A model generated the notes under the pieces. The model searched no databases. It saw nothing but the letters and a program-made list of their open reading frames with translations, and had not been told where the DNA came from. This document shows, piece by piece, positions 1 through 64,000 of a stretch of 64,000 nt of DNA; position 1 is the first letter of the stretch, and each line of letters begins with the position of its first letter. This stretch comes from Candidatus Poribacteria bacterium (GTDB lineage: Bacteria > Poribacteria > WGA-4E > WGA-3G), in assembly GCA_965208635.1 (NCBI GenBank), contig OZ242349.1, forward strand, positions 3,852,272 to 3,916,271, written 5' to 3'. Made by a program: the position numbers and the translations under genes.

Positions 1-3
1 GGG

Positions 4-549
4 ATGTGGGAGGAAACCGGACACTTGATGAACGAGGCGACTCAGCACGCCGCAGATGCAAATATCGGAATGGGTGAGGCACTCGGTAGGCAACTGATTG
101 AAATGGACGCGCCCTATAACGCGTATAGTCTTCTGGCTTCCGCTGGTATCCAATACGGTGTTCCAATCACAGTGCACGTTGCTATCGGGACGGACATTAT
201 CCATCAGCATCCGTCTGCGAATGGTGCCGCTATCGGCGCAGCGAGTTTCACCGATTTCCGACTGCTAACGGCGTTGGTGACGGATTTGGAAGGTGGTGGC
301 GTCGTGCTGAATTTCGGATCGGCAGTAATATTGCCTGAAGTTTTCCTGAAGGCGTTGACGATCGCGCGGAACTTAGGACATACAGTGTCTCATTTCACCG
401 CCGCTAACTTCGACATGAATCAACAGTACCGATCCGTAGAGAATGTCGTCAAACGCCCGACAGAGATGGGTGGTAAAGGTTATACGTTCACAGGACATCA
501 TGAACTAATGATCCCACTTTTGGCGCAGGCGGTTTTGTCTCGGTTATAG
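4..549 (+). CDS. deoxyhypusine synthase-like protein, C-terminal part (5' end outside window)
   Basis: ORF runs in from the window edge. Segments 'GVPITVHVAIGTDIIHQHP', 'GGGVVLNFGSAVILPE' and 'HELMIPLLAQAV' resemble the C-terminal half of deoxyhypusine/homospermidine synthase-like proteins, recalled from memory. Confidence 0.4.
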   Translation: MWEETGHLMNEATQHAADANIGMGEALGRQLIEMDAPYNAYSLLASAGIQYGVPITVHVAIGTDIIHQHPSANGAAIGAASFTDFRLLTALVTDLEGGGVVLNFGSAVILPEVFLKALTIARNLGHTVSHFTAANFDMNQQYRSVENVVKRPTEMGGKGYTFTGHHELMIPLLAQAVLSRL

Positions 550-828
550 ATGGTGAGGTATATTTTTCTTCGAGAGTTCTATAGACTATTCTCCATTTGA
601 AAGGCGTACCAGTGAACCATTTCTGAGTCTTGATGTCCTTTTGAGCTCTACCAACGATGCCTGTATAGCTCGCAATCTTGGCAGGGAGGGGATATGTAAA
701 TAGATTCTTAGGAGTTTACCCCGTCTGACGCTATCCATGTTCTCACAATCTTCCAAAATTTCCCGATATATCGAATAATGCATCTTCAATTCCCCTAATC
801 TGTATGAGGCAAGTGTCCCTGAAACCGG

Positions 829-1377
829 TTATGACTTTTGCATAACGAGATCGCTGTAAGAAACAGCAATCGGGTCCACAGCATCCAGATGAAGTACGGC
901 TTTAACGTGTTGATGCTCACCTATCGCTTCGGCTTCGGTCTGTCCCCGAAACACTGTCTCCAATTCGACAAATTGCCCTAAAGCGGCAACCGTATCGAGA
1001 TGGATGCGGGTGTGGTTGAACATCCAGACTTCCCGTTGTTTTTTTACGATTGTTTTGACCCCAAGTGCAACGGTTAGCAAGCCTTTGAGGGAACCCGGAT
1101 CGGCGATCTCACAGAGTTGATATTGGCTGTAGCGAGACCCATCTTGATTCGGACGCTCATAATAGATGAGCCAACCCTCAGACCAGCCGTCAGCTTCGCG
1201 CAACTTGAGCCGCGGCTCACACGCTTCTGATCTTGAAGAGTCTTTTACTTTCGTTATATGGAAATACGTATCAATTTGGTGTACAGTTTCATGAGGCACC
1301 GCATTTAAATCAGTCAACCTCGGATAGAGTCCTTTAAGCGATTGAAACTGTCCTTTGAATTCTAAATTTTTTGCCAT
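829..1377 (-). CDS. CYTH-domain protein (class IV adenylyl cyclase / triphosphate tunnel metalloenzyme-like)
   Basis: 182 aa. N-terminal 'NLEFKGQF' fits the ExExK signature of CYTH domains, and the ~180 aa size is typical of CyaB/CYTH proteins. Confidence 0.4.
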   Translation of the reverse strand: MAKNLEFKGQFQSLKGLYPRLTDLNAVPHETVHQIDTYFHITKVKDSSRSEACEPRLKLREADGWSEGWLIYYERPNQDGSRYSQYQLCEIADPGSLKGLLTVALGVKTIVKKQREVWMFNHTRIHLDTVAALGQFVELETVFRGQTEAEAIGEHQHVKAVLHLDAVDPIAVSYSDLVMQKS

Positions 1378-1409
1378 TTTTAATATAGGTGGTATGCCAA
1401 AATTTGAGT

Positions 1410-1988
1410 TTAATCGTCCGGTTCATAGTCATAAACACAGGATCGGTTGCAAGGTTCATTGTTCTTAAGCAACGCACAGACTGGATGCTTTAGTTGTAAT
1501 GCACTCCGCAAGCATGTACGCAATTGCTCGGGATCGAAGTCCTCACCCCATATGTAGCTATAACCGCCTCCGTCCATCGTTGCCTGGGCACGCCCTTCAC
1601 TTGTGACGAGGACAACGATTTTGATATGCTTTTTATTTCTGCGAACATCGTTGAAAATCCGCCAATACCCTCGCGATGTCCAATCGAAAATAACCAAGCG
1701 ATAGCGAGCAAGTCGTAAAAAACTCGGGGCATCTTCAGCTTCAACAGCATCGTATCGGTATCCTTCAGCACGGAGCACCTCTTCCACCCTACGCCGGACA
1801 TTCGCGTGATAACTCACAAACAGCACATCGCCTTGAACTTGTGAGACACCTCGCGCTTCCTGAATATCGAGCGGGCCGAGTGCCATCTTAACTTGGCGTT
1901 GAAGTTGGTAACGGGCAACATGGGTCTGTCGATCTACCTGTTTCAATCGCTGCTGTAAGATGGAATAAGCGTCGGTGCGATGCTTCAT
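1410..1988 (-). CDS. receiver(REC)-like domain protein, paralog 1, with C-terminal Cys motif
   Basis: 192 aa. N-terminal coiled coil, REC-like core ('DVLFVS', 'LVIFDW', 'KIVVLVTSEG'), conserved 'DFDPEQLRTCL' and a 'C..........CNRSCV' tail. Clearly paralogous to the upstream ORF. Its start overlaps the neighbour's stop as ATGA. Confidence 0.55.
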   Translation of the reverse strand: MKHRTDAYSILQQRLKQVDRQTHVARYQLQRQVKMALGPLDIQEARGVSQVQGDVLFVSYHANVRRRVEEVLRAEGYRYDAVEAEDAPSFLRLARYRLVIFDWTSRGYWRIFNDVRRNKKHIKIVVLVTSEGRAQATMDGGGYSYIWGEDFDPEQLRTCLRSALQLKHPVCALLKNNEPCNRSCVYDYEPDD

Positions 1989-2584
1989 TCAATCTCTCCG
2001 AAATCCTCATCGGACTGGAAACTATCGACGCACGAGCGATTGCAACGCTCTCCGTGCGCTAACAACCAGCAGACACGATGCTTCAATTTTAGCGAACTTA
2101 TGAGACAGGTGCGCAACTGCTCTGGATCAAAATCCCGTCCCATTAGGAAACTGTAGCTGCCCCATGCCATCGCTTCGCGTGCGCTTCCGTCATTGGGAAC
2201 AATTGTGATAATCTTCACATAAGGTTGGTACCGCTTGACATATTCAAAAAGCCGCCATCGCGACCGACGGGTGCAATCGGCAATTATCATCCGATATTTG
2301 TTTAATTTCAGCAAACCGATGGCTTCCGAGGTCCGTTCTGGAATATCGCACCCGTAGCCCTCGGAACGGAGAAGGTTTCTCACTTTGTCGTGTAAATCAT
2401 CGTCCCGTGAAACGAGCATCACATCGCCTTCCAATTCAGAGACGGTGAAGTCCTCCTGAATATCAAGTGGGATGAGTGCCTCTTCTACTTGTCGGTCAAG
2501 ACGCCTACGCGCCTGTCGCATCCGATCCTCTACGCGATCAAGTCTGTCGTCTAAATCTGGGAGTGGAGTAAAAAATTTTCTCAT
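1985..2584 (-). CDS. receiver(REC)-like domain protein, paralog 2, with C-terminal Cys motif
   Basis: 199 aa. Same architecture as 1410-1988 ('DVMLVS', 'MIIADC', 'KIITIVPNDG', 'DFDPEQLRTCL', 'CNRSCV'). Confidence 0.55.
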   Translation of the reverse strand: MRKFFTPLPDLDDRLDRVEDRMRQARRRLDRQVEEALIPLDIQEDFTVSELEGDVMLVSRDDDLHDKVRNLLRSEGYGCDIPERTSEAIGLLKLNKYRMIIADCTRRSRWRLFEYVKRYQPYVKIITIVPNDGSAREAMAWGSYSFLMGRDFDPEQLRTCLISSLKLKHRVCWLLAHGERCNRSCVDSFQSDEDFGEIE

Positions 2585-2691
2585 TTCGTTTTATCTGTTT
2601 ATTCAAACCAATACTTATTCACAAATGAGACTAACTGAGGAATATCTTATTAATTTTAACGCACCTTATGACACATATCAAGGGTTTTTTG

Positions 2692-2720
2692 TTGATAAAA
2701 ACCGCGAAATCCCCTAAAAT
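2692..2720 (+). promoter_or_regulatory. sigma70-like promoter (TTGATA-17-TAAAAT) for the 2833 gene
   Basis: Near-consensus -35 and -10 hexamers with a 17-nt spacer, about 110 nt upstream of the CDS in an AT-rich divergent spacer. Confidence 0.45.
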
Positions 2721-2832
2721 CTCAACATGGGAAATCGGCGAGCAACTATATGAGTCATCAGTTATCAGTTTAAAGAGGGGTTTCGTTTAACCACAAACCT
2801 CACTGTAACGCTTAACTGTTAAGGATAAAAAA

Positions 2833-3873
2833 ATGTCTGTACCCCAACTACCCATCCCATCCCATTTCGATACCGATCAGGTAGACCAGGTCTGGCGGAT
2901 CCCTTATCAAGATCGCCAACGCGAGGCACAGATATGGGCGCAGGAACACGCAATCCGCCCCGCATTTGAGGATAGCTTTCGGACCTGCTTGCTACTCATT
3001 GATGTCCAAAATACATTCTGTATTCCCAATTTTGAACTTTTCGTCGGCGGCAGATCAGGAAATGGTGCGGTAGAGGACAACATTCGTTTGTGTCAGTTTA
3101 TCTATCGCAATCTACCACACATTACCAAAATCGCTTGCACACTCGACACGCATACAGCGATGCAGATATTTCACGAAGTCTTCTGGATTAACGATGCCGG
3201 TGAGCATCCAGCACCCTTACAGACCCTAATTACGCAGGCTGATATTGAGGTAGGTAGATGGTGTATAAATCCTGCTGTTGTCGGTAGTCTGAATCTCCCA
3301 CCCCAAGTTCCAGAATCCGATCAATACGCATGGCTCAAGGCGTACGGCGAACACTACGTCAAGACACTCACTACCGATGGAAAATATCCGCTCGCGATAT
3401 GGCCCTACCATGCGATGCTCGGCGGGATTGGGCATGCAGTTGTTTCCGCAGTTGACGAAGCCTGCTTTTTCCACGCTATTGCTCGTGGGACTCAGGTACA
3501 CTATGAGATCAAGGGGCAGAATCCATTGACTGAGAACTATTCGGTCTTGCGTCCGGAAGTCCTCAACGACCCAGGTGGAGAGCCAATTGACCAAAGGAAC
3601 AGCACCTTCCTCGAAATGCTCTTCGGATACGACCGAGTGATTATCGCTGGACAGGCGAAGAGCCACTGTGTTGCTTGGACTGTTAGTGATCTCCTTACAG
3701 AAATTCAGCAAACGGATACTGAATTAGCCAAGAAAATTTATCTGGTAGATGACCTGACTTCACCCGTTGTGGTGCCTGGGATAGTGGACTACACAGAATC
3801 AGCAGACGATGCTTTCACAAAGTTTTCGGATGCTGGCATGCACGTGGTGCAATCAACAGAACCGATCTTTTAA
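2833..3873 (+). CDS. isochorismatase-family cysteine hydrolase (nicotinamidase-like), enlarged 346 aa
   Basis: 'LLLIDVQNTFC' metal/Asp motif and the catalytic Cys context 'AGQAKSHCVAWT' are typical of isochorismatase/PncA-like hydrolases. Long insertion relative to the canonical ~200-aa fold. Confidence 0.6.
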   Translation: MSVPQLPIPSHFDTDQVDQVWRIPYQDRQREAQIWAQEHAIRPAFEDSFRTCLLLIDVQNTFCIPNFELFVGGRSGNGAVEDNIRLCQFIYRNLPHITKIACTLDTHTAMQIFHEVFWINDAGEHPAPLQTLITQADIEVGRWCINPAVVGSLNLPPQVPESDQYAWLKAYGEHYVKTLTTDGKYPLAIWPYHAMLGGIGHAVVSAVDEACFFHAIARGTQVHYEIKGQNPLTENYSVLRPEVLNDPGGEPIDQRNSTFLEMLFGYDRVIIAGQAKSHCVAWTVSDLLTEIQQTDTELAKKIYLVDDLTSPVVVPGIVDYTESADDAFTKFSDAGMHVVQSTEPIF

Positions 3874-3887
3874 GGAATCAGTAAAAA

Positions 3888-5147
3888 ATGAATAGACAAA
3901 CAGAATTGGGAACCTTCGCACGATTGTCAGGAATGATGTTTCTGCAGTTCGCGATATGGGGCGCGTGGGCAGTGCTCATTGCCGGGCACATGCAAAATCT
4001 TGGGTTCTCCGGTAAACAGATTAGTTACGTCTTCGGTACGACTGCCATCGGTGCGATAGTTTCTCCAATCATCGCAGGTTGGATCGCGGATCGACTCATG
4101 CCAGCACAAGTATTTGCAGCGATATCGCATCTCCTTGGTGGTGTCTGTCTGCTCTTTGCATGGAAGCAAACAAGTTTCCCGATGATGTGGGGTGCGATTT
4201 TCCTGCACGCCATTCTCTACATGCCGACAATCGCCTTGACGAACGCGATCGCTTTCCACCACATGGGTCAGTCGGACAAATTCGGAAACATACGCGTCTT
4301 CGGGACGCTCGGTTGGATCGCGATTAATTGGATATTGAGTCTATATCTCCGATTTTGGGAAGGACAGGAAACAACCCTTCCACACGTCGGTGATTGTCTT
4401 CTCTTCGGAGCCGTCCTTTCATTCATTATGGGTGCCTACTGCTTAACGCTCCCCAACACGCCACCGAGTAAAGAGGCGAAAAACCCCTATGCCTTTCTTG
4501 AAGCCTTTTCCCTCGTCTCAAACCGAAACTTCGCTGTACTGCTGATTATCTCCTTCGTCGTTGCTATTGAACTTCCCTTCTATTACAACTTGACATATCT
4601 GTTTCTAACCGAGGCAGAACACGGCGTTGATTTAGCGGGAAGTAGTGCCAATTTAGCGATGAGTCTCGGCCAAGTGGCAGAGGTGCTGCTAATGCTCCTT
4701 CTATTTCCGTGTCTACGGCGGTTTGGCATGCGGTTCACTATCTTTTTGGGTATTCTTGCGTGGCCCGTTCGTTACGCCATCTTCGCCATTGGACAACCCG
4801 TATGGTTGGTAATCGGCGCGCAAACCTTGCACGGTATCTGTTACTCCTTCTTCTTCGTCGGTGGAATGATCGCTGTAGAGCGGTTGAGTCCGCAAGATAT
4901 TCGAGCGAGCTCTCAATCCCTGCTCCTCTTTGTCACTAATGGGTTTGGGATGTTAGTTGGACATATTGTGAGTGGTCGCGTGCATGACTTCTTCGCTTAT
5001 GCAGAAGGTGGACACGCGTGGGCGAAAATCTTTATGGTGCCGATTATCGTGACGGTCCTCGCTGCAATCGTTTTCATCTTGTTATTCAACGAACAGAAAT
5101 ATCAGTCGGATGCAGATGCAATCGAACAAGACCCTGCGGGCACATAA
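3888..5147 (+). CDS. nucleoside:H+ symporter (NHS family, NupG/XapB-like MFS transporter)
   Basis: Blocks align with E. coli NupG: 'MFLQFAIWGAW', 'YMPTIALTNAIAF', 'FGNIRVFGTLGWI', 'IRASSQSLLLFVTNGFGMLVGHIVSGRV'. About 12 TM helices, 419 aa. Confidence 0.8.
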   Translation: MNRQTELGTFARLSGMMFLQFAIWGAWAVLIAGHMQNLGFSGKQISYVFGTTAIGAIVSPIIAGWIADRLMPAQVFAAISHLLGGVCLLFAWKQTSFPMMWGAIFLHAILYMPTIALTNAIAFHHMGQSDKFGNIRVFGTLGWIAINWILSLYLRFWEGQETTLPHVGDCLLFGAVLSFIMGAYCLTLPNTPPSKEAKNPYAFLEAFSLVSNRNFAVLLIISFVVAIELPFYYNLTYLFLTEAEHGVDLAGSSANLAMSLGQVAEVLLMLLLFPCLRRFGMRFTIFLGILAWPVRYAIFAIGQPVWLVIGAQTLHGICYSFFFVGGMIAVERLSPQDIRASSQSLLLFVTNGFGMLVGHIVSGRVHDFFAYAEGGHAWAKIFMVPIIVTVLAAIVFILLFNEQKYQSDADAIEQDPAGT

Positions 5148-5316
5148 TGGTTCTCGGATTTCGGTTATCAGTATGTGGCAGCTGCAAAGATTTTATATTC
5201 CACGATGGTTTCTGGTAAAGTTAGTGACCCTTCATAACCTAATGTAGGTTCTCTACTTAGGTGGAAACCACTGCGAAACGTAGTGGAGCAGTGACCAGAT
5301 TCCCATAGTTAAAAAA

Positions 5317-8115
5317 ATGTTTGATTTTCGAGCTCCACTCTTCCTAATTCTACTCGCTGTGATCCCTGTGCTAATCTTTGTGCAACGGGGAGCACGCCTC
5401 AGCACAGCAAAGTGGCGAAAACGCGTAACCTTCTTTCTTAGGGGTGCTGCGCTTCTCTGTGCAATCCTTGCCTTAGCCAATCTGCACCGGACGCGTCAGG
5501 AACAACGTCTCGCTGTCGTTTTCTTGATCGACGCGTCTGAAAGCATCCAGCCCACGCAATACGAAGAGACATCCAAACAGATAAACGCCACGATCGCAAA
5601 GTTGAAATCAACTGACAAATTCGGCATCATCGGTTTTGCAAGGGAAGCCGCGGTCCTACTGGAAATCCGTCACAAACAAGATCAGCCAACGGAAATCGCG
5701 CCTATAGTGTCCTTGGAAACACTCACAGAACGCACAAATCGACGAAATGGCACCAATGTGCTTACGGCACTCAAGCAGGCAATCGCCCTATTACCGGACA
5801 ACTACCATCGACGGATAGTCCTATTTAGCGATGGAATCCACAACACTGGCGGAACATCACTTAAAAACTATATACCCTTGATCTCAGCAAGCGACATCGA
5901 GATATTAACGGTCCCTCTCGGTACTGTTAACGATGCAGTTCGGGTAGTACAGGTACAGATGCCGTCTCAGGTTCGCAAGGGACAAAGTTTTGAGATTGGT
6001 GCAGTGATCGAAACTGATGGAAGTATCCCCACGTTAACTGCCACCCTCTATCGCGATGAAAGGTCCATCGGTGAGTATGAATGGACATTGCTAAGCGGTA
6101 TACATCCCCTTACGTTAACCACAGAACAGTCTTTAAAAGAAGGAAACCATAGATATACACTGAGGCTGGATGTAACCGATGAAATCCCTGAAAATAATCA
6201 GGGACACGGGGTTGTGACAATTCAGGATAAACCACACGCTCTGTACGTTGAAGGAAATTTGGCACACGCTGCGGTTTCCCCAGGTCCGGTAGGTGCGGTT
6301 TCTAACCGCCCTGAGCGTCATGCTAAACTGGAAACCGTCCTTGAGGAGAACGGCTTCGTCGTCGAGGCAATATCCCCTACAGAGATGCCAGCGGAATTGG
6401 TGGAACTCCAGCGTAGCCATGTCTTGATTCTGAGTAATGTTTCTGCGGAGACACTCTCATCTGAACAGTTGCAAAGTATTGAGAATTATGTTCGTGATCT
6501 CGGACACGGATTAGTGGTCATCGGTGGTGGACGTGCTTATGGACCCGGAGGCTATACCGATACGGCGTTGGAGCGTGTATTACCCGTAGAAATGACACCC
6601 CGTGAACGTAAAGACGCTGTCGCGATTGTTTTCGTGCTGGATACATCGGGGAGTATGGCAAACTACGTTGAGGCGCGGCAGAAGATTGGACTCGCCATTG
6701 AAGGCGTGCGTACCGGTATCCGCAATCTCGATGAGGAAGATAAGGCTGGGATTCTCAGTTTCAACGTAGATGTTCATACTATCTCCGACCTTACATCTGA
6801 TCACGATGTACTCCGCCAAACCGTGGGTCGGCTTAGACCGACAGGCGGCACCACGAAAATGGAAGACGCTACAAAACGGGCATACGAGATGCTCAAAGCA
6901 AACGACGCGAAGCGGAAACACATCGTTCTCTTGTCAGATGGTAAATCTGATGGTAATACGTCCGATTTCCTTGACTTAGCCAAACAGATTGCTGAAGCGC
7001 GCATCAGTATCACGACAATCGCGATCGGTGATGCAAACAAGGAACTCCTCACGCAGTTCGCAGAGAACGGTGGTGGACGTGCTGTCTTTGTGGAAAATAT
7101 TCAGCAATTGCCAGCGATTTTAACGGAAGCCGTCCGAGAAACGCAGCGCTACATCGTTCAAGAGACCTTTCAACCCGTTATTACCGCGGCAAATGAATCA
7201 ATTGTGGCGGGTATACGAACGCCGCCACCGCTCCATGGATATGTTGCCACGGCTGAAAAAGAGACTGCCCAGGTGTTCATTCATTCGCATAAAGACGAAC
7301 CGATTCTCGCAGGTTGGAATTTCGGCTTAGGGAAATCGATCGCTTGGACATCAGATGTTAAATCGGCATGGTCAAAAGAGTGGCTTCCGTGGCACAATTT
7401 TGGAAAGTTTTGGGGACAAGTTATTAATTGGACGTTACCCGCTATAGATGCAGGTTCCGACTTCGATCTCAGAGTATCCATGCACCACGGCGTGGCGGAG
7501 GTCAACATTGATACACGGACACCATCGGAGGCGTCTTATAATGTCCACGTCGTGGGTCCAGATCGCACAAGCGAGATGGTTGAGATCCAACAGGTTACAC
7601 CGACACGTTACAGCGGTACATTCCAAATGCAGGACAGTGGCTCCTATATTGTCACTGCTGGGCGTGAAGGCGATACGCGTAGAAGCATCGAGACCCTGTC
7701 GCTCCCTTATCCAGCGGAGTACGCCGAGTTTAGGGTCGATACCACCTCGTTAAAGATGCTCACAACTGCCACCGCTGGTATTCACGAACCTACAGCCACA
7801 CAGATAGCGGCACCGGCGGGGGAGGCGATTGAAAGACAAACTTCACTTGCCCAAGCGCTGTTAGTTATCGCTGCCATTCTGTTTGTGTTGGAGATGATCC
7901 TCCGGCGTTTCAGCATAACGAATAGGTATCTTGCGGCGTTTCTCGATCGATTCCGCGGGAAATCCGTGGGTAGTCCGGCAGAGGCTCAGGTCATAAACGC
8001 ACCATTGGAAAATCCCATGCCATCGGATAGACGCATCACAGAAGACACAGTATCTTCACAGTCCACAGAGACATCAATGACTCGGTTATTAGCCGCTAAA
8101 AGACGCGCGCGTTGA
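5317..8115 (+). CDS. BatA-like membrane protein with two von Willebrand factor A domains
   Basis: N-terminal TM, 'VVFLIDASESI' and 'IVFVLDTSGSM' vWA MIDAS-type motifs, C-terminal TM helix. 932 aa. Confidence 0.7.
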   Translation: MFDFRAPLFLILLAVIPVLIFVQRGARLSTAKWRKRVTFFLRGAALLCAILALANLHRTRQEQRLAVVFLIDASESIQPTQYEETSKQINATIAKLKSTDKFGIIGFAREAAVLLEIRHKQDQPTEIAPIVSLETLTERTNRRNGTNVLTALKQAIALLPDNYHRRIVLFSDGIHNTGGTSLKNYIPLISASDIEILTVPLGTVNDAVRVVQVQMPSQVRKGQSFEIGAVIETDGSIPTLTATLYRDERSIGEYEWTLLSGIHPLTLTTEQSLKEGNHRYTLRLDVTDEIPENNQGHGVVTIQDKPHALYVEGNLAHAAVSPGPVGAVSNRPERHAKLETVLEENGFVVEAISPTEMPAELVELQRSHVLILSNVSAETLSSEQLQSIENYVRDLGHGLVVIGGGRAYGPGGYTDTALERVLPVEMTPRERKDAVAIVFVLDTSGSMANYVEARQKIGLAIEGVRTGIRNLDEEDKAGILSFNVDVHTISDLTSDHDVLRQTVGRLRPTGGTTKMEDATKRAYEMLKANDAKRKHIVLLSDGKSDGNTSDFLDLAKQIAEARISITTIAIGDANKELLTQFAENGGGRAVFVENIQQLPAILTEAVRETQRYIVQETFQPVITAANESIVAGIRTPPPLHGYVATAEKETAQVFIHSHKDEPILAGWNFGLGKSIAWTSDVKSAWSKEWLPWHNFGKFWGQVINWTLPAIDAGSDFDLRVSMHHGVAEVNIDTRTPSEASYNVHVVGPDRTSEMVEIQQVTPTRYSGTFQMQDSGSYIVTAGREGDTRRSIETLSLPYPAEYAEFRVDTTSLKMLTTATAGIHEPTATQIAAPAGEAIERQTSLAQALLVIAAILFVLEMILRRFSITNRYLAAFLDRFRGKSVGSPAEAQVINAPLENPMPSDRRITEDTVSSQSTETSMTRLLAAKRRAR
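6270..6313. repeat. degenerate copy (~1.5 units) of palindromic repeat family A, embedded in-frame in the vWA CDS
   Basis: 'gctgcggtttcccc...ccggtaggtgcggtttctaaccgccctg' shares a 17-nt identical run with the intergenic palindromes at 8240 and 18346. It encodes 'AAVSPGPVGAVSNRPE'. Confidence 0.55.
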
Positions 8116-8239
8116 TAGTGTGGAATTTCGTTAGGAGGGATGAATTATTATAACCCAAGTTGCTACCAACAGATTTTGCACATTTCAGAAAGGTTTTTTC
8201 AGTCTTTTTTCACACCCCAGAGGGGTGATAGGTCTATAG

Positions 8240-8270
8240 CCGGTAGGTGCGGTTTCCCAACCGCACCGGA
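8240..8270. repeat. palindromic repeat family A (ccggtaggtgcggtttcccaaccgcaccgg)
   Basis: Perfect 9-bp stem ggtgcggtt/aaccgcacc with a tccc loop, 125 nt downstream of the vWA gene. Identical copy at 18346-18374. Confidence 0.8.
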
Positions 8271-8381
8271 TGTAATCATGGAATTACCGAAATATTTTAT
8301 TAATCTTCATACAGTTTGCGATATGAAAACGTAGAAAACCTCGTAACTAAAATCTTTTAGGCAACAGTTCGCGTTATACTA

Positions 8382-8431
8382 AAACCCAACACCTCAATCC
8401 TACTTAGTTCGTATTATGAGGTGTTGGGTTT
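8382..8431 (-). terminator. putative terminator hairpin downstream of the PhoX-family gene
   Basis: 15-bp perfect stem aaacccaacacctca/tgaggtgttgggttt with a 20-nt loop. Followed on the minus strand by a short U-run (tttt). Confidence 0.4.
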
Positions 8432-8459
8432 CACATATCTTTGGAAAGTTTTCAGCGAG

Positions 8460-9932
8460 TTATGCCAGCGGTCGCTGTCGAATCTCGTGCCAAGGACCCG
8501 TAATCGCCAACGTAATTCCGTGGCTCTGAATATTCACAAAAAGCGTTGTACCGTCAGGCGAGAAAGTTGCACCCGCGAGTTCAGACATATTGCCAGCATT
8601 TCGAGCAAATCTATAGAGATGTCCTTCAGGCGTTATCCCAATCAGAAACTCCTCTTCTGGACCGTCTTCGCAAATGATCAAATCGCCCCACGGTGTGACA
8701 GTCAGGTTATCGGCGTTCTCCATGAGATTTCTGTCATTTGGTTCAACGAAAAGTTGAAGCGTACCGGGTTCCTGTTCCTCGCGGCTTGTCCCTTCATAAG
8801 GACTCGGCATGTATTTCCATATCTGCCCTTTGTACGCAATACCGCCATTCGTGCAAGCAATATAGAATTCTCCGTGTTCTTGACTATCGCCGTACCAAAT
8901 CCCTTCACCTCGTGCGAACTTCGCTGCCTCTTTGCCTTCAACACCCTGTATGCGGAGATCGTCGTTCGGTGATTCTACATTCTCAATATCCACCCATTCG
9001 ACTGCGAATGTTTCTCCGATTGGAATCGGGTTGTACGTCCACGGGAAAATCTTCTGCATCCGACTTCGCCAGTTTCGGGTATCCACGCTCTTCATGTCAC
9101 GAATTTTCAGTGCTTGGAGTTTGCCCCCTGCCGCGAGTTCACCCTGCTTATCTGGAATAAACCGATAGATTAAACCATCGCCTCTGTCTTCCGTTTGATA
9201 GACAATCCCAGTTTTGGGATCAACAGCGACTGCCTCATGGTTGAAACGCCCCATCGCTTTCAACGGAATCGGGTCGGCTAATCCTATATCGGTAGAAACC
9301 GGCACCTCAAAATTGTACCCATGGTCCACCTCGTACGTTTCCTCTGCCTTTTGCATGGTTTCTTCACAGGTTATCCATGTGTTCCAAGGCGTGAGACCAC
9401 CGGCACAATTTCGGATCGTCCCGATTAGACTTAGGAAGTGTTTCTCCAGCGTCTTTGTCCGCGTGTCATAGACAAGCGTCGTCGTCCCACCGAGGCAAGG
9501 TAATTCACCCGATCCAGCGTCATATAGTTTGTCAATGGCGGAGCGTTCCAGTTTCTCGTTATTCCATCCAAAAGGTCCGACGTTTTTGGATGGGGCGGTC
9601 AATTCATGATTTCGGACGAGGATGGTTTTGCCGTTGGGACCCGGATAAGCCGCCATACCGTCGTGTCCACCTGGCACCCAAAGCCCATCGTCCATTAGTT
9701 CACCTGTTCTCGAAAAGGCGTGTGCGGTAAATCCTTCGGGGAGGTCAAGCAGACGATTTGGGGTTGACGTGAATTCATAAGGCGGAGGAGGTCTAAAACC
9801 TGGTACCTGTTCAATCAACGCTCGGCTGCACCCTAAAAACCCAAGACTGACTGCTGTAGATGCCGTGGCGAGTGTGCCATAACGTAGAAATTGCCGTCGA
9901 GATAGTTTGTTCTTCATAAGCTCCCTCATCAA
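8460..9932 (-). CDS. PhoX-family (DUF839) phosphatase with Tat signal peptide
   Basis: Twin-arginine leader 'SRRQFLRYGTLATA...GC'. 'NCAGGLTPWNTWITCEE' matches the DUF839/PhoX signature block. 490 aa. Confidence 0.65.
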   Translation of the reverse strand: MMRELMKNKLSRRQFLRYGTLATASTAVSLGFLGCSRALIEQVPGFRPPPPYEFTSTPNRLLDLPEGFTAHAFSRTGELMDDGLWVPGGHDGMAAYPGPNGKTILVRNHELTAPSKNVGPFGWNNEKLERSAIDKLYDAGSGELPCLGGTTTLVYDTRTKTLEKHFLSLIGTIRNCAGGLTPWNTWITCEETMQKAEETYEVDHGYNFEVPVSTDIGLADPIPLKAMGRFNHEAVAVDPKTGIVYQTEDRGDGLIYRFIPDKQGELAAGGKLQALKIRDMKSVDTRNWRSRMQKIFPWTYNPIPIGETFAVEWVDIENVESPNDDLRIQGVEGKEAAKFARGEGIWYGDSQEHGEFYIACTNGGIAYKGQIWKYMPSPYEGTSREEQEPGTLQLFVEPNDRNLMENADNLTVTPWGDLIICEDGPEEEFLIGITPEGHLYRFARNAGNMSELAGATFSPDGTTLFVNIQSHGITLAITGPWHEIRQRPLA

Positions 9933-10115
9933 GTGTTAAAGCGACAATTGAGGTTTTTGGATTGTAAATGGGATGCTTTTTTCACTTGTATAATAAAGTG
10001 TAACACTATTATTTTACAATACTTTTGATTTTTTTTCAAAAGATTGTCGCAAATCGTAAGCCATTATGTTTTTTTCGTTTAGATGTGTTTATAGAAACGT
10101 CTGAGAATAGCCCGC

Positions 10116-10144
10116 TTGACAATGCAGCGAAGTTGTGTTAAAAT
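10116..10144 (+). promoter_or_regulatory. sigma70-like promoter (TTGACA-17-TAAAAT) ahead of the leuS leader
   Basis: Consensus -35 and near-consensus -10 with a 17-nt spacer, about 160 nt upstream of the leuS ATG. The leader carries a family-B repeat. Confidence 0.5.
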
Positions 10145-10220
10145 TTATTCTCATAGAGCCACTATGAATAAGAGGAAAAAATGGAAAACAGAAACCCTAC
10201 AGGGGTCCAAAGTGGACGCC

Positions 10221-10303
10221 GATTCACCGAAAACCTGCCCAAAAAGAAATGGAGGGGTTTTTGCTTGGACATTTCTTTGGTCCAGGAGGCCATAATTTAA
10301 AAT
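10221..10303 (+). repeat. repeat family B copy (degenerate) forming the leuS 5' leader and start context
   Basis: 'gattcaccgaaaacctgccc...aaatggaggggtttttgcttgg...ccaggaggccataatttaaaatATG' shares modules with the copies at 12925, 14473, 17448, 17614, 24621 and 30450. Confidence 0.6.
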
Positions 10304-12859
10304 ATGGAGAACCATCCTTACGCCCCGGCAGAAATAGAACCCTATTGGCAAGCCGAGTGGCAAAAAAAAGACGCATTTAAAATCCCAAACGATATTGAGA
10401 CACTCAAGACGAAGCCCAAATTTTATGTGCTTGGCATGTTTCCCTATACCTCTGGGGCCGGACTGCACGTCGGACACGCCAAGAACTATGTACCGTCCGA
10501 TGTATTTGCTAATTTTCGGAGGATGCAGGGGTATCACGTGATGCACCCAATGGGATGGGATGCTTTCGGACTCCCGACCGAACGAACGGCGGTGCGTGAA
10601 AACGAACACCCAGCACACATTACAAAACGGAATACCGAAACCTTTCAGCAACAGATGCAACGCATCGGCTTCTCTTACGACTGGTCCCGTAAAATTGATA
10701 CCTCTGTGCCCGAATATTATAGATGGACGCAGTGGATTTTCCTCCGACTCTATGAAAAAGGTTTGGCATATCTCGCTGACGTACCTGTCAACTGGTGTCC
10801 AGCGTTAGGCACTGTCCTCTCAAATGAAGAGGTAAAGGACGGAAAGTATGTTGAAACTGGCGATCCGGTTGAGCGCCGTCTGATGCGGCAATGGATGCTT
10901 AAAATTACTGCCTATGCCGACCGGCTGCTGGAAGACTTGGATTTATTGGACTGGCCCGATGGTCTCAAGGAGATGCAACGAAACTGGATCGGTAAATCGG
11001 AGGGGGCAGACATCACCTTCAAGATTAAGGATAGCGATAAGACGTTCACCGTTTTCACGACGCGTCCAGACACACTCTTCGGTGCAACCTATTGCGTACT
11101 TGCTCCTGAACATCCACTCGTCTCCGAGATAACACACCCTGGTGCGGCATCTGTTGTTAGTACCTATGTAAAAGAAGCCGTCAACAAATCCGATCTCCAA
11201 CGGACAGACCTTGCTACAGAAAAGACAGGCGTTTTCACGGGTGCCTATGCTATCAACCCGTGCAACAACGCTCCTATCCCGATCTGGGTTGCGGATTATG
11301 TCCTGATGACGTACGGCACGGGTGCCATCATGGCTGTTCCCGGACACGATGAACGCGACCATGAATTCGCTGTAGCTTTCGGTATTCCTATCGTTGAAGT
11401 CATCAAGGGCGGTGATCAGCCAATTGAAGAAGCACCTTTTGAAGGTGATGGTGTTTGCATCAACTCCGATTTTCTCAACGGTTTGCGTGTTGCTGAGGCG
11501 AAGGAGAAAATGATCGCTTGGCTTGAAGGCGAACAAAGGGGATCGCGCCAAGTCCAATATCGCTTGCGAGACTGGCTCTTCTCACGGCAACGCTATTGGG
11601 GTGAACCCTTCCCGCTTGCGCATCTTGACGACGGAACTATTGTTCAACTGCCAGACGCGGAATTGCCAGTTGAACTACCGCCTATTGATGCCTATAAGCC
11701 GACAGAGGATGGGCAGCCTCCCCTTGCTCGCGCCGGATCCGAATGGTTGGATGTGACGCTATCAGATGGGCGAGTAGGGACGCGAGAAACGAATATCATG
11801 CCGCAATGGGCAGGTTCCTGTTGGTATTACCTCCGTTTCCTTGATGCGCACAATACCGAGACACCTTTTGATCCTAAACTTGAACAATACTGGATGCCGG
11901 TTGATACCTACATGGGAGGGGCTGAGCACGCCGTTTTGCATCTGCTCTACGCACGTTTTTGGCATAAGGTGCTTTACGACTGTGGATTAGTCTCTACAAA
12001 AGAGCCGTTCCAAGGACTGCTCAACCAAGGGACGATCCTCGCGCAATCTTACCAAGATGCGAAAGGCAAATACTACTATCCGCACGAAGCCGAGGAGACA
12101 GATGGTAAATTCGTTGAGAAAGCCTCTGGGGTGCCTCTCCAAACGCAGATAGAGAAAATGTCCAAATCCCGCTTCAATGTTATCAACTCGGACGATGTCA
12201 TTGACAAATACGGTGCAGATTCCCTTCGCCTCTATCTACTCTTTATCGGTCCATTCACAGCCAGCACGCCATGGCAGGACGCGGGTGTAGAAGGCGTCTA
12301 TCGGTTCCTTCAACGCGTCTGGCGGCTTGTTATTGATGAAGACACCGGTGAACTCAGCGAGAAGCTAACCGATGCTGACGGCACAACCGACTCAGAACTC
12401 TGGCGCGAACTCCATAAAACCATCAAACAGGTAACGGAGGACACGGAGTCGATTGACAAGATGAATACGGCGATTAGCCAGATGATGATCTTCGTTAACA
12501 CCGCCACGCAGGCAAAAACACTACCGAAAGAGACGTTGAAGGTGTTCCTACATCTGCTATCGCCTTATGCGCCACATATCGCGCAGGAGTTGTGGCATCG
12601 TCTCGGTGAATCTGGGTTCATCGCACTTTCGCAATGGCCCACACACGATGAGACAGTGCTCACGACTGCTACTGTGACGATCATTGCGCAAGTCAACGGG
12701 AAACTCCGCAACAGGCTCCAACTTCCTGCTGATGCAACCGACAAAGAAATTGAGGAAGCCGCACTCGCAGATGAGCGGGTTCAGCGGTTCATTGAGGAAA
12801 AACCGATTCGGAAAGTGATCGTCGTCTCGAACCGTAATCTTATCAATATTGTTGTCTAA
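10304..12859 (+). CDS. leuS: leucine--tRNA ligase
   Basis: N-terminal 'PYAPAEIEPYWQAEWQ', class I HIGH-type motif 'GLHVGHAKNY', 'KMSKS' present. 851 aa. Confidence 0.95.
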   Translation: MENHPYAPAEIEPYWQAEWQKKDAFKIPNDIETLKTKPKFYVLGMFPYTSGAGLHVGHAKNYVPSDVFANFRRMQGYHVMHPMGWDAFGLPTERTAVRENEHPAHITKRNTETFQQQMQRIGFSYDWSRKIDTSVPEYYRWTQWIFLRLYEKGLAYLADVPVNWCPALGTVLSNEEVKDGKYVETGDPVERRLMRQWMLKITAYADRLLEDLDLLDWPDGLKEMQRNWIGKSEGADITFKIKDSDKTFTVFTTRPDTLFGATYCVLAPEHPLVSEITHPGAASVVSTYVKEAVNKSDLQRTDLATEKTGVFTGAYAINPCNNAPIPIWVADYVLMTYGTGAIMAVPGHDERDHEFAVAFGIPIVEVIKGGDQPIEEAPFEGDGVCINSDFLNGLRVAEAKEKMIAWLEGEQRGSRQVQYRLRDWLFSRQRYWGEPFPLAHLDDGTIVQLPDAELPVELPPIDAYKPTEDGQPPLARAGSEWLDVTLSDGRVGTRETNIMPQWAGSCWYYLRFLDAHNTETPFDPKLEQYWMPVDTYMGGAEHAVLHLLYARFWHKVLYDCGLVSTKEPFQGLLNQGTILAQSYQDAKGKYYYPHEAEETDGKFVEKASGVPLQTQIEKMSKSRFNVINSDDVIDKYGADSLRLYLLFIGPFTASTPWQDAGVEGVYRFLQRVWRLVIDEDTGELSEKLTDADGTTDSELWRELHKTIKQVTEDTESIDKMNTAISQMMIFVNTATQAKTLPKETLKVFLHLLSPYAPHIAQELWHRLGESGFIALSQWPTHDETVLTTATVTIIAQVNGKLRNRLQLPADATDKEIEEAALADERVQRFIEEKPIRKVIVVSNRNLINIVV

Positions 12860-12924
12860 TAGTTCTCAGTTAAAAGAGGATCCTAACGGTGCAAATTTCC
12901 AGTCGCTCTGGAATGCAGAAAACA

Positions 12925-12962
12925 CCATCGTGGAACAATGCCCAGGAGGCCCATAATTAAAA
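12925..12962 (+). repeat. repeat family B start-context module ahead of or overlapping the rnj start
   Basis: 'cccaggaggcccataattaaaaaaTTG' parallels the leuS context 'ccaggaggccataatttaaaatATG'. Confidence 0.5.
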
Positions 12963-14782
12963 AATTGGAATTTGAAGAAATCAAAGGAAACGTTTCGATT
13001 ATCCCATTGGGAGGTTTAGGTGAATTTGGGCTTAACATGATGGTATATGAAACCGAAAATGACATTATCGTCGTTGACACAGGTTTCATGCTACCGAATG
13101 CTGACATGCCCGGTGTCGATCTGATATTACCAGATATCCACTATCTGGTGGAACGACAAGAGAAAATTCGCGGGATCCTTCTAACCCACGGACATGAGGA
13201 TCATATTGGTGCCTTATTCTACGTGCTACGGCAGTTGAATGTGCCGGTCTATGGCACGCAACTCACGCTCGCGATTGCCAGCGGCAGATTGCGCGAATAC
13301 AATGTTCTCAGCAAGGCACAACTCAATACAATTGCTCCAGGCGATACAGTCGAATTGGGTGATTTTTCAGCCGAATTCATCCATGTTACACACAGCATTC
13401 CAGATACAGTGGCAATTGCGCTGCGCACACCGGCCGGTGTTATCGTCCATACAGGCGACTTCAAATTCGACATGACACCTGTTGATGGTAAGTTGAGCGA
13501 CATTCAGACGCTCGCGCGTTTGGGTTCAGAAGGTGTCCTTCTGCTCGTTTCCGACAGCACAAACGCAGAGCGACCCGGACAAACCCCTTCTGAGCGAAGC
13601 ATCTATGGAACGATAGACACTATATTTCAGAAAACGGAACAGAAATTGTTCCTTTGCACCTTTTCTTCGAGTCTACACCGTATCCAACAATTCATTGACT
13701 TGGCAAATATACACCGGCGACTTATCGCTGTCAGCGGTCGTTCTCTCCTCAACAATGTACGTACCGCTTCTGAACTCGGTTACCTCAATCTGAATCCGGA
13801 TTATCTCATTGATGCTCGCGATGCGTCCATGTTCAAACCGCATGAGGTGATGATTTTGAGCACCGGCAGTCAAGGTGAACCCCGCTCTGCCATGTCATTG
13901 ATGGCACTCGACAATCATCCGTTTCTGAAGGTAGAACAAGGTGATACCGTCGTTATCTCTGCAAGGATCATTCCCGGCAATGAGAAAGCGATTGGAAACG
14001 TTGTCAATCATTTGCTCAGACGCGGCGCGAAGATATATCATGAACGCAATGCAAATGTCCACGTATCAGGGCACGGATCAAGCGAAGACCTGAAGTTGAT
14101 GCTCAATCTCCTGAAACCTGAGTTTTTCATGCCGATGCACGGTGAATATCAAAATCTGATGCGGCATGCCGAACTCGCCGAGTCTGTCGGGATACCGAGT
14201 GACAACATTAAAGTCGCTGAAGATGGTGAGCTCATTCAACTTACTTCCGAGACGTGTGAGGTATTGGGACGCGAGGGACGTTCCGGCCGCGTCCTCGTCG
14301 ATGGCAAGCCAGAATTTGAGCTTGAAGATATCGTCCTACGCGACCGTATCCAACTCGCCGAAGACGGCATTCTCGTTCCAATCGTCATCTTGAACAGCGA
14401 TACAGGGGATGAGAATCCAGAGCCAACAGCCAACAGTCAGGAAGATCGCGGGCAGCAATTGGAGGTAACCGTAGCCCATAATGTAATGGAGGGCGGATCT
14501 ACGGAGGACGCCTTTCAAAATTCAGTTCACCTGAACGAACCGCAAGGAAAAATTAGAAAACAGATAGAAATTATTTCGCGTGGATTTGTCTATATGGATA
14601 AATCGGAAGAACTGATAGAGGAAGCAAAAGAAATTACCCTGCGCGTCATTGAGAATCTGAGCGATGAACAGAAACAGGAAACCGAGACCGTCCAAGACGA
14701 GATCCGAGGCGCGCTCCGCCGATTTTTCTCCAAACAGATGCAACGGACACCGCTCATCTTCCCAGTCGTCATGCGGGTTTGA
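12938..14782 (+). CDS. rnj: ribonuclease J (metallo-beta-lactamase/beta-CASP RNase)
   Basis: 'IIPLGGLGEFGLNMMVYE', 'HGHEDHIGA', beta-CASP and C-terminal domain. 614 aa, about 50 aa longer than usual because of a repeat-derived linker insertion. Alternative start TTG at 12963. Confidence 0.9.
   Translation: MPRRPIIKKLEFEEIKGNVSIIPLGGLGEFGLNMMVYETENDIIVVDTGFMLPNADMPGVDLILPDIHYLVERQEKIRGILLTHGHEDHIGALFYVLRQLNVPVYGTQLTLAIASGRLREYNVLSKAQLNTIAPGDTVELGDFSAEFIHVTHSIPDTVAIALRTPAGVIVHTGDFKFDMTPVDGKLSDIQTLARLGSEGVLLLVSDSTNAERPGQTPSERSIYGTIDTIFQKTEQKLFLCTFSSSLHRIQQFIDLANIHRRLIAVSGRSLLNNVRTASELGYLNLNPDYLIDARDASMFKPHEVMILSTGSQGEPRSAMSLMALDNHPFLKVEQGDTVVISARIIPGNEKAIGNVVNHLLRRGAKIYHERNANVHVSGHGSSEDLKLMLNLLKPEFFMPMHGEYQNLMRHAELAESVGIPSDNIKVAEDGELIQLTSETCEVLGREGRSGRVLVDGKPEFELEDIVLRDRIQLAEDGILVPIVILNSDTGDENPEPTANSQEDRGQQLEVTVAHNVMEGGSTEDAFQNSVHLNEPQGKIRKQIEIISRGFVYMDKSEELIEEAKEITLRVIENLSDEQKQETETVQDEIRGALRRFFSKQMQRTPLIFPVVMRV
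14473..14560 (+). repeat. repeat family B copy inserted in-frame in the rnj linker
   Basis: 'gcccataatgtaatggagggcggatctacggagg...ttcagttcacctgaacgaaccgcaaggaaaaatta' matches the terminal modules of the intergenic copy at 17448-17559. It encodes 'AHNVMEGGSTEDAFQNSVHLNEPQGKIRKQ'. Confidence 0.7.
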
Positions 14783-14811
14783 TAACTATAAAAAGAAAGG
14801 AATAGATTAAA

Positions 14812-15960
14812 TTGAAATTATTCACATGTATCCTGGCAATTGCCACTTTGATAATAGGTTTCTCCGCCTGTGAGCGAGCGTCACAAATTATCCAACCTAC
14901 TACATCCCAGACAGAGGATAAGGGCAATGAGATTGCCATCGGAGTCGTTTTACCTTTGACAGGACACTTGGCTTCTGCAGGCGAACTCATGAAACAGGGT
15001 CTTGACCTTGCCCTCGATGAAATTAACAACGCACAACCCAGTGGTCCAAAATTCAAGTTCATCGTTGAGGATGACACCAGTACCCCGGAGGGCGCGGTTG
15101 ACGCTTTCAACAAACTGATTCACCAATACGGCCTGTCTGTGATTCTCGGTCCCGCGTCTTCAACTGCGACCCAAGCGGCTTTCCCAATCGCACAAGAAAA
15201 CCAGGTCGTAGCAATTAGTCCCACAGCCGGTGCCCGCGATCTTGGCGCAATTGGAGAGTTCGTCTTTCGTGTCCCGCTCGCGTCAAATATCCTGGCACTT
15301 AAAGGTGTCGAAGCAACACATGCGAAACTCAGCTATCAACGGGTCGCTACTATCTATGACGAAACCGATCTCTTCTCGACAGATAGAGACGAGGCGTTGC
15401 AGGAAGCCTTCACCGCGATCGGTGTTGAGATCCTAACCACGGAAGTTTTCCAGAGCGGTGATACCGACTTCTCGACACAACTAACGCAGATAAAGGCATT
15501 GGATCCGGATGCTATTTTTGTCTCGTCCTTGCCCCCCGAAAAACCAGGGATACTGATTCAAGCGCACGAACTCGGTATATCCGTTCCTGTTATTATGAGT
15601 TCGCTAACCGGTGTTGAGGTAGAAGCCGCGGGTGTCGCCGCCGAAGGCGCAATAACCTTTATCGGTTGGCTCCCTACAGATGACACACCGGGAAATCAAG
15701 TTTTTGTAGCAAATTATAGCGAGACTTACGGCATGATCCCAAACGTCTTTGCCACAGCATCGTATGCCTCCGTCTATATTTTAGCAGAGGCGATTAAGAA
15801 TGCCGAGTCAACCAATGCAATCTCAATCCGAGGCGCACTTGCAAATATCAACGACTTTGACACGGTTTTCGGCAAGTTCTCTTTTAATGCCGACGGGGAC
15901 GCCGTTTATGAACAGAAGGCTCTGATAGTAAAAGACGGCACATTGCAACCCTTTGAGTAA
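14812..15960 (+). CDS. ABC transporter substrate-binding lipoprotein, branched-chain amino acid (LivK/LivJ-like, PBP type 1)
   Basis: Lipoprotein signal '...IIGFSAC'. 'IGVVLPLTGHLASAGELMKQGLDLALDEIN' is typical of Leu/Ile/Val-binding proteins. TTG start. Confidence 0.7.
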   Translation: MKLFTCILAIATLIIGFSACERASQIIQPTTSQTEDKGNEIAIGVVLPLTGHLASAGELMKQGLDLALDEINNAQPSGPKFKFIVEDDTSTPEGAVDAFNKLIHQYGLSVILGPASSTATQAAFPIAQENQVVAISPTAGARDLGAIGEFVFRVPLASNILALKGVEATHAKLSYQRVATIYDETDLFSTDRDEALQEAFTAIGVEILTTEVFQSGDTDFSTQLTQIKALDPDAIFVSSLPPEKPGILIQAHELGISVPVIMSSLTGVEVEAAGVAAEGAITFIGWLPTDDTPGNQVFVANYSETYGMIPNVFATASYASVYILAEAIKNAESTNAISIRGALANINDFDTVFGKFSFNADGDAVYEQKALIVKDGTLQPFE

Positions 15961-16028
15961 TTTTGTTCGATAGTTTCACGGCACATTTAGAAATTTCAGA
16001 TTTAATTTATTGAGAGAGTACAAGAAGT

Positions 16029-17432
16029 ATGAAAACACAAACAATGTATGAAAAGATATGGGAGGCGCATCTCGTTCGCGCCGCCGCAGGCGAGGTCCCA
16101 ATCCTCTATATCGACACGCACCTCGTCCACGAAGTTACATCTCCGCAGGCGTTTGAGGGGTTAAGGCTCAATAACCGAAAAGTCCGCCGTCCGGATCTGA
16201 CGTTCGCCACGATGGATCACAACGTCCCGACAACGGATAGGTCACTGCCCATCACCGATCTGATTGCCGCGAAGCAGATGGAAACACTCGCGCAAAACTG
16301 CACCGAGTTTGACATCCCGCTCTACGACATTGACAGCCCTGAGCAAGGCATCGTGCATGTCATCGGACCCGAACTCGGCATCACGTTGCCCGGTAAGACC
16401 CTTGTTTGTGGGGATAGCCACACCTCAACACACGGGGCACTCGGTGCCCTCGCTTTCGGCATCGGTACAAGCGAGATTGAGCATGTTCTCGCCACGCAAT
16501 GTCTCCTGCAACAGGAATCAGAAACCTTCGAGATTCGGATTGACGGCACGCTCCCTTACGGCGTAACCGCAAAAGACATTATCCTCTCTATTATCGGACA
16601 TATCGGTATTGATGGCGGGAACGGTGCTGTTGTTGAGTACACAGGCTCCGCTATTCGCGCCCTCAACATTGAGGAACGGATGACGGTTTGCAATATGTCC
16701 ATTGAGGCAGGAGCACGTGCCGGTATGATCGCTCCTGATGACACCACTTATGAGTACATCGCTGGCAGACGTTTCGCACCGAAAGATAAAAAGTTTGATG
16801 CCGCTGTTGAACGCTGGAAGCAGCTTCCCACTGATGACGGAGCGACCTATGATCGAACCTTGCAACTTGATGCCGCAGAAATCGCACCGCAGGTGACATG
16901 GGGCACAAATCCGGGTATGGTGACCGACGTAACAGGGCGCGTTCCAGATCCCACGGACATGGTAACAGTCGACGAAAAGACTGCTACCGAACACGCCTTG
17001 GAATATATGGATCTCACACCCGGCACACCCATCACAGATATTGCCGTAGATAGAGTTTTCATCGGCAGTTGCACCAACTCCCGTATCAGCGATCTACGAG
17101 TTGCTGCAGAAGTCGCAAAGGGCAGGAAAGTCGCAGACACTGTCAGTGCGATGGTCGTTCCCGGATCGCAGGCTGTTAAACGTCAAGCGGAGGCGGAAGG
17201 GCTCGACGAGATTTTCCGTGCCGCAGGCTTTGAGTGGCGTGAAGCCGGTTGTAGCATGTGCCTCGGTATGAATCCCGATATCCTGATGCCGGGTCAACGT
17301 TGCGCCAGCACATCGAACCGGAATTTTGAAGGCAGACAGGGCAAAGGCGGACGCACGCACTTAGTAAGTCCACAGATGGCGGCTGCAACTGCCGTAACGG
17401 GACACTTCGTGGATATCCGAACCTTCGGATAG
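16029..17432 (+). CDS. leuC: 3-isopropylmalate dehydratase large subunit
   Basis: '[10 protein letters not shown]', '[22 protein letters not shown]' and the aconitase-family Cys ligands 'GSCTNSR' and 'CSMCLGMN'. 467 aa. Confidence 0.95.
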
Positions 17433-17447
17433 GTTCTTGAGCAGTTT

Positions 17448-17559
17448 CAGCAGCCCGTAATGTAATGGAGGGGTTTTTGCTTCGGTGTTTCCTCTAGATA
17501 TACGAGAAGTCACACTAAGACTTCAGATTCACCTGACCGAACCGCAAGGTTTTTAATTT
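17448..17559 (+). repeat. repeat family B copy (full length, ~110 bp) in the leuC-leuD spacer
   Basis: 'gcccgtaatgtaatggaggggtttttgcttcgg...ttcagattcacctgaccgaaccgcaaggtttttaatttATG'. Confidence 0.75.
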
Positions 17560-17613
17560 ATGAGTTTATTAACGCTCCGCTTACGCTGTATTTTTTTTCA
17601 GGTTCCTAAATCG

Positions 17614-17702
17614 GCAGCCTGCAACACCGGCGCAGGCGGGTCTACGGAAAAGAAAGTGAAGCGATCAACCTACCTGACCGAACCGCAAGGAATAATTAAA
17701 AT
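17614..17702 (+). repeat. repeat family B copy (variant with gcctgcaacaNcggcgcaggcgg palindrome) abutting the leuD start
   Basis: 'cagcctgcaacaccggcgcaggcgggtctacgga...tacctgaccgaaccgcaaggaataattaaaatATG'. Confidence 0.75.
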
Positions 17703-18293
17703 ATGGAAGCATTCAAAGAACACGTGGGACGCGTTGTCCCACTCGACCGGATTAATGTTGACACCGACCAGATTATCCCAAAGCAATTTCTGAAACGGAT
17801 CGAACGAACCGGTTTCGGTGAATTTCTCTTTAACGACTGGCGCTACCTTGAGAGTGGCGATCCGAACCCGGAATTCGTACTGAATCTCCCACGCTACGCA
17901 GGGGCAAGTATCCTCATCGCAGGCGTGAATTTCGGATGTGGCAGCTCGCGCGAGCACGCCCCGTGGGCACTCCAACAATACGGCTTCAAAGCAATTCTCG
18001 CGCCCTCGTTTGCCGATATTTTCCGCAACAATTGCTACAAGAACGGCATTCTCCCGATTGCTCTGCCTGCAGATATTATTACTTCGCTCAGTCAAGAGAC
18101 ACACGCCACCGAGGGCTACCAATTGATGATAGACTTGGAGGAGCAATCGGTCATCTGTTCTGATGGCACCGCCCACACCTTTGAAATCGGTGATTTTGAG
18201 AAATACTGCCTGCTGAACGGACTTGACGAAATCGGCTGGACCTTGCAGTATGAAGCAGACATTGCGGCGTATGAAAATCAGCATGCTTCATAG
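17703..18293 (+). CDS. leuD: 3-isopropylmalate dehydratase small subunit
   Basis: '[20 protein letters not shown]' and '[17 protein letters not shown]' are LeuD signatures. 196 aa. Confidence 0.92.
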
Positions 18294-18345
18294 TTCCACT
18301 ACCCTCCTGTCCGTAGCACTGATTTAATTGTCCTATCTTCCAACT

Positions 18346-18374
18346 CCAGGTAGGTGCGGTTTCCCAACCGCACC
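18346..18374. repeat. palindromic repeat family A copy downstream of leuD (possible terminator)
   Basis: 'ccaggtaggtgcggtttcccaaccgcacc' is identical in its core to 8240-8270. Followed by a T-rich tract 'agctttccgtttcag'. Confidence 0.8.
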
Positions 18375-18536
18375 AGCTTTCCGTTTCAGTGAATAAATTG
18401 AGTTTCAGTGTGTTTAACCCAACCTACGAACTTTCTAACCTCTCTGAACGTCCCTAAAAAGCTTTGAAGAAACTTGTTGTTTATGGGTTAACCATCTTAT
18501 ATTTGTTGCTACCTTGAATCAACTGTCCAACCTTAG

Positions 18537-19247
18537 ATGGAGGGAAAAATGCCATATAGGGCTATTGTATTCGATCTATTTGGTACTTTAGTTGAAAATT
18601 TTAGCGGTCAAGCGTACGACCAAGTTCAAATTCAAATGGCAAAACCCCTTGATATTCCATACCCAAAATTCCAGCAACTCATGCTGGAAACGATCAATGA
18701 TAAATCCTCAGGTGGCTACCATTCTGTCGAAGAAAATATACTTGAGATATGTCGTCGTTTAAACCTTAAGGTAGATACGACACAGATTGAGCAGGCTGCC
18801 ATCCCACATTATGAATTCTCGAAAAATACACTTGTAGTAGAGTTTAAAGTCTTAAAGGCATTAGGGACACTGAAGCGGGACAACTTACTGTTAGGGCTTA
18901 TCACTAATTGCAGACCGCCTATCCCATCTGCTTTCTCGGAGTCTCCATTGGCTCAATACATTGATGCCTCTGTTTTCTCATGCGAAGAGCGGGTTAAGAA
19001 ACCTTCACGTCGTATCTACGAGATAGCGTGTAAACGCCTGAGGGTCCAACCACAGGAATGTGTCTACGTTGGGGACGGGAGTGGTGAGGAATTGACGGGT
19101 GCAGCAGCGGTCGGCATGCTACCGATACTCAAACGAGTCGATTTAACGGATGTCTACGATCCTCACCGACCAGAAGTAGAAAATTGGCAAGGTCATGCTA
19201 TTGATGAAATTTCGGAATTATGCACCATTGTTTCCAAATTGGTGTAA
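18537..19247 (+). CDS. HAD-superfamily hydrolase (subfamily IA-like)
   Basis: Motif I 'IVFDLFGTLV' and motif IV 'VGDGSGEEL'. 236 aa. Confidence 0.65.
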   Translation: MEGKMPYRAIVFDLFGTLVENFSGQAYDQVQIQMAKPLDIPYPKFQQLMLETINDKSSGGYHSVEENILEICRRLNLKVDTTQIEQAAIPHYEFSKNTLVVEFKVLKALGTLKRDNLLLGLITNCRPPIPSAFSESPLAQYIDASVFSCEERVKKPSRRIYEIACKRLRVQPQECVYVGDGSGEELTGAAAVGMLPILKRVDLTDVYDPHRPEVENWQGHAIDEISELCTIVSKLV

Positions 19248-19292
19248 TTATGTGTTGACCCAAATTGAGAATCTCAAAATGAGCGGAGGAGG

Positions 19293-19410
19293 GGTTATCA
19301 GTTATCGGTCTTCAGTTAAAAGAGGGATCTTATTGAACCAAATCCTCTCTTAACCGACAACCGAAAGGTTTGCGGAGCAAACCGTACTGACAACCGACAA
19401 CCATTTTTTT
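19293..19410. repeat. repeat family C cluster (gttatcagtt / cagttaaaagaggg / ttaaccgacaaccgaaagg + hairpin ggtttgc-gga-gcaaacc)
   Basis: Modules are shared with 2757-2781, 12865-12884, 24594-24620, 34066-34109 and 39535-39572. Confidence 0.6.
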
Positions 19411-19429
19411 TTGACAGGAGGAATGAACT

Positions 19430-20929
19430 ATGGCTCACTTTTTTCCTGAAGCAAGCCGGACTTTCAGCGAATACTTGCTTTTACCTAACTTAACGACGAA
19501 GGAGTGTATCCCTGAAAACGTTGTCCTGAGAACCCCTCTCGTGAAGTTTAAGAAGGGACAACAACCGCCTATGGAAGTGAATATTCCGTTTGCCTCTGCA
19601 ATCATGCAAGCCGTTTCGGATCACAACTTGGCAATTGCCCTGGCGAGACAGGGCGGGATATCCTTTATTTATGGATCCCAAGATATTGAAGAGCAAGCAG
19701 CAATGGTCCGTGCAGTTAAAAACCACAAAGCAGGTTTTGTTGTCAGCGACTCAAATTTAAAGTGTGATAGCACCATAGAAGACGTAGTAAGGTTAACCCA
19801 AGAAACAGGGCATTCGACGATTCCCATAACCGAAGATGGTTCGTCTTCAGGAGAGTTACTCGGGCTGATAACGGATAAGGATTATAGATTGAGTCGAGTA
19901 GATTTAAGTACGAAAGTCAGCAAATTGATGACTCCCTTTCCCCAGCTAATTGTGGGTCAAAAGGGAATTGCGATTGAAGATGCCAACGACCTCATTTGGG
20001 AACACAAGATAAATTGTTTGCCGATTGTTGACGAAAATCGTAGGCTGCTACACTTGGTTTTCAGAAAAGATTACGACGACCATAAGAAAAATCCCCTTGA
20101 ATCAATAGATTCTCAAAAAAGACTCGTCGTCGGTGCTGGCATCAATACAAGAGATTATAAAGAAAGAGTACCCGTCTTAGTAGATGCAGGTGTCGATATT
20201 ATTTGTGTTGATTCTTCTGAAGGGTATACAGAATGGCAGTCGGACACCATTCGATTCATTAAAGATAAGTACAATGATACTGTGAAAGTGGGCGGCGGGA
20301 ATGTAGTTCACGGAGATGCGTTTATGTATTTGGTAGAAGCCGGTGCTGATTTTATAAAAGTAGGTATCGGTGGAGGGGCTATTTGTATAACGAGGGAACA
20401 GAAAGGAATCGGTCGTGGGCAAGCGACTGCCGTCATTGAAGTCGCTCGGCAAAGGGATCTGTATTTGAAGGAAACCGGTGTTTACGTGCCAATTTGCTCG
20501 GATGGGGGTATATTCCAAGATTATCATATCGGTTTGGCACTTGCTATGGGTGCGGATTTCGTGATGATGGGCAGATATTTTGCAAGATTTGATGAAAGTC
20601 CAAGTAAAATAAGAAAATTGGGTATGAATACGGTGAAAGAATATTGGGGAGAAGGAACAAAGCGAGCCGCCAATTGGCAACGTTACCACGAGGGCGGCGG
20701 TCCAGAATTGTTGTTCGAGGAGGGGGCTGACGCCTATGTCCCTTATGCCGGAAAGATGAACGATAGTTTGAAAACGACCCTCGCAAAAATCCGGTCCCTT
20801 CTGTGCAATTGTGGGGCGATATCCCTACCGGGATTCCGTCAAAAAGCGAGATTCGTGTTAGTCTCCTCAGCGAGTATTCGTGAAGGCGGTGTCCACGATA
20901 TCATTCCAAGGACGACGCAAGATGGTTAA
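19430..20929 (+). CDS. guaB: inosine-5'-monophosphate dehydrogenase (CBS pair present)
   Basis: Good SD 'aggagg'. CBS pair, '[13 protein letters not shown]', catalytic loop '[11 protein letters not shown]'. 499 aa. Confidence 0.85.
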
Positions 20930-20932
20930 AAA

Positions 20933-21718
20933 ATGAAAACTTGCGACAACAAAATCAATCTCAATCTTGACGATAACGCAACAGTGCTCCTCAAAGGGTT
21001 CATCGCGCCGATTGAACACATGAACCCCAACTTCCATGAAGAATGGGATGCGTTAGCAAATATGCGCGTTGCTGAACCAGAAAAGGCGTATGCTGCTTCG
21101 GTTTTCCGAGCGTTCCTTCCAGATAAATCTGTCGCCGTTGGGGACTATTGGCAGATTGATGACGAAGGCGCGTTTACCTTGCTGAACCAGTTGCAGCCCA
21201 ATCCGAATCTGGATATGCACATTAACGCAGGAGATTCCCGTGGTTTATGGGCATGTCTACGCGCTTACAACGATGAATTCGCAGATATTATCTTCCGCAT
21301 CCATGCGACGTTGGCATTAGAGGATGGTTGGTTCACACCTTCTCAGTTTACCGGACATCTATTTATCGACCGCATTAAAAGAAGTGTTGCCTTTTTCCAG
21401 ATGCGCGTTCCTGAAGGGACACTATTCGATGTTAATTGGAGAAAACAGAAAGACGAACCTAACTACTATTATAGCGCAGGTGGTGGCGTTTGTCCGAAAA
21501 TTGAACTTCTTGGGGAAACGCGGGATGGTACTCAGGAAACCGAGTTCACAACATCAATCACGCCAGAAGAGGCTGAACGCATACTGATACAACGTTTCTA
21601 TAAGTCGCAGCAAATCAACTGGGTGCCATTTGAAGAGGCATCAGAAATATCACAAGCACAACAGAAACCGATCCACGCCATTTCAGTCGATGGACCGCTC
21701 GCCGATGAGGCATGCTGA
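20933..21718 (+). CDS. hypothetical protein (ends ...ADEAC immediately before an in-frame TGA)
   Basis: 261-aa ORF 3 nt after the guaB stop. No recognisable motif. Same reading frame as the next ORF. Confidence 0.5.
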   Translation: MKTCDNKINLNLDDNATVLLKGFIAPIEHMNPNFHEEWDALANMRVAEPEKAYAASVFRAFLPDKSVAVGDYWQIDDEGAFTLLNQLQPNPNLDMHINAGDSRGLWACLRAYNDEFADIIFRIHATLALEDGWFTPSQFTGHLFIDRIKRSVAFFQMRVPEGTLFDVNWRKQKDEPNYYYSAGGGVCPKIELLGETRDGTQETEFTTSITPEEAERILIQRFYKSQQINWVPFEEASEISQAQQKPIHAISVDGPLADEAC

Positions 21719-21733
21719 GGGAGCGGCAAAAAC

Positions 21734-22474
21734 TTGAGGGCAGTTGTCCTTTCCGACGATCGAATCATCGAGTTCCTGAACGAAAATTTTATCAATACAT
21801 GGACGCGTAATGCCGAGCTTAGACGCATGCGTGATTCCCAAGGATTTGAGGGTATGTCTCCCTTGGCACGCACAATCATGAGTAACAAATGGTGGCGAGG
21901 TCCAGTAGATACTTGGGTTATATCCCCTGAATTTGAAGCAATAGGACATGTACCAGTCAATAACTACCTTGACAGCAATAGACGTGAAGATGGTACTTTA
22001 GAAAGTGAGAATTACCTCCTATTTCTCGCGGATTCCTTAGACGGAAAACTCCCTGGATTCGGGAACACTGTTCTCACACCTGAGCAGCCCTCACGACGGA
22101 TACTGGACGTTTTTCGCACCCCAGAATATGGACATCAAGACTACACGGTTGTCGTAATTGATACCACTGCGTTTGAAAATGGCGGCACGCTCATCATTGA
22201 TATTGAAGTGGGTGATGAAAAGGCGTATGGATCATTTCATCTCCTGGATGCCGATCACAAACTTACCTTTGATCCTTATTACAAACGTCCCGAAGGAAGC
22301 CTTCTTGAGGCATCGCACGATACAGGTTGGTTGGGTCCCAACGAAATGGGACAGATGACACATCGTTTTGAGCGTGGACAGATCTTTAAATTGGTCGCTC
22401 TGGGGTGGGCATCTAACGAGAAAGGAAGCGTGAACGCTTTTCACGCAAAAATTTCTGTAGAGGCGGCAGACTGA
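21734..22474 (+). CDS. hypothetical protein (same frame as 20933-21718; TTG start assumed)
   Basis: The frame continues open from 21719. Only a TTG start and a weak RBS are available. Possibly the C-terminal part of one 513-aa product. Confidence 0.45.
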   Translation: MRAVVLSDDRIIEFLNENFINTWTRNAELRRMRDSQGFEGMSPLARTIMSNKWWRGPVDTWVISPEFEAIGHVPVNNYLDSNRREDGTLESENYLLFLADSLDGKLPGFGNTVLTPEQPSRRILDVFRTPEYGHQDYTVVVIDTTAFENGGTLIIDIEVGDEKAYGSFHLLDADHKLTFDPYYKRPEGSLLEASHDTGWLGPNEMGQMTHRFERGQIFKLVALGWASNEKGSVNAFHAKISVEAAD

Positions 22475-23182
22475 TCACTGATTACTAACATCTGACAACC
22501 GCACAAATTGGTACCCATCCTGTTTTAGGGCTGTGATGATTTGATCTGTCGCCTCAACCGTTCCTGAACGATTCGCATCCTTATTCTCTGCTTTCCCATC
22601 GTGTAGAACAATAATCGAACCCGGTTTTGTCTTCGTCAATACCGTTTTAGTGATCTTGTCGGGGTTTTGGGTCGTCCAATCCCAACTCCACACGTTGCAG
22701 CTAATGTGGGCGCGATTCCCTTTCGCGAGCACCCATGCGACTGGCAAAAACCTTGTCAGCACCGGCGCGCGAAACTCGATTTCATCTTCCTTGAAAACCC
22801 CGTTGGGGTGACATCTCTGTAGGAGGGTGTCTGTGCGTTCAATTTCCCGTTGGACATAGGCTGGCGGCAGGAAACCAAGGAGTGGGTGGCTATAAGAATG
22901 ATTGCCGATTTGGTGTCCCTCAACGATAATACGATTTACTGTTTCGGGATGCTTTTCGATCCGATTTCCGATCAGGAAGAAAGTGGCTTTAACATCGTGT
23001 TTCGCAAGGACATCAAGTAATCGATCGGTATAAGGTGGATTCGGTCCATCGTCATAGGTGAGGGCGACAATCCGTTGGTCCGTGTTCAGGCGAACAATAT
23101 TCGTTCCGAAAGGGGGTCTAAAGAACAGCCATAGCAGCATCACCGCGGCGAATGTTACAGCAACTATGATGATAGGGTTCAT
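22475..23182 (-). CDS. polysaccharide deacetylase (NodB homology domain), membrane-anchored
   Basis: 'LTYDDGPNPPYTDRLLDVLAKHDVKATFFLIG' NodB motifs. The start at 23182 gives an ATGA overlap with the crtW stop. The ORF track extends spuriously to 23278. Confidence 0.7.
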   Translation of the reverse strand: MNPIIIVAVTFAAVMLLWLFFRPPFGTNIVRLNTDQRIVALTYDDGPNPPYTDRLLDVLAKHDVKATFFLIGNRIEKHPETVNRIIVEGHQIGNHSYSHPLLGFLPPAYVQREIERTDTLLQRCHPNGVFKEDEIEFRAPVLTRFLPVAWVLAKGNRAHISCNVWSWDWTTQNPDKITKTVLTKTKPGSIIVLHDGKAENKDANRSGTVEATDQIITALKQDGYQFVRLSDVSNQ

Positions 23183-23895
23183 TGAAGGCGCGCTCTCATT
23201 CTCCGTATGACTGGCAAATGCCACCATGGGATGTATGGATACTCGTGGTGTTCCCAATGATACCCGAAGTGGTAACAAGTGATAAACGACCAGAGCGTTG
23301 AATAGGCATTACTCTGCGCGCGGTGAGGGTTATCATACCCACTTTCTGGTATTCGATGTGGTAGATAGGTCCCGAAATAGAACAGTTGCAACGTGCTAAG
23401 CAATGCTGGAGAAACCCAAAACAGGACAAGATTGACGGTGGAAATTGCTAAAATATACTCCATGATTTGAAATACAATCGCCATACCGACTATCTGCTTC
23501 CAACTCAAGTATTCTTTCATGAAATGGAAATACCACGCCAAGAAGCCCGTATGGTGTCCATCGTGAAAATCTGGATCTATATCGCTCGCGGGTGTTCGGT
23601 GGTGCTCCCAGTGTTTTTTTACTAATTTGCGGTATGAAAACAGGGCGTATAGTCTGACAGCGATTGCCCCAATGACATTGTTAATACGCGGATGCGTAGG
23701 ACAAACTGAACCGTGCATCGCATCATGTGCTGTGATAAACAGACCCGTATAGAGAAACGTCTGACAAAGCATGCCCAAAGGCACCACCGCAAGGTGGATG
23801 CGGCTCACATCAAGTGTGAGGAGCATTGAGAGACTCAATCCCCATAAACCGACAATCCCTAACGCAATGAATAAGCCTTTATTTCTTGATTTCAT
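23179..23895 (-). CDS. crtW: beta-carotene 4-ketolase (CrtW-type membrane di-iron enzyme)
   Basis: His boxes 'AHDAMHGS', 'HWEHH' and 'HHEYPYIPWWHLP', and 4 TM helices, as in CrtW ketolases. 238 aa. Confidence 0.65.
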   Translation of the reverse strand: MKSRNKGLFIALGIVGLWGLSLSMLLTLDVSRIHLAVVPLGMLCQTFLYTGLFITAHDAMHGSVCPTHPRINNVIGAIAVRLYALFSYRKLVKKHWEHHRTPASDIDPDFHDGHHTGFLAWYFHFMKEYLSWKQIVGMAIVFQIMEYILAISTVNLVLFWVSPALLSTLQLFYFGTYLPHRIPESGYDNPHRAQSNAYSTLWSFITCYHFGYHWEHHEYPYIPWWHLPVIRRMRARLQ

Positions 23896-24581
23896 AAGTT
23901 GCTTAGACTAACCAATCCAAAATATAGGAGTTGCGCAAAATAGCAGTGAAAAGCGATTCGCGGCAATTGTTGACGAAACAGGCCGACTTGAAAACCGATT
24001 GTCGCGAAGATGAAACTTAATCCAAACCACACCAGATAGTTCCGTAAAGGGATATGGTCGTTCATCCATGTCCAGTAATCCAGTTTCGCTGCCGCCGGTT
24101 CCATAAGCAGATCGAAGCAGACCATTAACAAAGCCACCAGAAATGCTATTTTGAAACGGAAACCTTCTGCTAAAAATTTCGGGATAATCTTCTGAGCAAC
24201 AGCAGTCGAGGCAACGAGCATCACAAACCAAGCAGACCCAATACTGATTGGAACACCACCAATCGATGGTCGCAAGGTCTGTCCATACGAGTATGAACCG
24301 AAAATCTCACCTGTCCGAACACCGAGCCATTCAATCCCAAAACTGACGACAACGATCCCTATACTTGCGATGGCAAACTTCGATCGTTCATGTTGTGGAG
24401 ACTCCCACCAGCATTCCCAAAATAGCCATACGCCCAAACCAATCATGATTGGCGAAGCGAGAACTTGCATGACTTCTTGGAACACACCGAGCACATGCCA
24501 CAAGCCACCCGCGCCTAAAAGTAGATAAAGCGCCCCTATTTTAAGTTTCTTAATTTTGCCTTGTCGTTCGGTTAGGTCCAT
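23892..24581 (-). CDS. polytopic membrane protein, candidate carotenoid 1',2'-hydratase (CruF-like)
   Basis: 229-aa integral membrane protein inside the crt operon, ATGA-coupled to crtW. The assignment is contextual, by analogy with salinixanthin/myxol clusters. Confidence 0.35.
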   Translation of the reverse strand: MDLTERQGKIKKLKIGALYLLLGAGGLWHVLGVFQEVMQVLASPIMIGLGVWLFWECWWESPQHERSKFAIASIGIVVVSFGIEWLGVRTGEIFGSYSYGQTLRPSIGGVPISIGSAWFVMLVASTAVAQKIIPKFLAEGFRFKIAFLVALLMVCFDLLMEPAAAKLDYWTWMNDHIPLRNYLVWFGLSFIFATIGFQVGLFRQQLPRIAFHCYFAQLLYFGLVSLSNL

Positions 24582-24620
24582 TGGGTAAATAACGTCTTAA
24601 CTGAAAACAAAAAACGCCTA

Positions 24621-24710
24621 AGCGCGTAGCCTGCAACAACGGCGCAGGCGGATCTACGGAGAGGCATCTGAAATTACCAATCCCTCTCATCGAACCGCAA
24701 GGTATAATTA
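24621..24710. repeat. repeat family B copy between the GT2 stop and the CruF-like start, inside the operon
   Basis: 'aagcgcgtagcctgcaacaacggcgcaggcggatctacggag...catcgaaccgcaaggtataattaaa' overlaps the GT2 stop codon (24708-24710). Confidence 0.75.
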
Positions 24711-25814
24711 AAGAATCTGTCGTCCCTTCCACTGCAGACGACCGCGTCTGACTTGGTAAAATGAATTAACACCAATCAGCAAAGTCAATAAAACGCCAAA
24801 GGGATGTAAAATTACGCTTGTAACGAAGGGGTGCCTATATTTGAGTGCCAGCACCATCCGCATAACGATGTTCATAACGATAGCAACGATTGCCAATCCT
24901 CTAAGCGTCGCAAACCAGACAGTAATGTACGGTAGCACACACATTGTAAACAGACCGAGCATTAAAATAAAAAACGGTATCATTTTGTAGCGGACCAATC
25001 CAAAAAGGTTTTTGGAAAATCCGTTCCAGACCTCGCTGAACGAATGATACATCCGGCAAGATACCACACACGTTCCCGCCGATGTCAAGATTTTGATACC
25101 TCTCTTTTTCGCCAATCGGCTGAGTTCAACGTCTTCAACAATCTGATTTGATACCGCTTGATGCCCACCGACCCGTTGGTATGCCTCGCGAGTAAAGGCA
25201 ATCCAGAGACCGCTCGCCGCCGCAAGCGACGGGAAACGACTAAAGTAGGTAAGCCATAACGGAAGTCCGGCATAAACGAACAGGTCCACTACCGGAACGA
25301 CGAGTTTTTCTGCCAAGGTGCCAGTCACTTTCTCTGGAAACGCCGAGAGCAAGCCGAGTTCCAACTTCTGCATGTAAGCAACAGTGTTTGCAATCGCGTT
25401 CGGGGCAGGACGGTTATCCGCATCCGTGAAAATGAGTATTTCTCCATCTGCGTGTTGGCTCAGTTGGTGGCACGCCCAGTTTTTTCCAGTCCAGCCTGCT
25501 GGCAACGGTTTACCTTGAATCGCCTGAACTGCAGGATACTGTTCGCCGAATTTTTCAATAATCGTACCCGTGCGATCCGTCGATTGGTCATTGAGAACGT
25601 GAATTTCAAAGTTATCGTAGTTTTGAGACAGGAATCCGTTGATACAGGCACCGATGTTAGTTTCTTCATTACGCGCCGGGATCAGCACCGAGACGCGTGG
25701 ATAGTTCTGGAGACCAACGAATTTCTTCAGCATCGGCGCAGTCACAGTATTAAACAGCGCGACTGCTAAAATAACCGCCAACAGAACTATCGAAATAAGC
25801 ATCAGGATAAACAA
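24708..25814 (-). CDS. family-2 glycosyltransferase (CruC-like carotenoid glycosyltransferase candidate)
   Basis: 'VSVLIPARNEETNIGACINGFLSQNYDNFEIHVLNDQSTDRT' GT2 DxD region, with C-terminal TM helices. 368 aa. Confidence 0.65.
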   Translation of the reverse strand: MFILMLISIVLLAVILAVALFNTVTAPMLKKFVGLQNYPRVSVLIPARNEETNIGACINGFLSQNYDNFEIHVLNDQSTDRTGTIIEKFGEQYPAVQAIQGKPLPAGWTGKNWACHQLSQHADGEILIFTDADNRPAPNAIANTVAYMQKLELGLLSAFPEKVTGTLAEKLVVPVVDLFVYAGLPLWLTYFSRFPSLAAASGLWIAFTREAYQRVGGHQAVSNQIVEDVELSRLAKKRGIKILTSAGTCVVSCRMYHSFSEVWNGFSKNLFGLVRYKMIPFFILMLGLFTMCVLPYITVWFATLRGLAIVAIVMNIVMRMVLALKYRHPFVTSVILHPFGVLLTLLIGVNSFYQVRRGRLQWKGRQIL

Positions 25815-25829
25815 GGTAATACCAACCTT

Positions 25830-26489
25830 TCAATCCAACAGATTTTGTCCCGTTTCTTGGCGAAGAATCCGCAAAGCGAGATCGTCTAATAATGCAGTTT
25901 CAGTCTGTTCGAGCCAATCCATCCCTTGAAATGTGCCCGCATCAAGCGAGTGGACAGTGCCGAACAGAAAAAATACGCGTGGACGCTTTTCACCGAGAAA
26001 CTCGGTGCGAATTGCCAATGGCAGCACAGTGACGGATTTCCGATATTTCCGTAAAATCCATTCGACACCACGTTTGTAACCGAGGGGTCGCGTATGCCAC
26101 GGCAACAGTTCCCCTTGCGGAAAAACGGAGACGAGCGGCATCTCTTGATTCAGTAATTCCACGGTGTATTCAAGGGATTCAATAATACTACGTCGATTCT
26201 CCGGTTCAATTGAATAAGCACCTATTTTTCTAAAGAATTTATATTTCGATAGTTGCTTTTCTAACATCATTAAATAAGCCGTCCGACGAAAGATCTTTTT
26301 GTTCAACAGATAAACGAAGAACCCGTCCCACCATGTACTGTGGTTTGGTAGGAGTAGCACCGGTAGATCGTCGGGTATTTTCGGTAGTGTCCCTAACAAC
26401 TGAATCTCGTGAAAATTCCGCTTGAATAACAAAGTCAGATACGGCTGAAAAATGATGTCCGCCCAAAGGCGGTGCTGTGCACGAATCAT
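25830..26489 (-). CDS. lysophospholipid-type acyltransferase (CruD-like carotenoid glycoside acyltransferase candidate)
   Basis: 'NHSTWWDGF' HX4D acyltransferase motif. ATGA-coupled to crtB. 219 aa. Confidence 0.55.
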   Translation of the reverse strand: MIRAQHRLWADIIFQPYLTLLFKRNFHEIQLLGTLPKIPDDLPVLLLPNHSTWWDGFFVYLLNKKIFRRTAYLMMLEKQLSKYKFFRKIGAYSIEPENRRSIIESLEYTVELLNQEMPLVSVFPQGELLPWHTRPLGYKRGVEWILRKYRKSVTVLPLAIRTEFLGEKRPRVFFLFGTVHSLDAGTFQGMDWLEQTETALLDDLALRILRQETGQNLLD

Positions 26490-27415
26490 CTATTGATTAT
26501 TCCTGAGTGTACAGGAAATAGTTTCTCCTGTGCCGATAGAAATTTTGCCCGAAGTCCCTCGTGTAATAGAATCCCGATTTTCTGACTCGACGGTACAAAG
26601 ACTCGACTTAAGAATGGGTTGTAGTCCTGGTCTTCGATCTTTCTTAAGATACCGCGGTAAATTTTAGCCGCCGAATAAATCGCATACTGCGATTCCGTTT
26701 CGAGTAAAGAAATACCAGGCATGGCTTCAGCATAATAGTGATCTGCTCGTTCAATTTGAAATTTCATCAGGGCTTTCAATTGGGGTGTTATTTTTTCTTC
26801 TAAGATGTCTTGCTCCGCTACGCCGAACCTCACCAAATCCTTCTCTGGTAGATAGATGCGTCCCATATCCTTATCCTCCTTGATGTCCCGAAGGATATTG
26901 GTGAGTTGCATGGCAATGCCGAGTTGTTTGGCGTAATCAAAGGCACGTTCGTCCTTATAGCCGAGGACGTGAGTCATCATCAATCCAACAACAGCCGCAA
27001 CGCGATAACAGAAAAGAGAGAGTTCATCGAATGTTTTATACCGCGTCTGCTGGACATCCATGGCAACTCCCTTGAGCAAATCGAGCGGATATTCAATAGG
27101 GATACCATACGCCTTGGCAACGAGAATGAACGCACGAATAATTGGATGTTGAGACTCACCTGTATTGTAAGCAACCTGTAATTCTTCTGTCAAGAGTTGT
27201 ATCTCCCTAACGATTTCTATTTCAGTGCGTTGACGCGGTGTATCAATCAGATTGTCGCAGTGTCGACAGAAACCGTATAGTGCGTATGTTGCCCAACGCC
27301 GCTCTTTGGGCAGCATCCGTGTTGAGAAGTAAAAACTTTTTGAATAGTAGGCGGTTATCCTACGAGCATACTCAAAGGCAACCCGATTTTCTTCTACTTT
27401 CCACATTTTCTTCAT
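26486..27415 (-). CDS. crtB: phytoene synthase
   Basis: 'YGFCRHCDNLID' and 'ILRDIKEDKDMGRIYLP' squalene/phytoene synthase Asp-rich motifs. 309 aa. Confidence 0.85.
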   Translation of the reverse strand: MKKMWKVEENRVAFEYARRITAYYSKSFYFSTRMLPKERRWATYALYGFCRHCDNLIDTPRQRTEIEIVREIQLLTEELQVAYNTGESQHPIIRAFILVAKAYGIPIEYPLDLLKGVAMDVQQTRYKTFDELSLFCYRVAAVVGLMMTHVLGYKDERAFDYAKQLGIAMQLTNILRDIKEDKDMGRIYLPEKDLVRFGVAEQDILEEKITPQLKALMKFQIERADHYYAEAMPGISLLETESQYAIYSAAKIYRGILRKIEDQDYNPFLSRVFVPSSQKIGILLHEGLRAKFLSAQEKLFPVHSGIINR

Positions 27416-28956
27416 GATAAACCCTCCTGAATCAAATCTTTAGCGACAAGTTTCGTCGTCGTCTCTGCTGTCAGCAGAACACCCGGTACGCCTGCTCCGG
27501 GATGTGTGCTTGCGCCGACAAAGTAGAGTTTCTGTATATCTTCACTTCGGTTATGCGGTCGAAAATACGCTGTTTGTGTTAGTTTTGGCTCAACTCCCCA
27601 TGCACTACCCAGATGGTTGTTCCGTTCCCGCCTAAAATCTGACGGCGTAAACGTTTCAAGCACTTCAATTGAACACTTTAGGTCCGTCAGTCCAAAATCA
27701 TTTTCCAAGAACGTTAGCACTTTGTCCGTATATGCCACCTTCGTCTTCTCCCAGTTGACCCCACTCTCCAGATTCGGCACTGGGATCAGGACATACATAC
27801 TCTCGCAGCCTTCCGGTGCCATTGACGGGTCGGTTTGAGACGGAATGTGGAGATACATTGAAAAATCCTTTGGGAGCACTTTATTATCAAAGATGTCATC
27901 TATCAATCCTTTATATCTCTCGGAAAGAATGAGTGTATGGTGCTTCAGTTGCGGATATTTCTTACGGACACCGAGATAGAGCAGGAAGGCACTCATCGAA
28001 TATTGGATCTTTCGGAGTTTCTTGTCAGACCATTTTCTACGATGTTCGGACTTAATAAGTTCACCATAGGTGTGGAACAGATCGGCATTCGAAATAACCC
28101 CGTCTGCTTCATAAAATTTTAACCAAGAACGCGCGCCTTTAACATGTATATCGGAGTCGCGTTCTTGGTTAACGTTCGCTAAAACTCCCTTTGCTTTTCG
28201 ATTTTTAACAACGATTTCTTCAACTTCTGTGTCAGTCTCAACGATGCCACCGAGTCTTTTGAAGACGTTCTCTAATGCCTGAACAAAGTTGTACATACCA
28301 CCTTTACAGAACCAGACCCCTCCAGTTTTTTCAAGATAAGGGATCATCAAGTAGACCGCGGGTGCCCGAAAAGGGTTGCCACCAATAAACAGCGGATGAA
28401 ATGAGAAGGTGAAGCGATGACGCGGATCCTCAAAATACCTCTTAACAAAATCGTAGGCGGGCATCAATGCCTGGAGTCGCAGCGCACGCGGCAGAAAACC
28501 GAGCATCGTCGGCAAATCAAATGCGGTCGCGCCTAACCCGTCTGTGATAACAGCATCGTAAAGTTGACGAGTATGCGCCATGAAATGGTCGTAGTTATCA
28601 GCGTCTGTTGTACTAAACTGAGCCATTTGACGTTTCATCTGTTCGCTATCAGCCGTATAATCGAGAGATGTACCATCATGAAAATAGATGCGATAAAATG
28701 GGTCGAGTTTCACCAAGTCAAGGTAATCTTCCATCCGTACCCCGGCACATTCAAACACGCGTTGAATCAAGTCAGGCGCAGTGATAATCGACGGTCCCAT
28801 GTCGAAGGTATAGCCTTCTTTAACCAGTTGATAAGCATGACCACCAACTTTCGCATTCTTCTCCAGAAGCGTGACTTGCATGCCTCTGGCTTGGAGTCGG
28901 ATCCCTGCTGCGAGTCCGCCAAATCCTGAACCGATGATAACAATTTTCCGCTTCAT
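27412..28956 (-). CDS. crtI: phytoene desaturase (CrtI family)
   Basis: 'KIVIIGSGFGGLAAGIRLQARGMQVTLLEKNAKVGGHAY' FAD fold and a conserved CrtI C-terminus. 4-nt overlaps on both sides. 514 aa. Confidence 0.8.
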   Translation of the reverse strand: MKRKIVIIGSGFGGLAAGIRLQARGMQVTLLEKNAKVGGHAYQLVKEGYTFDMGPSIITAPDLIQRVFECAGVRMEDYLDLVKLDPFYRIYFHDGTSLDYTADSEQMKRQMAQFSTTDADNYDHFMAHTRQLYDAVITDGLGATAFDLPTMLGFLPRALRLQALMPAYDFVKRYFEDPRHRFTFSFHPLFIGGNPFRAPAVYLMIPYLEKTGGVWFCKGGMYNFVQALENVFKRLGGIVETDTEVEEIVVKNRKAKGVLANVNQERDSDIHVKGARSWLKFYEADGVISNADLFHTYGELIKSEHRRKWSDKKLRKIQYSMSAFLLYLGVRKKYPQLKHHTLILSERYKGLIDDIFDNKVLPKDFSMYLHIPSQTDPSMAPEGCESMYVLIPVPNLESGVNWEKTKVAYTDKVLTFLENDFGLTDLKCSIEVLETFTPSDFRRERNNHLGSAWGVEPKLTQTAYFRPHNRSEDIQKLYFVGASTHPGAGVPGVLLTAETTTKLVAKDLIQEGLS

Positions 28957-30449
28957 ACGTCCTTGCTCCTGTCATAATTTTCCGCGATTAATGTCGCCGC
29001 TATTTTTCCAGACAATATTACCAACGGAATTCCGCCTCCCGGATGCACTGAACCCCCCGCGAAGTAAAGCCCGTCAAGGAGACGGCTTCGATTCGGTAGA
29101 CGCTTAAATGCTGTGGCTTTGCTATTCGACGATACACCGTAGATACTCCCTTGGTTACTGGCATAAAGTTCAGAGAAATCCTCTGGTGTGTAAATCTGCT
29201 CTACCTCAATCTGATCTGCGATGTCGAAACCCAGTTGCTTTAATCTATCCAGCACAACCTGCCGCATCCGAGTTTTTTCTTGCTCCCACATCTGTCCGGG
29301 GACCAAATACGGCATGTTCAACAACACGAACCAATTCTCGCCATCAACTGGCGCATCCACCGTATCCGTCTTACTTGTTATGGCAATATAGATAGTCGGT
29401 TCATCTGGTACTTTTCGATGTTTGAAAATCTGCTTGAATTCTGCATTATAGTCGTTGGAGAAAATAATGTTGTGATGTGCTAACGCTGGCTGTTTCGCTC
29501 TAACGCCCCACAGGAATACCATTCCAGACAACGATGGCTCCAAGCGATTGAGTCTTTTTTCTCGAGTCTGATGTCCATCAATCAATTCGTCATGTGCTAC
29601 GACTGCATCCGCACCACAGAGTACGTACTTCGCCCCAACTTTCTCACCATTCACTCGCACCCCACTCACCCGTTTGTCATCATGACAGATTTTTTCGACT
29701 TTCGCCGATGTATGAATCTGAACACCTAACTCACATGCCACCGCTTTCAAAGCATCGATCAAACGGTATATTCCGCCTTTGATATAGTACCCTCCTAATC
29801 CGTATTCAATATACGGAATTATGTTAAGGGTCGCCGGGGCTTGAAATGGATCGGAACCGTTGTAAGTCGCGTAGCGGTCAAAGAGTTGAATGAGCCGCGA
29901 GTCAGAGAAAAAACGTGACACGCTTTGGTGTACCGTCCGAAACGGATCAATTTGATGAAGCCTGAATAACGTCCGAAAGTGCCGATGTCGCATGAGTTTC
30001 CTAAATTCATGGATCGGAGTAAACATAAAGATTTCGGCTGTTAGATTGTGAATACGTTCTGCATATTTCAAGAACCGTTCATACGCCTTCACATCACTCG
30101 GCGATAGCTGGGCAATAGCGGCTTTCATTTTTGTCTTATCCGCACTGGCATCCATCACGGCACCATCAGGGAAGAAGTATCGGCATATCGGGTCAATTGG
30201 CACGAAATCGAGATAATCCGACCTCTTGAATCCAGCGAAATTGAAGAGTTCATCGATGACAGAGGGCATCGTCAGCAATGAGGCACCCGTGTCAAACCGA
30301 TAGTCTGCCAAAACTACCTCGTTTACCTTTCCACCGAGCTGCGGATTCTTCTCAAATAGCTGAACGGAGAATCCTAAGCGTGCAAGGCGAATCGCACCAC
30401 TCAGTGATCCAAGTCCACCACCAATGACTGCTACTGTTTTATTTTCCAT
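28953..30449 (-). CDS. CrtI-family carotenoid desaturase (CrtD-like 3',4'-desaturase candidate)
   Basis: 'MENKTVAVIGGGLGSLSGAIRLARLGFSVQLFEKNPQLGGK'. Start placed at the internal ATG (30449), which is preceded by the repeat-B start context 'caggaacaattaaaaaATG'. The ORF track extends to 30575. Confidence 0.65.
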   Translation of the reverse strand: MENKTVAVIGGGLGSLSGAIRLARLGFSVQLFEKNPQLGGKVNEVVLADYRFDTGASLLTMPSVIDELFNFAGFKRSDYLDFVPIDPICRYFFPDGAVMDASADKTKMKAAIAQLSPSDVKAYERFLKYAERIHNLTAEIFMFTPIHEFRKLMRHRHFRTLFRLHQIDPFRTVHQSVSRFFSDSRLIQLFDRYATYNGSDPFQAPATLNIIPYIEYGLGGYYIKGGIYRLIDALKAVACELGVQIHTSAKVEKICHDDKRVSGVRVNGEKVGAKYVLCGADAVVAHDELIDGHQTREKRLNRLEPSLSGMVFLWGVRAKQPALAHHNIIFSNDYNAEFKQIFKHRKVPDEPTIYIAITSKTDTVDAPVDGENWFVLLNMPYLVPGQMWEQEKTRMRQVVLDRLKQLGFDIADQIEVEQIYTPEDFSELYASNQGSIYGVSSNSKATAFKRLPNRSRLLDGLYFAGGSVHPGGGIPLVILSGKIAATLIAENYDRSKDV

Positions 30450-30545
30450 ATTTTTAATTGTTCCTGAAGACTCGCGCAATTCCTTACAGGCTACGCGCTT
30501 TAGTTTACCCAAGACAGCAGCCTGCAACATCGGCGCAGGGTTTTT
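30450..30545 (-). repeat. repeat family B copy (minus orientation) supplying the crtD-like start context
   Basis: 'cagcctgcaacatcggcgcagggtttttgcaatgtaat...' is followed on the minus strand by 'ggaacaattaaaaaATG'. 'ggctacgcgctt' is the inverse of 24620-24631. Confidence 0.6.
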
Positions 30546-30684
30546 GCAATGTAATACATTGTCCCGCAAGTCCACACGTTGTCCTCGGATGCCACACGCG
30601 CATCCGTTCTGGTGCTACGGATTTCGTCTATCCCCAGACGAAATCCGGTGTTTCTTCAAGATTTGAGAAACGCACGCAACAGTT

Positions 30685-31377
30685 CTAACGCCCGTTGTTT
30701 CTCCGCAAGGTAAAATTAAAAACTTTTTCGTAGAACATTGCGTTAAAGAGCATCAATGTAAATCCGTATCCGAAATCCTCAATGGGAATTGTCAAAATTC
30801 GGTAACCCATCTGATGCGCCTCACCATATAAAACCACAGGTCGCGCCGTGAGATAACTGTTGAATATCAGAATTAAACCAAAAACAATTCCAATATAGAT
30901 ATAGGTCTTCAGTTGCATAAGCAACTCGGTCCGTAGCAACGTGTCTGTCAGTCCAACAAGCCCAACACAAATCAGAACCAATCCTGTGTACTGCTTACCC
31001 GTGCTGAAAACCCATACACCGATCGGCAGTGCTACGTATAAAACTGTTCTGACATGCCGAAGAGGTCTCAATCGTGTTGATAGTTTCGCATCCGACAATG
31101 TTTCCCATACCAACAGACATCCATAAGGGGCAGTGATGAAAAAGAACCATTCTCCAATCGGCAAACCGAGCAATCGGAAGTCAAGCGTATACGTCTCGTT
31201 GAACCACCAATGTGAACCAGTGACAAGGATGTCCCATATAATATACGGGATCATGACGAACACCGTCGTGAGCAATTTCAATCGCCAATGTGATATATGC
31301 CTAATTTGCTGGTTGAATTGCGATACTACCGGTCCAACGACCACAATGAGATTAAACAAGAGGTATTCAAATTGCAT
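30685..31377 (-). CDS. lycopene cyclase, fused CrtYc/CrtYd-domain type
   Basis: Two halves each with a PxE(E/D)xxF motif ('LPIGEWFFF', 'IPIEDFGYGF'). 7 TM helices. 230 aa. Confidence 0.65.
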   Translation of the reverse strand: MQFEYLLFNLIVVVGPVVSQFNQQIRHISHWRLKLLTTVFVMIPYIIWDILVTGSHWWFNETYTLDFRLLGLPIGEWFFFITAPYGCLLVWETLSDAKLSTRLRPLRHVRTVLYVALPIGVWVFSTGKQYTGLVLICVGLVGLTDTLLRTELLMQLKTYIYIGIVFGLILIFNSYLTARPVVLYGEAHQMGYRILTIPIEDFGYGFTLMLFNAMFYEKVFNFTLRRNNGR

Positions 31378-31394
31378 TGATGTGCGACTCGGTG

Positions 31395-31970
31395 CTACGG
31401 TTGTAATCTGTCTTTCAACGTTTGGAGGTATACTTTCTCGTCATCCGTCAATTTTGCATTTTCAAGTAAGAACGCAACGACCTGTGTCATTAACTTCGGG
31501 TTATAGGTATCCATCTGCTGTGGCATCAATTTGATAATTTCCCTGAAATCGCGCTGAGCGTCATCACCACGTCTGAAAAAGAATGGAAGATAGTAGCAGG
31601 TCGTACCGTGGATGAAAAGAGCTTCAATATCGTTTGAACTTTTCTCTAAGCCGCTATCCATGATTGCTAAACCGCGCTGCGCCCACTTGAGTTTGGTGTG
31701 TGGAAGAAATGCGTGTTTGCCTCTCAGCGCAATAAGTGAACCAATATAGACCTGCGTCCGCCCAGTGTACTTCGGTTCCATTTGTCTAATTCGTTTAAGC
31801 AACGCAATTGTCGGTTCAATCCGTTTCTCGTCTTTGATCGCGGCATAGAATTGCTTTCGAGCAACTTCCAGCATTTCTTCTACCGATTTCTCGGACGTAG
31901 CACCGTCAACTCGCAACGAGAAAATCAATGCTAATATCAAACTTATATATACACATCGGTTAGGTTTCAT
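31395..31970 (-). CDS. hypothetical secreted alpha-helical protein
   Basis: Signal peptide 'MKPNRCVYISLILALIFSL' with a likely start at 31970. No known motif. Lies inside the crt operon. Confidence 0.45.
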   Translation of the reverse strand: MKPNRCVYISLILALIFSLRVDGATSEKSVEEMLEVARKQFYAAIKDEKRIEPTIALLKRIRQMEPKYTGRTQVYIGSLIALRGKHAFLPHTKLKWAQRGLAIMDSGLEKSSNDIEALFIHGTTCYYLPFFFRRGDDAQRDFREIIKLMPQQMDTYNPKLMTQVVAFLLENAKLTDDEKVYLQTLKDRLQP

Positions 31971-32535
31971 CGCAAAAACTGATTTTTTGGGAGTGTTCAA
32001 CAACGCGATCTAACGCCAGTTTGAACCAGTGTGTGTAATTTTTCGGGTTCTCCCGAACATCCTGCTTCAACACCTGTATGTCCATCCACTTCCAATCATC
32101 AACTTCGTCCGGATTCGGAATAGGTTGACCACTATAGTGTCCAACAAAGACATAGTCGAGCTCGTGCTCAAATAAGCTATTGTCGAGTTGGATGTGGTAA
32201 ATAAAACTGAAAATCTCCTTAAGGTCACAATCGAAACCCATTTCCTCATGGAGGCGTCGCCGCGCCGCGTGATGATGATTTTCACCAGGTCGTGGGTGAC
32301 TACAACAGGTATTCGTCCACAATCCGCCGGAGTGATACTTCGTTTGTGCCCGTCTCTGAAGCAGCAATTCGCCTACAGCGTTAAAGACAAAGACCGAAAA
32401 GGCACTGTGTAATTTACCATCACGATGTGCTTGTATCTTTTCTTGAACGCCGATTTCTTTTCCCGTGTGATCGACGAGTATTACATGCTCTTGCATCGCT
32501 TTATATTTTTTCCTTTTCCTCGGTTGTGCTTTCAT
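31960..32535 (-). CDS. idi: isopentenyl-diphosphate delta-isomerase, type 1 (Nudix)
   Basis: 'HSAFSVFVFN..GELLLQRRAQTKYHSGGLWTNTCCSHP' and 'HEEMGF' are IDI-1 signatures. 191 aa. Confidence 0.8.
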   Translation of the reverse strand: MKAQPRKRKKYKAMQEHVILVDHTGKEIGVQEKIQAHRDGKLHSAFSVFVFNAVGELLLQRRAQTKYHSGGLWTNTCCSHPRPGENHHHAARRRLHEEMGFDCDLKEIFSFIYHIQLDNSLFEHELDYVFVGHYSGQPIPNPDEVDDWKWMDIQVLKQDVRENPKNYTHWFKLALDRVVEHSQKISFCDET

Positions 32536-33006
32536 ACCGATCTGCTGTCTAATCGCGATCGGTATGATTTTCCAGTTTAAATTGGGGACTGAATCACTAT
32601 GTATAATATTATTACATATTGTCTATATTATGTCAACAATAATTTAGACAATATCATAATTATTCGTATTTTGTATAGAAATTGTGTGGCGAAATAGAAT
32701 CGGATCGTTCAATCAAAATTCACTATAAAGTGGCGATTCTAAACGAGATTGAGATATTCTCTTTGTTAGGTTCTGAAACTTAGACAGATATAATTTATTG
32801 ACAAATAATAGACATAATGTTATATTAAATCGTAAGATTTAGATGTAAAACGTAAACGTTGACGATATGGTTTACAATTGCTAAATGAACCCGTGTGGTG
32901 ATATTATAATTCGACTGGAATTAGATTTTAATATACTGCTCATGATGTTAACTCAGCAACACCGATGAAACATTAAGCTCCAATAGGAAAATAAAAGAGG
33001 GAAAGG
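32536..33006. promoter_or_regulatory. 470-bp AT-rich bidirectional control region between the crt operon and the carH-like gene
   Basis: Sharp AT spike with direct repeats of 'ttgacaa-ataat-agaca(a)ta' type at about 32620-32660 and 32790-32830. Candidate CarH operator or promoters. Confidence 0.5.
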
Positions 33007-33978
33007 TTGATGGCGGATGAATATAAACACGGTATTAAAACCGTTGCCAGTCAGACAGGATTAACACAATTTATCATTCGGGCGTGGGAGAAACGGTACG
33101 ATGTGGTCACACCGCGGCGAACCGAAACGAATCGCCGCCTCTATTCCGATGCGGATATACTGCGTCTCACGTTGCTTCGTTTGGCGACTGAGGCGGGGCA
33201 TAACATTGGACGAATAGCAAAGTTGCCGAGTGAAGAACTTCTGGAGCTCATTGGAACAGGTGGGACAGTCGCACAGTTGCCTCGGATCGCGAAAGAGGTC
33301 GTCCCACAAGAAACATCGCTTCGTTTTTACATCGCTTCGTGCATCGCAGCGGTTAAGCAGTTTGAAGCACAAGCACTTGAGTCGACACTCTTCGCGGCAT
33401 CAGTCGCCTTTAGCCAGCCTATTTTCCTGGAAAAGTTGATTACACCGTTGATGCAGGAAGTTGGTGAACAGTGGAAGGCAGGAACTTTGCGGATTGCCCA
33501 CGAACATCTTACCGCGGCGGTTGTCCGGACACTGTTGGGAAATATTTGCCAAGGATCTGATATATCCACCTCAATGCCAAACTTAGTGGTCGCTACACCT
33601 CGGGGGCAGCTCCACGAAATCGGCGCATTGATTGCAGGAACGACTGCAGCCTCGCAAGGATGGCAAGTCACCTATCTCGGTCCCAATCTGCCAGCTGAAG
33701 AAATTGTAGGATGTGCAGTGCAAAATGGGGCAAAAGCAATTGGGTTGAGTATCGTTTATCCCACAGATGATCCACACTTGGTAAATGAATTGCGCAAACT
33801 TCGACGTGGAATCCAAGAGGGTGTTGCACTGTTTGTTGGAGGGAGCGGGGCAAGTGCTTATGATCCTGTCATTAGTGCTATCGGGGCAGTGAGAATCAAT
33901 GATATGTCGACTTTTCGGACCGAACTCGAAGCCTTGCGTGTGCAACAGAACGCCTCAGAAACGTCGGAGGAATCGTAG
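33007..33978 (+). CDS. MerR-family transcriptional regulator with C-terminal cobalamin-binding domain (CarH/LitR-like photoreceptor)
   Basis: N-terminal MerR HTH 'IRAWEKRYDVVTPRRTETNRRLYSDADILRL'. B12-binding signature 'GQLHEIGALI' (ExHxxG), 'SxL' and 'FVGGSGA'. 323 aa. Confidence 0.75.
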   Translation: MMADEYKHGIKTVASQTGLTQFIIRAWEKRYDVVTPRRTETNRRLYSDADILRLTLLRLATEAGHNIGRIAKLPSEELLELIGTGGTVAQLPRIAKEVVPQETSLRFYIASCIAAVKQFEAQALESTLFAASVAFSQPIFLEKLITPLMQEVGEQWKAGTLRIAHEHLTAAVVRTLLGNICQGSDISTSMPNLVVATPRGQLHEIGALIAGTTAASQGWQVTYLGPNLPAEEIVGCAVQNGAKAIGLSIVYPTDDPHLVNELRKLRRGIQEGVALFVGGSGASAYDPVISAIGAVRINDMSTFRTELEALRVQQNASETSEES

Positions 33979-34092
33979 CGGAGAGACTACCTTGGTTCAA
34001 ATTGCCAGTTCTCGATCATCGAACAAGAGTTGTGTGGTAACAGAAACGACTTCGTTACGCTCGCGTCTTTAACCAATAACTGATAACCGAAA

Positions 34093-34109
34093 GGATTTCG
34101 CAGAAATCC
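34093..34109. terminator. small hairpin ggatttc-gca-gaaatcc in a family-C repeat between convergent genes
   Basis: 7-bp stem located between the carH-like stop (33978) and the GH29-like stop (34135). Confidence 0.3.
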
Positions 34110-34134
34110 ATACCGAGAACCATTCTGCCAATGA

Positions 34135-36066
34135 CTATTCCCCTCGAATCGCTTGTCGTAAGGTTCTCATCTGCTCAAGTGTTGCAGGTGAGACTTTTCC
34201 ATCCTGAGTAATCCCCATGTTCATTGTAATTACCAACTTCTGGGCAATACAGATCTGCACATAATCAATAAGCCGCTGAGTGGCAAATATGGGTGGCGCA
34301 ATATCGGTCTCTGGATATCCATGCTGCCAAGGATCGTCAAGAAAGATCATACCGTGTGGTTGTAATCCACTTGCGCTGCCATCTGCGGCAAAGAAACTTG
34401 CTGGTGGATTTACGAGAGCACCGCCAAACTCACCACCGTAGTACTCTTGAAATTCAGTCGTTTTAGGGAGAATCCAACTGTTCCAAGCGACAATACGGTC
34501 AGGATTCCCAGCTTTGGTCGCTTCATACAATTCTTCAAACGGTTGGAGCGGATACCGATCATCAAACCAGTATCCCGCAACCTTTTTGCCGTATCGGTGT
34601 CCCATCTCGGTAAGAATATCGCGTTCAATTCTGAAAAATTCCGACTTGTCTGGACTTAAAAACCCAGTGGCTTTCATCCACTCTGTATCTCCAACGCCAT
34701 GATGGAAATACAGAATAAGGGGTATATCATGTTTTTGCAGCGCGTCAGCCATCTCTCCAATTAGATCGCGTTCGCAAATACGTTCCGGTATAACCGCTTT
34801 GATCGATTTCAGCGGAGCAGGAAAATGCATAATTCCGTGGACAGCAGTGAAAATGACGTAGCCCGCCCCAGTTTCACGCACCATATCGGCGAAAGTATCG
34901 ATATCAAAAGCGTTCACCGCTTCTGGATAGGATTTTTGTGGACCCCGTAGCGGCTGTGTCGTTGTTGACCAGTGGAACATCACGCCATATTTCGCCTCGA
35001 CGAACCAATCGGTACTCGCTCGTATCTTTTGAGCCTTTTTCCTTGAAGCAATCGTTGCCTTTGCCGCGGTGGGTGAAATCAGTTCAAGCGAATGGACTTT
35101 TACGTTTTCTGTAGAGTTTGCCTCTCCGATGAGACGCAGCGTAATTGGACTTTCACCTTCGGGAACGTGCAATGTCTCCTGAAGCGGTACCCGTTCAAAA
35201 TTCTGCGAATCCCCTGCCCATCCTGTCGTTTGGCGGACTGTCCAAGTAATTTTGCCTTGTCCTGTGGTAATCTCGAACGTTGAACCTATTGCATCAGCAT
35301 CAGCAGTGTAGGTTAGCGCAATTTCATAATCAGAAGGCACCCGGAGTTTCACCTTCCATGAAAGTGAAGCGGATGGTTTGTTCCAACCCTCAATCCAGTC
35401 CTGTGCCTGCAAATGGGCAAGACCGCCATCTGTCTTGGCGCTGTCCCCAAAAAGATAAATAACCGACGAAGGATCTGCTTCAACCAACTGCGGTTTCTTA
35501 AGCGTAGCGGGATCCCCGTCAATATCAAGAACGACGATGTCGTCAACACCGTTTTGGTATTCCTCCGGGACCACGATCAAAAGTCCCCATGGATGCTGTC
35601 TCACAATGCCCCACGAAGCACCATCTGCTGTAGGATGTTCCAGAATCCACGCGTTCTTCACCACCCGATCGGTGATGGCTGGAAGGGTGATATTGTTCTT
35701 TCCCTCCCAAGAAAGCACATGAACGTAGACTCTGCCATCCTTGTAGGTTGTGACGTATTGGTCGGTAGGTTTAAAGGGACCGCCGCGAGTGTCGATAATC
35801 GATTCCCCGTTCTCCTTAATCCACTCTTGAATCATTTCGTTCGCTCCAGTGAATCTCGATGTTTTTTGGCTATTCGACAATGGATTGACATTGATCTCTG
35901 AGTCGCTGCCCACTGCACGCACCATATCTACAATCAACGCTTTGGAGGTTCCTTGATTATGCATAATTTCCTCTTGTGTGTGGGCAATAAAGACCAAGCA
36001 GCTGAGCGCAAGTAAAATTGCAAAAAACGAACTTAGCATGAAACTTGCCTGATTTTCCCAAACCAC
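34135..36066 (-). CDS. secreted multi-domain glycosidase, C-terminal GH29 alpha-L-fucosidase-like domain
   Basis: Signal peptide. 'AKYGVMFHWSTT...AGYVIFTAVHGIMHFP...YWFDD' resembles the GH29 catalytic core. 643 aa. Confidence 0.45.
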   Translation of the reverse strand: MVWENQASFMLSSFFAILLALSCLVFIAHTQEEIMHNQGTSKALIVDMVRAVGSDSEINVNPLSNSQKTSRFTGANEMIQEWIKENGESIIDTRGGPFKPTDQYVTTYKDGRVYVHVLSWEGKNNITLPAITDRVVKNAWILEHPTADGASWGIVRQHPWGLLIVVPEEYQNGVDDIVVLDIDGDPATLKKPQLVEADPSSVIYLFGDSAKTDGGLAHLQAQDWIEGWNKPSASLSWKVKLRVPSDYEIALTYTADADAIGSTFEITTGQGKITWTVRQTTGWAGDSQNFERVPLQETLHVPEGESPITLRLIGEANSTENVKVHSLELISPTAAKATIASRKKAQKIRASTDWFVEAKYGVMFHWSTTTQPLRGPQKSYPEAVNAFDIDTFADMVRETGAGYVIFTAVHGIMHFPAPLKSIKAVIPERICERDLIGEMADALQKHDIPLILYFHHGVGDTEWMKATGFLSPDKSEFFRIERDILTEMGHRYGKKVAGYWFDDRYPLQPFEELYEATKAGNPDRIVAWNSWILPKTTEFQEYYGGEFGGALVNPPASFFAADGSASGLQPHGMIFLDDPWQHGYPETDIAPPIFATQRLIDYVQICIAQKLVITMNMGITQDGKVSPATLEQMRTLRQAIRGE

Positions 36067-36120
36067 TGCGATGAATATCCTTTATCGTGGATGCGTGTTT
36101 TCCAACGGACGTTTTTCGTT

Positions 36121-37173
36121 TCATTGAATCAGATCTGCCACACACCGAAAGCCGATCCAGACGGTATTGTCGGGCACCGATTTTTTCAAAGTTGGTTTCA
36201 CTTGTGGTTTCTGTTCCTGATTTTGTTTTTTCTTCTCTATAGGGATGTTCTTATCCAAAACAGGTTTCTTCAAGCCTGAATATTCGACTGACTGCGGGAA
36301 CCCAGTCGCTGTAGGAGAGAGTTTTAGACGGCGGGACAGTCGTAGGTGCTGAAGATAACTTGACCATCCACTGCCTCTTAATACTCGTTCAGTTCCCGTT
36401 TCTGGACCCTTTGGATTGTCCGGAGCAGAATCTGCATAATAACTGTCACTATACCAATCCGCACACCATTCCCAAACGTTCCCCGTCATATCATATAATC
36501 CGTAGCCGTTAGCGTTATAACTCCCGACCGGTGCTGTATATAAATAACCGTCATCAGCCTGTTCTCCGCCAACGGAACCGGTAAAATTGCAGTCTGTTCC
36601 TTCGGGGGGCTGATTTCCCCAAACGTACCGTTTCCCCACTAACCCGCCTCGTGCTGCGTACTCCCATTCGGCTTCGGTGGGTAGCCGTTTTCCCGCCCAC
36701 TGGGCATAGGCTTCGGCATCGTTAAACGTGATACCTACTACGGGGTGATTGTCGGTGGGTGTGGTGAAATCGACCAACTGCTGCACGCCTTTTTGTGCGA
36801 GTACAATCGCCTTTTCTGCTATCCAATTAGGTGTTTGCTCCGGTAAAGTTCCGTGGACTGTCTCTTTTAGAAAACGTTTATATTGTCCAATTGTCACTTC
36901 ATATCGATCCATATAAAAAGCGTCTAACTCTACTTGGTGGACAGGGAGTTCATCTGCCGTGCCTTCATCGAAATGGTCCCCCATTTCAAAAGAACCTGCA
37001 GGGAGCAAAACCATCGAGGCACCATCCTTCTCCGAAATAATCACGCGAAACGGCATCCCATCAACGACTTCGGTTTGGTTTATCTCAGGTTGTTCTTCAA
37101 CCGTCTCATCTTCACCACAACCCGCTAAGACAATCCCGATCAATAGACTGTATATTAATTTTCTCATAACCAA
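36121..37173 (-). CDS. formylglycine-generating-enzyme (FGE/SUMF1) domain lipoprotein
   Basis: Lipobox 'LAGCG', 'RVLRGSGWSS', 'WEWCADWY'. 350 aa. Confidence 0.7.
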   Translation of the reverse strand: MVMRKLIYSLLIGIVLAGCGEDETVEEQPEINQTEVVDGMPFRVIISEKDGASMVLLPAGSFEMGDHFDEGTADELPVHQVELDAFYMDRYEVTIGQYKRFLKETVHGTLPEQTPNWIAEKAIVLAQKGVQQLVDFTTPTDNHPVVGITFNDAEAYAQWAGKRLPTEAEWEYAARGGLVGKRYVWGNQPPEGTDCNFTGSVGGEQADDGYLYTAPVGSYNANGYGLYDMTGNVWEWCADWYSDSYYADSAPDNPKGPETGTERVLRGSGWSSYLQHLRLSRRLKLSPTATGFPQSVEYSGLKKPVLDKNIPIEKKKQNQEQKPQVKPTLKKSVPDNTVWIGFRCVADLIQ

Positions 37174-37296
37174 TTTTCATCTCCTGAGGTAGATCGAAGC
37201 ACCTAAACCGATAAAGATAAGGATAAATGCAGCAAGGTTCCAATAGATTCTATTATGTTTGCTCATCGGTTTCTTCTTCAGGTTGATGATTATTTA

Positions 37297-37406
37297 GGGC
37301 TTACGCAATATTCATAGAAATCGCGCGGTTATCAACCCATGATGGGATGTAATTGCGTCGTGAACTTGACTCACGAAGAAATTGTATGGGACTTACGCAA
37401 GATTCA
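37297..37406. promoter_or_regulatory. two direct repeats GGG(C/A)CTTACGCAA(T/G)ATTCAT spaced 90 bp apart, upstream of the FGE gene
   Basis: 19-20-nt near-identical repeats at 37297-37315 and 37387-37406. Confidence 0.35.
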
Positions 37407-37487
37407 TTCGTTTGCTTGAGAGGCTCTTCGGCTTTGAAACGTCGGGGAGAGTTCTATCCTTTCATCCTTCCATATCTGTTTTAAGAT

Positions 37488-39506
37488 TTAAAATTTCCCA
37501 AAAACACGCACAAAAATTTCCATGTAGTTCTGATCGTTCACATCCCCGATGGCGCGCTGATCTATGTAACGTGCGCCGATATGCAGAAACATTCGCTTCT
37601 CGTAAGCGACAAAACTCTTTTCCATTTCAGCCAACAACGCCTGACGAACAAAATCGTTATCATTGTCAAGCATATCGTTGAACAGGAGAATTTGACCACC
37701 ACCGGTGAGTTTGATGGTTTTCGTGAATTGATAGACGACCTTCAGGATAAGAGCCGAAGCCATATCCCGTACATTCGCACGTTCAATTTCGCGTAATCGA
37801 AATCGACGAGAGACATCCCTACCCTCAATTTCCCCAGCTAAGGACAGATATTCAAGCCGATCCTCCGCCATTCGGAAGCCGTTGCGAACGGTGGTTTTGA
37901 ACATCGGACTGATTTCCAGCGACTTGGAGGGACGCAAACGGTACAGGGTTTTGAAGATGCCGACCTCGTAATGTTTATTGTCCTTTTCGAAATCGTAGTC
38001 GTATTGAATTTTGGCGCGAGCTGTCGTGACCATCCGTTCAATTCCCAAATATTCATACGTGAGCTTGGCAGTGTTAATCAGGTCGTTCTGCATCAGCAAT
38101 GGATCTCTGCGCCGTTTTTCAACTTCGGTGCCGCCATCAATATAGAAAAACTGTACTCCCCCATCCCTCTCCAGTTTCCGAATTTCCGGCTGCGCCCGAT
38201 ACAATGCTTCCTCCGTTCCACTCAGAAATCCAGCATAATACCACGTCTCATCAGGAATCCGATCTTTCACCAATTTCAATTCGTTCTCGAAAACAAGTGA
38301 AGAGGCACGGGCAAGTTCTTTCCGATAAATCAGATTGGTAAACGCTTTTGTTGAAGATGGCGTATTCCTAAGTCTGAGATTTTCTTCGATCTGCAATCCA
38401 AGATCTAAATCAACGACACTTGCCTGATGAGTCAGTTTACGGTTCATGAAAAGACGTATCCCTTGCAGTCCAACATCGAATTCGTAATTCGGATCCTGAT
38501 CGTTCTCTTCCTCATCCCGGATGCCGTTGTTGTTTAGATCGCTTTCGTCTAAGAAATCCTCATCGACATCGAAAAGTAGAATGTCATCCTCGTAGTCGAA
38601 GATACCGTTGTTATTTTTATCAAGGTCACCGGGAATAATTAGGGAGGGTGGGTCGAGCGGTGTGTTATCGGAGTAGCGATCCTGGTCATCGTTATCGCCG
38701 ACGGATCGGGAGGCGTCAAACCGTGGACCAACGCGATACGCTTCCGCCTGAAAGATCGTATCCCCAACGGTTTGGAATGCTTTGAGAACTGTTGTCGTTG
38801 CATCGAAACGTGAACTTAAGTTTTTCTGCAACGCACTCTTCGGTGTAACAGCCAATTCTGCTTTTACACCGTAGTTGGTGAAATTGGTTTCCAGATCTAC
38901 CGCCCATACCGGTGTCTCTCGGAAGTACCAGGAGAGTCCTAATTGGGATCTACCAAACTTTGTAACTTCACGCAAACCGATACCAGATTTTTCGCCTCTT
39001 CCTTCACGTCCATTCAGTCGATTGAGCAAACCGGGCACCATTAGGATTGTCCAATCGGTGCGATTCGAGCGGACCTCCCAACGAACACCGCTTAGGTCGA
39101 TCTGATCGAAGGTGAATTTCGTGAAGGTCGTCGGGACCTCTCCGAGACTCAAAATATTTTTCACACTGCCTGCGGTTTCCTCAATTACCATGACACTATG
39201 GAAGCCGCGCCGAAAGAGACGGTCAAAATCGAAACTGTCTTGCCTAACACGCTCCTCCTCTGTATCCGCGAGGAAGTTCCGTCTATTTGTGAAATCGTAT
39301 TCGACACGTCCGGATAGGAATAACTTACCAAATAGGCTGTACGCATCCTCTGCCTCAGCGCGGAATGCGAGAGAGCAACAGAGTAAGACCTTCAACAGCA
39401 AAAGCAGACTTTTAACAGGAAAACGAGCACGGGTTCGGGACTTTTGGTTATCTGTCTTTGTTTCCATAAATTCGCTTTCACATAGTTGCCAATTGCCAGC
39501 CATCAA
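37488..39506 (-). CDS. outer-membrane beta-barrel protein with Asp-rich calcium-binding (thrombospondin-3-like) loops
   Basis: Signal peptide from the internal Met 'MKTDNQK...'. 'DKNNNGIFDYEDD...DLNNNGIRDEEENDQD'. C-terminal aromatic '...RVFGKF'. 672 aa. Confidence 0.5.
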   Translation of the reverse strand: MMAGNWQLCESEFMETKTDNQKSRTRARFPVKSLLLLLKVLLCCSLAFRAEAEDAYSLFGKLFLSGRVEYDFTNRRNFLADTEEERVRQDSFDFDRLFRRGFHSVMVIEETAGSVKNILSLGEVPTTFTKFTFDQIDLSGVRWEVRSNRTDWTILMVPGLLNRLNGREGRGEKSGIGLREVTKFGRSQLGLSWYFRETPVWAVDLETNFTNYGVKAELAVTPKSALQKNLSSRFDATTTVLKAFQTVGDTIFQAEAYRVGPRFDASRSVGDNDDQDRYSDNTPLDPPSLIIPGDLDKNNNGIFDYEDDILLFDVDEDFLDESDLNNNGIRDEEENDQDPNYEFDVGLQGIRLFMNRKLTHQASVVDLDLGLQIEENLRLRNTPSSTKAFTNLIYRKELARASSLVFENELKLVKDRIPDETWYYAGFLSGTEEALYRAQPEIRKLERDGGVQFFYIDGGTEVEKRRRDPLLMQNDLINTAKLTYEYLGIERMVTTARAKIQYDYDFEKDNKHYEVGIFKTLYRLRPSKSLEISPMFKTTVRNGFRMAEDRLEYLSLAGEIEGRDVSRRFRLREIERANVRDMASALILKVVYQFTKTIKLTGGGQILLFNDMLDNDNDFVRQALLAEMEKSFVAYEKRMFLHIGARYIDQRAIGDVNDQNYMEIFVRVFGKF

Positions 39507-39576
39507 GGACCAAAAACATCCGTAAAATGATAATCTCTTAACTGAAAACCGATAACTGAAAACTGATAACCATCCT

Positions 39577-42500
39577 TCACCTCAAAATATCCTCGGGTCC
39601 ATGGGATTCTGTGAAGGTTGTCCAGATACCTGTGCGTTTATCGTAACGGCTCAATCCACGATAGGTTCCGAACCAGACGAACGGACTATCTACAGCCATC
39701 GAAAGGATACCGTTATGTGCTAAGCCGTCCTCTCGGGTGTAAGTCGTCCAACTATTCGTCAACTGATCAAACCGACTGACCCCAGCATTGTAGGTGCCAA
39801 TCCAGACTTCAGTGCCATCAACACCTATAGAGGTAACTTTGTTGCTGGCAAGTCCATCTGCTGTCGTATAGTCAGCCCAAACCTCTGTCTTTTCGTTGTA
39901 GAGTGTCACACCGCGGTCGCTGCCAAACCAGACATTGTCGCCAGCAATCACGATACAACTCACTTCATCACTCGCAAGTCCATCTTCCACTGTTATCGTC
40001 TTCCAGATATCCCGACCGATGTCATATTGACTGACACCCCTGCGTGTCCCGACCCAGACGTGTTTCTTACTTGCCGTGATACACCAAATTTGATCGGTAA
40101 CCAACGATTCAGCAAACTCTTTAGACACAGCAGAAGGCTGGATTTCAGTGCCCGATGTGTAGGTAATCCATGCATTGCGATCATCCGCTGTGCGGGGGTA
40201 CTTTCCGATCCCAGAATTAGTGCCAACCCAGATACTATCGGCATCGCTACTCACAGAAGTTATATTGTTGGCGGGCAGTCCATGCTCAGTTTTGTACTGA
40301 TCCCACCGCAGGGCTATCTTATCAAAGCGATTCGCCCCGTCGCGTGTCCCAACCCAGACGTATTGGTCATCGACCATAATAGAACTCACAACGTCATCGG
40401 AGAGGCAGTCTTTCTTTTTCCGTCTATGTCGGTGCCAGTGCCCTCCATGGGTTTCTATGTTTTCGGAGCCACCTTCCTGCCGATAATTCTTCCATGTCCC
40501 CAGGATCTTGTCGTAGCGTGACATACCTTTATCCGTACCGACCCAGACGAAACGCTCATCTGTATCTACCGTCCGAATAGTGCGTCCAACGAGGGTCGGT
40601 AGTGCCGTCAACGGGGTCCAAGATTCTTTCTGTTTGTCATAACGGGAAAGTCCACGCAACGTACCCACCCATACATAGTCCTCATCCACTGCGAGCCCAT
40701 ACTCACCCACATGGTTATGGAGCAGCCCTTTGATATCTCTAAACCTTGCCCAAGTCCCAGAGGCAAAATGAAAGCGTCGAAGCCCATCGTTGGGGGCAGC
40801 TAACCACAGATAATCGTCATCGGCTGCCAGCTCAAGCGTTCCACGTCCGGATCTGATCGTCGTCCATTCCTTTGTGCGCCTGTCGTATCGGGTAACACCT
40901 GCATCCTCCCAAGGTCTGTAGAGTATCCATACATCTTTTTCTGTAGCGATAATACGTCTAATCGTCCTTGAAGCCAGCACGTCATTCGTCGAAAATGTCG
41001 TCCATTTCTTTGTCTTTTTATCGTATCGCGACAACGGACGGTTGCTATCTCTATCCCATTCCGAGCGCGCAACCCAGATGAAATCATCATCTACAGTAAT
41101 CCACTCCGCGCCTCTGCCTGCCAATCCGTCTCTCGGTCCAAAATCTTTCCATTCACCCGTGATTTCATTGTACTGAGTCAGGGTCCGCCCGGATCCAAAC
41201 CAGACGTTCGGTCCATCGACCCCAAGTGCATTCAATCGCTCAATCTGAGTCCCTTCATCAGGAGCGACCACATCCCATGTCCCAGTCGCTTTACTATAAT
41301 GGCTCAATTCCAAACCTATCATCGGGATGACCCAAACACTCTGTTCACTCACAGCAATCTTGTCTACATCGTTTGTAGAAAGACCATCCTCTGTCGTAAA
41401 ATGTTGCCATGTATCCGAAGTTTTATCGTAACGGAGAACCCCATAGTCCGTTGTGAACCAGACTGCATCCGTGTCAATATGCGTCCAACGGATAAGTGTC
41501 ATGGCTCTTTTCTGCGTAGACTGCAGAATGTCTACGCGCGTGAAACGCCGCCATGTCTCTGTTGAACGATGAAACCGGACAAGAGCACCGTTCGGCGAAG
41601 CCCCCCAGCTATTGAGCCAGATGTAATCCCCATCAAACTTGATGTTTGAGACCAATGTTTCAAGGAACGGCTCCCGTACCGGCCGAGATTGATGTAGAAC
41701 CTCTCTTCCATTTTGTGAGTCATATTCGACGAGTCCTGTATCTGTCGCCAACCAAAGTGTTCCGTCTGCATCACACAGAATGTCGCGAATGTTATACGGC
41801 ACATTTGAGAGAGAATTCCAAGAATCAGAAGCAATCGTGTAACTTCCCAGTCCCTGTGGTGTGCCGATCCAGAGAATCCCATCTTGAAAGGCAAGTGCGG
41901 TGACATTCGGCGACGGCAATTGGTCATTAAAGGACAGTGGGACCCAACGCTGACGGGTCTTGTCATATCTTGCAAGACCGCGGCGTGTTCCCGCCCAAAG
42001 TGTCTGTTCTCGGGGATCGGTTTGTAACTCTGAATCAGTGGAAAGTAGCACATTAACGTACGGATTCGGAAGACCATCGGCAACACGGTGCATCTGCTTA
42101 TCGACGATTGCGTATTGCAAAACACCTTCCGCGCCGCCAAACCAGACTTTCTCATCGTGAGCAAGCACGGCTAATATAAGCGGATTTTTCGGCGTGTCCG
42201 GTGGTGTCAGTTGTGTCCATTCCTGCGCTGTTGTATCGTACACGGCAGGACCGAAACTTGTACCAACCCAGACCCGGTGATTCTGTGATGCAGTGCCAGT
42301 ATCAACTGATGTCACAAAAGCTTCGCCTTGTGTCTGTGTTCGAGGTGGGACATGAAATGTCCACTCTTCCTCTAAATATGCTCGCGTGCCAAGCCCTCGA
42401 TCGCTCCCAATCCAGACCTGGGCATCGCCATTGTTTAGGATTTCGTCAGTGGTGTCCTGTTCCGATTCAGAAGGTTGAGACGTAAAATTGATTGACGTAA

Positions 42501-43851
42501 TATAGGGAGTCGGCAGCCCATCTTCCTTGGAAATGATTTCCCAGTTACGTGTTTGAGGAGAGTAAACCGAAATTCCGGCAACTGTTGCTAACCAAAGGTT
42601 TCCATCGGGATCACGTGTTAGATAGCGAACATCGTTATCGGCGAGAAAATCGGCTTGTTTATATATTGTCCACTCGCCGCTCACTTTATCAAATCGGCTC
42701 ACACCATCCTCTTTGCTCGCAAACCAGACATCATTACCTTGTGTGGTAATCCAACTGATATGATTACTCGCCAATCCATCTGCCTTGGTATAATGCACCC
42801 ATGTGTTGACAGGCTTAATGAATCGATGGACACCCGCATTGGCAGTTCCGAACCAGACCTGGAACCCATCTGCACGAATACAGGAGATAATATTGCTTTT
42901 CAACAGATCTGTTTTCGTATATGTTTTGATGAACGTCTGGTCAACTTGATTGTACTGACTGACACCCTCCTTCTGCGTGCCAAACCAAACACTATCGTCG
43001 TCCACCGCAATCGTAGCGATTTCGCTGTCTATCAAACCATCTGATTTCGTATAGTTATTCCAAGAATCGGTGTCTCGATGGTAACGACTTACCCCACCTC
43101 TGCTGAACCTCGGATCTTCATCCCATCCATGTGGATCTGGGTTTATTTCTCTACCGGTGCCGACCCAAACATACTCCGGCTCAACGGCGATGGTTGTAAT
43201 TACTTTGCTGACTAAGCCGTCCTTCCGGGTACGCACCGCCCAACTGTCAATCGTTTTATCGTAACGATTCAATCCCTCGGATGTCCCAAACCACACGTAG
43301 TTCCCGTCCACCGCAATTGAGGAAACTTGGTCACTTGCTAATCCATCGATGGTTCGGAAGGTCGTAAAAGTGTTTGTTTGCATATCGTAGCGGCTTACAC
43401 CTTCATCCGTGGCAAACCAGACCCATTGCCCATCAACCGCGACGGCATTCACCATATCGTTCGACAACCCATCTTCCATCGTATAATGGATCCATTTATC
43501 CTGCTGGCGGTCCCAGCGAGAAACACCCCGCGCCGTTGCAATCCATACATTGTCTAAATCTGCTGCAATACAATTGACCTCGTTGCTGACGAGCGTTCGT
43601 TCTATGGGCCACGCCTTCGCAAGCTCCGTGCCTGTTTTGGAGCCATCATGAGGAAGACCAGATTGTGGATCGCTGGTTACCAATGGACCGCACCCGACAA
43701 TCATAAAGAAGGGCAGCAGTAAGGTACATGCTATTGAAGCAACGCACAAAGGTTGGCATTTGAATTCAGCAATCCAAGACTTACTTCTATCTGCTCGCTT
43801 CATTGTTTCCACCGTTTCCCTTTCACCCAAGTGTGAATCTCGCAATCTCAA
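39577..43851 (-). CDS. giant lipoprotein made of ~25 two-component-regulator-propeller (Y_Y_Y/Reg_prop) repeats, with no kinase or output domain
   Basis: Lipobox 'MIVGCG'. Reiterated 'VW(I/F)GT..G(L/V)SRYD..T..W' blades throughout. Lys/His-rich insert 'HGGHWHRHRRKKKD'. 1424 aa. Confidence 0.6.
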   Translation of the reverse strand: MRLRDSHLGERETVETMKRADRSKSWIAEFKCQPLCVASIACTLLLPFFMIVGCGPLVTSDPQSGLPHDGSKTGTELAKAWPIERTLVSNEVNCIAADLDNVWIATARGVSRWDRQQDKWIHYTMEDGLSNDMVNAVAVDGQWVWFATDEGVSRYDMQTNTFTTFRTIDGLASDQVSSIAVDGNYVWFGTSEGLNRYDKTIDSWAVRTRKDGLVSKVITTIAVEPEYVWVGTGREINPDPHGWDEDPRFSRGGVSRYHRDTDSWNNYTKSDGLIDSEIATIAVDDDSVWFGTQKEGVSQYNQVDQTFIKTYTKTDLLKSNIISCIRADGFQVWFGTANAGVHRFIKPVNTWVHYTKADGLASNHISWITTQGNDVWFASKEDGVSRFDKVSGEWTIYKQADFLADNDVRYLTRDPDGNLWLATVAGISVYSPQTRNWEIISKEDGLPTPYITSINFTSQPSESEQDTTDEILNNGDAQVWIGSDRGLGTRAYLEEEWTFHVPPRTQTQGEAFVTSVDTGTASQNHRVWVGTSFGPAVYDTTAQEWTQLTPPDTPKNPLILAVLAHDEKVWFGGAEGVLQYAIVDKQMHRVADGLPNPYVNVLLSTDSELQTDPREQTLWAGTRRGLARYDKTRQRWVPLSFNDQLPSPNVTALAFQDGILWIGTPQGLGSYTIASDSWNSLSNVPYNIRDILCDADGTLWLATDTGLVEYDSQNGREVLHQSRPVREPFLETLVSNIKFDGDYIWLNSWGASPNGALVRFHRSTETWRRFTRVDILQSTQKRAMTLIRWTHIDTDAVWFTTDYGVLRYDKTSDTWQHFTTEDGLSTNDVDKIAVSEQSVWVIPMIGLELSHYSKATGTWDVVAPDEGTQIERLNALGVDGPNVWFGSGRTLTQYNEITGEWKDFGPRDGLAGRGAEWITVDDDFIWVARSEWDRDSNRPLSRYDKKTKKWTTFSTNDVLASRTIRRIIATEKDVWILYRPWEDAGVTRYDRRTKEWTTIRSGRGTLELAADDDYLWLAAPNDGLRRFHFASGTWARFRDIKGLLHNHVGEYGLAVDEDYVWVGTLRGLSRYDKQKESWTPLTALPTLVGRTIRTVDTDERFVWVGTDKGMSRYDKILGTWKNYRQEGGSENIETHGGHWHRHRRKKKDCLSDDVVSSIMVDDQYVWVGTRDGANRFDKIALRWDQYKTEHGLPANNITSVSSDADSIWVGTNSGIGKYPRTADDRNAWITYTSGTEIQPSAVSKEFAESLVTDQIWCITASKKHVWVGTRRGVSQYDIGRDIWKTITVEDGLASDEVSCIVIAGDNVWFGSDRGVTLYNEKTEVWADYTTADGLASNKVTSIGVDGTEVWIGTYNAGVSRFDQLTNSWTTYTREDGLAHNGILSMAVDSPFVWFGTYRGLSRYDKRTGIWTTFTESHGPEDILR

Positions 43852-44201
43852 GACTGTTTTCGTTAGTTTGTATTATTATGCCATTAAAACACTGCATAAG
43901 CAAGAAAAGCGTAATTACAGTCGCGCACATTCATTTTCAATTATCGTGATTCGGAGATCGTTTTATGAATTGTTATTGTTGCTGATCTTTACATGAAACG
44001 CTATACAGGTATCTATAACTATGTGACGTATATTATTGGAGCACCCCTTAAAAAAGTTACACAAATTTGACGTCGCCTCTAAGCAATTTTGGAATATCTG
44101 CCCATTAAAAGTATTTGACAAAAATCCCCAAATGCCCTACAGTGGACCCCAAAAGAGAGAACGAGTACTTTAAACTGACTACACCGATGGAGATATTCAT
44201 C

Positions 44202-45227
44202 ATGCCTTATGGAGACAACGACTGGCTCGCTTTAACCGAAGAACCCACGCTGGAACCAGAGTTACCAATCTGTGACCCACACCACCATTTTTGGGATTTC
44301 CGAACCGAGCGTATCCCTTACCAACGGTATCTACTCCACGAGTTGATCGCAGATATTAATAGTGGCCACAACGTGCGTTCTACTGTGTTCGTTGAGGCGA
44401 GAGCCATGTACCGCGCCGATGGACCCGAAGAGATGCGTCCTGTCGGTGAAGTCGAATTTGTGCAAGGACTCGCAGCTGCGAGCGCGAGTGGGTTATATGG
44501 CGAAAGTCGTGCCGCCGCTGCAATTGTCGGACACGCGAACCTGAACTTGGGGGAGCGCGTCGAGCCGGTTCTGGAAGCCTTACAAGCCGCGAGTCCGAAT
44601 CGGTTTCGGGGTATCCGTCATTCTGTTACTTGGGATCCACACCCAGAAATAGCAGGGGCTTCCGCTTACAGAACGGAAAGACAACTCGCGCGTGAGGATT
44701 TCCGGGCTGGGGCACGTGTGCTGGCAAGCATGGGAATGTCTTTTGAGGCATGGATGTACGCGCCACAACTATCGGAACTCGCTGATTTCGCGAGAGCCAC
44801 CCCCGATCTGACGATTATTTCAAACCATATCGGTGGTTTGCTGCGGGACGGTCCCTATGGGGGCAGAGATGATGAAGTGTTGGCGAATTGGCGGAGCGGT
44901 ATCGCTGCGATAGCCGCTTGTCCCAATGTTCACATGAAACTCGGAGGTATTGGAATGCCGCGTACCGGTTTCGATTGGCATGAACGGGAACAACCGATCG
45001 GATCTGAAGAGTTAGCCGAGTCTATGGCACCTTTCATGAATTACTGTATTGAGCAGTTCGGTCCGGAGCGATGCATGTTTGAAAGCAACTTCCCAGTTGA
45101 TAAAGTCTCGTTCTCTTACAACGTGATGTACAATGCGTTCAAACGGTTGTCATCTGGCTACTCAGATGACGAACGCGCATTGCTATTCCACGACACCGCC
45201 GCTCGCGTATATCGCGTAGATGTTTAA
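44202..45227 (+). CDS. amidohydrolase-2 family metal-dependent TIM-barrel hydrolase
   Basis: 'CDPHHHFWDF' is an N-terminal PF04909 signature. Start placed at the ATG that has a GGAG SD. The ORF track starts at 44115. Confidence 0.65.
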   Translation: MPYGDNDWLALTEEPTLEPELPICDPHHHFWDFRTERIPYQRYLLHELIADINSGHNVRSTVFVEARAMYRADGPEEMRPVGEVEFVQGLAAASASGLYGESRAAAAIVGHANLNLGERVEPVLEALQAASPNRFRGIRHSVTWDPHPEIAGASAYRTERQLAREDFRAGARVLASMGMSFEAWMYAPQLSELADFARATPDLTIISNHIGGLLRDGPYGGRDDEVLANWRSGIAAIAACPNVHMKLGGIGMPRTGFDWHEREQPIGSEELAESMAPFMNYCIEQFGPERCMFESNFPVDKVSFSYNVMYNAFKRLSSGYSDDERALLFHDTAARVYRVDV

Positions 45228-45288
45228 GGCAATAGGGCGAGGCAAATGAATCTAAATCACCTACCCCGCCCTACAAATCATCTCATCC

Positions 45289-47697
45289 TTATTCGCCTTG
45301 AATCAGCTTGAATTTATGCGCCGCTTCCTCTACCCCGACAAATCGACTGTAAATCGCAACACGGCTCAACTTACCTTCCCAGTTCCTACCGCCACTCGCC
45401 TCGTCACCGAAAAGCAACGGATAGCGTTCCCAGTTGCTGAAATCCCCTTGCGTCCCGTTACTCACGTGGACAAGTTCACCATCGATATAGCAATAGACGT
45501 TCCGGTCAAAATAACTGACGATGACATGGATCGGTTTTCCCGATTCAATCTTACCGAAATGAAACTCACCGCCTAACGCATTCGTCCCGGTCCGCGGTGT
45601 GCGGATTCTCACTGCGAAACGGCTGCCATCTTGCCCAAAGGTAAAGTTCCGATGGGTAGCGTCATTCGAGAACGAAATAATCCGCGCGGGACCGTCCTGA
45701 TCCAAGTTATCCGTCGTAACGAGACACTCAAGCGTCAATTGGTTACTCCTCTGACATGCCTCCAGAAGTTTATCGTTCACGTTTTTGGTAAGGAATGCAC
45801 CACCAATGAGATCCATCTGGCCATCTTCACCGACTTTCGCATTACCAAGCGGTTCAATCTCCCCGTTATCCTCAAGCGCGCCATGCCAGAGAAAAACAAG
45901 CCCATCACGCGAGCCGGGGAATTTCGTGTGCGTTCCGATATCAGTCGGTGCCTCCGGTGATACATGGATTGCGAGGGATGTCGTTGCTGTGTCTCCCTCC
46001 GGGTCCATCACCGTGAGTGTTACGATGTATTGTCCGAGACTTTCGTAGACATGCGTCGGATTCGATTCAGTGGACGTTGTTCCGTCTCCGAAAGTCCAGT
46101 GGTGCGCCAGATCCCCTGCCGCTGAGAAATTCACTATAAGCGGGGCACTGCCTTGAAGGACATCGGCGGACGCTTTCGCCTCCGGACGGAGTTTCTCACC
46201 TGGCGAGTATGGTGTAAAGCGATACGCAACACCGTTATACGGCGAAGCGAATGTATGTTCTCCGGGGTGTGCCGTCCCAACAGGGATAATCTTCATGTTC
46301 CATGTATCCACGCGATCGACTTTATAGGGTTGTTCTCCTTCCAAGTCCAGTGTTATTGTTTGTGGTTCGGTTGTGTATGCGAGATAATACTCCCCCTGTT
46401 TGGCAAGGATATATCGTCCTGTTTCATCGCCAATCGGTTCAAGCGTATCAAAGGCTGGCGCGCTTGCTATGAAGTCTTTGAGATACGCGATCCGCGGTGG
46501 ACTCTCACCGCAGAGCACGCCACCTTTCGCCCACCACAGTAGATCTTCTGGGTGTTTGTATGTTTCTCCGTGTCCGACATAGCAACCGGAAACAGTGCCT
46601 GCCCAAAAGTGCTGGACCATCTCTTCCGCGGTGATATTTCCCCATCCCTGTGGAATATCGCCTTCGTAGCGACACTCGTCATAGATAACAGGTTTTCCGT
46701 ATTGCGTGCGATAGCGGATACCTTGTGCCATGTTAGACGTTTGGATACTGGTATGTGTTACCCACGGTTTGCTGTGGTCATACCAACGTCTACCATTGTG
46801 AATGCCACGTAAACGCTGATATGGGTCACGATCTCGAATAATCTGGAAGAACCGATCCCAGTCGGATTCCTCTTTCGCAGGCATAAAGTCGTACTCATTC
46901 GCAAGGGACCACCAGACGTTACGGAACGCCGCCAGTCGCGCAACGGCGTAGCGGATGTACCGATCATCGTTCTCGGCATCCATGTACTCAAAACCCCATC
47001 GGTCATAGGTATGGAAGAGAATGATGTCCGCTTCAATACCGAGTTCCAAGAGGTCTCGCACCCGTTGTTCAAAATGCTGCCAGAATTCAGGGTTGAATCT
47101 GGTGAAATCCCAATCCTTCAGCGGTTTCCCTTCAAATGGATAGTAGATCGGATCGTTTTTATTGTAAACGTAGTCCTTTGGGAAGATGCACATCCGCATT
47201 TTGTTGAAGGGTGCCTTCGTAAGGGTTTCGAGCGTCTGTTTTTCCATCGCTTCCCCCTGATGTGCCCAGGCATAACAGGTCGTTCCGAATTGATGGTAGG
47301 GTCTGCCATCGGCATAGCGGAGATAGAAATCTTTATAGACGTGAACCGGTCCGTGATTTCCCTCGGATGGCGCAACGCACGTAAACTGTCCTGTCTTACC
47401 GTTGAGTTCAGCGATGTTACTCTTTGTGGTATACGTCCATTCACCAACTGCATCGGGCATAAATCGAATTTTGTAAATCCCGTTTCCGTCGTAGAATCCC
47501 TGAGGCTCAAAAATCCGATCGTTCTGTTTAAATTCTGCTGTCAATTCAATCTCAGTGAACGGATTACCTGTGTCCGGTCCATTCAAAGTTACTTCATATA
47601 TTCCCCAACGTTCAACCATATTCACCTCTAAGTCTTGTGCATTCGCGAGCGAGAACGCAACCGCAAAAATCACTATAGGTAAGATCTTTCTCGTCAT
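45289..47697 (-). CDS. secreted glycoside-hydrolase-like protein (DUF4038-type TIM barrel) with PKD and LamG-like domains
   Basis: Signal peptide. 'WWSLANEYDF', PKD domain 'WTFGDGTTSTESNPTHVYESLGQYIVTLTVMD', C-terminal concanavalin-like region. 802 aa. Confidence 0.45.
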   Translation of the reverse strand: MTRKILPIVIFAVAFSLANAQDLEVNMVERWGIYEVTLNGPDTGNPFTEIELTAEFKQNDRIFEPQGFYDGNGIYKIRFMPDAVGEWTYTTKSNIAELNGKTGQFTCVAPSEGNHGPVHVYKDFYLRYADGRPYHQFGTTCYAWAHQGEAMEKQTLETLTKAPFNKMRMCIFPKDYVYNKNDPIYYPFEGKPLKDWDFTRFNPEFWQHFEQRVRDLLELGIEADIILFHTYDRWGFEYMDAENDDRYIRYAVARLAAFRNVWWSLANEYDFMPAKEESDWDRFFQIIRDRDPYQRLRGIHNGRRWYDHSKPWVTHTSIQTSNMAQGIRYRTQYGKPVIYDECRYEGDIPQGWGNITAEEMVQHFWAGTVSGCYVGHGETYKHPEDLLWWAKGGVLCGESPPRIAYLKDFIASAPAFDTLEPIGDETGRYILAKQGEYYLAYTTEPQTITLDLEGEQPYKVDRVDTWNMKIIPVGTAHPGEHTFASPYNGVAYRFTPYSPGEKLRPEAKASADVLQGSAPLIVNFSAAGDLAHHWTFGDGTTSTESNPTHVYESLGQYIVTLTVMDPEGDTATTSLAIHVSPEAPTDIGTHTKFPGSRDGLVFLWHGALEDNGEIEPLGNAKVGEDGQMDLIGGAFLTKNVNDKLLEACQRSNQLTLECLVTTDNLDQDGPARIISFSNDATHRNFTFGQDGSRFAVRIRTPRTGTNALGGEFHFGKIESGKPIHVIVSYFDRNVYCYIDGELVHVSNGTQGDFSNWERYPLLFGDEASGGRNWEGKLSRVAIYSRFVGVEEAAHKFKLIQGE

Positions 47698-47860
47698 TAA
47701 GTGCCTCCGTAAGCGCAGAAAAAAGTTGTCAATTTCACAGAAAGGTTATATGATATCCATAGAGTTCTCCTTGTGTGAGGGTTTAGGTTATCTCGTTATA
47801 CCAAAGCGGTTCTTTTTCTGCCATATTTTTATGGAATTCACGCTTTGAAAGGATATTCAA

Positions 47861-49006
47861 ATGACGTATCAACCCCTTGCTGAAGTACGAAAAACGCTCT
47901 ATGTAAAATGGTATCGGAGCAAAATAGACCGCTCGACCTTACGGAATCTATCAAAACGGAGTGACGTGCAAGGTTGGTTTCAGGCGGGTGGGCATCTTGC
48001 CCTCTGGCTATTGACGGGTAGCGTGCTCTATCTCTTCTGGTCGCAAGCGATGTGGCTCGGCTTTTTCATTGCCTTATTTTTCCATGGCACAGTCGCCAGT
48101 TTTTTCAAAGGGACAGCCAATCACGAGTTGGGACACGGCACCGTATTTCGTACCAAGTGGCTGAACAAATTTTTTCTTTATCTGTTTAGCCTCATCAGTT
48201 GGTGGGATCATTTTGACTACGCCAGTAGCCACACCTATCATCATCGCTACACCTTGTATCCCGAAGGCGATCGCGAAAACCTTCTCCCGCTTGAACCAAA
48301 GTTGGGTTCCTTCTTTGTTCTCCAACTCTTTACCATAAATTTGCTCACGCAACCCGGTCGTACCTTTAGCAAAGGCGGTCTTATTGCCGCGGTTGTCTGT
48401 ACCATCCGTAGTGCTTTCGGCAAAGAAGGACCGCCGGACGTCCCGAGTCAGGAGTGGCTGGCATCATTACATACCGACCAACCCGCAGAACACAAAAATT
48501 CTATTTGGTGGTCTCGGATTCTACTCCTTTTTCACGGTGCGCTGCTTGTCGTTTCGCTCGCTACAGGCTATTGGGTTTTTCCGCTTATGATCACTGCCAG
48601 CGCATTTATCGCAAACTGGGGATCTTATGCTGTTTCTCTGCCCCAACATTGTGGTTTAAAGGAAAATGATCCTGACTTCCGTAAGTGCACACGGTCAGTC
48701 AAACTCAACCCCTTGGCAGAATTTTTGTATTGGCGAATGAATTGGCACACTGAGCATCACATGTTTGCAGGTGTACCCTGCTACAATTTGAGGAAATTGC
48801 ATCATCTAATTGCAGAAGATATGCCTGAACCGCGCACACTTTTAGGGGCTTGGCGAGAAATGCGCGAAACTTGGCGACGGCAGAAAACTGAGCCTGACTA
48901 CTTTTTTGATACGCCGCTTCCGTCAACGGCTAAGCATATACCCGCCGAAGCATCCGATATTCTGGAAAGTTCCATTGGGGAATTGGCTCCTAAAGGATTG
49001 GAATGA
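47861..49006 (+). CDS. membrane fatty-acid-desaturase-family protein
   Basis: His boxes 'HELGHGT', 'HTYHHRY' and 'HTEHHMF' with TM helices. 381 aa. Confidence 0.65.
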   Translation: MTYQPLAEVRKTLYVKWYRSKIDRSTLRNLSKRSDVQGWFQAGGHLALWLLTGSVLYLFWSQAMWLGFFIALFFHGTVASFFKGTANHELGHGTVFRTKWLNKFFLYLFSLISWWDHFDYASSHTYHHRYTLYPEGDRENLLPLEPKLGSFFVLQLFTINLLTQPGRTFSKGGLIAAVVCTIRSAFGKEGPPDVPSQEWLASLHTDQPAEHKNSIWWSRILLLFHGALLVVSLATGYWVFPLMITASAFIANWGSYAVSLPQHCGLKENDPDFRKCTRSVKLNPLAEFLYWRMNWHTEHHMFAGVPCYNLRKLHHLIAEDMPEPRTLLGAWREMRETWRRQKTEPDYFFDTPLPSTAKHIPAEASDILESSIGELAPKGLE

Positions 49007-49047
49007 GGTATCCAAAAAACGTGAGTTCGACAAAAAATAGGAGAGTC

Positions 49048-50082
49048 TTATCTTCTCGGTGGTTTAATCATCAGATTTTCAATGATACGTACGAACTCGC
49101 TATCTGACAACCGAACTTCCAGATAAGATCGAAAACCGTCCTTCATCTCCCACGCATATCCATTCGATAACCTGCCTGTGCCATCCGTAACTTCGGTGAA
49201 ATAGTCGCTGAGACCGCGCACCCCGTATAAAACCGCAATCTGGTCCCAACTGGAGCGATCCTTGTATTGTCCGTTGAACCTTCGATAGTACGCTTCCCGT
49301 ACCGGATTTTCAGCGGATGTCTCTGCGAGTCTCGCGCCGGTATGGACGGACTCTCCATGCTGACTGATAACGAGCGGCGTGGGCCAATTGTGGATAACAT
49401 ACTCAGACTTATCAATTAGATCGTGGCGAACCGTATTATAAGGATCGTCGATAAGTAACGCCATCACCACGAGTTCGGTAACCTTTTGAGCAACGAGGTT
49501 CGGCTCTGCTTTCAGGAGATCATACAGATTGTTGAGAAACCCAACGCTGATGATTGTCACCGAGTTGTCCGGTTGTTCACTCAGCACTTGTCGATAAAGT
49601 TCCAAGGAACTGGGTGTTGGCGTGGTGGGAAGATCGTGTGAGAAATTAGCCGCGATGCCATCTAAATAACTCGATTCATCGGGATCAACAAGGTTGTCCT
49701 TATAGATACCAATAGGAATATCACCGCGGTTATACCATGTATTTATCGCACAAATGGTGCCAGCACCGCTCGGGTGTGCTTCGTTGTAGCTGATCGCGAG
49801 GATTTCTACCTCTCCGTTATCTGCGAGCGCATGCAGCACAGCAAGCGCGCCAACATCATCTACGTCGGTACACATATCGGTCTCAAATATTACTTTCTTC
49901 GGATTCATTTTCTCAGTACCTTCTGCCAGCAAATCGGATGGTGTTACTGCCATAATAAAAAGTGTCAATATTGTCACAAAAGACGAAGTTTCCAAACTCC
50001 GCTCTGAAGAAAAAAAGAAAAAAAGAATACTGCCTTTACGTCTTTCCACTCTCAGCACCTCCAAAAAAAGCCTCTTTCGCAC
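49048..50082 (-). CDS. inosine-uridine-preferring nucleoside hydrolase family protein
   Basis: 'KKVIFETDMCTDVDDVGALAVLHALADNGEVEILAI' (DxDxxxDD variant). The N-terminal 58 aa are probably not translated, with likely starts at 49953 or 49908. Confidence 0.6.
   Translation of the reverse strand: MRKRLFLEVLRVERRKGSILFFFFSSERSLETSSFVTILTLFIMAVTPSDLLAEGTEKMNPKKVIFETDMCTDVDDVGALAVLHALADNGEVEILAISYNEAHPSGAGTICAINTWYNRGDIPIGIYKDNLVDPDESSYLDGIAANFSHDLPTTPTPSSLELYRQVLSEQPDNSVTIISVGFLNNLYDLLKAEPNLVAQKVTELVVMALLIDDPYNTVRHDLIDKSEYVIHNWPTPLVISQHGESVHTGARLAETSAENPVREAYYRRFNGQYKDRSSWDQIAVLYGVRGLSDYFTEVTDGTGRLSNGYAWEMKDGFRSYLEVRLSDSEFVRIIENLMIKPPRR
49962..49977. promoter_or_regulatory. near-palindrome GTGTCAATATTGTCAC at the nucleoside-hydrolase start
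   Basis: 14 of 16 positions are dyad-symmetric. Candidate operator. Confidence 0.25.
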
Positions 50083-50285
50083 TGAGATGCCGCTATTTGT
50101 GCTTCAAACGCGGTGTAGTCTTTCCGATTGCCAGTAATGGTGTCATATCCTTCTGGAATATCAGCCCCAGTCTGTCCGCGGTTGTAGAGCGTCACAGCGT
50201 CGCCACGCGCAATAAGGGCACGAGTAATCGCCGTGCTAATCAACCCTGTACCACCAATAATCAAAACCCGCATGAATATCTCCAA
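50052..50285 (-). pseudogene. N-terminal remnant of an NAD-dependent epimerase/dehydratase (truncated after ~65 aa)
   Basis: 'MRVLIIGGTGLISTAITRALIARGDAVTLYNRGQ' is a canonical Rossmann N-terminus. The frame degenerates and stops at 77 aa. It overlaps the neighbouring gene. Confidence 0.5.
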
Positions 50286-50445
50286 CCCGTTTGAGAATAA
50301 AATTTCTTTCTATGGCTCAGTATACTTGGAAATATGGCGAATGTCAATCCGAAAATCGTCTTCAGGACTTGCAAAATCATTGCGGGGTGCTATAATGTTA
50401 TTTTTAAAAAAGAAATTCGCGACAACGCGTCCAGAGGAGGAACAC

Positions 50446-53262
50446 ATGCGTATTATTACAATAGCCATATTGTTTCTTGTACTGATCAGTGGGTGTGGCA
50501 TAAAATCAGTCCAGCAGCCCGCGCCTGTCGAAGCTGAAGTCATTAGAAAAGCCGATTGGGAGGTAGAATTCAGAGATGTCCTTTTTCTCGATGCAAAGCA
50601 TGGCTGGGTCATCGGGGAGAAGGGGACAATCCTCTACACAGAAGACGGTGGTAAAAACTGGAAAACGCAGAAAAGCGACACCGACGCGCGTCTGAACAAG
50701 ATGCAGTTCATAAATGAAAAACGGGGTTGGATCGTCGGAAACGAAGGGACCTTCTTACGAACAGAAAACGGCGGCAAAAAATGGCAGAAACAGGTCGTTA
50801 CAGACAGCAGCCTTATCAGTCTCCACTTCTTAAACGAGGATCGCGGATGGATAACTGGGGAAGGTGGCGCACTCTACTACACAGAAGACAGCGGAAAATC
50901 ATGGAAATTCCGTTCCAGCGGTGTTGGCGAAGCACTCCTCGGTATCCACTTTGTTAGTGAAAACGAAGGATGGTTGATTGCACAACTCGGCACGACATTG
51001 CACACGACCGACGGCGGTCAAACATGGGATTTTGAAACAGTAGCCCCTGAGCATAGTCTGCTTAATATACATTTTGATAACGACCAGAAGACAGGTTGGG
51101 CTGTCGGAATCGGCGCGACCTTTCTCTCAACGACTGACGGTGGGAAAACCTGGACCCGCGGGGAACCCGGCATCGAGGACGCACACGCTATCTATGACCT
51201 CTGCTTCACGGATACGAAAAGGGGATGGTTGGCAGCACAAACCGGTGAAGTACTCCACACACAAGACGGTGGACAGACATGGACGGTGCACCAGACAGGC
51301 ACACGTAGCGATCTGTTGGCTATACATTCTCCTGACGCGAAACATATCTGGGCAGTTGGTAGCTACGGAACGATGCTGCATTCTACCGATGGTGGAAAGA
51401 CGTGGATAATTGATGCCGAAAGTAATGCCGAACCTTTAGCGGGTGTCGAAATGGCGGATAGCGGACGCGGCTGGGCTGTTGGTCGTCGCGGCGCAATCTA
51501 CCGGACCGAGGATGAAGGGCGCTCTTGGGAACGGCAGGAGAGTGGTCTCTCTGTCGGCTTAAATAAGGTGACCGCTGTGAACGAAGAAGAGGCGTGGGCA
51601 ATCGGCGATTCAGGCTATATTCTACATACTAAGGACGGAGAGACATGGGAAGTTCAAAAAGGATACGACTGGATCGGGCTACACGATGTGCAGTTCCTAA
51701 ATCGTGAACGGGGTTGGGCTGTTGGTGATATGGGCGGCATCTTCTACACCAACAACGGCGGCGAAAACTGGATTGAGCAACGCGGTTATATCTTTGAACT
51801 CTTAAAGGGTCTCTGCTTTGTGGCACCAAACGAGGGATGGACGATCGGCTGGCCCGGCAAAATCCTGCATACCGTCGATGGCGGGAAGACTTGGGAACCC
51901 CAAGAGAGTGGGACATTTAACGAACTCTACTCGATCTATTTCATAGACACCCAACTCGGTTGGATCTCTGGGCAATACGGGCTTATCCTCCATACCACTG
52001 ACGGTGGTAAAACATGGAAGTCTCAATATACTCGCACACGGGCGAATCTCAACAAAATATTCTTCGCTTCTCGCACGGTAGGGATAGCAGTCGGTGACCA
52101 AGGAATACTCCTACTCACGCAGGATGGAGGTAAGACATGGACACGGGAAGACAGTGGAACGGACAAAAACCTGAGCGACATTAGCGTCACGGAAGACAAG
52201 ATATTTGCGGTTGGAGAAGACGGTATCGCTGTCGCGTATACCATTCCCTCAATATCAAAATATACACCGCGCAAACGGTTCTTTGAGGAGACGGAACTTG
52301 AGTTGCCGAAGAAAGATGCCGGATGGGACATCTTACATACCGACGGTCCCTTCCGAATAATGGGCGCGGATACCGGCGTAAAATCATCGGATATTTCCTT
52401 TATCAACGCCACCGAAGGATGGGCAGTCGGTAATTCCAGGACGATGCTCCACACCTTAGACGGGGGCAACACTTGGAAGAGTATCGAATCTCCTGTTGAC
52501 ACGCCTCTGATTGCCGTTCACTTTGTTTCTTCAAAAATCGGTTGGGTACTAACCCAAGACGCGAGTTTCCTATCCACAACCGATGGTGGCAAAACATGGC
52601 AGATTCTGAACGAAACGACAAAACCAGTGGTAAATGCCTACGACCAAGAGAGGCGTCCCATGGAAGAGCCGTGTGAACTTTACACCGCACATTTTCAAGG
52701 CTTCGGTGAAGGGTGGGCTGCTGGTAAAGAAGGTGTTATCCTGCACAACAAGGATGGAAATACAATCTGGAGACATCAAGAAAACGAGACCTCGGCATCC
52801 TATCGCGACATCCAGATGGTGGAAGATCATTACGGTTGGGCTGTCGGATCGTGGGGAAAGGTGCTCTGGACGAATGATCAAGGTGATACGTGGCATCTTC
52901 AAACGACCAATACAGGATACGATCTGTATGGTGTATCTTTCCTGAACCGCAGAAAAGGGTGGACTGTCGGGAGAGACGGCATCGTCCTCCGCACGTCAGA
53001 CGGTGGCCTAGCATGGTCAGCAGTCAACACAGGGATAAGCGCACACCTCTATGGTGTCTCCTTCATCAACGAAATGGAAGGCTGGATCGTCGGAGAAGGT
53101 GGACTCATCTTGCATACCAAGGATCGTGGCGCAACGTGGGTAATCGAGGCATCCGGTACCGACGAAGATTTGTACCATGTTGACCATGTCGAAGGACTTG
53201 GTATAGTTGTGCTCGGGGCACACGGCACTATCCTCAAGCGAAAGATAGAGACGCAATCTTAG
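50446..53262 (+). CDS. lipoprotein with ~19 BNR/Ycf48-like propeller repeats
   Basis: RBS 'gaggagg', lipobox 'LISGCG'. Repeated 'T(E/T)DGGK(T/N)W' motifs about every 45 aa. 938 aa from this start. The ORF track's 5' extension is spurious. Confidence 0.7.
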   Translation: MRIITIAILFLVLISGCGIKSVQQPAPVEAEVIRKADWEVEFRDVLFLDAKHGWVIGEKGTILYTEDGGKNWKTQKSDTDARLNKMQFINEKRGWIVGNEGTFLRTENGGKKWQKQVVTDSSLISLHFLNEDRGWITGEGGALYYTEDSGKSWKFRSSGVGEALLGIHFVSENEGWLIAQLGTTLHTTDGGQTWDFETVAPEHSLLNIHFDNDQKTGWAVGIGATFLSTTDGGKTWTRGEPGIEDAHAIYDLCFTDTKRGWLAAQTGEVLHTQDGGQTWTVHQTGTRSDLLAIHSPDAKHIWAVGSYGTMLHSTDGGKTWIIDAESNAEPLAGVEMADSGRGWAVGRRGAIYRTEDEGRSWERQESGLSVGLNKVTAVNEEEAWAIGDSGYILHTKDGETWEVQKGYDWIGLHDVQFLNRERGWAVGDMGGIFYTNNGGENWIEQRGYIFELLKGLCFVAPNEGWTIGWPGKILHTVDGGKTWEPQESGTFNELYSIYFIDTQLGWISGQYGLILHTTDGGKTWKSQYTRTRANLNKIFFASRTVGIAVGDQGILLLTQDGGKTWTREDSGTDKNLSDISVTEDKIFAVGEDGIAVAYTIPSISKYTPRKRFFEETELELPKKDAGWDILHTDGPFRIMGADTGVKSSDISFINATEGWAVGNSRTMLHTLDGGNTWKSIESPVDTPLIAVHFVSSKIGWVLTQDASFLSTTDGGKTWQILNETTKPVVNAYDQERRPMEEPCELYTAHFQGFGEGWAAGKEGVILHNKDGNTIWRHQENETSASYRDIQMVEDHYGWAVGSWGKVLWTNDQGDTWHLQTTNTGYDLYGVSFLNRRKGWTVGRDGIVLRTSDGGLAWSAVNTGISAHLYGVSFINEMEGWIVGEGGLILHTKDRGATWVIEASGTDEDLYHVDHVEGLGIVVLGAHGTILKRKIETQS

Positions 53263-53517
53263 ATTCGATCAGGAGAAATTTTATAAATAGTTCCATAGAA
53301 CCCAAAATGTAGACTGGATTTCCCACCGCAGTACCTTCCTCAGTTTTGAACAAAACTGTCCATAAATTGAACACTGAAAAACACTCCATCGGATAGAATC
53401 GCCAGAAAGCCATCTGGAAACCCGATTTTTCACCCGAATTGCCTTTGGCATGAAAATTGCTCCTATATTATCAAACGCTGCATAAACATGGGAGAGCCTA
53501 CCTCCTTGGAAATATAC

Positions 53518-53560
53518 GGAGCGATGCAATAGGCTTTCCCCTCAATTGCTGCATCGCTCC
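53518..53560 (+). promoter_or_regulatory. imperfect 13-bp-stem hairpin or dyad in the 5' region of the 53600 gene
   Basis: 'ggagcgatgcaat-aggctttcccctca-attgc(tg)catcgctcc', 40 nt upstream of the start codon. Confidence 0.3.
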
Positions 53561-53599
53561 CTCTATCACTCCGAAACACTGTGTGTAAGGAGAACAATC

Positions 53600-53992
53600 A
53601 TGAACAGATGGAGATGCTTACTCTTTATACTTGCTTGTTTAGCACAGATGGGGTGTACGGCACTTCTAACCGAGCAGGAGTATGTCCTCATCGATCGCGA
53701 TGTAGAAGAAAAGGCGACTTTCCACGGAGCCATTTATTCGCTTCCAGAAAGGGTGAACGTGCGGAAAATTGTGCTGCTTGGCTCTGGCAAAATCCGAAAC
53801 ATTGAAATTCACGTGCGCAATAAGAGAAATCAATGGAAACCCGCCAAGAAAGTACCGGGAGGAATTCAGTTTCCGTATGAAACCCCACTGATCGCCAAAA
53901 CGGACGCTATCAAAATAATAAAACACGCAATGACTGGCGCAGGTCGAATTGAGACGATTCAATTTTACACGGTTGCGGATAAAGGAGATTAA
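53600..53992 (+). CDS. small lipoprotein, hypothetical
   Basis: SD 'aaggag', signal peptide with lipobox 'LAQMGC'. 131 aa. 2-nt gap to the next gene. Confidence 0.55.
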   Translation: MNRWRCLLFILACLAQMGCTALLTEQEYVLIDRDVEEKATFHGAIYSLPERVNVRKIVLLGSGKIRNIEIHVRNKRNQWKPAKKVPGGIQFPYETPLIAKTDAIKIIKHAMTGAGRIETIQFYTVADKGD

Positions 53993-53994
53993 AA

Positions 53995-54777
53995 ATGATA
54001 CACCGACACATCCTCACATCCCTTTTTCTAATAATATTCATTCCATTGATTGCTACAGCATTGCCGCCACGTTCACCCGCGGGCGGTGGTATGTTGAGAT
54101 TGGATGAAACGCACGATTTCGTTGCAACCACCGACGCGTGGTTTCCTGACGAGCAGTTTAAAGGATTGACCGCCGAAGCATGGGTCTATTTTGAAGAACC
54201 ACCCGCCCATGACACCTTCTGGTCAATTATAGGGCAGGAAGGACGATTCAATTTGGTTATTCACGGCAACGACGCCGCATTAGGCGCGTGGGGCTACGCC
54301 GAAGGGGCAGCTGGATCACTGACTGTTGGAGGTTTCTTATTACCTAAAAAGAAATGGATACACGTTGCAGCAATTTACGATGCAGGGGCAGGAATGGGAT
54401 TTAACGGGAAAGGCGGCAATTGGTGCTGCCCGAGAGGACACCTCATTAAATCAGATGAGCCACTCCGTATTGGCGGAATTATCTTCCAAGATCCAGAGCG
54501 GAGCCGTTTCGTGGGGGATAATGTGAAATTACGTGGATACATCGATGAAGTGCGGATTTCCAATGTCGTGCGATACGTTAGACCGGAGTGGGAAGTCCCA
54601 AAAGGGAAATTCGAGGTCGATGAACATACCATTTCACTCTGGCATTTCGATGAAGCACCGGGGATCAATCGCTTTGAAGATACATCTGGAAATGAATATC
54701 ACTTCTGGAGAAGCGGTGTTTGGGCAGTCGAAGCACAAGGAAAACTCACAACCACATGGGGACAACTTAAGAAATGA
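53995..54777 (+). CDS. secreted concanavalin/LamG-like (Laminin_G_3) domain protein
   Basis: Signal peptide. 'GYIDEVRISNVVRY' is typical of LamG-like jelly-roll proteins. 260 aa. Confidence 0.55.
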   Translation: MIHRHILTSLFLIIFIPLIATALPPRSPAGGGMLRLDETHDFVATTDAWFPDEQFKGLTAEAWVYFEEPPAHDTFWSIIGQEGRFNLVIHGNDAALGAWGYAEGAAGSLTVGGFLLPKKKWIHVAAIYDAGAGMGFNGKGGNWCCPRGHLIKSDEPLRIGGIIFQDPERSRFVGDNVKLRGYIDEVRISNVVRYVRPEWEVPKGKFEVDEHTISLWHFDEAPGINRFEDTSGNEYHFWRSGVWAVEAQGKLTTTWGQLKK

Positions 54778-54888
54778 ATTCTCTAAAGAGACTTCTATCA
54801 ACTGTTATACTCTGGCTTCTGATCGGCGGGTTACTGATCCTCAACATCAGCTGGTGAGAAGGGGTTATTATCTACAACTCTCCATCCT

Positions 54889-55000
54889 TTCACGCAGGCG
54901 ACTTCTCCTCAACCCGCAAAATGCTCATTCGGAAATGAGACAGTTTGACGGAGTTGTCCCGCCCCCGACTGATAAGCAAAAATCGCGTTTCAAATAGATA
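54889..55000 (+). repeat. ~105-bp intergenic repeat copy R1 (contains hairpin ctcatt-cgga-aatgag)
   Basis: About 80% identical to 57567-57675. Shared core 'cacgcaggcga...caacccgcaaaatgctcattcggaaatgag..gtttga.gg...cgactgataagcaaa'. Confidence 0.8.
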
Positions 55001-55243
55001 CCGTTCAACATCACGCCTCTGCACCATTTTGTGCGATTAGGTCCAAGGTATGCCCTATTTTGTGCAGTGCTTTTGGACATTTCGCTAAAAACCTCACCAG
55101 TATTGTATTTTTCAGATTGGCACGGAATTTGCCACAGTAAACGCACATACTTTGGGTGTTACGCTTAGAAGTCTTGAAGTTCAGCAATTTATCGTTCCTA
55201 ATCACTGATCCATCCTTATCGTCGCACACCCTGGAGGTTTCTC

Positions 55244-57556
55244 ATGAAAACCCGCATCACCCTTTCAAAACGAAGCTTTCAAGTTTATATTACAGTCATC
55301 AGTGTTATTTGCATCTCCTGCTCTGTTTTCGGGATGGAACCGATCGGCACAATTGGGCAACCCTTTCCAGAGCAACACGCGTTTCTCTCCAATGAAGCGA
55401 TTGTACGGGTTACCCCAGCACGCATTCAAATTATTGATACGTATACCGGTGCGGTTATAGATGAATTCGCCGAACGCGAGTATTTCAGCGATGTCGTGTT
55501 GAGTCCAGATGCCTCCCATTTAGCGATTCTTACACATGCACATGATGGAAAGCGTACGACTGTCAGTATCTGGGATGTTAATGCCCGCGAGCAAGTTAGC
55601 GAATGGAGAGTCGAATTCCGCATCTATGATGTCGCGGAGGTCGCGGCATTTAGCCCAACAGATCCGTTGTTCGTAATTCCTTCTGAGAATGCGATTCATC
55701 TCTGGAATTGGCAGACGGGTGAGTCCCTTGGAAGGATGACAGGCACACGGCGCCCATTGCAATCCTGTCATTTCTTCGAGGGCGGCAGCAGTTGTGAAGG
55801 CGATCCGCGTGATCGCACCGCGATTTTTAGTCCCGAGGGTCGCTATCTGATCATCGCCTCAATGCGTCCTGACATTGAACTCTGGAATATTGAGACGCGC
55901 CAATTAGAAGCACACTTTGAAGGACACACCGGAAACTGGGTTGAAAAGGTCGCTATCAGTCCCGATGGAAGATACATCGCGTCATTCGAGTCGAGCTCAG
56001 CTTCCGTTTACGTGTGGGATGTGGAATCGGGACAGTTACTCCGAAAAGTACAAAGCGGCATTGGAACGACTTCAGATCTGGTCTTCAGTCCGGACAGTCA
56101 ACACCTGTATGTTGCGACCGAGACGGCTGGACTGACGTGGATTGATCCCGGACCCTGGCAAGGCTGGGATGACCAGGTCCGCGTCTGGAATGTCAAATCG
56201 GGGCAACATATCGACACGTTTGGCAGTGAGTTCCGCGAATTGGAAGAAATAACGCTATCACCGAACGGGAAAATCGCGCTCCTGCACTATTGGGATGCTG
56301 TCGTGATATGGGATATAGAGAAAAAGCGACCCCTCAACGTCTGGACTGATTTCCTCAGAGATCGGTTCTATGATGCAGTGAAGTTGAGTCCTGATGGAAG
56401 AACCGTAGGCGCCACCTCTCGGTATTTTATTAAGACATGGGATGTCGCGTCCCAGCAAATGAAACGCATCGTTTCTGCAGAAGACGCCAAGTTTGAAGGG
56501 CTTGCAATCTCTCCAGACGGTCGGAAACTTGCTGTCCACAGGGATCGGTGGGTGGAGGTCCGCAATCTTCAGACGGGTAAGGTTGAACTCCAATTTCCGC
56601 AGCATATTGGGTGGCTTGAAGAAATTGTCTTCAGTGCCTCTGGAAGGTGGATTGCGACAGGGGGGCTGGGGCACTGGCAGCCTCTCTCCATTTTGGACAC
56701 CCAAAATCCGGAGAACCTCCAGAAACTTACGTTAAAAAATGGAAATGTATCGCTACATAATCATTACCAGATCGTCTTTAGTGAGAATGACGAGTATTTC
56801 GCTGCGTCCGGCAGAACGAAAGACAATCAAGATTGGATTCAATTATGGAAACGCGAGGGCGACACTTTCGTCTTTCAATATGGATGGCAGGTCCCAGACC
56901 TTCTTTATAGCCCAATTCCAACGCTCGCCTTTACCTCTCACACAGATGGTTCAACGGTGTTAGCAGCATCCGAAGAATCGGAACTCCACATCTGGAAACT
57001 CTTGTCAGACGGTCCCCAGCTTCTAACAACCTTGGATGGCTATTATCAGCCAGTGCACTTTAGTCCAGAGGGTCGCTATCTCTTTGCCCGTCGAGACGGT
57101 TCCACCCAGGTCTGGGAGTGGCAGACAGGAACACCGCTTGAGCATCCATCTATCCCAGTATATTTTGACATCAGTCGAGATGGATCCGTTCTGCTTTCGG
57201 AGGCAGTCAGCGGTCAAATCCATATCTGGGATGGCAACGCACTGTTACCTTCAGAACCTGTTGCCGTTGAGCCGGGAGGTAAACAGATTGTCATATTGGG
57301 AGCAGTGAAACGGAATCAGCTCCTACAAAACTTCCCGAACCCCTTTAACCCCGAAACCTGGATCCCGTTCCGACTCGCAAATGAAAGTCACGTCACGATC
57401 CACATTTATAATACTGCAGGTCAATTGGTGCGTCGCTTATCTCTGGGAACAATGCCTGCAGGTGACTATTCTTCACAGGCACAAGCCGTCTATTGGGATG
57501 GACGTAATCAAGTGGGAGAACCCGTGAGCAGCGGCGTCTATCTCCCCGCAATTTGA
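55244..57556 (+). CDS. secreted WD40/beta-propeller protein with C-terminal FlgD-Ig-like / T9SS-type sorting domain
   Basis: Signal peptide. Many 'W(D/N)' repeats. C-terminus 'FPNPFNPETWIPFRLANESHVTIHIYNTAGQLVRRLSLG..AGDY...WDGRNQVGEPVSSGVYL'. 770 aa. Confidence 0.65.
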   Translation: MKTRITLSKRSFQVYITVISVICISCSVFGMEPIGTIGQPFPEQHAFLSNEAIVRVTPARIQIIDTYTGAVIDEFAEREYFSDVVLSPDASHLAILTHAHDGKRTTVSIWDVNAREQVSEWRVEFRIYDVAEVAAFSPTDPLFVIPSENAIHLWNWQTGESLGRMTGTRRPLQSCHFFEGGSSCEGDPRDRTAIFSPEGRYLIIASMRPDIELWNIETRQLEAHFEGHTGNWVEKVAISPDGRYIASFESSSASVYVWDVESGQLLRKVQSGIGTTSDLVFSPDSQHLYVATETAGLTWIDPGPWQGWDDQVRVWNVKSGQHIDTFGSEFRELEEITLSPNGKIALLHYWDAVVIWDIEKKRPLNVWTDFLRDRFYDAVKLSPDGRTVGATSRYFIKTWDVASQQMKRIVSAEDAKFEGLAISPDGRKLAVHRDRWVEVRNLQTGKVELQFPQHIGWLEEIVFSASGRWIATGGLGHWQPLSILDTQNPENLQKLTLKNGNVSLHNHYQIVFSENDEYFAASGRTKDNQDWIQLWKREGDTFVFQYGWQVPDLLYSPIPTLAFTSHTDGSTVLAASEESELHIWKLLSDGPQLLTTLDGYYQPVHFSPEGRYLFARRDGSTQVWEWQTGTPLEHPSIPVYFDISRDGSVLLSEAVSGQIHIWDGNALLPSEPVAVEPGGKQIVILGAVKRNQLLQNFPNPFNPETWIPFRLANESHVTIHIYNTAGQLVRRLSLGTMPAGDYSSQAQAVYWDGRNQVGEPVSSGVYLPAI

Positions 57557-57566
57557 TTGTACACGA

Positions 57567-57675
57567 TTCACGCAGGCGATCCGCAACCCGCAAAATGCTC
57601 ATTCGGAAATGAGGCGGTTTGATGGCATCATAAATCTCTCGACTGATAAGCAAAGAAATACGCTTCAATTTGATT
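57567..57675 (+). repeat. ~105-bp intergenic repeat copy R2, bounded by an 11-bp direct repeat caatttgattg
   Basis: Homologous to 54889-55000. 'caatttgattg' occurs at 57550-57560 and 57666-57676. Confidence 0.8.
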
Positions 57676-57784
57676 GACAGGAGATGAGCGATTGTATTTG
57701 TAGGATGCATACATTTGAACAACTTCAGTTAATTCGTCCGTAAGGAGGAACACAAATAACACGTTAAAACGAGCAATTCACTTT

Positions 57785-58186
57785 ATGCTTGTAGTGCCTT
57801 GCATCTTGAGTGTGTCTGTGTTCTATGGGTGTGGTGCAGACCCCCTCGGACCGTATCAACCGCTTTTACCCGCAATTGAGAGCGAAGCGAAATTCTCAAG
57901 CAGATACCAATTGGAAGAAGAACCGCAGTTCTTCCATGATCTTTACGGTGCAGAAATCGTGGAAGGCAGCGAACTCAATACATACACCGATCAGAAAGCA
58001 TTTGATCAGAACGGCAAATTAATTGTCGGCTGGGGCGGGCAGCTGGATACGCTTCGCTTCACAGCGCAACTCGACCGGACAATCATAGCGGAAGAAACCT
58101 TCCTCAGTAGACATACCGAGTTTATGATTGGCGATCACCTACGCATCAAACCCGCTACCCTTGTTCGAGCGATGATGGGTTTTTAA
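57785..58186 (+). CDS. small lipoprotein, hypothetical
   Basis: Lipobox 'VFYGCG'. 133 aa. Its stop overlaps the convergent gene by 4 nt. Confidence 0.45.
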   Translation: MLVVPCILSVSVFYGCGADPLGPYQPLLPAIESEAKFSSRYQLEEEPQFFHDLYGAEIVEGSELNTYTDQKAFDQNGKLIVGWGGQLDTLRFTAQLDRTIIAEETFLSRHTEFMIGDHLRIKPATLVRAMMGF

Positions 58187-61100
58187 TGCTTTGGGAAAAG
58201 TGCTGCCAACAGACCTATTACCGAATCGTTAACTGTCGGTGCAATGTGTAATGGATTCTGTAGATATGCTGCGTAGGGTGTGACGACTCCCAAAATGAGT
58301 CGAGTCATCGTGGCATCATCTGTAGAGAGACAGATTCCAGTCGCTTCTGAGACTTCTGCCGATACGCGGATTTTGCCATCTCTGATGATAAGACTTGCTT
58401 GATGTTCCGAACCTTTGATGCCGATTGTCCCTTGCCAGCCTTTGTAAGCATCACTCTCGTTCAGTCGTTTGGAAAGCAATGGAGAAAGCTCGTCAAGCAG
58501 CATCGGCAGATTGATAATCTTGAACATCCATACCCAATCTACCTCCGATGTGTACCCAAAGTTGTGGAACAGCATTCTGATGTGATTCTTATCGCCTTCC
58601 GCTTCCGGATAATAGCGAATCCGTTTATATTCACGCTTCACCAGTTCGTTGTGCAAGGCGCAGAGCAGTGCGGCACCGACCTCCTCAAAGAACCCTTTCG
58701 GGTGTGTGGAATTTTCGGAAGGTTGGGGTTTGAGACAGAATTCGTAGATTGAGACATTCTTTTCCTTCTCGCATTGTGCTTGCACATACCCAAGTAGCTC
58801 TCCAGCCTTCTCTGCGAGATAAATCAACCGAGTTTCCGACGTTCTATGTCGTTCGGTGCGCCTCGGTCTGCGTTCCACCCGGTCGGCATAAAATGCGTTG
58901 AGTACGCTTGCCATCTCAACTGCATCCCCGGGCGTGTAAGGACGGACAACTACGCCCTCGACCACTTTTGTCTGTTCGTGCCGTAGTACTTTGGTGAATT
59001 CTCGCGCCACTAACCCATCAACGAACCCAAAACTCCTGTACATTCCATGAGCAGTATTGTTCGCGCCAGTGTGAAGAGAGATACAAGAGTAACGGTGGAC
59101 GAGTTCATGTGACAGTGATGCCCCGAATACCCACCGCGACAATCCCCTCCGACGATATTTTGGGGCGGTATGCACCCATCCTACGTAAGTACCGGGAGCG
59201 TGTGTGTTGTGAGGGAAATGATGTGTATGGAGATGTAAATTGCAGATGGCGACGCGATAGCCTGCAATAGTCGGATGGAGATGTAAGTTTGTATCGCGTT
59301 TGACATCCATCGTTTCCATATTGCGTTTGACCTCCATTGTTAGGAGAGGTGTGCCATTTTCGTCCTTAAGCGCTTCATAAGAGAACGCTTCGGCGACTGG
59401 ATGATCGATTTTGGCAAGCAAATATCCAGTTTCAAGTTGGTATCTGTGATCTTGGTGCGGTGCAATCTCTATGAGTTGATCTACGATCTCGCCGGTCCGA
59501 CCATTACGAACCAACATCAGTACCGACATCGCCACAAGCCCATCATCTTCTGCTTCAACTGTCAGTGCTTCAAGCACTTTCACTGCCCGGTCATCGCAGC
59601 TGCGGATTAGTTTCGCTGCTGCAATCAGGCGTTCGTATCTGTCCCCAGTATCCAGTTTAGCAACTAACGCCGAAATCGTATGCTCGGATTCGTCAGTGAT
59701 CTTGAGAAGACTATCGATTGCATCGATTCTGTCGCTTGTATCTATGCTCGTGCCACGAATCATTCCGTTGAGGTATTCATGGACCTTCGCCACGAATTCG
59801 TCACTGTCATTCGGTAACAATGGAAGCGGATGTATGGTCGTGCCGATCTCTTTAAACCATGGAAACAGGTCTTCACCTACCGCCCGGCTGAGGTAATAGA
59901 TGAGTGAGTCTGTCTCTGAAAAGGTTGTGCGCGGCATATTCTTTTCTGTGTCACTTGGTTTTTTCGACAACACCTCGGCGAGCCGGACAAACAGGTCGTC
60001 ACCATATTTCTCGAGTAGCGTCTTCAGTATCCAGATCGGTTTGCGATGTCGTTGCTCGTAAACCCTCGCAATGTCAATGGGTTCCTCTGCTTGGGCGTTT
60101 TCACGAAATTGTCGGTCAGTTGCGTTAAGCATCTCCGCTGCTTCTGGCTCAAATCCGAGTAATTTCATTGCCCTGATACCGAAAAAAAATGGGAATCCCT
60201 CTCCGTCAAAAATAATCTCAGTCGCCTTTCCAAACGGCGTTTTGTCGGCAAGCAACCTACTCGCCTCAACACCGAGCGAATAGGCAAGTCTTGGAGGACT
60301 GACACACGCCCCAATTGTCATTACCGAATCCTCCCAATTGAAACTGTATTTATGAACACACGACGGCATCAGATCGATTTCCCATTTAATTTTTTCACCT
60401 TCAGGAAATTTCGAGAACATCTCCTTCGCCAGTTTCTTAACAAATGCCATACAGGTATCCACACGGTCCTCAACGAACCGGGTATAGAAAATTCGAATTT
60501 TTTCATCCTCTCGGATCTGTTCTTCAACCGAAATTTCATCAGGAATCCTCTCAGTATCCGTTCCCGAAGAGAGGCGGTTAATTCCCAACCAATCAATGAA
60601 TCGTCCAGATACAGGGTGATTCTCCCTTTGAAAGAGTTGCGTGTTAATCAACAGGACGCGTCCTGATCCAAAATGGAAACATGCCCCAACGGGTTCTCCC
60701 GTTTCGCTGTGTTCAAGGAAGACGCTACTCTCCGTGGGGATATCGAGGATACCGCAATACGTGAGACCCAGGTCATCGATTCCCAATCCATCGACAATCT
60801 CATCGTCAGTGAGGCGTAGATTTTTCTTTGTCCAACCGCGCAAAGGGTTCGCATCAATATCCATTTCCCCTTGCCCTTCAGGCAACAAAAGAAATCGCGC
60901 GCCGAAAAGAGAGGCAACCTGATTAACCCCTAATTCCGAGATCGGTTCACGGACATCTCGCTCGAACCGACTTGTGCTGGCGGCTAAAAGGAGTCCGCCG
61001 CCGTTTTCGACAAACTCCCGGATAAGTTGGAGTTCCGCATCGGTGTATTTTAAAGACGTATTGCTGCAAATCGTCAGGACATCGTAGTTTTTTAGCACTG

Positions 61101-61227
61101 CTTCACTGAGATAATCCCGGTTGTGAGTGGCTTGATAGACGCTGTCCGGTTCAATTCGTATCAATCCGTCTGACCAGCCGGTATCGCGTGAGGTGTCAAC
61201 TAAAATCCGAATTCGTTCTTTTGTCAT
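58183..61227 (-). CDS. large cytoplasmic multidomain protein: ThuA/class-I-GATase-like N-terminus, HEAT-like repeats, GNAT acetyltransferase and SCP2-like C-terminus (Eis-like)
   Basis: 'YDVLTICSNTSLKYTDAELQLIREFVENGGGLLLAAS', GNAT motif A 'YRRRGLSRWVFGASL', helical repeats. 1014 aa. Confidence 0.5.
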   Translation of the reverse strand: MTKERIRILVDTSRDTGWSDGLIRIEPDSVYQATHNRDYLSEAVLKNYDVLTICSNTSLKYTDAELQLIREFVENGGGLLLAASTSRFERDVREPISELGVNQVASLFGARFLLLPEGQGEMDIDANPLRGWTKKNLRLTDDEIVDGLGIDDLGLTYCGILDIPTESSVFLEHSETGEPVGACFHFGSGRVLLINTQLFQRENHPVSGRFIDWLGINRLSSGTDTERIPDEISVEEQIREDEKIRIFYTRFVEDRVDTCMAFVKKLAKEMFSKFPEGEKIKWEIDLMPSCVHKYSFNWEDSVMTIGACVSPPRLAYSLGVEASRLLADKTPFGKATEIIFDGEGFPFFFGIRAMKLLGFEPEAAEMLNATDRQFRENAQAEEPIDIARVYEQRHRKPIWILKTLLEKYGDDLFVRLAEVLSKKPSDTEKNMPRTTFSETDSLIYYLSRAVGEDLFPWFKEIGTTIHPLPLLPNDSDEFVAKVHEYLNGMIRGTSIDTSDRIDAIDSLLKITDESEHTISALVAKLDTGDRYERLIAAAKLIRSCDDRAVKVLEALTVEAEDDGLVAMSVLMLVRNGRTGEIVDQLIEIAPHQDHRYQLETGYLLAKIDHPVAEAFSYEALKDENGTPLLTMEVKRNMETMDVKRDTNLHLHPTIAGYRVAICNLHLHTHHFPHNTHAPGTYVGWVHTAPKYRRRGLSRWVFGASLSHELVHRYSCISLHTGANNTAHGMYRSFGFVDGLVAREFTKVLRHEQTKVVEGVVVRPYTPGDAVEMASVLNAFYADRVERRPRRTERHRTSETRLIYLAEKAGELLGYVQAQCEKEKNVSIYEFCLKPQPSENSTHPKGFFEEVGAALLCALHNELVKREYKRIRYYPEAEGDKNHIRMLFHNFGYTSEVDWVWMFKIINLPMLLDELSPLLSKRLNESDAYKGWQGTIGIKGSEHQASLIIRDGKIRVSAEVSEATGICLSTDDATMTRLILGVVTPYAAYLQNPLHIAPTVNDSVIGLLAALFPKH

Positions 61228-61450
61228 CTGTCTTTTCCCTATCCATCAGATTGGTGGTTGGGTTCGTTTATTAGGTCCGTCTCATAATTAGATTTTGATC
61301 TTCAGGGTTCAAATATTACTTGAATACCATGAGAATTAATCCTATTCTGTATTCAACTATATCTACTGCATTTTCTTCAACTTTTTTGTTGCGCTCTAAG
61401 GCTGAAGTTGCTATGATAAATGTAAACAAGCACACTCTTCTTGGCAAACT

Positions 61451-62593
61451 TTGGAGATACGCATGAACAGTTACCGTATTGCAATTATCGGCTTGGGTGG
61501 CATGGGTGGTGCTCATGCCGAGGCGGTGCAGTTAGAGACGAACTGCGAACTCATCGCTGGGGCAGAAATCGATCCAGAACGGGCAAAGGCATGGAGCGAA
61601 CGATTCAGCGTCAAAGCCATCTATGACGATTACGAAAAGATGCTTGACGAAGAACAGCCCGACATCGTCATCGTTCCTACGCAGGCACCGATGCACCACC
61701 CACCAACAATCGCCGCCGCACAGCGTGGCGTCCACGTCTTCTGTGAAAAACCGACTGCCCTCAACCTTATTGAAGCCGATGAAATGGTCGAAACCTGCGA
61801 CCAGCATCACGTCAAGTTTGCCATTAACCACATCAAGCGCGCCAGTCCTTATAATCGTCATGTTCTTTCGCTGATCGAAAAAGGTGAAATCGGCGATGTT
61901 GTGTTGCTGAAGGCGACCGACAAAGGCGGGCGCAAAGTCGGAAACTCACTGATGGAGATGGGTACCCATCTCTACGATTGGTTGCGGCTTTTCGCTGGCG
62001 ATGTCGAGTGGACGCACGCGCACCTCGTGCAGATGGATGGACGCGAGTCAACCGTCAATGACATCAAACACACTCAAGAAGTTCACGCATTCGATCGAGA
62101 TGCAGGGCTTGTGCTTGGGGAGCGTGGGCACGCCGCTTTTCGCTTCAAGAACGGTATCCATGCCGATGTGCAGTTCCTGGCGCAACCAGAAACGAACGAT
62201 AACGCTTACGGTATTGACATTGTTGGCACCGAAGGCAGAATTGCTATCCGAGAGAGCGTCGGCACAACGATGTTCATCCACAAGGGACAACATAAGACAC
62301 CCGCAGAAGCCTGGGAACCCGTGCATCTATCAGCCGAAGATTTGGACGAACAAGGAAATCCACGAGACAAGGGATCAATACGGTTGCTATTGCAACGTCT
62401 CATGCTGCGCGATCTCATTGCAGCTATTGAAGAAGACCGGGATCCGTTCGCGAGTGGCAGAGATGGTCGAGACTGTCTTGAAATGATCCACGCGACATGG
62501 GAATCGCACCGGCAGCAGGCTCGGGTCTATATGCCGCTGACCCCACGCGAACACCCGCTTGAACGGTGGAAAAAAGAGGCAGACTCCCGCTAA
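61451..62593 (+). CDS. Gfo/Idh/MocA-family NAD(P)-dependent oxidoreductase
   Basis: 'YRIAIIGLGGMGGAHAEAV' Rossmann N-terminus and 'EKPTALNLIEADEM'. 380 aa. Confidence 0.75.
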   Translation: MEIRMNSYRIAIIGLGGMGGAHAEAVQLETNCELIAGAEIDPERAKAWSERFSVKAIYDDYEKMLDEEQPDIVIVPTQAPMHHPPTIAAAQRGVHVFCEKPTALNLIEADEMVETCDQHHVKFAINHIKRASPYNRHVLSLIEKGEIGDVVLLKATDKGGRKVGNSLMEMGTHLYDWLRLFAGDVEWTHAHLVQMDGRESTVNDIKHTQEVHAFDRDAGLVLGERGHAAFRFKNGIHADVQFLAQPETNDNAYGIDIVGTEGRIAIRESVGTTMFIHKGQHKTPAEAWEPVHLSAEDLDEQGNPRDKGSIRLLLQRLMLRDLIAAIEEDRDPFASGRDGRDCLEMIHATWESHRQQARVYMPLTPREHPLERWKKEADSR

Positions 62594-62652
62594 CTCGGTA
62601 GACGCGCTTTGCAAGCGCGCCGATTCACCATTAGGCGGAATAGGAGCGAACT

Positions 62653-63333
62653 ATGCAACGATTGGATATTCTGCATCCCTCAATTGACGACTACCTACTC
62701 GACATCATTCCTGAACGCGATGAAGTCCTAACAGAAATGGAGGCGCATGCACAGGCAAACCGCTTTCCAATTGTGGGCCCGCTCGTTGGACGCGTCTTAC
62801 ACCAATTGGTATTGCTGACGAATCCCACACGGATTTTCGAGATGGGATCAGGTTTCGGATATTCGGCGTACTGGATGGCGAAGGCACTACAAAAACCGGA
62901 AGCATCCATCATTTGTACCGATGGTTCGCAAGAGAACGCAGATCGTGCAGCAGGCTATCTTGCGCGCGGGGGTATCGCAAATCGCATCGACTATCGTGTC
63001 GGTAACGCACTTGAAATCATTGATGAAACCGAAGGCGAGTTTGACATCATTTATAACGATATCGACAAAGATGGATATCCCGAGGCTTTCCACAAGGCGA
63101 TCCCCCGACTCAGAAGCGGTGGGCTCTTTATCACGGACAATATGCTTTGGATGGGACGCGTCGTTACACAGGAACCCGGTAGTCCTCCAGAAGGACTTGA
63201 TGAACGGGAGCAGTGGTTCCATGCAGCGACAATCGGTGTTAGAGAATTGACCCGCCTTCTTTACAGTTCACCTGATGTATTCACAACGATCATTCCCCTG
63301 CGTGATGGAGTTTCGGTCGCTGTGAAACGTTAA
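62653..63333 (+). CDS. class I SAM-dependent O-methyltransferase (family 3, caffeoyl-CoA OMT-like)
   Basis: 'IFEMGSGFGYSAYWMA' SAM motif I and 'IYNDIDKDGY'. 226 aa. Confidence 0.65.
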   Translation: MQRLDILHPSIDDYLLDIIPERDEVLTEMEAHAQANRFPIVGPLVGRVLHQLVLLTNPTRIFEMGSGFGYSAYWMAKALQKPEASIICTDGSQENADRAAGYLARGGIANRIDYRVGNALEIIDETEGEFDIIYNDIDKDGYPEAFHKAIPRLRSGGLFITDNMLWMGRVVTQEPGSPPEGLDEREQWFHAATIGVRELTRLLYSSPDVFTTIIPLRDGVSVAVKR

Positions 63334-63488
63334 TGCATACCTCTATCGGCTATCGGCGAGTTTTGTCCGAATTATAGTGTTTTCCCATGCTCGCGCTTCT
63401 TACTGACCGCTGATTGCCTCTTTGTAGGAGGGATATCCGAATCCCTATTGCTAATGGTTGATCGCTGACTGCTGATATTAGAAAAATC

Positions 63489-63517
63489 TTGACTTTTATT
63501 TTCACCTTCTGTAAATT
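63489..63517 (+). promoter_or_regulatory. sigma70-like promoter (TTGACT-17-TAAATT) with a ~185-nt leader before the 63702 gene
   Basis: Consensus-like hexamers and correct spacing. Confidence 0.35.
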
Positions 63518-63701
63518 CTATTCAGAAACCATCCGTTGACTGGGAATTTAAGTGTCCGTAATCACAAGCGATGGAACTACCCTGTCCATGAGTCTTACCG
63601 ATGTGCCTATTGCTTAGCAATCTACACTCTAAGCATATTTCTACAAGAAAACCAACGCATCTTTGCTGTCTACAGTGAAGAGTATCGATAGGAGATTCAC
63701 A

Positions 63702-64000
63702 ATGTTTTTTCAGAAAAAATCGTTCTCTGTTAAAGCCAATACAGTCTTTTCTATTCTCTGTTGCCTTTTATTCGTTTTGTCCACACTACCGGTGATGGCA
63801 CATTCAGGCGGTGAGGTAACATCCAAAAAAACTGAAACGCCTATCACGATCGATGGAATGATGGATGAGGCGGAGTGGGATGCAGCATTTCAAGAATCTT
63901 CACCCTTGCAAGACATTGTTGTAGACCCACGCGATCCGAAACATAACCAAGACTGGTATCAAATTATTCCGGGTGGCGGTGCGGGTAGCGACACCAATGA
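63702..64000 (+). CDS. secreted protein with CBM9/DOMON-like N-terminal domain (3' end outside window)
   Basis: Signal peptide 'FSILCCLLFVLSTLPVMAHS'. 'PITIDGMMDEAEWDAA' matches the start of CBM9-like domains. Absent from the ORF track because no stop lies in the window. Confidence 0.45.
   Translation, partial: MFFQKKSFSVKANTVFSILCCLLFVLSTLPVMAHSGGEVTSKKTETPITIDGMMDEAEWDAAFQESSPLQDIVVDPRDPKHNQDWYQIIPGGGAGSDTN

Follow-up and report, generated by a model that had tools for sequence, protein, structure and literature searches.

A Likely CarH-Type, Coenzyme B12-Dependent Photoreceptor Repressor Divergent from the Carotenoid Operon of a Candidatus Poribacteria Sponge Symbiont

A gene transcribed away from the carotenoid operon of a Candidatus Poribacteria sponge symbiont is likely to encode a CarH-type, coenzyme B12-dependent photoreceptor repressor. 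It lies in a stretch of 64,000 nucleotides (the window), and the divergent layout of regulator and operon that had been proposed in a first-pass annotation of this DNA is confirmed. The protein adds to the CarH family a member from a large uncharacterised clade with a Gln variant of the B12 motif; the kind of system is already known. A repressor of this type probably explains how the pigment genes are switched on at noon inside the living sponge. The features discussed below are listed in Table 1.

Table 1. Features of the idi-carH region (positions in the window)
Feature	Position	Strand	Remarks and basis
carH-like gene	33010..33978	+	322 aa; Pfam, PDB phmmer, AF2/Foldseek
Recognition-helix motif RAWEKRY	33079..33099	+	Read from the sequence; family consensus RxWERRY
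Wx9EH motif, W155...E165-H166	33472..33507	+	Alignment to TtCarH W131/E141/H142
Putative lower-ligand motif, Q200-L-H202-E-I-G205 (QxHxxG)	33607..33624	+	His aligns with TtCarH His177
PcarH, predicted promoter-operator	32794..32826	+	Promoter scan, 11/12 with TG
Pcrt, predicted promoter-operator	32608..32640	-	Promoter scan, 11/12 with TG
Conserved block TTTTGTATAGAAATTGTGTGG	32667..32690	.	Between both promoters; seen in alignments
idi (type 1 IPP isomerase)	31960..32496	-	NCBIfam PRK03759, 175 bits vs cut-off 127
Rest of operon	22475..31970	-	Pfam and NCBIfam

The Regulator and Its Relatives

The open reading frame of the regulator spans 33007-33978 when read from a TTG codon (323 aa, the length first annotated) or 33010-33978 when read from the adjacent ATG (322 aa); the ATG, with a Shine-Dalgarno sequence, GGGAAAGG, in front of it, is the likelier start. 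The product is laid out as a MerR DNA-binding domain, a long linker, a four-helix bundle, and a Rossmann B12-binding domain. Matches to the Pfam families MerR_1 (residues 10-73, E 1.7e-14), B12-binding_2 (residues 139-178), and B12-binding (residues 193-286, E 7e-14) all exceed the curated cut-offs, which bears out the MerR helix-turn-helix and the C-terminal cobalamin-binding domain described in the first-pass annotation.

Among solved structures, the best relatives found by phmmer against the PDB are those of Thermus thermophilus CarH/LitR (TtCarH), namely 3whp (E 1.5e-25) and 5c8d (E 2e-25). An AF2 model of the regulator (pLDDT 81, with low confidence for the interdomain linker at residues 83-98) gave TtCarH as all of its top Foldseek matches (5c8d/5c8e/5c8f, E 1e-13 to 1e-15), and these structures represent the dark, light, and DNA-bound states. 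TtCarH (5C8D, 5C8E, 5C8F, and 3WHP) is thus the best match in both sequence and fold and has the same domain order, whereas the interdomain linker of the regulator is about 15-20 residues longer. The closest characterised proteins are only about 25-27% identical to the regulator (TtCarH, about 26%). The score against NCBIfam NF052513, the CarH repressor equivalog, is 111.4 bits, below the curated cut-off of 400; judged by sequence, the regulator is a member of the CarH family at the superfamily level only and is no equivalog of the NF052513 seed proteins. Its distant relatives adjoin photolyase-related and DUF1731-epimerase genes, neighbours that are typical of light regulons.

Recognition Helix and B12/Light Motifs

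The recognition-helix motif of the CarH family has been defined as RxWERRY (PMC9304148). The regulator departs from it by one conservative change of R to K, and RxWEKRY also occurs in 60 of 150 distant relatives. R24, W26, E27, K28, R29, and Y30 are invariant in an alignment of 17 clade members.

With regard to the cobalamin-binding part, alignment with Thermus LitR/CarH, which had been proposed as a check in the first-pass annotation, places both the Wx9EH motif and the His ligand in register. Wx9EH caps the adenosyl group in CarH and distinguishes CarH from the B12-independent CarA (PMC9304148, PMC8156234). Invariance among the 17 clade members extends to W155, H164, E165, and H166, as well as to Q200, H202, G205, S247, G277, and G278. 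The published B12-binding motif reads D/ExHx2G/P-x41-SxT/V-x22-27-GG (PMC9304148). In the regulator, S247-x-V comes 41 residues after QxHxxG, and G277-G278 is encoded at 33838-33843; His202, Gly205, Ser247-x-Val, Gly277-Gly278, and all spacings match the published motif. Its first residue, published as Asp or Glu, is Gln200 in the regulator. GQLHEIGALI and VGGSGA, two strings singled out earlier, are indeed present in the translation, but the label ExHxxG given to the former was wrong, since the actual signature is QxHxxG. Among the 150 nearest representatives of clusters at 50% identity, at least 127 have this form.

It was also reported that light-responsive B12 domains carry a signature consisting of GxxW, EH, GxxH, and GxxxP (SignatureFinder), which was validated experimentally: proteins bearing it were light-responsive, and one protein without it failed to bind adenosylcobalamin (AdoCbl) (PMC11796333). 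All four elements are present in the regulator (G152..W155, E165-H166, G199..H202, and G224..P228). Taken together, the motifs suggest AdoCbl as the chromophore.

TtCarH and the regulator have in common Wx9EH, the His lower ligand, SxV, GG, and the RxWE(R/K)RY recognition helix. In contrast, ExHxxG, His132, and the Arg176-Asp201 pair of TtCarH correspond to QxHxxG, Lys, and Leu-Asn. His132 is the light-state bis-His ligand of TtCarH, and its position is occupied by K156. In the alignment, the dimer salt bridge Arg176-Asp201 is replaced by Leu201-Asn226, so the oligomer interface may differ from that of TtCarH. CtMerR of Chloracidobacterium thermophilum (8JBS/8JBT; PMC11796333) likewise lacks an equivalent of His132; it was shown to be tetrameric with AdoCbl bound in the dark and monomeric once illuminated (PMC11796333). 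Its length and motif positions (327 aa; W156/E166/H204) are close to those of the regulator (322 aa; W155/E165/H202). Similarity between the two is weak (E 1.9e-9) and confined to the B12 domain; moreover, the DNA-binding domain of CtMerR was reported to diverge from CarH, whereas in the regulator the CarH recognition motif is preserved, and a putative operator can be identified.

The Q-type clade includes KSB1, Deltaproteobacteria, and Poribacteria, among other lineages. Its members have a neutral Gln in the place of the acidic residue that partners the cobalt-ligating His, and there is no second ligand of the His132 type. A conserved His precedes EH (HEH), and the dimer salt bridge known from TtCarH is missing. 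It is conceivable, if rather doubtful, that cofactor tuning, light-state chemistry, and the oligomer interface in this large clade of MerR-B12 photoreceptors differ from those of TtCarH; on such a reading, the operator would also be a minimal one, in which an extended -10 promoter is joined to just two repeats.

The Carotenoid Operon

The idi reading frame reaches 32535, and ATG 32496 is its likely start because of a conserved AAGGA Shine-Dalgarno sequence and orthologues that begin with M(M)QEH. Beyond idi lie genes for an unknown TPR-like protein, lycopene cyclase, a CrtD-like desaturase, CrtI, CrtB, an acyltransferase, a GT2 glycosyltransferase, a CruF-like hydratase, the CrtW ketolase (368.6 bits vs a cut-off of 350), and possibly a polysaccharide deacetylase. 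The TPR-like protein has no match to a Pfam or NCBIfam family, and its fold matches are weak and TPR-like (best E 3e-3). In 10 of 11 related genomes, the genes from idi to that for the acyltransferase follow one another in the same order. From these assignments, idi is proposed to head an operon of at most 12 genes, the product of which would be a keto-carotenoid glycoside. Genes for B12 synthesis or uptake (cob, btu) were not found among the scanned open reading frames of the window.

Two Promoter-Operator Modules in the Spacer

The spacer between the two reading frames (32536-33006) comprises 471 bp, or effectively 513 bp given the probable start of idi at 32496 rather than 32535. Its GC content is 30.6%. 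The window averages 47.8%, with an sd of 3.5% among stretches of 471 nt, and of all such stretches in the 64 kb the one lowest in GC (29.7%) falls inside the spacer. The strong AT-richness noted earlier therefore stands, and the accompanying figure of about 50% GC for the genome is closer to 48%.

Two divergent, near-consensus sigma-70 promoters are predicted in this region, PcarH for carH and Pcrt for the idi/carotenoid operon. PcarH consists of a -35 box TTGACA (32798-32803), a 17-nt spacer, and a -10 box TATATT (32821-32826) preceded by TG; Pcrt consists of TTGACA (32636-32631), a 17-nt spacer, and AATAAT (32613-32608), again preceded by TG. The predicted transcription starts lie near 32833 (plus strand) and 32601 (minus strand). 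The operators published for CarH of Tt, Bm, and myxobacteria are tandem arrays of an 11-bp repeat, nnnnTnnACAn, with the -35 box lying inside the array (PMC9304148). Three or four repeats are present in characterised operators, and an arrangement of two plus one degenerate repeat has also been described (PMC9304148). Each predicted operator in the window comprises two canonical 11-bp repeats, the first of which holds the -35 TTGACA, and one degenerate repeat over the -10 box: DR1 32794-32804, DR2 32805-32815 (TAGACA), and the degenerate repeat 32816-32826 at PcarH, and DR1 32640-32630, DR2 32629-32619 (TAGACA), and the degenerate repeat 32618-32608 at Pcrt. Together, Pcrt and PcarH form a 33-nt inverted repeat with 76% complementarity. 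A third in-phase canonical repeat was considered and rejected, as the 11-mers flanking the two repeats lack ACA. Upstream TAGACA hexamers occur at 32781 on the PcarH side and, on the opposite strand, at 32645 on the Pcrt side; neither keeps to the 11-bp phase, and they were not counted as operator repeats.

As in TtCarH, the putative operators are composed of 11-bp TnnACA direct repeats including the -35 box, and the regulator gene is divergent from carotenoid genes. However, the TtCarH operator has three repeats rather than two canonical and one degenerate, and, unlike in TtCarH, the window contains two separate putative operators, one at each of the divergent promoters and 161 bp from each other. 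Myxobacterial CarH proteins (M. xanthus, Cystobacter, and Sorangium; PMC9304148) exert B12-dependent photoregulation of carotenoid operons; their operators also mix canonical and degenerate repeats, and divergent crt-carH pairs occur in some species (PMC9304148), but up to five repeats are present, unlike in the window.

The extended core TTGACA-N5-TAKACA-N3-TGT (23 nt) occurs exactly twice in the 64 kb, once per strand and both times inside the spacer, with an expectation of 0 in 100 shuffles. TnnACA hexamers in the spacer number 13, against 6.0 +/- 2.5 in shuffles. The generic pattern TnnACA-N5-TnnACA is not significantly enriched in the window (4 found vs 2 expected), and the operator argument consequently rests on the longer common core and on conservation. 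The ttgaca/tagaca repeats that had been read as possible tandem CarH operators are thus real, although they make up two promoter-operator modules of opposite orientation and not a loose array.

A regulator with a MerR-type DNA-binding domain (Pfam) might alternatively act as a classical MerR activator that remodels the promoter between -35 and -10 upon a change of ligand state, instead of as a steric repressor. The conserved element does lie between -35 and -10, the usual place of MerR activators, and an ACA-N3-TGT together with a 16-nt, 94% palindrome is present. MerR activators use promoters with over-long spacers of 19-20 bp, whereas both promoters here have 17-nt spacers. These optimal spacers, near-consensus hexamers, and TG extensions imply that Pcrt and PcarH should be strong unless repressed. 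In addition, the repeats follow each other in the same direction at 11-bp intervals, as in CarH, and the characterised MerR-B12 proteins are all repressors (PMC9304148, PMC8156234). Activation in this manner is considered extremely unlikely, and repression is the preferred reading.

Other uses of the spacer were also considered. No Rfam match was obtained over 32300-34300 at E <= 1, and folding of the carH leader was not superior to that of shuffled sequences (z 0.18), so a riboswitch or structured leader was rejected. Small open reading frames were likewise rejected, as only short low-complexity ones (20-51 aa) exist, none of them gene-like.

Conservation of the Modules

Comparison of 12 Poribacteria loci (the window and 11 related loci) showed that both modules are kept in all of them, while the flanks of the spacer and the length of the leader drift. 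At PcarH, the TnnACA at 32798 is kept in 12/12 loci and that at 32809 in 11/12; at Pcrt, both repeats are kept in 12/12. In an alignment of 10 loci, a 29-nt block of Pcrt varies at a single A/T column, and the promoter spacer of Pcrt, TAATATAGACAATA, is invariant except for its second T (T/A) in four loci, with divergence of the neighbouring DNA. Between the modules, the minus-strand TATACA within the block at 32667..32690 is kept in 12/12 loci. The distance between the two -35 boxes is 158-173 bp in 11 of the 12 loci; in the remaining one (L007), it is 276 bp, with an insertion between the promoters. The carH leader varies from 73 to 416 nt across loci. Loci without the modules are L002, where an insertion stands in place of the 5′ end of idi and Pcrt, and L008, where carH is found in another context. 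A scan of metagenomes with the operator pattern also matched unrelated loci, namely L020 (crtI-carH), L037 (crtC), L043 (crtB), and L042 (carH). The putative sites thus fit the published operator rule (PMC9304148) and are footprinted phylogenetically in 12 loci, in agreement with the original suggestion of CarH operators.

Some of the conservation in the core, namely that of TTGACA and of the TG belonging to the extended -10, follows from promoter function alone. On an alternative view, the conserved DNA reflects only strong promoters and AT-rich, UP-like DNA, with the true site of the regulator being elsewhere or different. TTGACA, TG, and the -10 boxes cover about half of the conserved core, and the generic two-repeat pattern, as noted above, is not rare in the window. 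On the other hand, promoter spacers normally vary, whereas that of Pcrt is near-invariant amid diverging DNA; furthermore, the spacer repeat is common to both promoters and to carotenoid/carH loci of unrelated bacteria. This explanation is very unlikely compared with operators recognised by the regulator.

Day Induction in the Sponge

Light-induced carotenogenesis had been predicted from the locus, and daytime induction has in fact been published for an orthologous locus rather than for the window itself. For the sponge Aplysina aerophoba, a diel metatranscriptome from 2026 (PMC12879404) shows day-night differences in only five genes of Poribacteria bin 44, four of them in the idi/carotenoid operon (PMC12879404 Table S5). 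The log2FC magnitudes are 6.3 for idi, 6.5 for a hypothetical protein, 5.8 for lycopene cyclase, and 4.0 for phytoene desaturase (crtI), with higher levels in daylight (PMC12879404). That study names no regulator for the day-induced genes. Locus L044, on contig Ga0209543_1001208, encodes the idi, hypothetical, and lycopene cyclase proteins of bin 44 at 100% identity and contains carH and both operators in the same layout as the window. The day-induced set of bin 44 does not include carH (PMC12879404 Table S5), so any autoregulation is tentative.

Day induction might also arise by another pathway, such as singlet oxygen and an ECF sigma factor, an antirepressor, or another photoreceptor, if the regulator were a B12-independent, CarA-like repressor or a plain sensor of B12 status. 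Myxococcus xanthus CarA shares the two-domain architecture and operator type of the regulator, yet is B12-independent (PMC9304148). The substitution of Gln for Asp/Glu and the absence of both His132 and the salt bridge, which set this clade apart from proven CarH proteins, are compatible with this possibility, as is the lack of day induction of carH itself in bin 44. However, CarA is marked by the loss of the Trp of Wx9EH, a motif that is intact and invariant in the regulator. Proteins with the full GxxW/EH/GxxH/GxxxP signature, as found here, responded to light (PMC11796333), and CtMerR still passes from tetramer to monomer in light despite having no His132 equivalent. In some myxobacterial systems CarA and CarS are added, and nothing alike was seen at the Poribacteria locus, where no gene for an ECF sigma factor, an anti-sigma factor, or a CarS-like protein adjoins. 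A CarA-like or status-sensing role is accordingly regarded as improbable, and a B12-dependent photoreceptor is the preferred reading.

Proposed Mechanism and Implications

The domain layout and fold of the regulator, its motifs, the anatomy and conservation of the promoters and operators, and the synteny are shown by the analysis, and strong daytime induction by the published data on the orthologous locus. The model is an inference as to whether the regulator binds B12 and in which form, how it oligomerises, which bases it contacts, and whether it represses, rather than activates, the operon and its own gene. Briefly, in the dark the regulator would bind AdoCbl, with His202 as the lower ligand and Wx9EH over the adenosyl group, and would oligomerise, by analogy as a tetramer. 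The oligomer would sit on the tandem 11-bp TnnACA repeats at both promoters, which extend from the -35 box across the spacer and partly into the -10 box. RNA polymerase would thereby be blocked at Pcrt, keeping idi and the operon of up to 12 genes off, and likewise at PcarH, which would make carH self-regulating. In light, the Co-C bond would be broken, the oligomer would disassemble, DNA binding would be lost, and the pigment genes would be turned on.

The understanding of how CarH-type systems work is unchanged by these findings. The compact promoter-operator pair and the Gln-variant B12 domain are candidate optogenetic parts. The regulator offers a concrete, testable mechanism for the day-night field observation in Aplysina aerophoba. 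It would also extend the range of B12-based photoreception to an uncultivated, host-associated candidate phylum and would link the photoprotection of the symbiont to the availability of B12 within the sponge.

Domain Architecture and B12 Motifs of the Regulator

The carH open reading frame was confirmed, with ATG 33010, just ahead of which lies GGGAAAGG, as the likelier start of a 322-aa protein. The MerR helix-turn-helix and C-terminal cobalamin-binding domain proposed in the first-pass annotation were both recovered by Pfam. The VGGSGA string is also present, as is the supposed ligand string GQLHEIG, but its label ExHxxG was wrong, since it reads QxHxxG. When compared with the defining motifs of CarH proteins (PMC9304148), Wx9EH (W155-x9-E165-H166) is present and invariant, and the B12 motif takes the form Q200-x-H202-x2-G205-x41-S247-x-V-x27-G277G278, in which the first residue alone deviates and the other elements and spacings fit. 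The recognition helix is RAWEKRY (consensus RxWERRY). The GxxW/EH/GxxH/GxxxP light-responsive signature, which has been validated by experiment (PMC11796333), is complete. Both the intact Wx9EH and the completeness of the light-responsive signature speak against a B12-independent repressor similar to Myxococcus xanthus CarA.

Features of the carH region and the divergent operon
Feature	Position	Strand	Details
carH ORF	33007-33978		
MerR_1	residues 10-73 of carH protein		Pfam, over curated cut-off
B12-binding_2	residues 139-178 of carH protein		Pfam, over curated cut-off
B12-binding	residues 193-286 of carH protein		Pfam, over curated cut-off
carH-idi spacer	32536-33006		471 bp
PcarH	TTGACA 32798, TATATT ending 32826	+	11/12, 17-nt spacer, TG ahead of -10
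Pcrt	TTGACA 32636, AATAAT ending 32608	-	11/12, 17-nt spacer, TG ahead of -10
idi	operon gene 1	-	NCBIfam 175 bits, cut-off 127
191-aa protein	31395-31970, operon gene 2	-	between idi and lycopene cyclase
lycopene cyclase	operon gene 3	-	
CrtD-like desaturase	operon gene 4	-	
CrtI	operon gene 5	-	
CrtB	operon gene 6	-	
acyltransferase	operon gene 7	-	
GT2 glycosyltransferase	operon gene 8	-	
CruF-like hydratase	operon gene 9	-	
CrtW	operon gene 10	-	368.6 bits, cut-off 350
polysaccharide deacetylase	possible last operon gene	-	

Candidatus Poribacteria MAGs supply the closest proteins, including one that is 99% identical (chromosome OZ244804.1), and the best solved relatives are Thermus CarH/LitR (E 1.5e-25 and 2e-25), with both domains aligned and Wx9EH kept. 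An AlphaFold model built from 17 homologues (pLDDT 81) is of low quality just in the linker (residues 83-98) and in some short segments, and its top Foldseek matches are the dark, light, and DNA-bound structures of Thermus thermophilus CarH (TtCarH; E 1e-13 to 1e-15). There are four differences from TtCarH. Lys156 takes the place of His132, which in TtCarH provides the second His of the bis-His adduct formed in light; Leu201-Asn226 replaces the dimer salt bridge Arg176-Asp201; the linker between the domains is longer; and the score with the NCBIfam CarH equivalog model is 111 bits, below the cut-off of 400. These differences are no argument against photoreception, because CtMerR, the MerR-B12 protein of Chloracidobacterium thermophilum, is numbered almost identically and has no His132 counterpart either, and it has been shown to be an AdoCbl tetramer that turns into a monomer in light.

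A Gln-Variant Branch of the CarH Family

When 1.84 billion cluster representatives were scanned in full with HMMER, 1,403 proteins were retrieved at E <= 1e-30. Among the best 150, which are 38-52% identical to the window protein and far closer to it than TtCarH, Wx9EH is kept in 139, QxHxxG is found in 127, and ExHxxG in just 6. The window protein thus belongs to a large, uncharacterised branch of the CarH family in which the Gln variant prevails. Those members that carry a name stem from MAGs of candidate division KSB1 and Deltaproteobacteria, and their annotation goes no further than MerR family. A photolyase-related gene adjoins one distant relative, and genes for a DUF1731 epimerase and an SRPBCC protein adjoin another; such neighbours are typical of light regulons. 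What is new here is a further CarH-type member, the kind of system being already known; the traits that set its clade apart (a Gln ligand partner, absence of His132 and of the Arg-Asp pair, and an operator of two repeats) may or may not matter functionally.

Predicted Promoter-Operator Modules in the Spacer

As had been claimed, the spacer is strongly AT-rich (30.6% GC, against a window mean of 47.8%, sd 3.5%, for windows of equal size), and the lowest-GC 471-nt stretch in the 64 kb (29.7%) lies inside it. In a promoter scan scored out of 12, two matches reach 11. These promoters, PcarH (32794..32826) and Pcrt (32608..32640), form a mutual 33-nt inverted repeat (76% complementary), and their common core, TTGACA-N5-TA(G/T)ACA-N3-TGT, has no other site in 64 kb, with 0 expected. 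At each promoter, an 11-bp register places a canonical nnnnTnnACAn repeat holding the -35 box, a second canonical repeat (TAGACA), and a third over the -10 box, in which T is kept and ACA is lost. The tandem repeats first read as CarH operators thus fit the reported design; the operators characterised so far contain three or four canonical repeats, and two plus one degenerate, the layout of each promoter here, have also been described (PMC9304148). A MerR-type activator is disfavoured, given that the 17-nt spacers are optimal and the repeats direct. An Rfam search of the spacer region gave no match, the carH leader RNA fold is not unusually stable, and no credible small ORFs were found in the spacer.

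A single copy of each module is found in the window and at 11 further Poribacteria loci, nine of them in genomes and two (L022 and L044) in metagenomes, whose regulators are 80-99% identical to the window protein. The 29-nt Pcrt block is invariant bar one A/T column (10 aligned loci), and, of the four canonical repeats, three retain TnnACA in all 12 loci and the fourth in 11. The two -35 boxes are 158-173 bp apart in 11/12 loci and 276 bp apart in L007, where DNA has been inserted between the promoters; the carH leader ranges from 73 to 416 nt via insertions (noted for L001, L007, and L009), and the remaining spacer diverges. Within the leader (32827-33009), an inverted TGTAAA/TTTACA pair (32844-32849, 32871-32876) is kept in 9-10/12 loci. 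Another conserved block, TTTTGTATAGAAATTGTGTGG (32667-32690), lies midway between the promoters; its minus-strand TATACA, situated 41 bp upstream of the -35 box of Pcrt, is shared by all 12 loci. The block could provide a further contact for CarH or be bound by a second factor.

Modules are absent from two loci. In L002, Pcrt and the idi 5' end have given way to an insertion, and carH is still 97% identical to that of the window; regulated expression may have been lost in this strain, or the insertion may be an assembly artefact. The insertions of both L002 (8600-8730) and L007 (between promoters) contain a REP-like palindrome, GAGGTTTCTAACCTCGCC. In L008 (8400-9957), the carH orthologue (83% identical) directly follows an unrelated gene without AT-rich spacer or operators, and no carotenoid genes were found within 9 kb.

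Because the TG of ATGT doubles as an extended -10 element, TTGACA and TG could be conserved for promoter function alone, and the informative portion of the putative operator is the spacer repeat. That the modules are promoters alone is disfavoured, as this repeat is invariant and recurs at unrelated carotenoid loci. A scan of JGI metagenomes with a degenerate operator pattern returned 31 loci, two being orthologous Poribacteria loci. Four others lie in carotenoid/CarH contexts of unrelated bacteria (enzymes 26-40% identical to those of the window): directly upstream of crtI, followed by a carH-like gene with RAWERRY (L020); between crtC and an NmrA-like gene (L037); divergent from crtB and a P450 gene (L043); and 2 kb away from a gene for a MerR-B12 protein of 444 aa, accompanied by a DUF1731 epimerase (L042). 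The other hits fall mostly in AT-rich contigs with no evident connection and probably arose by chance or mark ordinary promoters. In L020 (1740-1850) and L043 (1-90), the operator-bearing promoter is paired with a divergent one, in which repeat 2 is TGGACA, 9 bp rather than 11 bp from the -35 T; this spacing may be a variant operator geometry.

The window regulator is most probably a CarH-type repressor, which would bind AdoCbl, assemble in the dark, and occupy the repeats that span the -35 box and the spacer at both strong promoters, until photolysis of the cofactor would free it. It is also predicted to regulate its own gene via PcarH.

The Divergent Carotenoid Operon

The long operon divergent from carH was annotated with Pfam and NCBIfam, and, by analogy with known pathways, its gene content predicts a keto-carotenoid glycoside, perhaps acylated. 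The order from carH to the acyltransferase gene is kept in 10/11 related genomes. No B12 genes were found among the scanned window ORFs. The 191-aa protein has no Pfam family; the few named ones among its 280 matches are all Poribacteria, the one group in which the family has been seen to date. Its AF2 model (pLDDT 76) shows a hydrophobic helix at the N-terminus and then TPR-like helical repeats, with E 3e-3 for the best match in PDB, and the protein could be a pigment-handling or envelope factor.

With regard to gene starts, a perfect 11-bp inverted repeat, TCATACCGATC...GATCGGTATGA (32532-32567), spans the first ATG of the idi ORF. Its absence from L006 and L009, together with a conserved AAGGA Shine-Dalgarno sequence, suggests ATG 32496 as the true start and the hairpin as a dispensable 5'-UTR element. 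In the crtD-like ORF (30449-30684 region), a 42-residue N-terminal extension from GTG is unlikely; with the start at the FAD-binding MENKTVAVIGGG, ~235 nt would separate this gene from the preceding lycopene cyclase gene, so that an internal promoter could fit there. Elsewhere in the window, 36121-37173, 50233-53262, and 55244-57556 encode FGE-sulfatase-domain, large BNR/YCF48-like repeat, and WD40 repeat proteins. Sulfatase-linked and eukaryote-like repeat proteins are typical of Poribacteria genomes.

Daytime Expression in a Sponge Symbiont

Among the papers searched, none connects Poribacteria with CarH. It was reported in 2026, in a field diel metatranscriptome of Aplysina aerophoba that never mentions a MerR or CarH regulator, that Poribacteriota lycopene cyclase and idi transcripts are higher in daylight (PMC12879404). 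For Poribacteria bin 44, Table S5 of that study lists just five genes that differ between day and night, among them EOFLFANN_02934 (idi; log2FC -6.27), 02935 (hypothetical; -6.51), 02936 (lycopene cyclase; -5.85), and 02938 (phytoene desaturase; -4.0), which make up four of the five. The most strongly day-induced, EOFLFANN_02935, is the orthologue of the 191-aa protein. Metagenome locus L044 encodes the 02934, 02935, and 02936 proteins at 100% identity; its CarH is 83% identical to the window protein, and the two operator modules are there as well. As carH itself is absent from Table S5, the table lends no support to its predicted autoregulation. The light-induced carotenogenesis predicted in the first-pass annotation agrees with the daylight increase of the orthologous bin 44 genes, and the A. 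aerophoba diel data provide independent physiological support for the CarH reading.

Follow-up and report, generated by a model that had tools for sequence, protein, structure and literature searches.

The question raised by this locus of a Candidatus Poribacteria bacterium, a sponge symbiont, is whether four neighbouring genes act together as a PUL-analogous system for sulfated or fucosylated glycans, as the original prediction proposed, or whether a smaller unit is the meaningful one. The locus was analysed in a 64-kb window (the whole stretch of DNA under study), and 81 Poribacteria loci were used for comparison, taken from separate assemblies in a collection that holds one representative genome per species. 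All four reading frames lie at the positions assigned to them, co-oriented on the minus strand and separated by short spacers. They are listed here with their parts and neighbours:

34135..36066, minus strand: secreted GH29-like (alpha-L-fucosidase-like) enzyme (PF01120, PDB 9pnj and 9eu4)
36121..37173, minus strand: FGE-fold lipoprotein, lipobox LAGC (PF03781, alignment to FGE 6muj)
37488..39506, minus strand: predicted outer-membrane beta-barrel of an un-annotated family (AF2, Foldseek, homologues)
38469..38729, minus strand: long Asp/Asn-rich loop of the barrel, residues 247-333 of 659 aa (motifs, conservation, AF2)
38505-38621, minus strand: two 12-residue EF-hand-like loops of the barrel (motif reading)
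39577..43851, minus strand: giant Reg_prop lipoprotein (PF07494, PDB 4a2l, blade count, AF2, Foldseek)
40408..40449, minus strand: His/Lys-rich insert of the propeller protein (alignment)
43690..43803, minus strand: signal peptide and lipobox of the propeller protein (…FFMIVG-C54, read from the sequence)
44115-45227, plus strand: divergent amidohydrolase gene, between the GH140-like gene and the propeller-barrel pair
45289..47697, minus strand: glycoside hydrolase with DUF5060, an apiosidase-like (GH140-like) catalytic domain, PKD and LamG (Pfam)
55244-57556: FlgD_ig-tailed protein (Pfam)

The propeller lipoprotein and the barrel

The propeller reading frame comprises 1424 aa, and a likely start at M17 (position 43803) gives a protein of 1408 aa. 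Its lipobox I-V-G-C54 is followed by a tether, GPLxT(T)DPQSG; both are kept in nearly all orthologues, and the first 34 residues after the lipid Cys are disordered in the AF2 model. Reg_prop repeats were detected with PF07494 at 115.6 bits (cut-off 20.4). Instead of the approximately 25 blades first estimated, 29 were counted both by a regular expression on the repeat and by a blade HMM, and these are probably arranged as four propellers (8+7+7+7). A sequence search of the PDB led to sensor domains of Bacteroides HTCS (4a2l, 3v9f and 3va6), the first with an E value of 1.5e-32. Residues 54-760 were modelled as 4-strand blades (pLDDT 77), the linkers after blade 8 being of low confidence, and a Foldseek search with this model retrieved BT4663 (4a2l, E 3e-26) as the best match and also PorZ (5m11, E 4e-17). 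Characterised homologues of the propeller are limited to HTCS sensors and PorZ, and these bind glycans.

Blade 29 forms the C-terminal end of the protein. The initial description as a multi-propeller Y_Y_Y lipoprotein without output domain holds for the Reg_prop repeats, the lipobox and the missing output domain, as Pfam detected no kinase, receiver or HTH domain; it does not hold for Y_Y_Y, for which PF07495 gave no match at E<=0.01. The Lys/His-rich insert noticed at the outset is real. It reads HGGHWHRHRRKKKD, lies at residue 1135 (blades 23/24) and has a core, T-H-x-G-H-W-H-x-H, that is common to 58 of 83 propellers and missing from the paralogues of a divergent clade. The insert is a candidate metal-binding site.

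The barrel reading frame of 672 aa has a likely start at M14 (position 39467), which yields 659 aa, the same length as in the orthologues. The protein begins with a signal peptide (…SLAFRAEA/ED), ends in …VRVFGKF and has 203 close homologues; Pfam, NCBIfam and PDB sequences gave no match to it, and neither a TonB plug or receptor domain (Pfam, NCBIfam) nor a relationship to PorV, PorQ or PorP (NCBIfam) was detected. In the AF2 model (pLDDT 79.5, pTM 0.75) about 28-29 beta strands are present, and the best Foldseek match is the Deinococcus S-layer/outer-membrane protein SlpA, with LptD, FadL/TodX-type channels and MtrB also among the best. The protein models as an outer-membrane barrel of roughly 28 strands, in line with the fold first proposed, although its TM-scores against known barrels reach only 0.2-0.3.

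What had been called thrombospondin-type Asp-rich loops is indeed a long Asp/Asn-rich loop, but Pfam recognizes no domain in it, TSP3 included. Two EF-hand-like motifs can be read there, D283-K-N-N-N-G-I-F-D-Y-E-D and D310-L-N-N-N-G-I-R-D-E-E-E. D310 and N314 never vary among 97 sequences from several phyla, and conservation of at least 90% is seen for D258, N259, D260, D261, D263, D267, D291, D302, N312, N313, D318, E321 and D323. AF2 places the region in a non-strand loop with a pLDDT of 78-87 over the motifs. The conservation and the motifs suggest a Ca2+-binding extracellular loop or plug.

Conservation of the pair across Poribacteria

In 76 of the 81 loci, the barrel gene comes directly after the propeller gene and in the same orientation, mostly with gaps of less than 350 bp, and the remaining flanking genes vary. 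All 80 species-representative genome loci that were examined contain a barrel orthologue, with 72-99% identity across Poribacteria; propeller identity falls to about 35%, and one clade carries 2-3 tandem propeller paralogues with 28-29 blades each. The conserved unit is the propeller and the barrel only, not four genes, and the barrel, a large and previously unnamed protein with a presumed calcium loop, is paired with the propeller across the phylum. Apart from an amino-acid permease gene located 5' of the pair in about 10 loci, this core lacks a transporter of the inner membrane, a regulator and any TonB box or plug, which makes a role in uptake speculative.

The tentatively preferred explanation is that the two genes encode an outer-membrane complex, made up of a propeller array that binds a ligand, probably a glycan, and a barrel that anchors or displays this array. 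The barrel would be dedicated to the lipoprotein as its partner in the outer membrane and act as anchor, display channel or lumen partner, a role likened to that of LptD, MtrB, PorQ and PorP/SprF in holding partner proteins; of these, LptD and MtrB are themselves large barrels, with such partners housed inside. The tether after the lipid Cys (GPLxTTDPQSG and about 35 disordered residues) may contact or thread the barrel, and the propeller array would be the working part that binds a ligand, most probably a carbohydrate. Conceivable sources are the sponge matrix or dissolved glycans, or an envelope glycan of the cell itself. Once bound, the ligand might be handed to secreted GH140-like or GH29-like glycosidases and/or passed through the barrel.

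Because a single barrel orthologue is kept at 72-99% identity throughout the phylum, it resembles a core component of the envelope more than part of a substrate-specific PUL, and a housekeeping envelope role explains this phylum-wide, single-locus barrel no worse than nutrient capture does. A housekeeping or structural module, in which the barrel would be a core outer-membrane protein and the propeller lipoprotein, as a 'eukaryote-like repeat' protein, a surface-coat component or adhesin for envelope architecture or sponge-host contact and not for nutrients, is judged somewhat unlikely. The faster evolution and the duplication of the propeller are expected of an exposed protein under diversifying pressure, the variable flanks offer no fixed metabolic context and, beside the fold match to SlpA, a few members of the barrel family match Pfam SlpA_C. 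However, Pfam and NCBIfam revealed no SLH, OmpA-like or peptidoglycan-binding domain in the proteins of the locus, and the characterised Reg_prop homologues are ligand sensors, not structural proteins. Moreover, genes of the GH140-like, GH29-like and LamG types keep appearing next to the pair, in every case with its orientation; the GH140-like gene lies 5' of it in at least 27 of the 81 loci.

The FGE-fold and GH29-like neighbours

The GH29-like enzyme deserves its designation as fucosidase-like. PF01120 covers only residues 385-508 (55.7 bits), residues 203-642 match an 'alpha-L-fucosidase' (PDB 9pnj, E 1e-50) and residues 37-143 resemble a C-terminal segment of 9eu4, a GH29 enzyme, which makes for an unusual domain order. 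Members of this cluster occur within 10 kb of the pair in 36 of 81 Poribacteria loci, always co-oriented and in several positions. The gene is a recurrent but movable neighbour, not an obligatory part.

The FGE-domain lipoprotein, too, was named correctly with respect to fold (PF03781, 237.7 bits) and lipobox, but both of its catalytic Cys are replaced, with Q and S in their place when the protein is aligned with FGE 6muj. Formylglycine generation by FGE requires this Cys pair. The Cys-less motif is kept in seven orthologues, and a Lys-rich insert precedes the C-terminal GFRCV. By these residues, the protein is predicted to be catalytically dead as a formylglycine generator. The gene and its spacer are exactly absent at this position in four loci of about 89% nucleotide identity (L004, L005, L007 and L009), so that close relatives differ by an indel of 1.4 kb. 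As a lineage-specific neighbour, the gene falls outside the conserved core. In the preferred two-gene complex, both this lipoprotein and the GH29-like enzyme would be lineage-variable neighbours.

These observations bear directly on the four-gene system as first envisaged, in which the propeller would bind glycans, the barrel import them, the FGE protein mature sulfatases and the GH29 enzyme remove fucose. The sulfated or fucosylated glycan reading is supported in part, as the barrel, the output-less propeller and the recurrent glycoside hydrolase genes were confirmed. The co-orientation with short spacers, the glycan binding of Reg_prop homologues with known ligands, the frequent GH29-like genes and a Cys-less FGE orthologue within 10 kb of the pair in seven loci all speak for it, as do distant relatives of the barrel in glycan loci, two of which (L083 and L086) have sulfatases nearby. 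Against this, the loss of the catalytic Cys is itself conserved, no sulfatase is encoded in the 64-kb window, the GH29-like gene is missing within 10 kb in 45 of the 81 loci, and no TonB-dependent features, regulator or SusD-like protein (Pfam, NCBIfam) accompany the locus. A sulfated-glycan system is weakly supported because its FGE-fold and fucosidase-like genes are movable neighbours, and the four-gene system as a whole is considered improbable.

Distant relatives of the barrel and the remaining explanations

More distant members of the barrel family are collinear proteins of 650-1150 aa and were found in Spirochaetota, Elusimicrobiota, Fibrobacterota and Latescibacterota. No Reg_prop partner adjoins the family outside Poribacteria; there, its genes have large surface proteins, barrels of the PorV/PorQ type and cargo with T9SS tails as neighbours. 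Such large surface proteins, among them three lipoproteins of 755-766 aa beside the barrel gene in L084, are in keeping with the preferred two-gene complex. In five loci (L082, L083, L087, L089 and L090), discoidin or CBM proteins with CHU_C, FlgD_ig or Por_Secre_tail domains are encoded together with PorV/PorQ-family barrels; the PorV/PorQ-family gene comes after the distant barrel gene, and in L083 its product scores 128.6 bits (cut-off 90). L082, L083 and L089 also have LacI, ABC sugar transporter and GH genes nearby, and CBMs occur in some loci of this sugar type.

Such contexts raise the prospect of T9SS-related attachment or display, with the propeller as a PorZ-like binder of glycan or LPS and the barrel handling large surface proteins in the role of PorQ or PorP/SprF, or even as a small translocon. 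In addition to the Foldseek match to PorZ, the propeller scores 40.9 bits with Pfam PorZ_N_b_propeller (cut-off 27), the best NCBIfam match of the FGE-fold lipoprotein is GldK/PorK, and FlgD_ig-tailed proteins are encoded by Poribacteria, both in the window and as a C25 peptidase in L075. On the other hand, the NCBIfam models for PorZ (74 bits, cut-off 260) and GldK (146 bits, cut-off 350) remain below threshold, a lipobox is present in the propeller and Pfam detects no sorting domain at its C terminus, the barrel is about twice the size of PorV, PorQ and PorP besides not matching them, and the window lacks T9SS core genes. This role is quite unlikely.

That a propeller anchored in the outer membrane and facing the periplasm serves as a stand-alone sensor, which detects oligosaccharides like an HTCS sensor domain and signals to a separately encoded transducer such as a BlaR1/M56-like protein, is very unlikely. 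Its closest homologues are sensor domains, and a BlaR1/M56-like gene is co-oriented 3' in 35 of the 81 loci, about half of these within some 600 bp of the barrel; but this gene is missing from the 64-kb window and from most loci, 29 blades far exceed any known sensor, a Y_Y_Y dimerisation domain is lacking and the tight pairing with the barrel would be left unexplained. A chance adjacency of two unrelated envelope genes is hardly credible, as their order, strand and short spacing are kept while other flanks vary, also in loci whose propeller is duplicated or retains no more than 35% identity.

Besides the missing Reg_prop partner, a point against the preferred two-gene complex is that the surroundings of the distant barrel relatives are heterogeneous and also include TPR and ExbBD genes and, in L091, Wza/Wzc genes.

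Conservation of a propeller–barrel pair

Four co-oriented open reading frames had been predicted as one cell-surface locus; all four are present on the minus strand with unchanged coordinates:

39577-43851, minus strand: propeller lipoprotein, ORF of 1424 aa
37488-39506, minus strand: barrel protein, ORF of 672 aa; M14 is the probable start, which gives 659 aa as in the orthologues
36121-37173, minus strand: FGE-fold lipoprotein, 350 aa, lipobox LAGC
34135-36066, minus strand: GH29-like enzyme, 643 aa

The best-supported statement is that the first two genes constitute a conserved two-gene outer-membrane module. Among 81 Poribacteria loci compared (80 genome assemblies from a collection with one representative per species and one metagenome contig), the barrel is encoded in all 81 with 72-99% identity, and in 76 its gene is immediately preceded on the same strand by a propeller gene, usually with a gap of less than 350 bp; several of the loci in which no propeller was detected are truncated contigs. 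The remaining neighbourhood varies from locus to locus. In one divergent clade the barrel is still about 73% identical, the identity of the propeller drops to about 35%, and two or three tandem paralogues of 28-29 blades occur. These consecutive propeller paralogues stand upstream of the barrel in loci L001, L076 and L080.

The propeller protein matches the Pfam family Reg_prop (PF07494) with 115.6 bits against a cut-off of 20.4, which confirms by HMM the repeats anticipated in the original prediction, and PorZ_N_b_propeller with 40.9 bits against a cut-off of 27. The predicted many-bladed architecture stands, but the number of blades, put at about 25, is 29 according to a motif count and a blade HMM derived from the propeller itself, making this the largest Reg_prop array among those met in this analysis. 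The proposed Y_Y_Y domain is missing, with no PF07495 match at E<=0.01 and blade 29 directly ending the protein. The absence of an output domain was predicted correctly: only propeller families were found over the 1424 aa in Pfam and NCBIfam, and a transmembrane segment, HisKA, HATPase_c, receiver, AraC and DNA-binding domains are all absent in these searches.

The sole sequence relatives of the propeller in the PDB are periplasmic HTCS sensors of Bacteroides (4a2l with E 1.5e-32, followed by 3v9f and 3va6/3ott). An AF2 model of residues 54-760 (pLDDT 77) displays regular four-strand blades, a disordered N-terminal tether of 34 residues and a low-confidence linker after blade 8. In a Foldseek search with this model, BT4663 was the best match (3e-26) together with BT3049 and BT4673, and PorZ followed at 4e-17. 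We infer that the 29 blades probably form four propellers of 8+7+7+7 blades. Blade-to-blade similarity reveals no 7- or 14-blade periodicity, well-kept blades being found only at the N- and C-terminal ends, so this split is drawn solely from the linker positions and the AF2 strand pattern.

Translation of the propeller likely starts at M17. The lipobox I-V-G-C54, followed by GPLxT(T)DPQSG, is kept in nearly all orthologues. The pattern [LVI][ASTVI][GAS]C closes the signal peptide of both the propeller (MIVG-C54) and the FGE-fold protein (VLAG-C), and both are predicted to be lipoproteins by this pattern. The His/Lys-rich insert pointed out in the original prediction is real, and the conservation of its core T-H-x-G-H-W-H-x-H in 58 of 83 propellers makes it a plausible candidate metal site.

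The barrel protein has a signal peptide (AFRAEA/ED) and ends with VFGKF. No Pfam or NCBIfam family was found at E<=0.01, and PDB sequence searches gave nothing significant with either the single sequence or a 97-sequence profile. AF2 prediction from an alignment of these 97 sequences (pLDDT 79.5, pTM 0.75) yielded about 28-29 strands, and outer-membrane barrels were among the best Foldseek matches of the model (SlpA first, LptD, FadL/TodX-type channels and MtrB), at TM-scores of just 0.2-0.3. The signal peptide, the C-terminal aromatic residue, the all-beta fold and these structural matches agree with the prediction of an outer-membrane barrel. Its top match, Deinococcus SlpA (8ae1; E 8e-9, TM-score about 0.26), has an SLH domain and a coiled-coil stalk, whereas the barrel has neither. 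The plug (PF07715) and TonB_dep_Rec (PF00593) domains are absent from the barrel in Pfam and NCBIfam at E<=0.01. LptD, BamA or a TonB-dependent receptor as its identity were ruled out because no such HMM matches.

Residues 247-333 of the barrel form an 87-residue loop without regular strands. Within it are two EF-hand-like loops of 12 residues each, DKNNNGIFDYED and DLNNNGIRDEEE. Both fit the pattern D-x-N-x-N-G-x-x-D-x-x-[DE], EF-hand-like being defined by acidic or amide ligands at positions 1, 3, 5, 9 and 12 and Gly at position 6. Across 97 sequences from several phyla, the ligand positions are either invariant or conserved to at least 90%. By inference, the two loops would bind Ca2+ and the 87-residue segment may be extracellular or serve as a plug. 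An Asp-rich loop had been predicted and is present, but its label as thrombospondin-type was not upheld, since the isolated loop matches no Pfam family, including thrombospondin type-3 (PF02412), even at E<=10. In a PDB profile search, an insignificant match to troponin C (E 3.2) was the only one.

Accessory genes around the pair

The FGE-fold lipoprotein matches PF03781 with 237.7 bits and aligns with bacterial FGE (6muj) at E 4.8e-56. Formylglycine formation by FGE needs two Cu-binding active-site cysteines. The predicted FGE-domain lipoprotein is correct as to fold and lipobox, but both active-site cysteines are replaced: the Cu(I)-binding pair has become Q and S (S-Y-L-C-H-D-S-Y-C in 6muj and 2q17 versus S-Y-L-Q-H-L-R-L-S here), a loss common to seven of the seven orthologues found. 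Judged from these residues, the protein cannot generate formylglycine and is predicted to be catalytically dead in this respect, so that the annotation 'FGE' is not usable here as evidence for sulfatase maturation. It shares the fold with SUMF1/FGE (6muj, 2q17) and the predicted lipidation with GldK/PorK, which are non-catalytic FGE-fold lipoproteins; the GldK/PorK model TIGR03525 scores 146.3 bits, below its cut-off of 350. A role as a true FGE or as GldK was rejected for the loss of the cysteine pair and the GldK score below cut-off. A Lys-rich insert about 45 residues long stands before the C-terminal GFRCV. Neither gldL, gldM and gldN nor any sulfatase gene is found in the whole 64-kb window.

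The gene of the FGE-fold protein is mobile. The segment 36069-37486, which comprises this gene and a 314-bp spacer, is exactly missing in genomes of about 89% nucleotide identity, in which the GH29-like gene directly follows the barrel, and an orthologue is encoded 5-9 kb away in other genomes.

The claim of a fucosidase-like enzyme holds in part. PF01120 is matched above cut-off (55.7 bits versus 25.2), and residues 203-642 align at E 1e-50 with 9pnj, an 'alpha-L-fucosidase' and the closest solved relative among GH29 alpha-L-fucosidases, but only about one third of the Pfam model is covered (residues 385-508, profile positions 92-216). The motif W-F-D aligns with W-F-D of 9eu4, the expected position of the nucleophile. 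Unlike these enzymes, the protein carries an extra N-terminal module. Residues 37-143 of it resemble the C-terminal part of GH29 enzymes (residues 275-381 of 9eu4), and the catalytic part (residues 340-642), which matches 9pnj, ends with a similar strand-helix motif; this likeness suggests a permuted or partly duplicated domain order. GH29-like genes lie within 10 kb of the pair in 36 of 81 loci, always co-oriented, anywhere between a place immediately before the propeller and one 9 kb downstream.

Other neighbours recur as well. A co-oriented GH140-like hydrolase is found upstream of the pair in at least 27 of the 81 loci. Further co-oriented genes encode BlaR1/M56-like proteins in 35 loci, DUF1501 proteins in 29, PQQ-type propellers in 21 and small LamG proteins in 11. 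The neighbouring hydrolase genes of the window are:

45289-47697, minus strand: GH140-like hydrolase with DUF5060, apiosidase-like domain, PKD and LamG
44115-45227, plus strand: Amidohydro_2 gene, often situated between the propeller and the GH140-like gene (33 loci)

The BlaR1/M56-like membrane proteins (960-1320 aa) are often encoded 3' of the barrel gene on the same strand, with DUF1501 and the PQQ-type propeller often next; in locus L030 (13392-17366) such a protein carries a lamin-tail domain and an ExbD-like C-terminus. None of the BlaR1/M56-like, DUF1501 and PQQ-type propeller genes occurs in the window.

Possible roles of the pair

Reg_prop propellers, outer-membrane barrels and lipoprotein–barrel pairs are known kinds; new is the architecture, in which 29 blades, a lipid anchor and the lack of an output domain come together with an un-annotated barrel family that has a conserved double EF-hand loop. 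In a literature search, no paper was found that describes the propeller–barrel pair or the barrel family, and nothing relevant was retrieved on Poribacteria propellers, outer membrane or type IX secretion, or on PDB 9pnj.

The reading preferred here, tentatively and at somewhat less than even probability, is that the barrel acts as a dedicated membrane partner and the propeller array as a ligand-binding part. The barrel would serve the lipoprotein as anchor, display channel or housing, and the array would bind a ligand that is most likely a carbohydrate. HTCS sensors and PorZ bind glycans, and a carbohydrate is proposed because of this and because genes for glycosidases and lectin-like proteins are repeatedly found next to the pair. 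By analogy, the strong conservation of the barrel beside the rapid evolution and duplication of its partner may be likened to the pattern of conserved transport or anchor barrels with exposed ligand-binding partners. LptD-LptE (8h1r, 5iv9) and MtrB-MtrA/MtrC (6r2q) are among the best Foldseek matches of the barrel. LptD and MtrB are very large barrels of 26 strands that depend for their function on a lipoprotein or protein partner encoded next to them. In contrast to them, the barrel has no OstA/LptD signature and no cytochromes, TM-scores are only 0.2-0.3, and the partner is a 150-kDa propeller array instead of a plug-sized protein.

The names of homologues and the 80 related genome loci place the stretch in Candidatus Poribacteria. 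Poribacteria are abundant uncultivated sponge symbionts, the cell-surface biology of which has been inferred almost wholly from genomes. The phylum-wide pair is a candidate core envelope machine of these bacteria. Should the ligands of the propeller be host or dissolved glycans, the pair would bear on symbiont feeding on, or recognition of, the sponge matrix.

A housekeeping, structural or host-contact role of the pair is unlikely, though the most probable of the rival readings. The presence of the barrel in every locus would suit such a role; the recurrent glycosidase and lectin-like neighbours speak for a carbohydrate ligand.

An attachment or display role related to the T9SS, akin to that of PorZ/PorQ, is improbable. 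PorZ is a multi-propeller, glycan-binding protein held at the cell surface by the barrel PorQ, and the PorZ–PorQ system (PorZ 5m11) is similar to the pair in joining a multi-propeller protein with an outer-membrane barrel; the PorZ_N match above the Pfam cut-off points the same way. PorZ, however, consists of two propellers with a T9SS C-terminal domain and is unlipidated, whereas the protein described here has 29 blades and a lipobox. No match to the C-terminal sorting domains Por_Secre_tail, CHU_C or FlgD_ig was found on it in Pfam, and the NCBIfam PorZ equivalog NF052228 scores 74.1 bits, far under its cut-off of 260. PorQ is small (about 335 residues in the NCBIfam model, PorV/PorQ family), and the barrel matches none of PorQ, PorV and PorP.

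About equally improbable is the four-gene, PUL-like system originally proposed for sulfated or fucosylated glycans, which finds only partial support. What holds is the surface pair, along with a loose link to a fucosidase. The sulfate arm fails, because no sulfatases are encoded in the window and the FGE-fold protein, the gene of which is mobile, is catalytically dead. SusC/SusD PULs likewise bring together a barrel in the outer membrane, a lipoprotein at the surface and glycoside hydrolases encoded nearby; in contrast to them, the locus has no TonB-dependent receptor or plug, SusD fold, linked regulator or fixed CAZyme set. CAZyme neighbours vary in presence and place across the loci, and the core comprises neither regulator nor transporter. 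SusC/SusD systems exist in many substrate-specific copies, whereas the highly conserved pair occurs once per genome locus examined.

A stand-alone sensor role for the propeller is very improbable. HTCS sensors (BT4663 4a2l; BT3049 3v9f; BT4673 3ott/3va6) are its best sequence and fold matches and consist of tandem Reg_prop propellers, the known role of which is oligosaccharide recognition. In HTCS sensors, however, 14 blades are followed by Y_Y_Y, a transmembrane helix, HisKA, HATPase, REC and AraC, whereas this protein has 29 blades and a lipobox only. That the adjacency of propeller and barrel has no functional meaning is hardly credible, given a same-strand pair in 76 of 81 loci.

Relatives of the barrel and other features of the window

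A search of 1.84 billion representative proteins with the barrel produced only 108 matches. Two are full-length or nearly so (61% and 33% identity); the others are short fragments and collinear, very divergent proteins of 650-1150 aa without a Pfam family. With a profile search the family grew by 81 members, which come from Latescibacterota, Fibrobacterota, Elusimicrobiota, Spirochaetota and unnamed metagenome bins. All named homologues are annotated as 'hypothetical protein', and a few members of the wider family, the barrel of the window not included, weakly match SlpA_C (PF21620).

Ten genomic contexts of distant barrel relatives (L082-L091) were examined. In three of them, L082, L083 and L089, genes for LacI with or without ABC sugar transport precede the barrel gene, which is followed by a PorV/PorQ-family barrel (in L083 128.6 bits versus a cut-off of 90):

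L082, 9780-10742: PorV/PorQ-family region, directly after the barrel
L083, 15148-16641: PorV/PorQ-family region, closely after the barrel
L089, 12302-13237: PorV/PorQ-family region, directly after the barrel

Further on in these loci, large discoidin or CBM proteins with T9SS-type C-terminal tails are encoded, with glycosidases nearby. The three loci are of Spirochaetota and Elusimicrobiota type; to our knowledge, T9SS-like sorting modules would not be expected in these phyla. In L085, L087 and L090, tailed discoidin proteins are encoded directly upstream of the barrel gene, and the loci also contain paralogous barrels and/or giant TPR proteins. L084 has three lipoproteins of 755-766 aa after the barrel, L088 an ECF sigma factor with FecR, ExbB/ExbD genes and a Reg_prop protein, and L086 (10001-18462), a metagenome contig, three tandem barrel paralogues. 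L091 (6099-13010) encodes a relative, 44% identical, of P0151, a second Poribacteria barrel paralogue of 1117 aa, directly downstream of Wza-like (Poly_export/SLBB) and Wzc-like (Wzz/GNVR/AAA_31) genes. This context hints that some members of the family could act in polysaccharide export; a metagenome scan with P0151 retrieved this one locus only, too little to generalise. The contexts are not uniform; what they share is a gene for a large barrel with genes for very large envelope or surface proteins next to it.

A wider reading, which appears doubtful at present, is that barrels of about 28 strands with the conserved double EF-hand loop from Poribacteria, Latescibacterota, Fibrobacterota, Elusimicrobiota and Spirochaetota make up a hitherto undescribed family and are new anchors or translocons for adjacent giant surface proteins. 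In some phyla their cargo would be T9SS-tailed proteins, in concert with a PorV/PorQ-like shuttle; in Fibrobacterota it would be large lipoproteins, and in Poribacteria the 29-blade PorZ/HTCS-like glycan-binding lipoprotein. If the family does anchor or export giant surface proteins, its role would extend to several poorly studied phyla, a new display route for very large surface proteins would be at hand, and the pair would be the core of the sponge symbionts' interface with host glycans.

Large, secreted-looking proteins with a C-terminal FlgD_ig domain, a tail of the T9SS sorting-signal type in other phyla, also occur in Poribacteria. They include a 770-aa WD40 protein of the window (55244-57556) and, in L075 (13919-20143), a locus of a divergent clade, a C25 (gingipain-like) peptidase of 2074 aa encoded near the barrel. 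In the window, a 1009-aa BNR/Sortilin-Vps10/PSII_BNR repeat protein (50233-53262) and a 260-aa LamG protein (53995-54777) are further candidate repeat- or lectin-type envelope proteins.

A promoter and terminator consensus scan of 33900-44200 gave counts of 18 and 12 versus 12.9 and 9.9 in shuffled sequence, close to expectation, and these counts carry no weight here for an operon structure. Rfam and tRNA scans of the window were empty. A carotenoid biosynthesis cluster (23892-33978) comprises two CrtI-type desaturases, phytoene synthase, lycopene cyclase, a GT2, an acyltransferase, Caroten_synth and a NUDIX protein; adjoining it is a MerR and B12-binding regulator of the CarH-like, light-responsive type (33007-33978). 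In about 13-14 related loci, the carotenoid genes are found downstream of the barrel at a distance of a few kb. Finally, two ORFs of about 200 aa each on opposite strands, 17670-18284 (minus) and 17703-18293 (plus), overlap almost fully; only the plus-strand ORF matches a family (Aconitase_C, small subunit), and the minus-strand ORF is therefore probably spurious.
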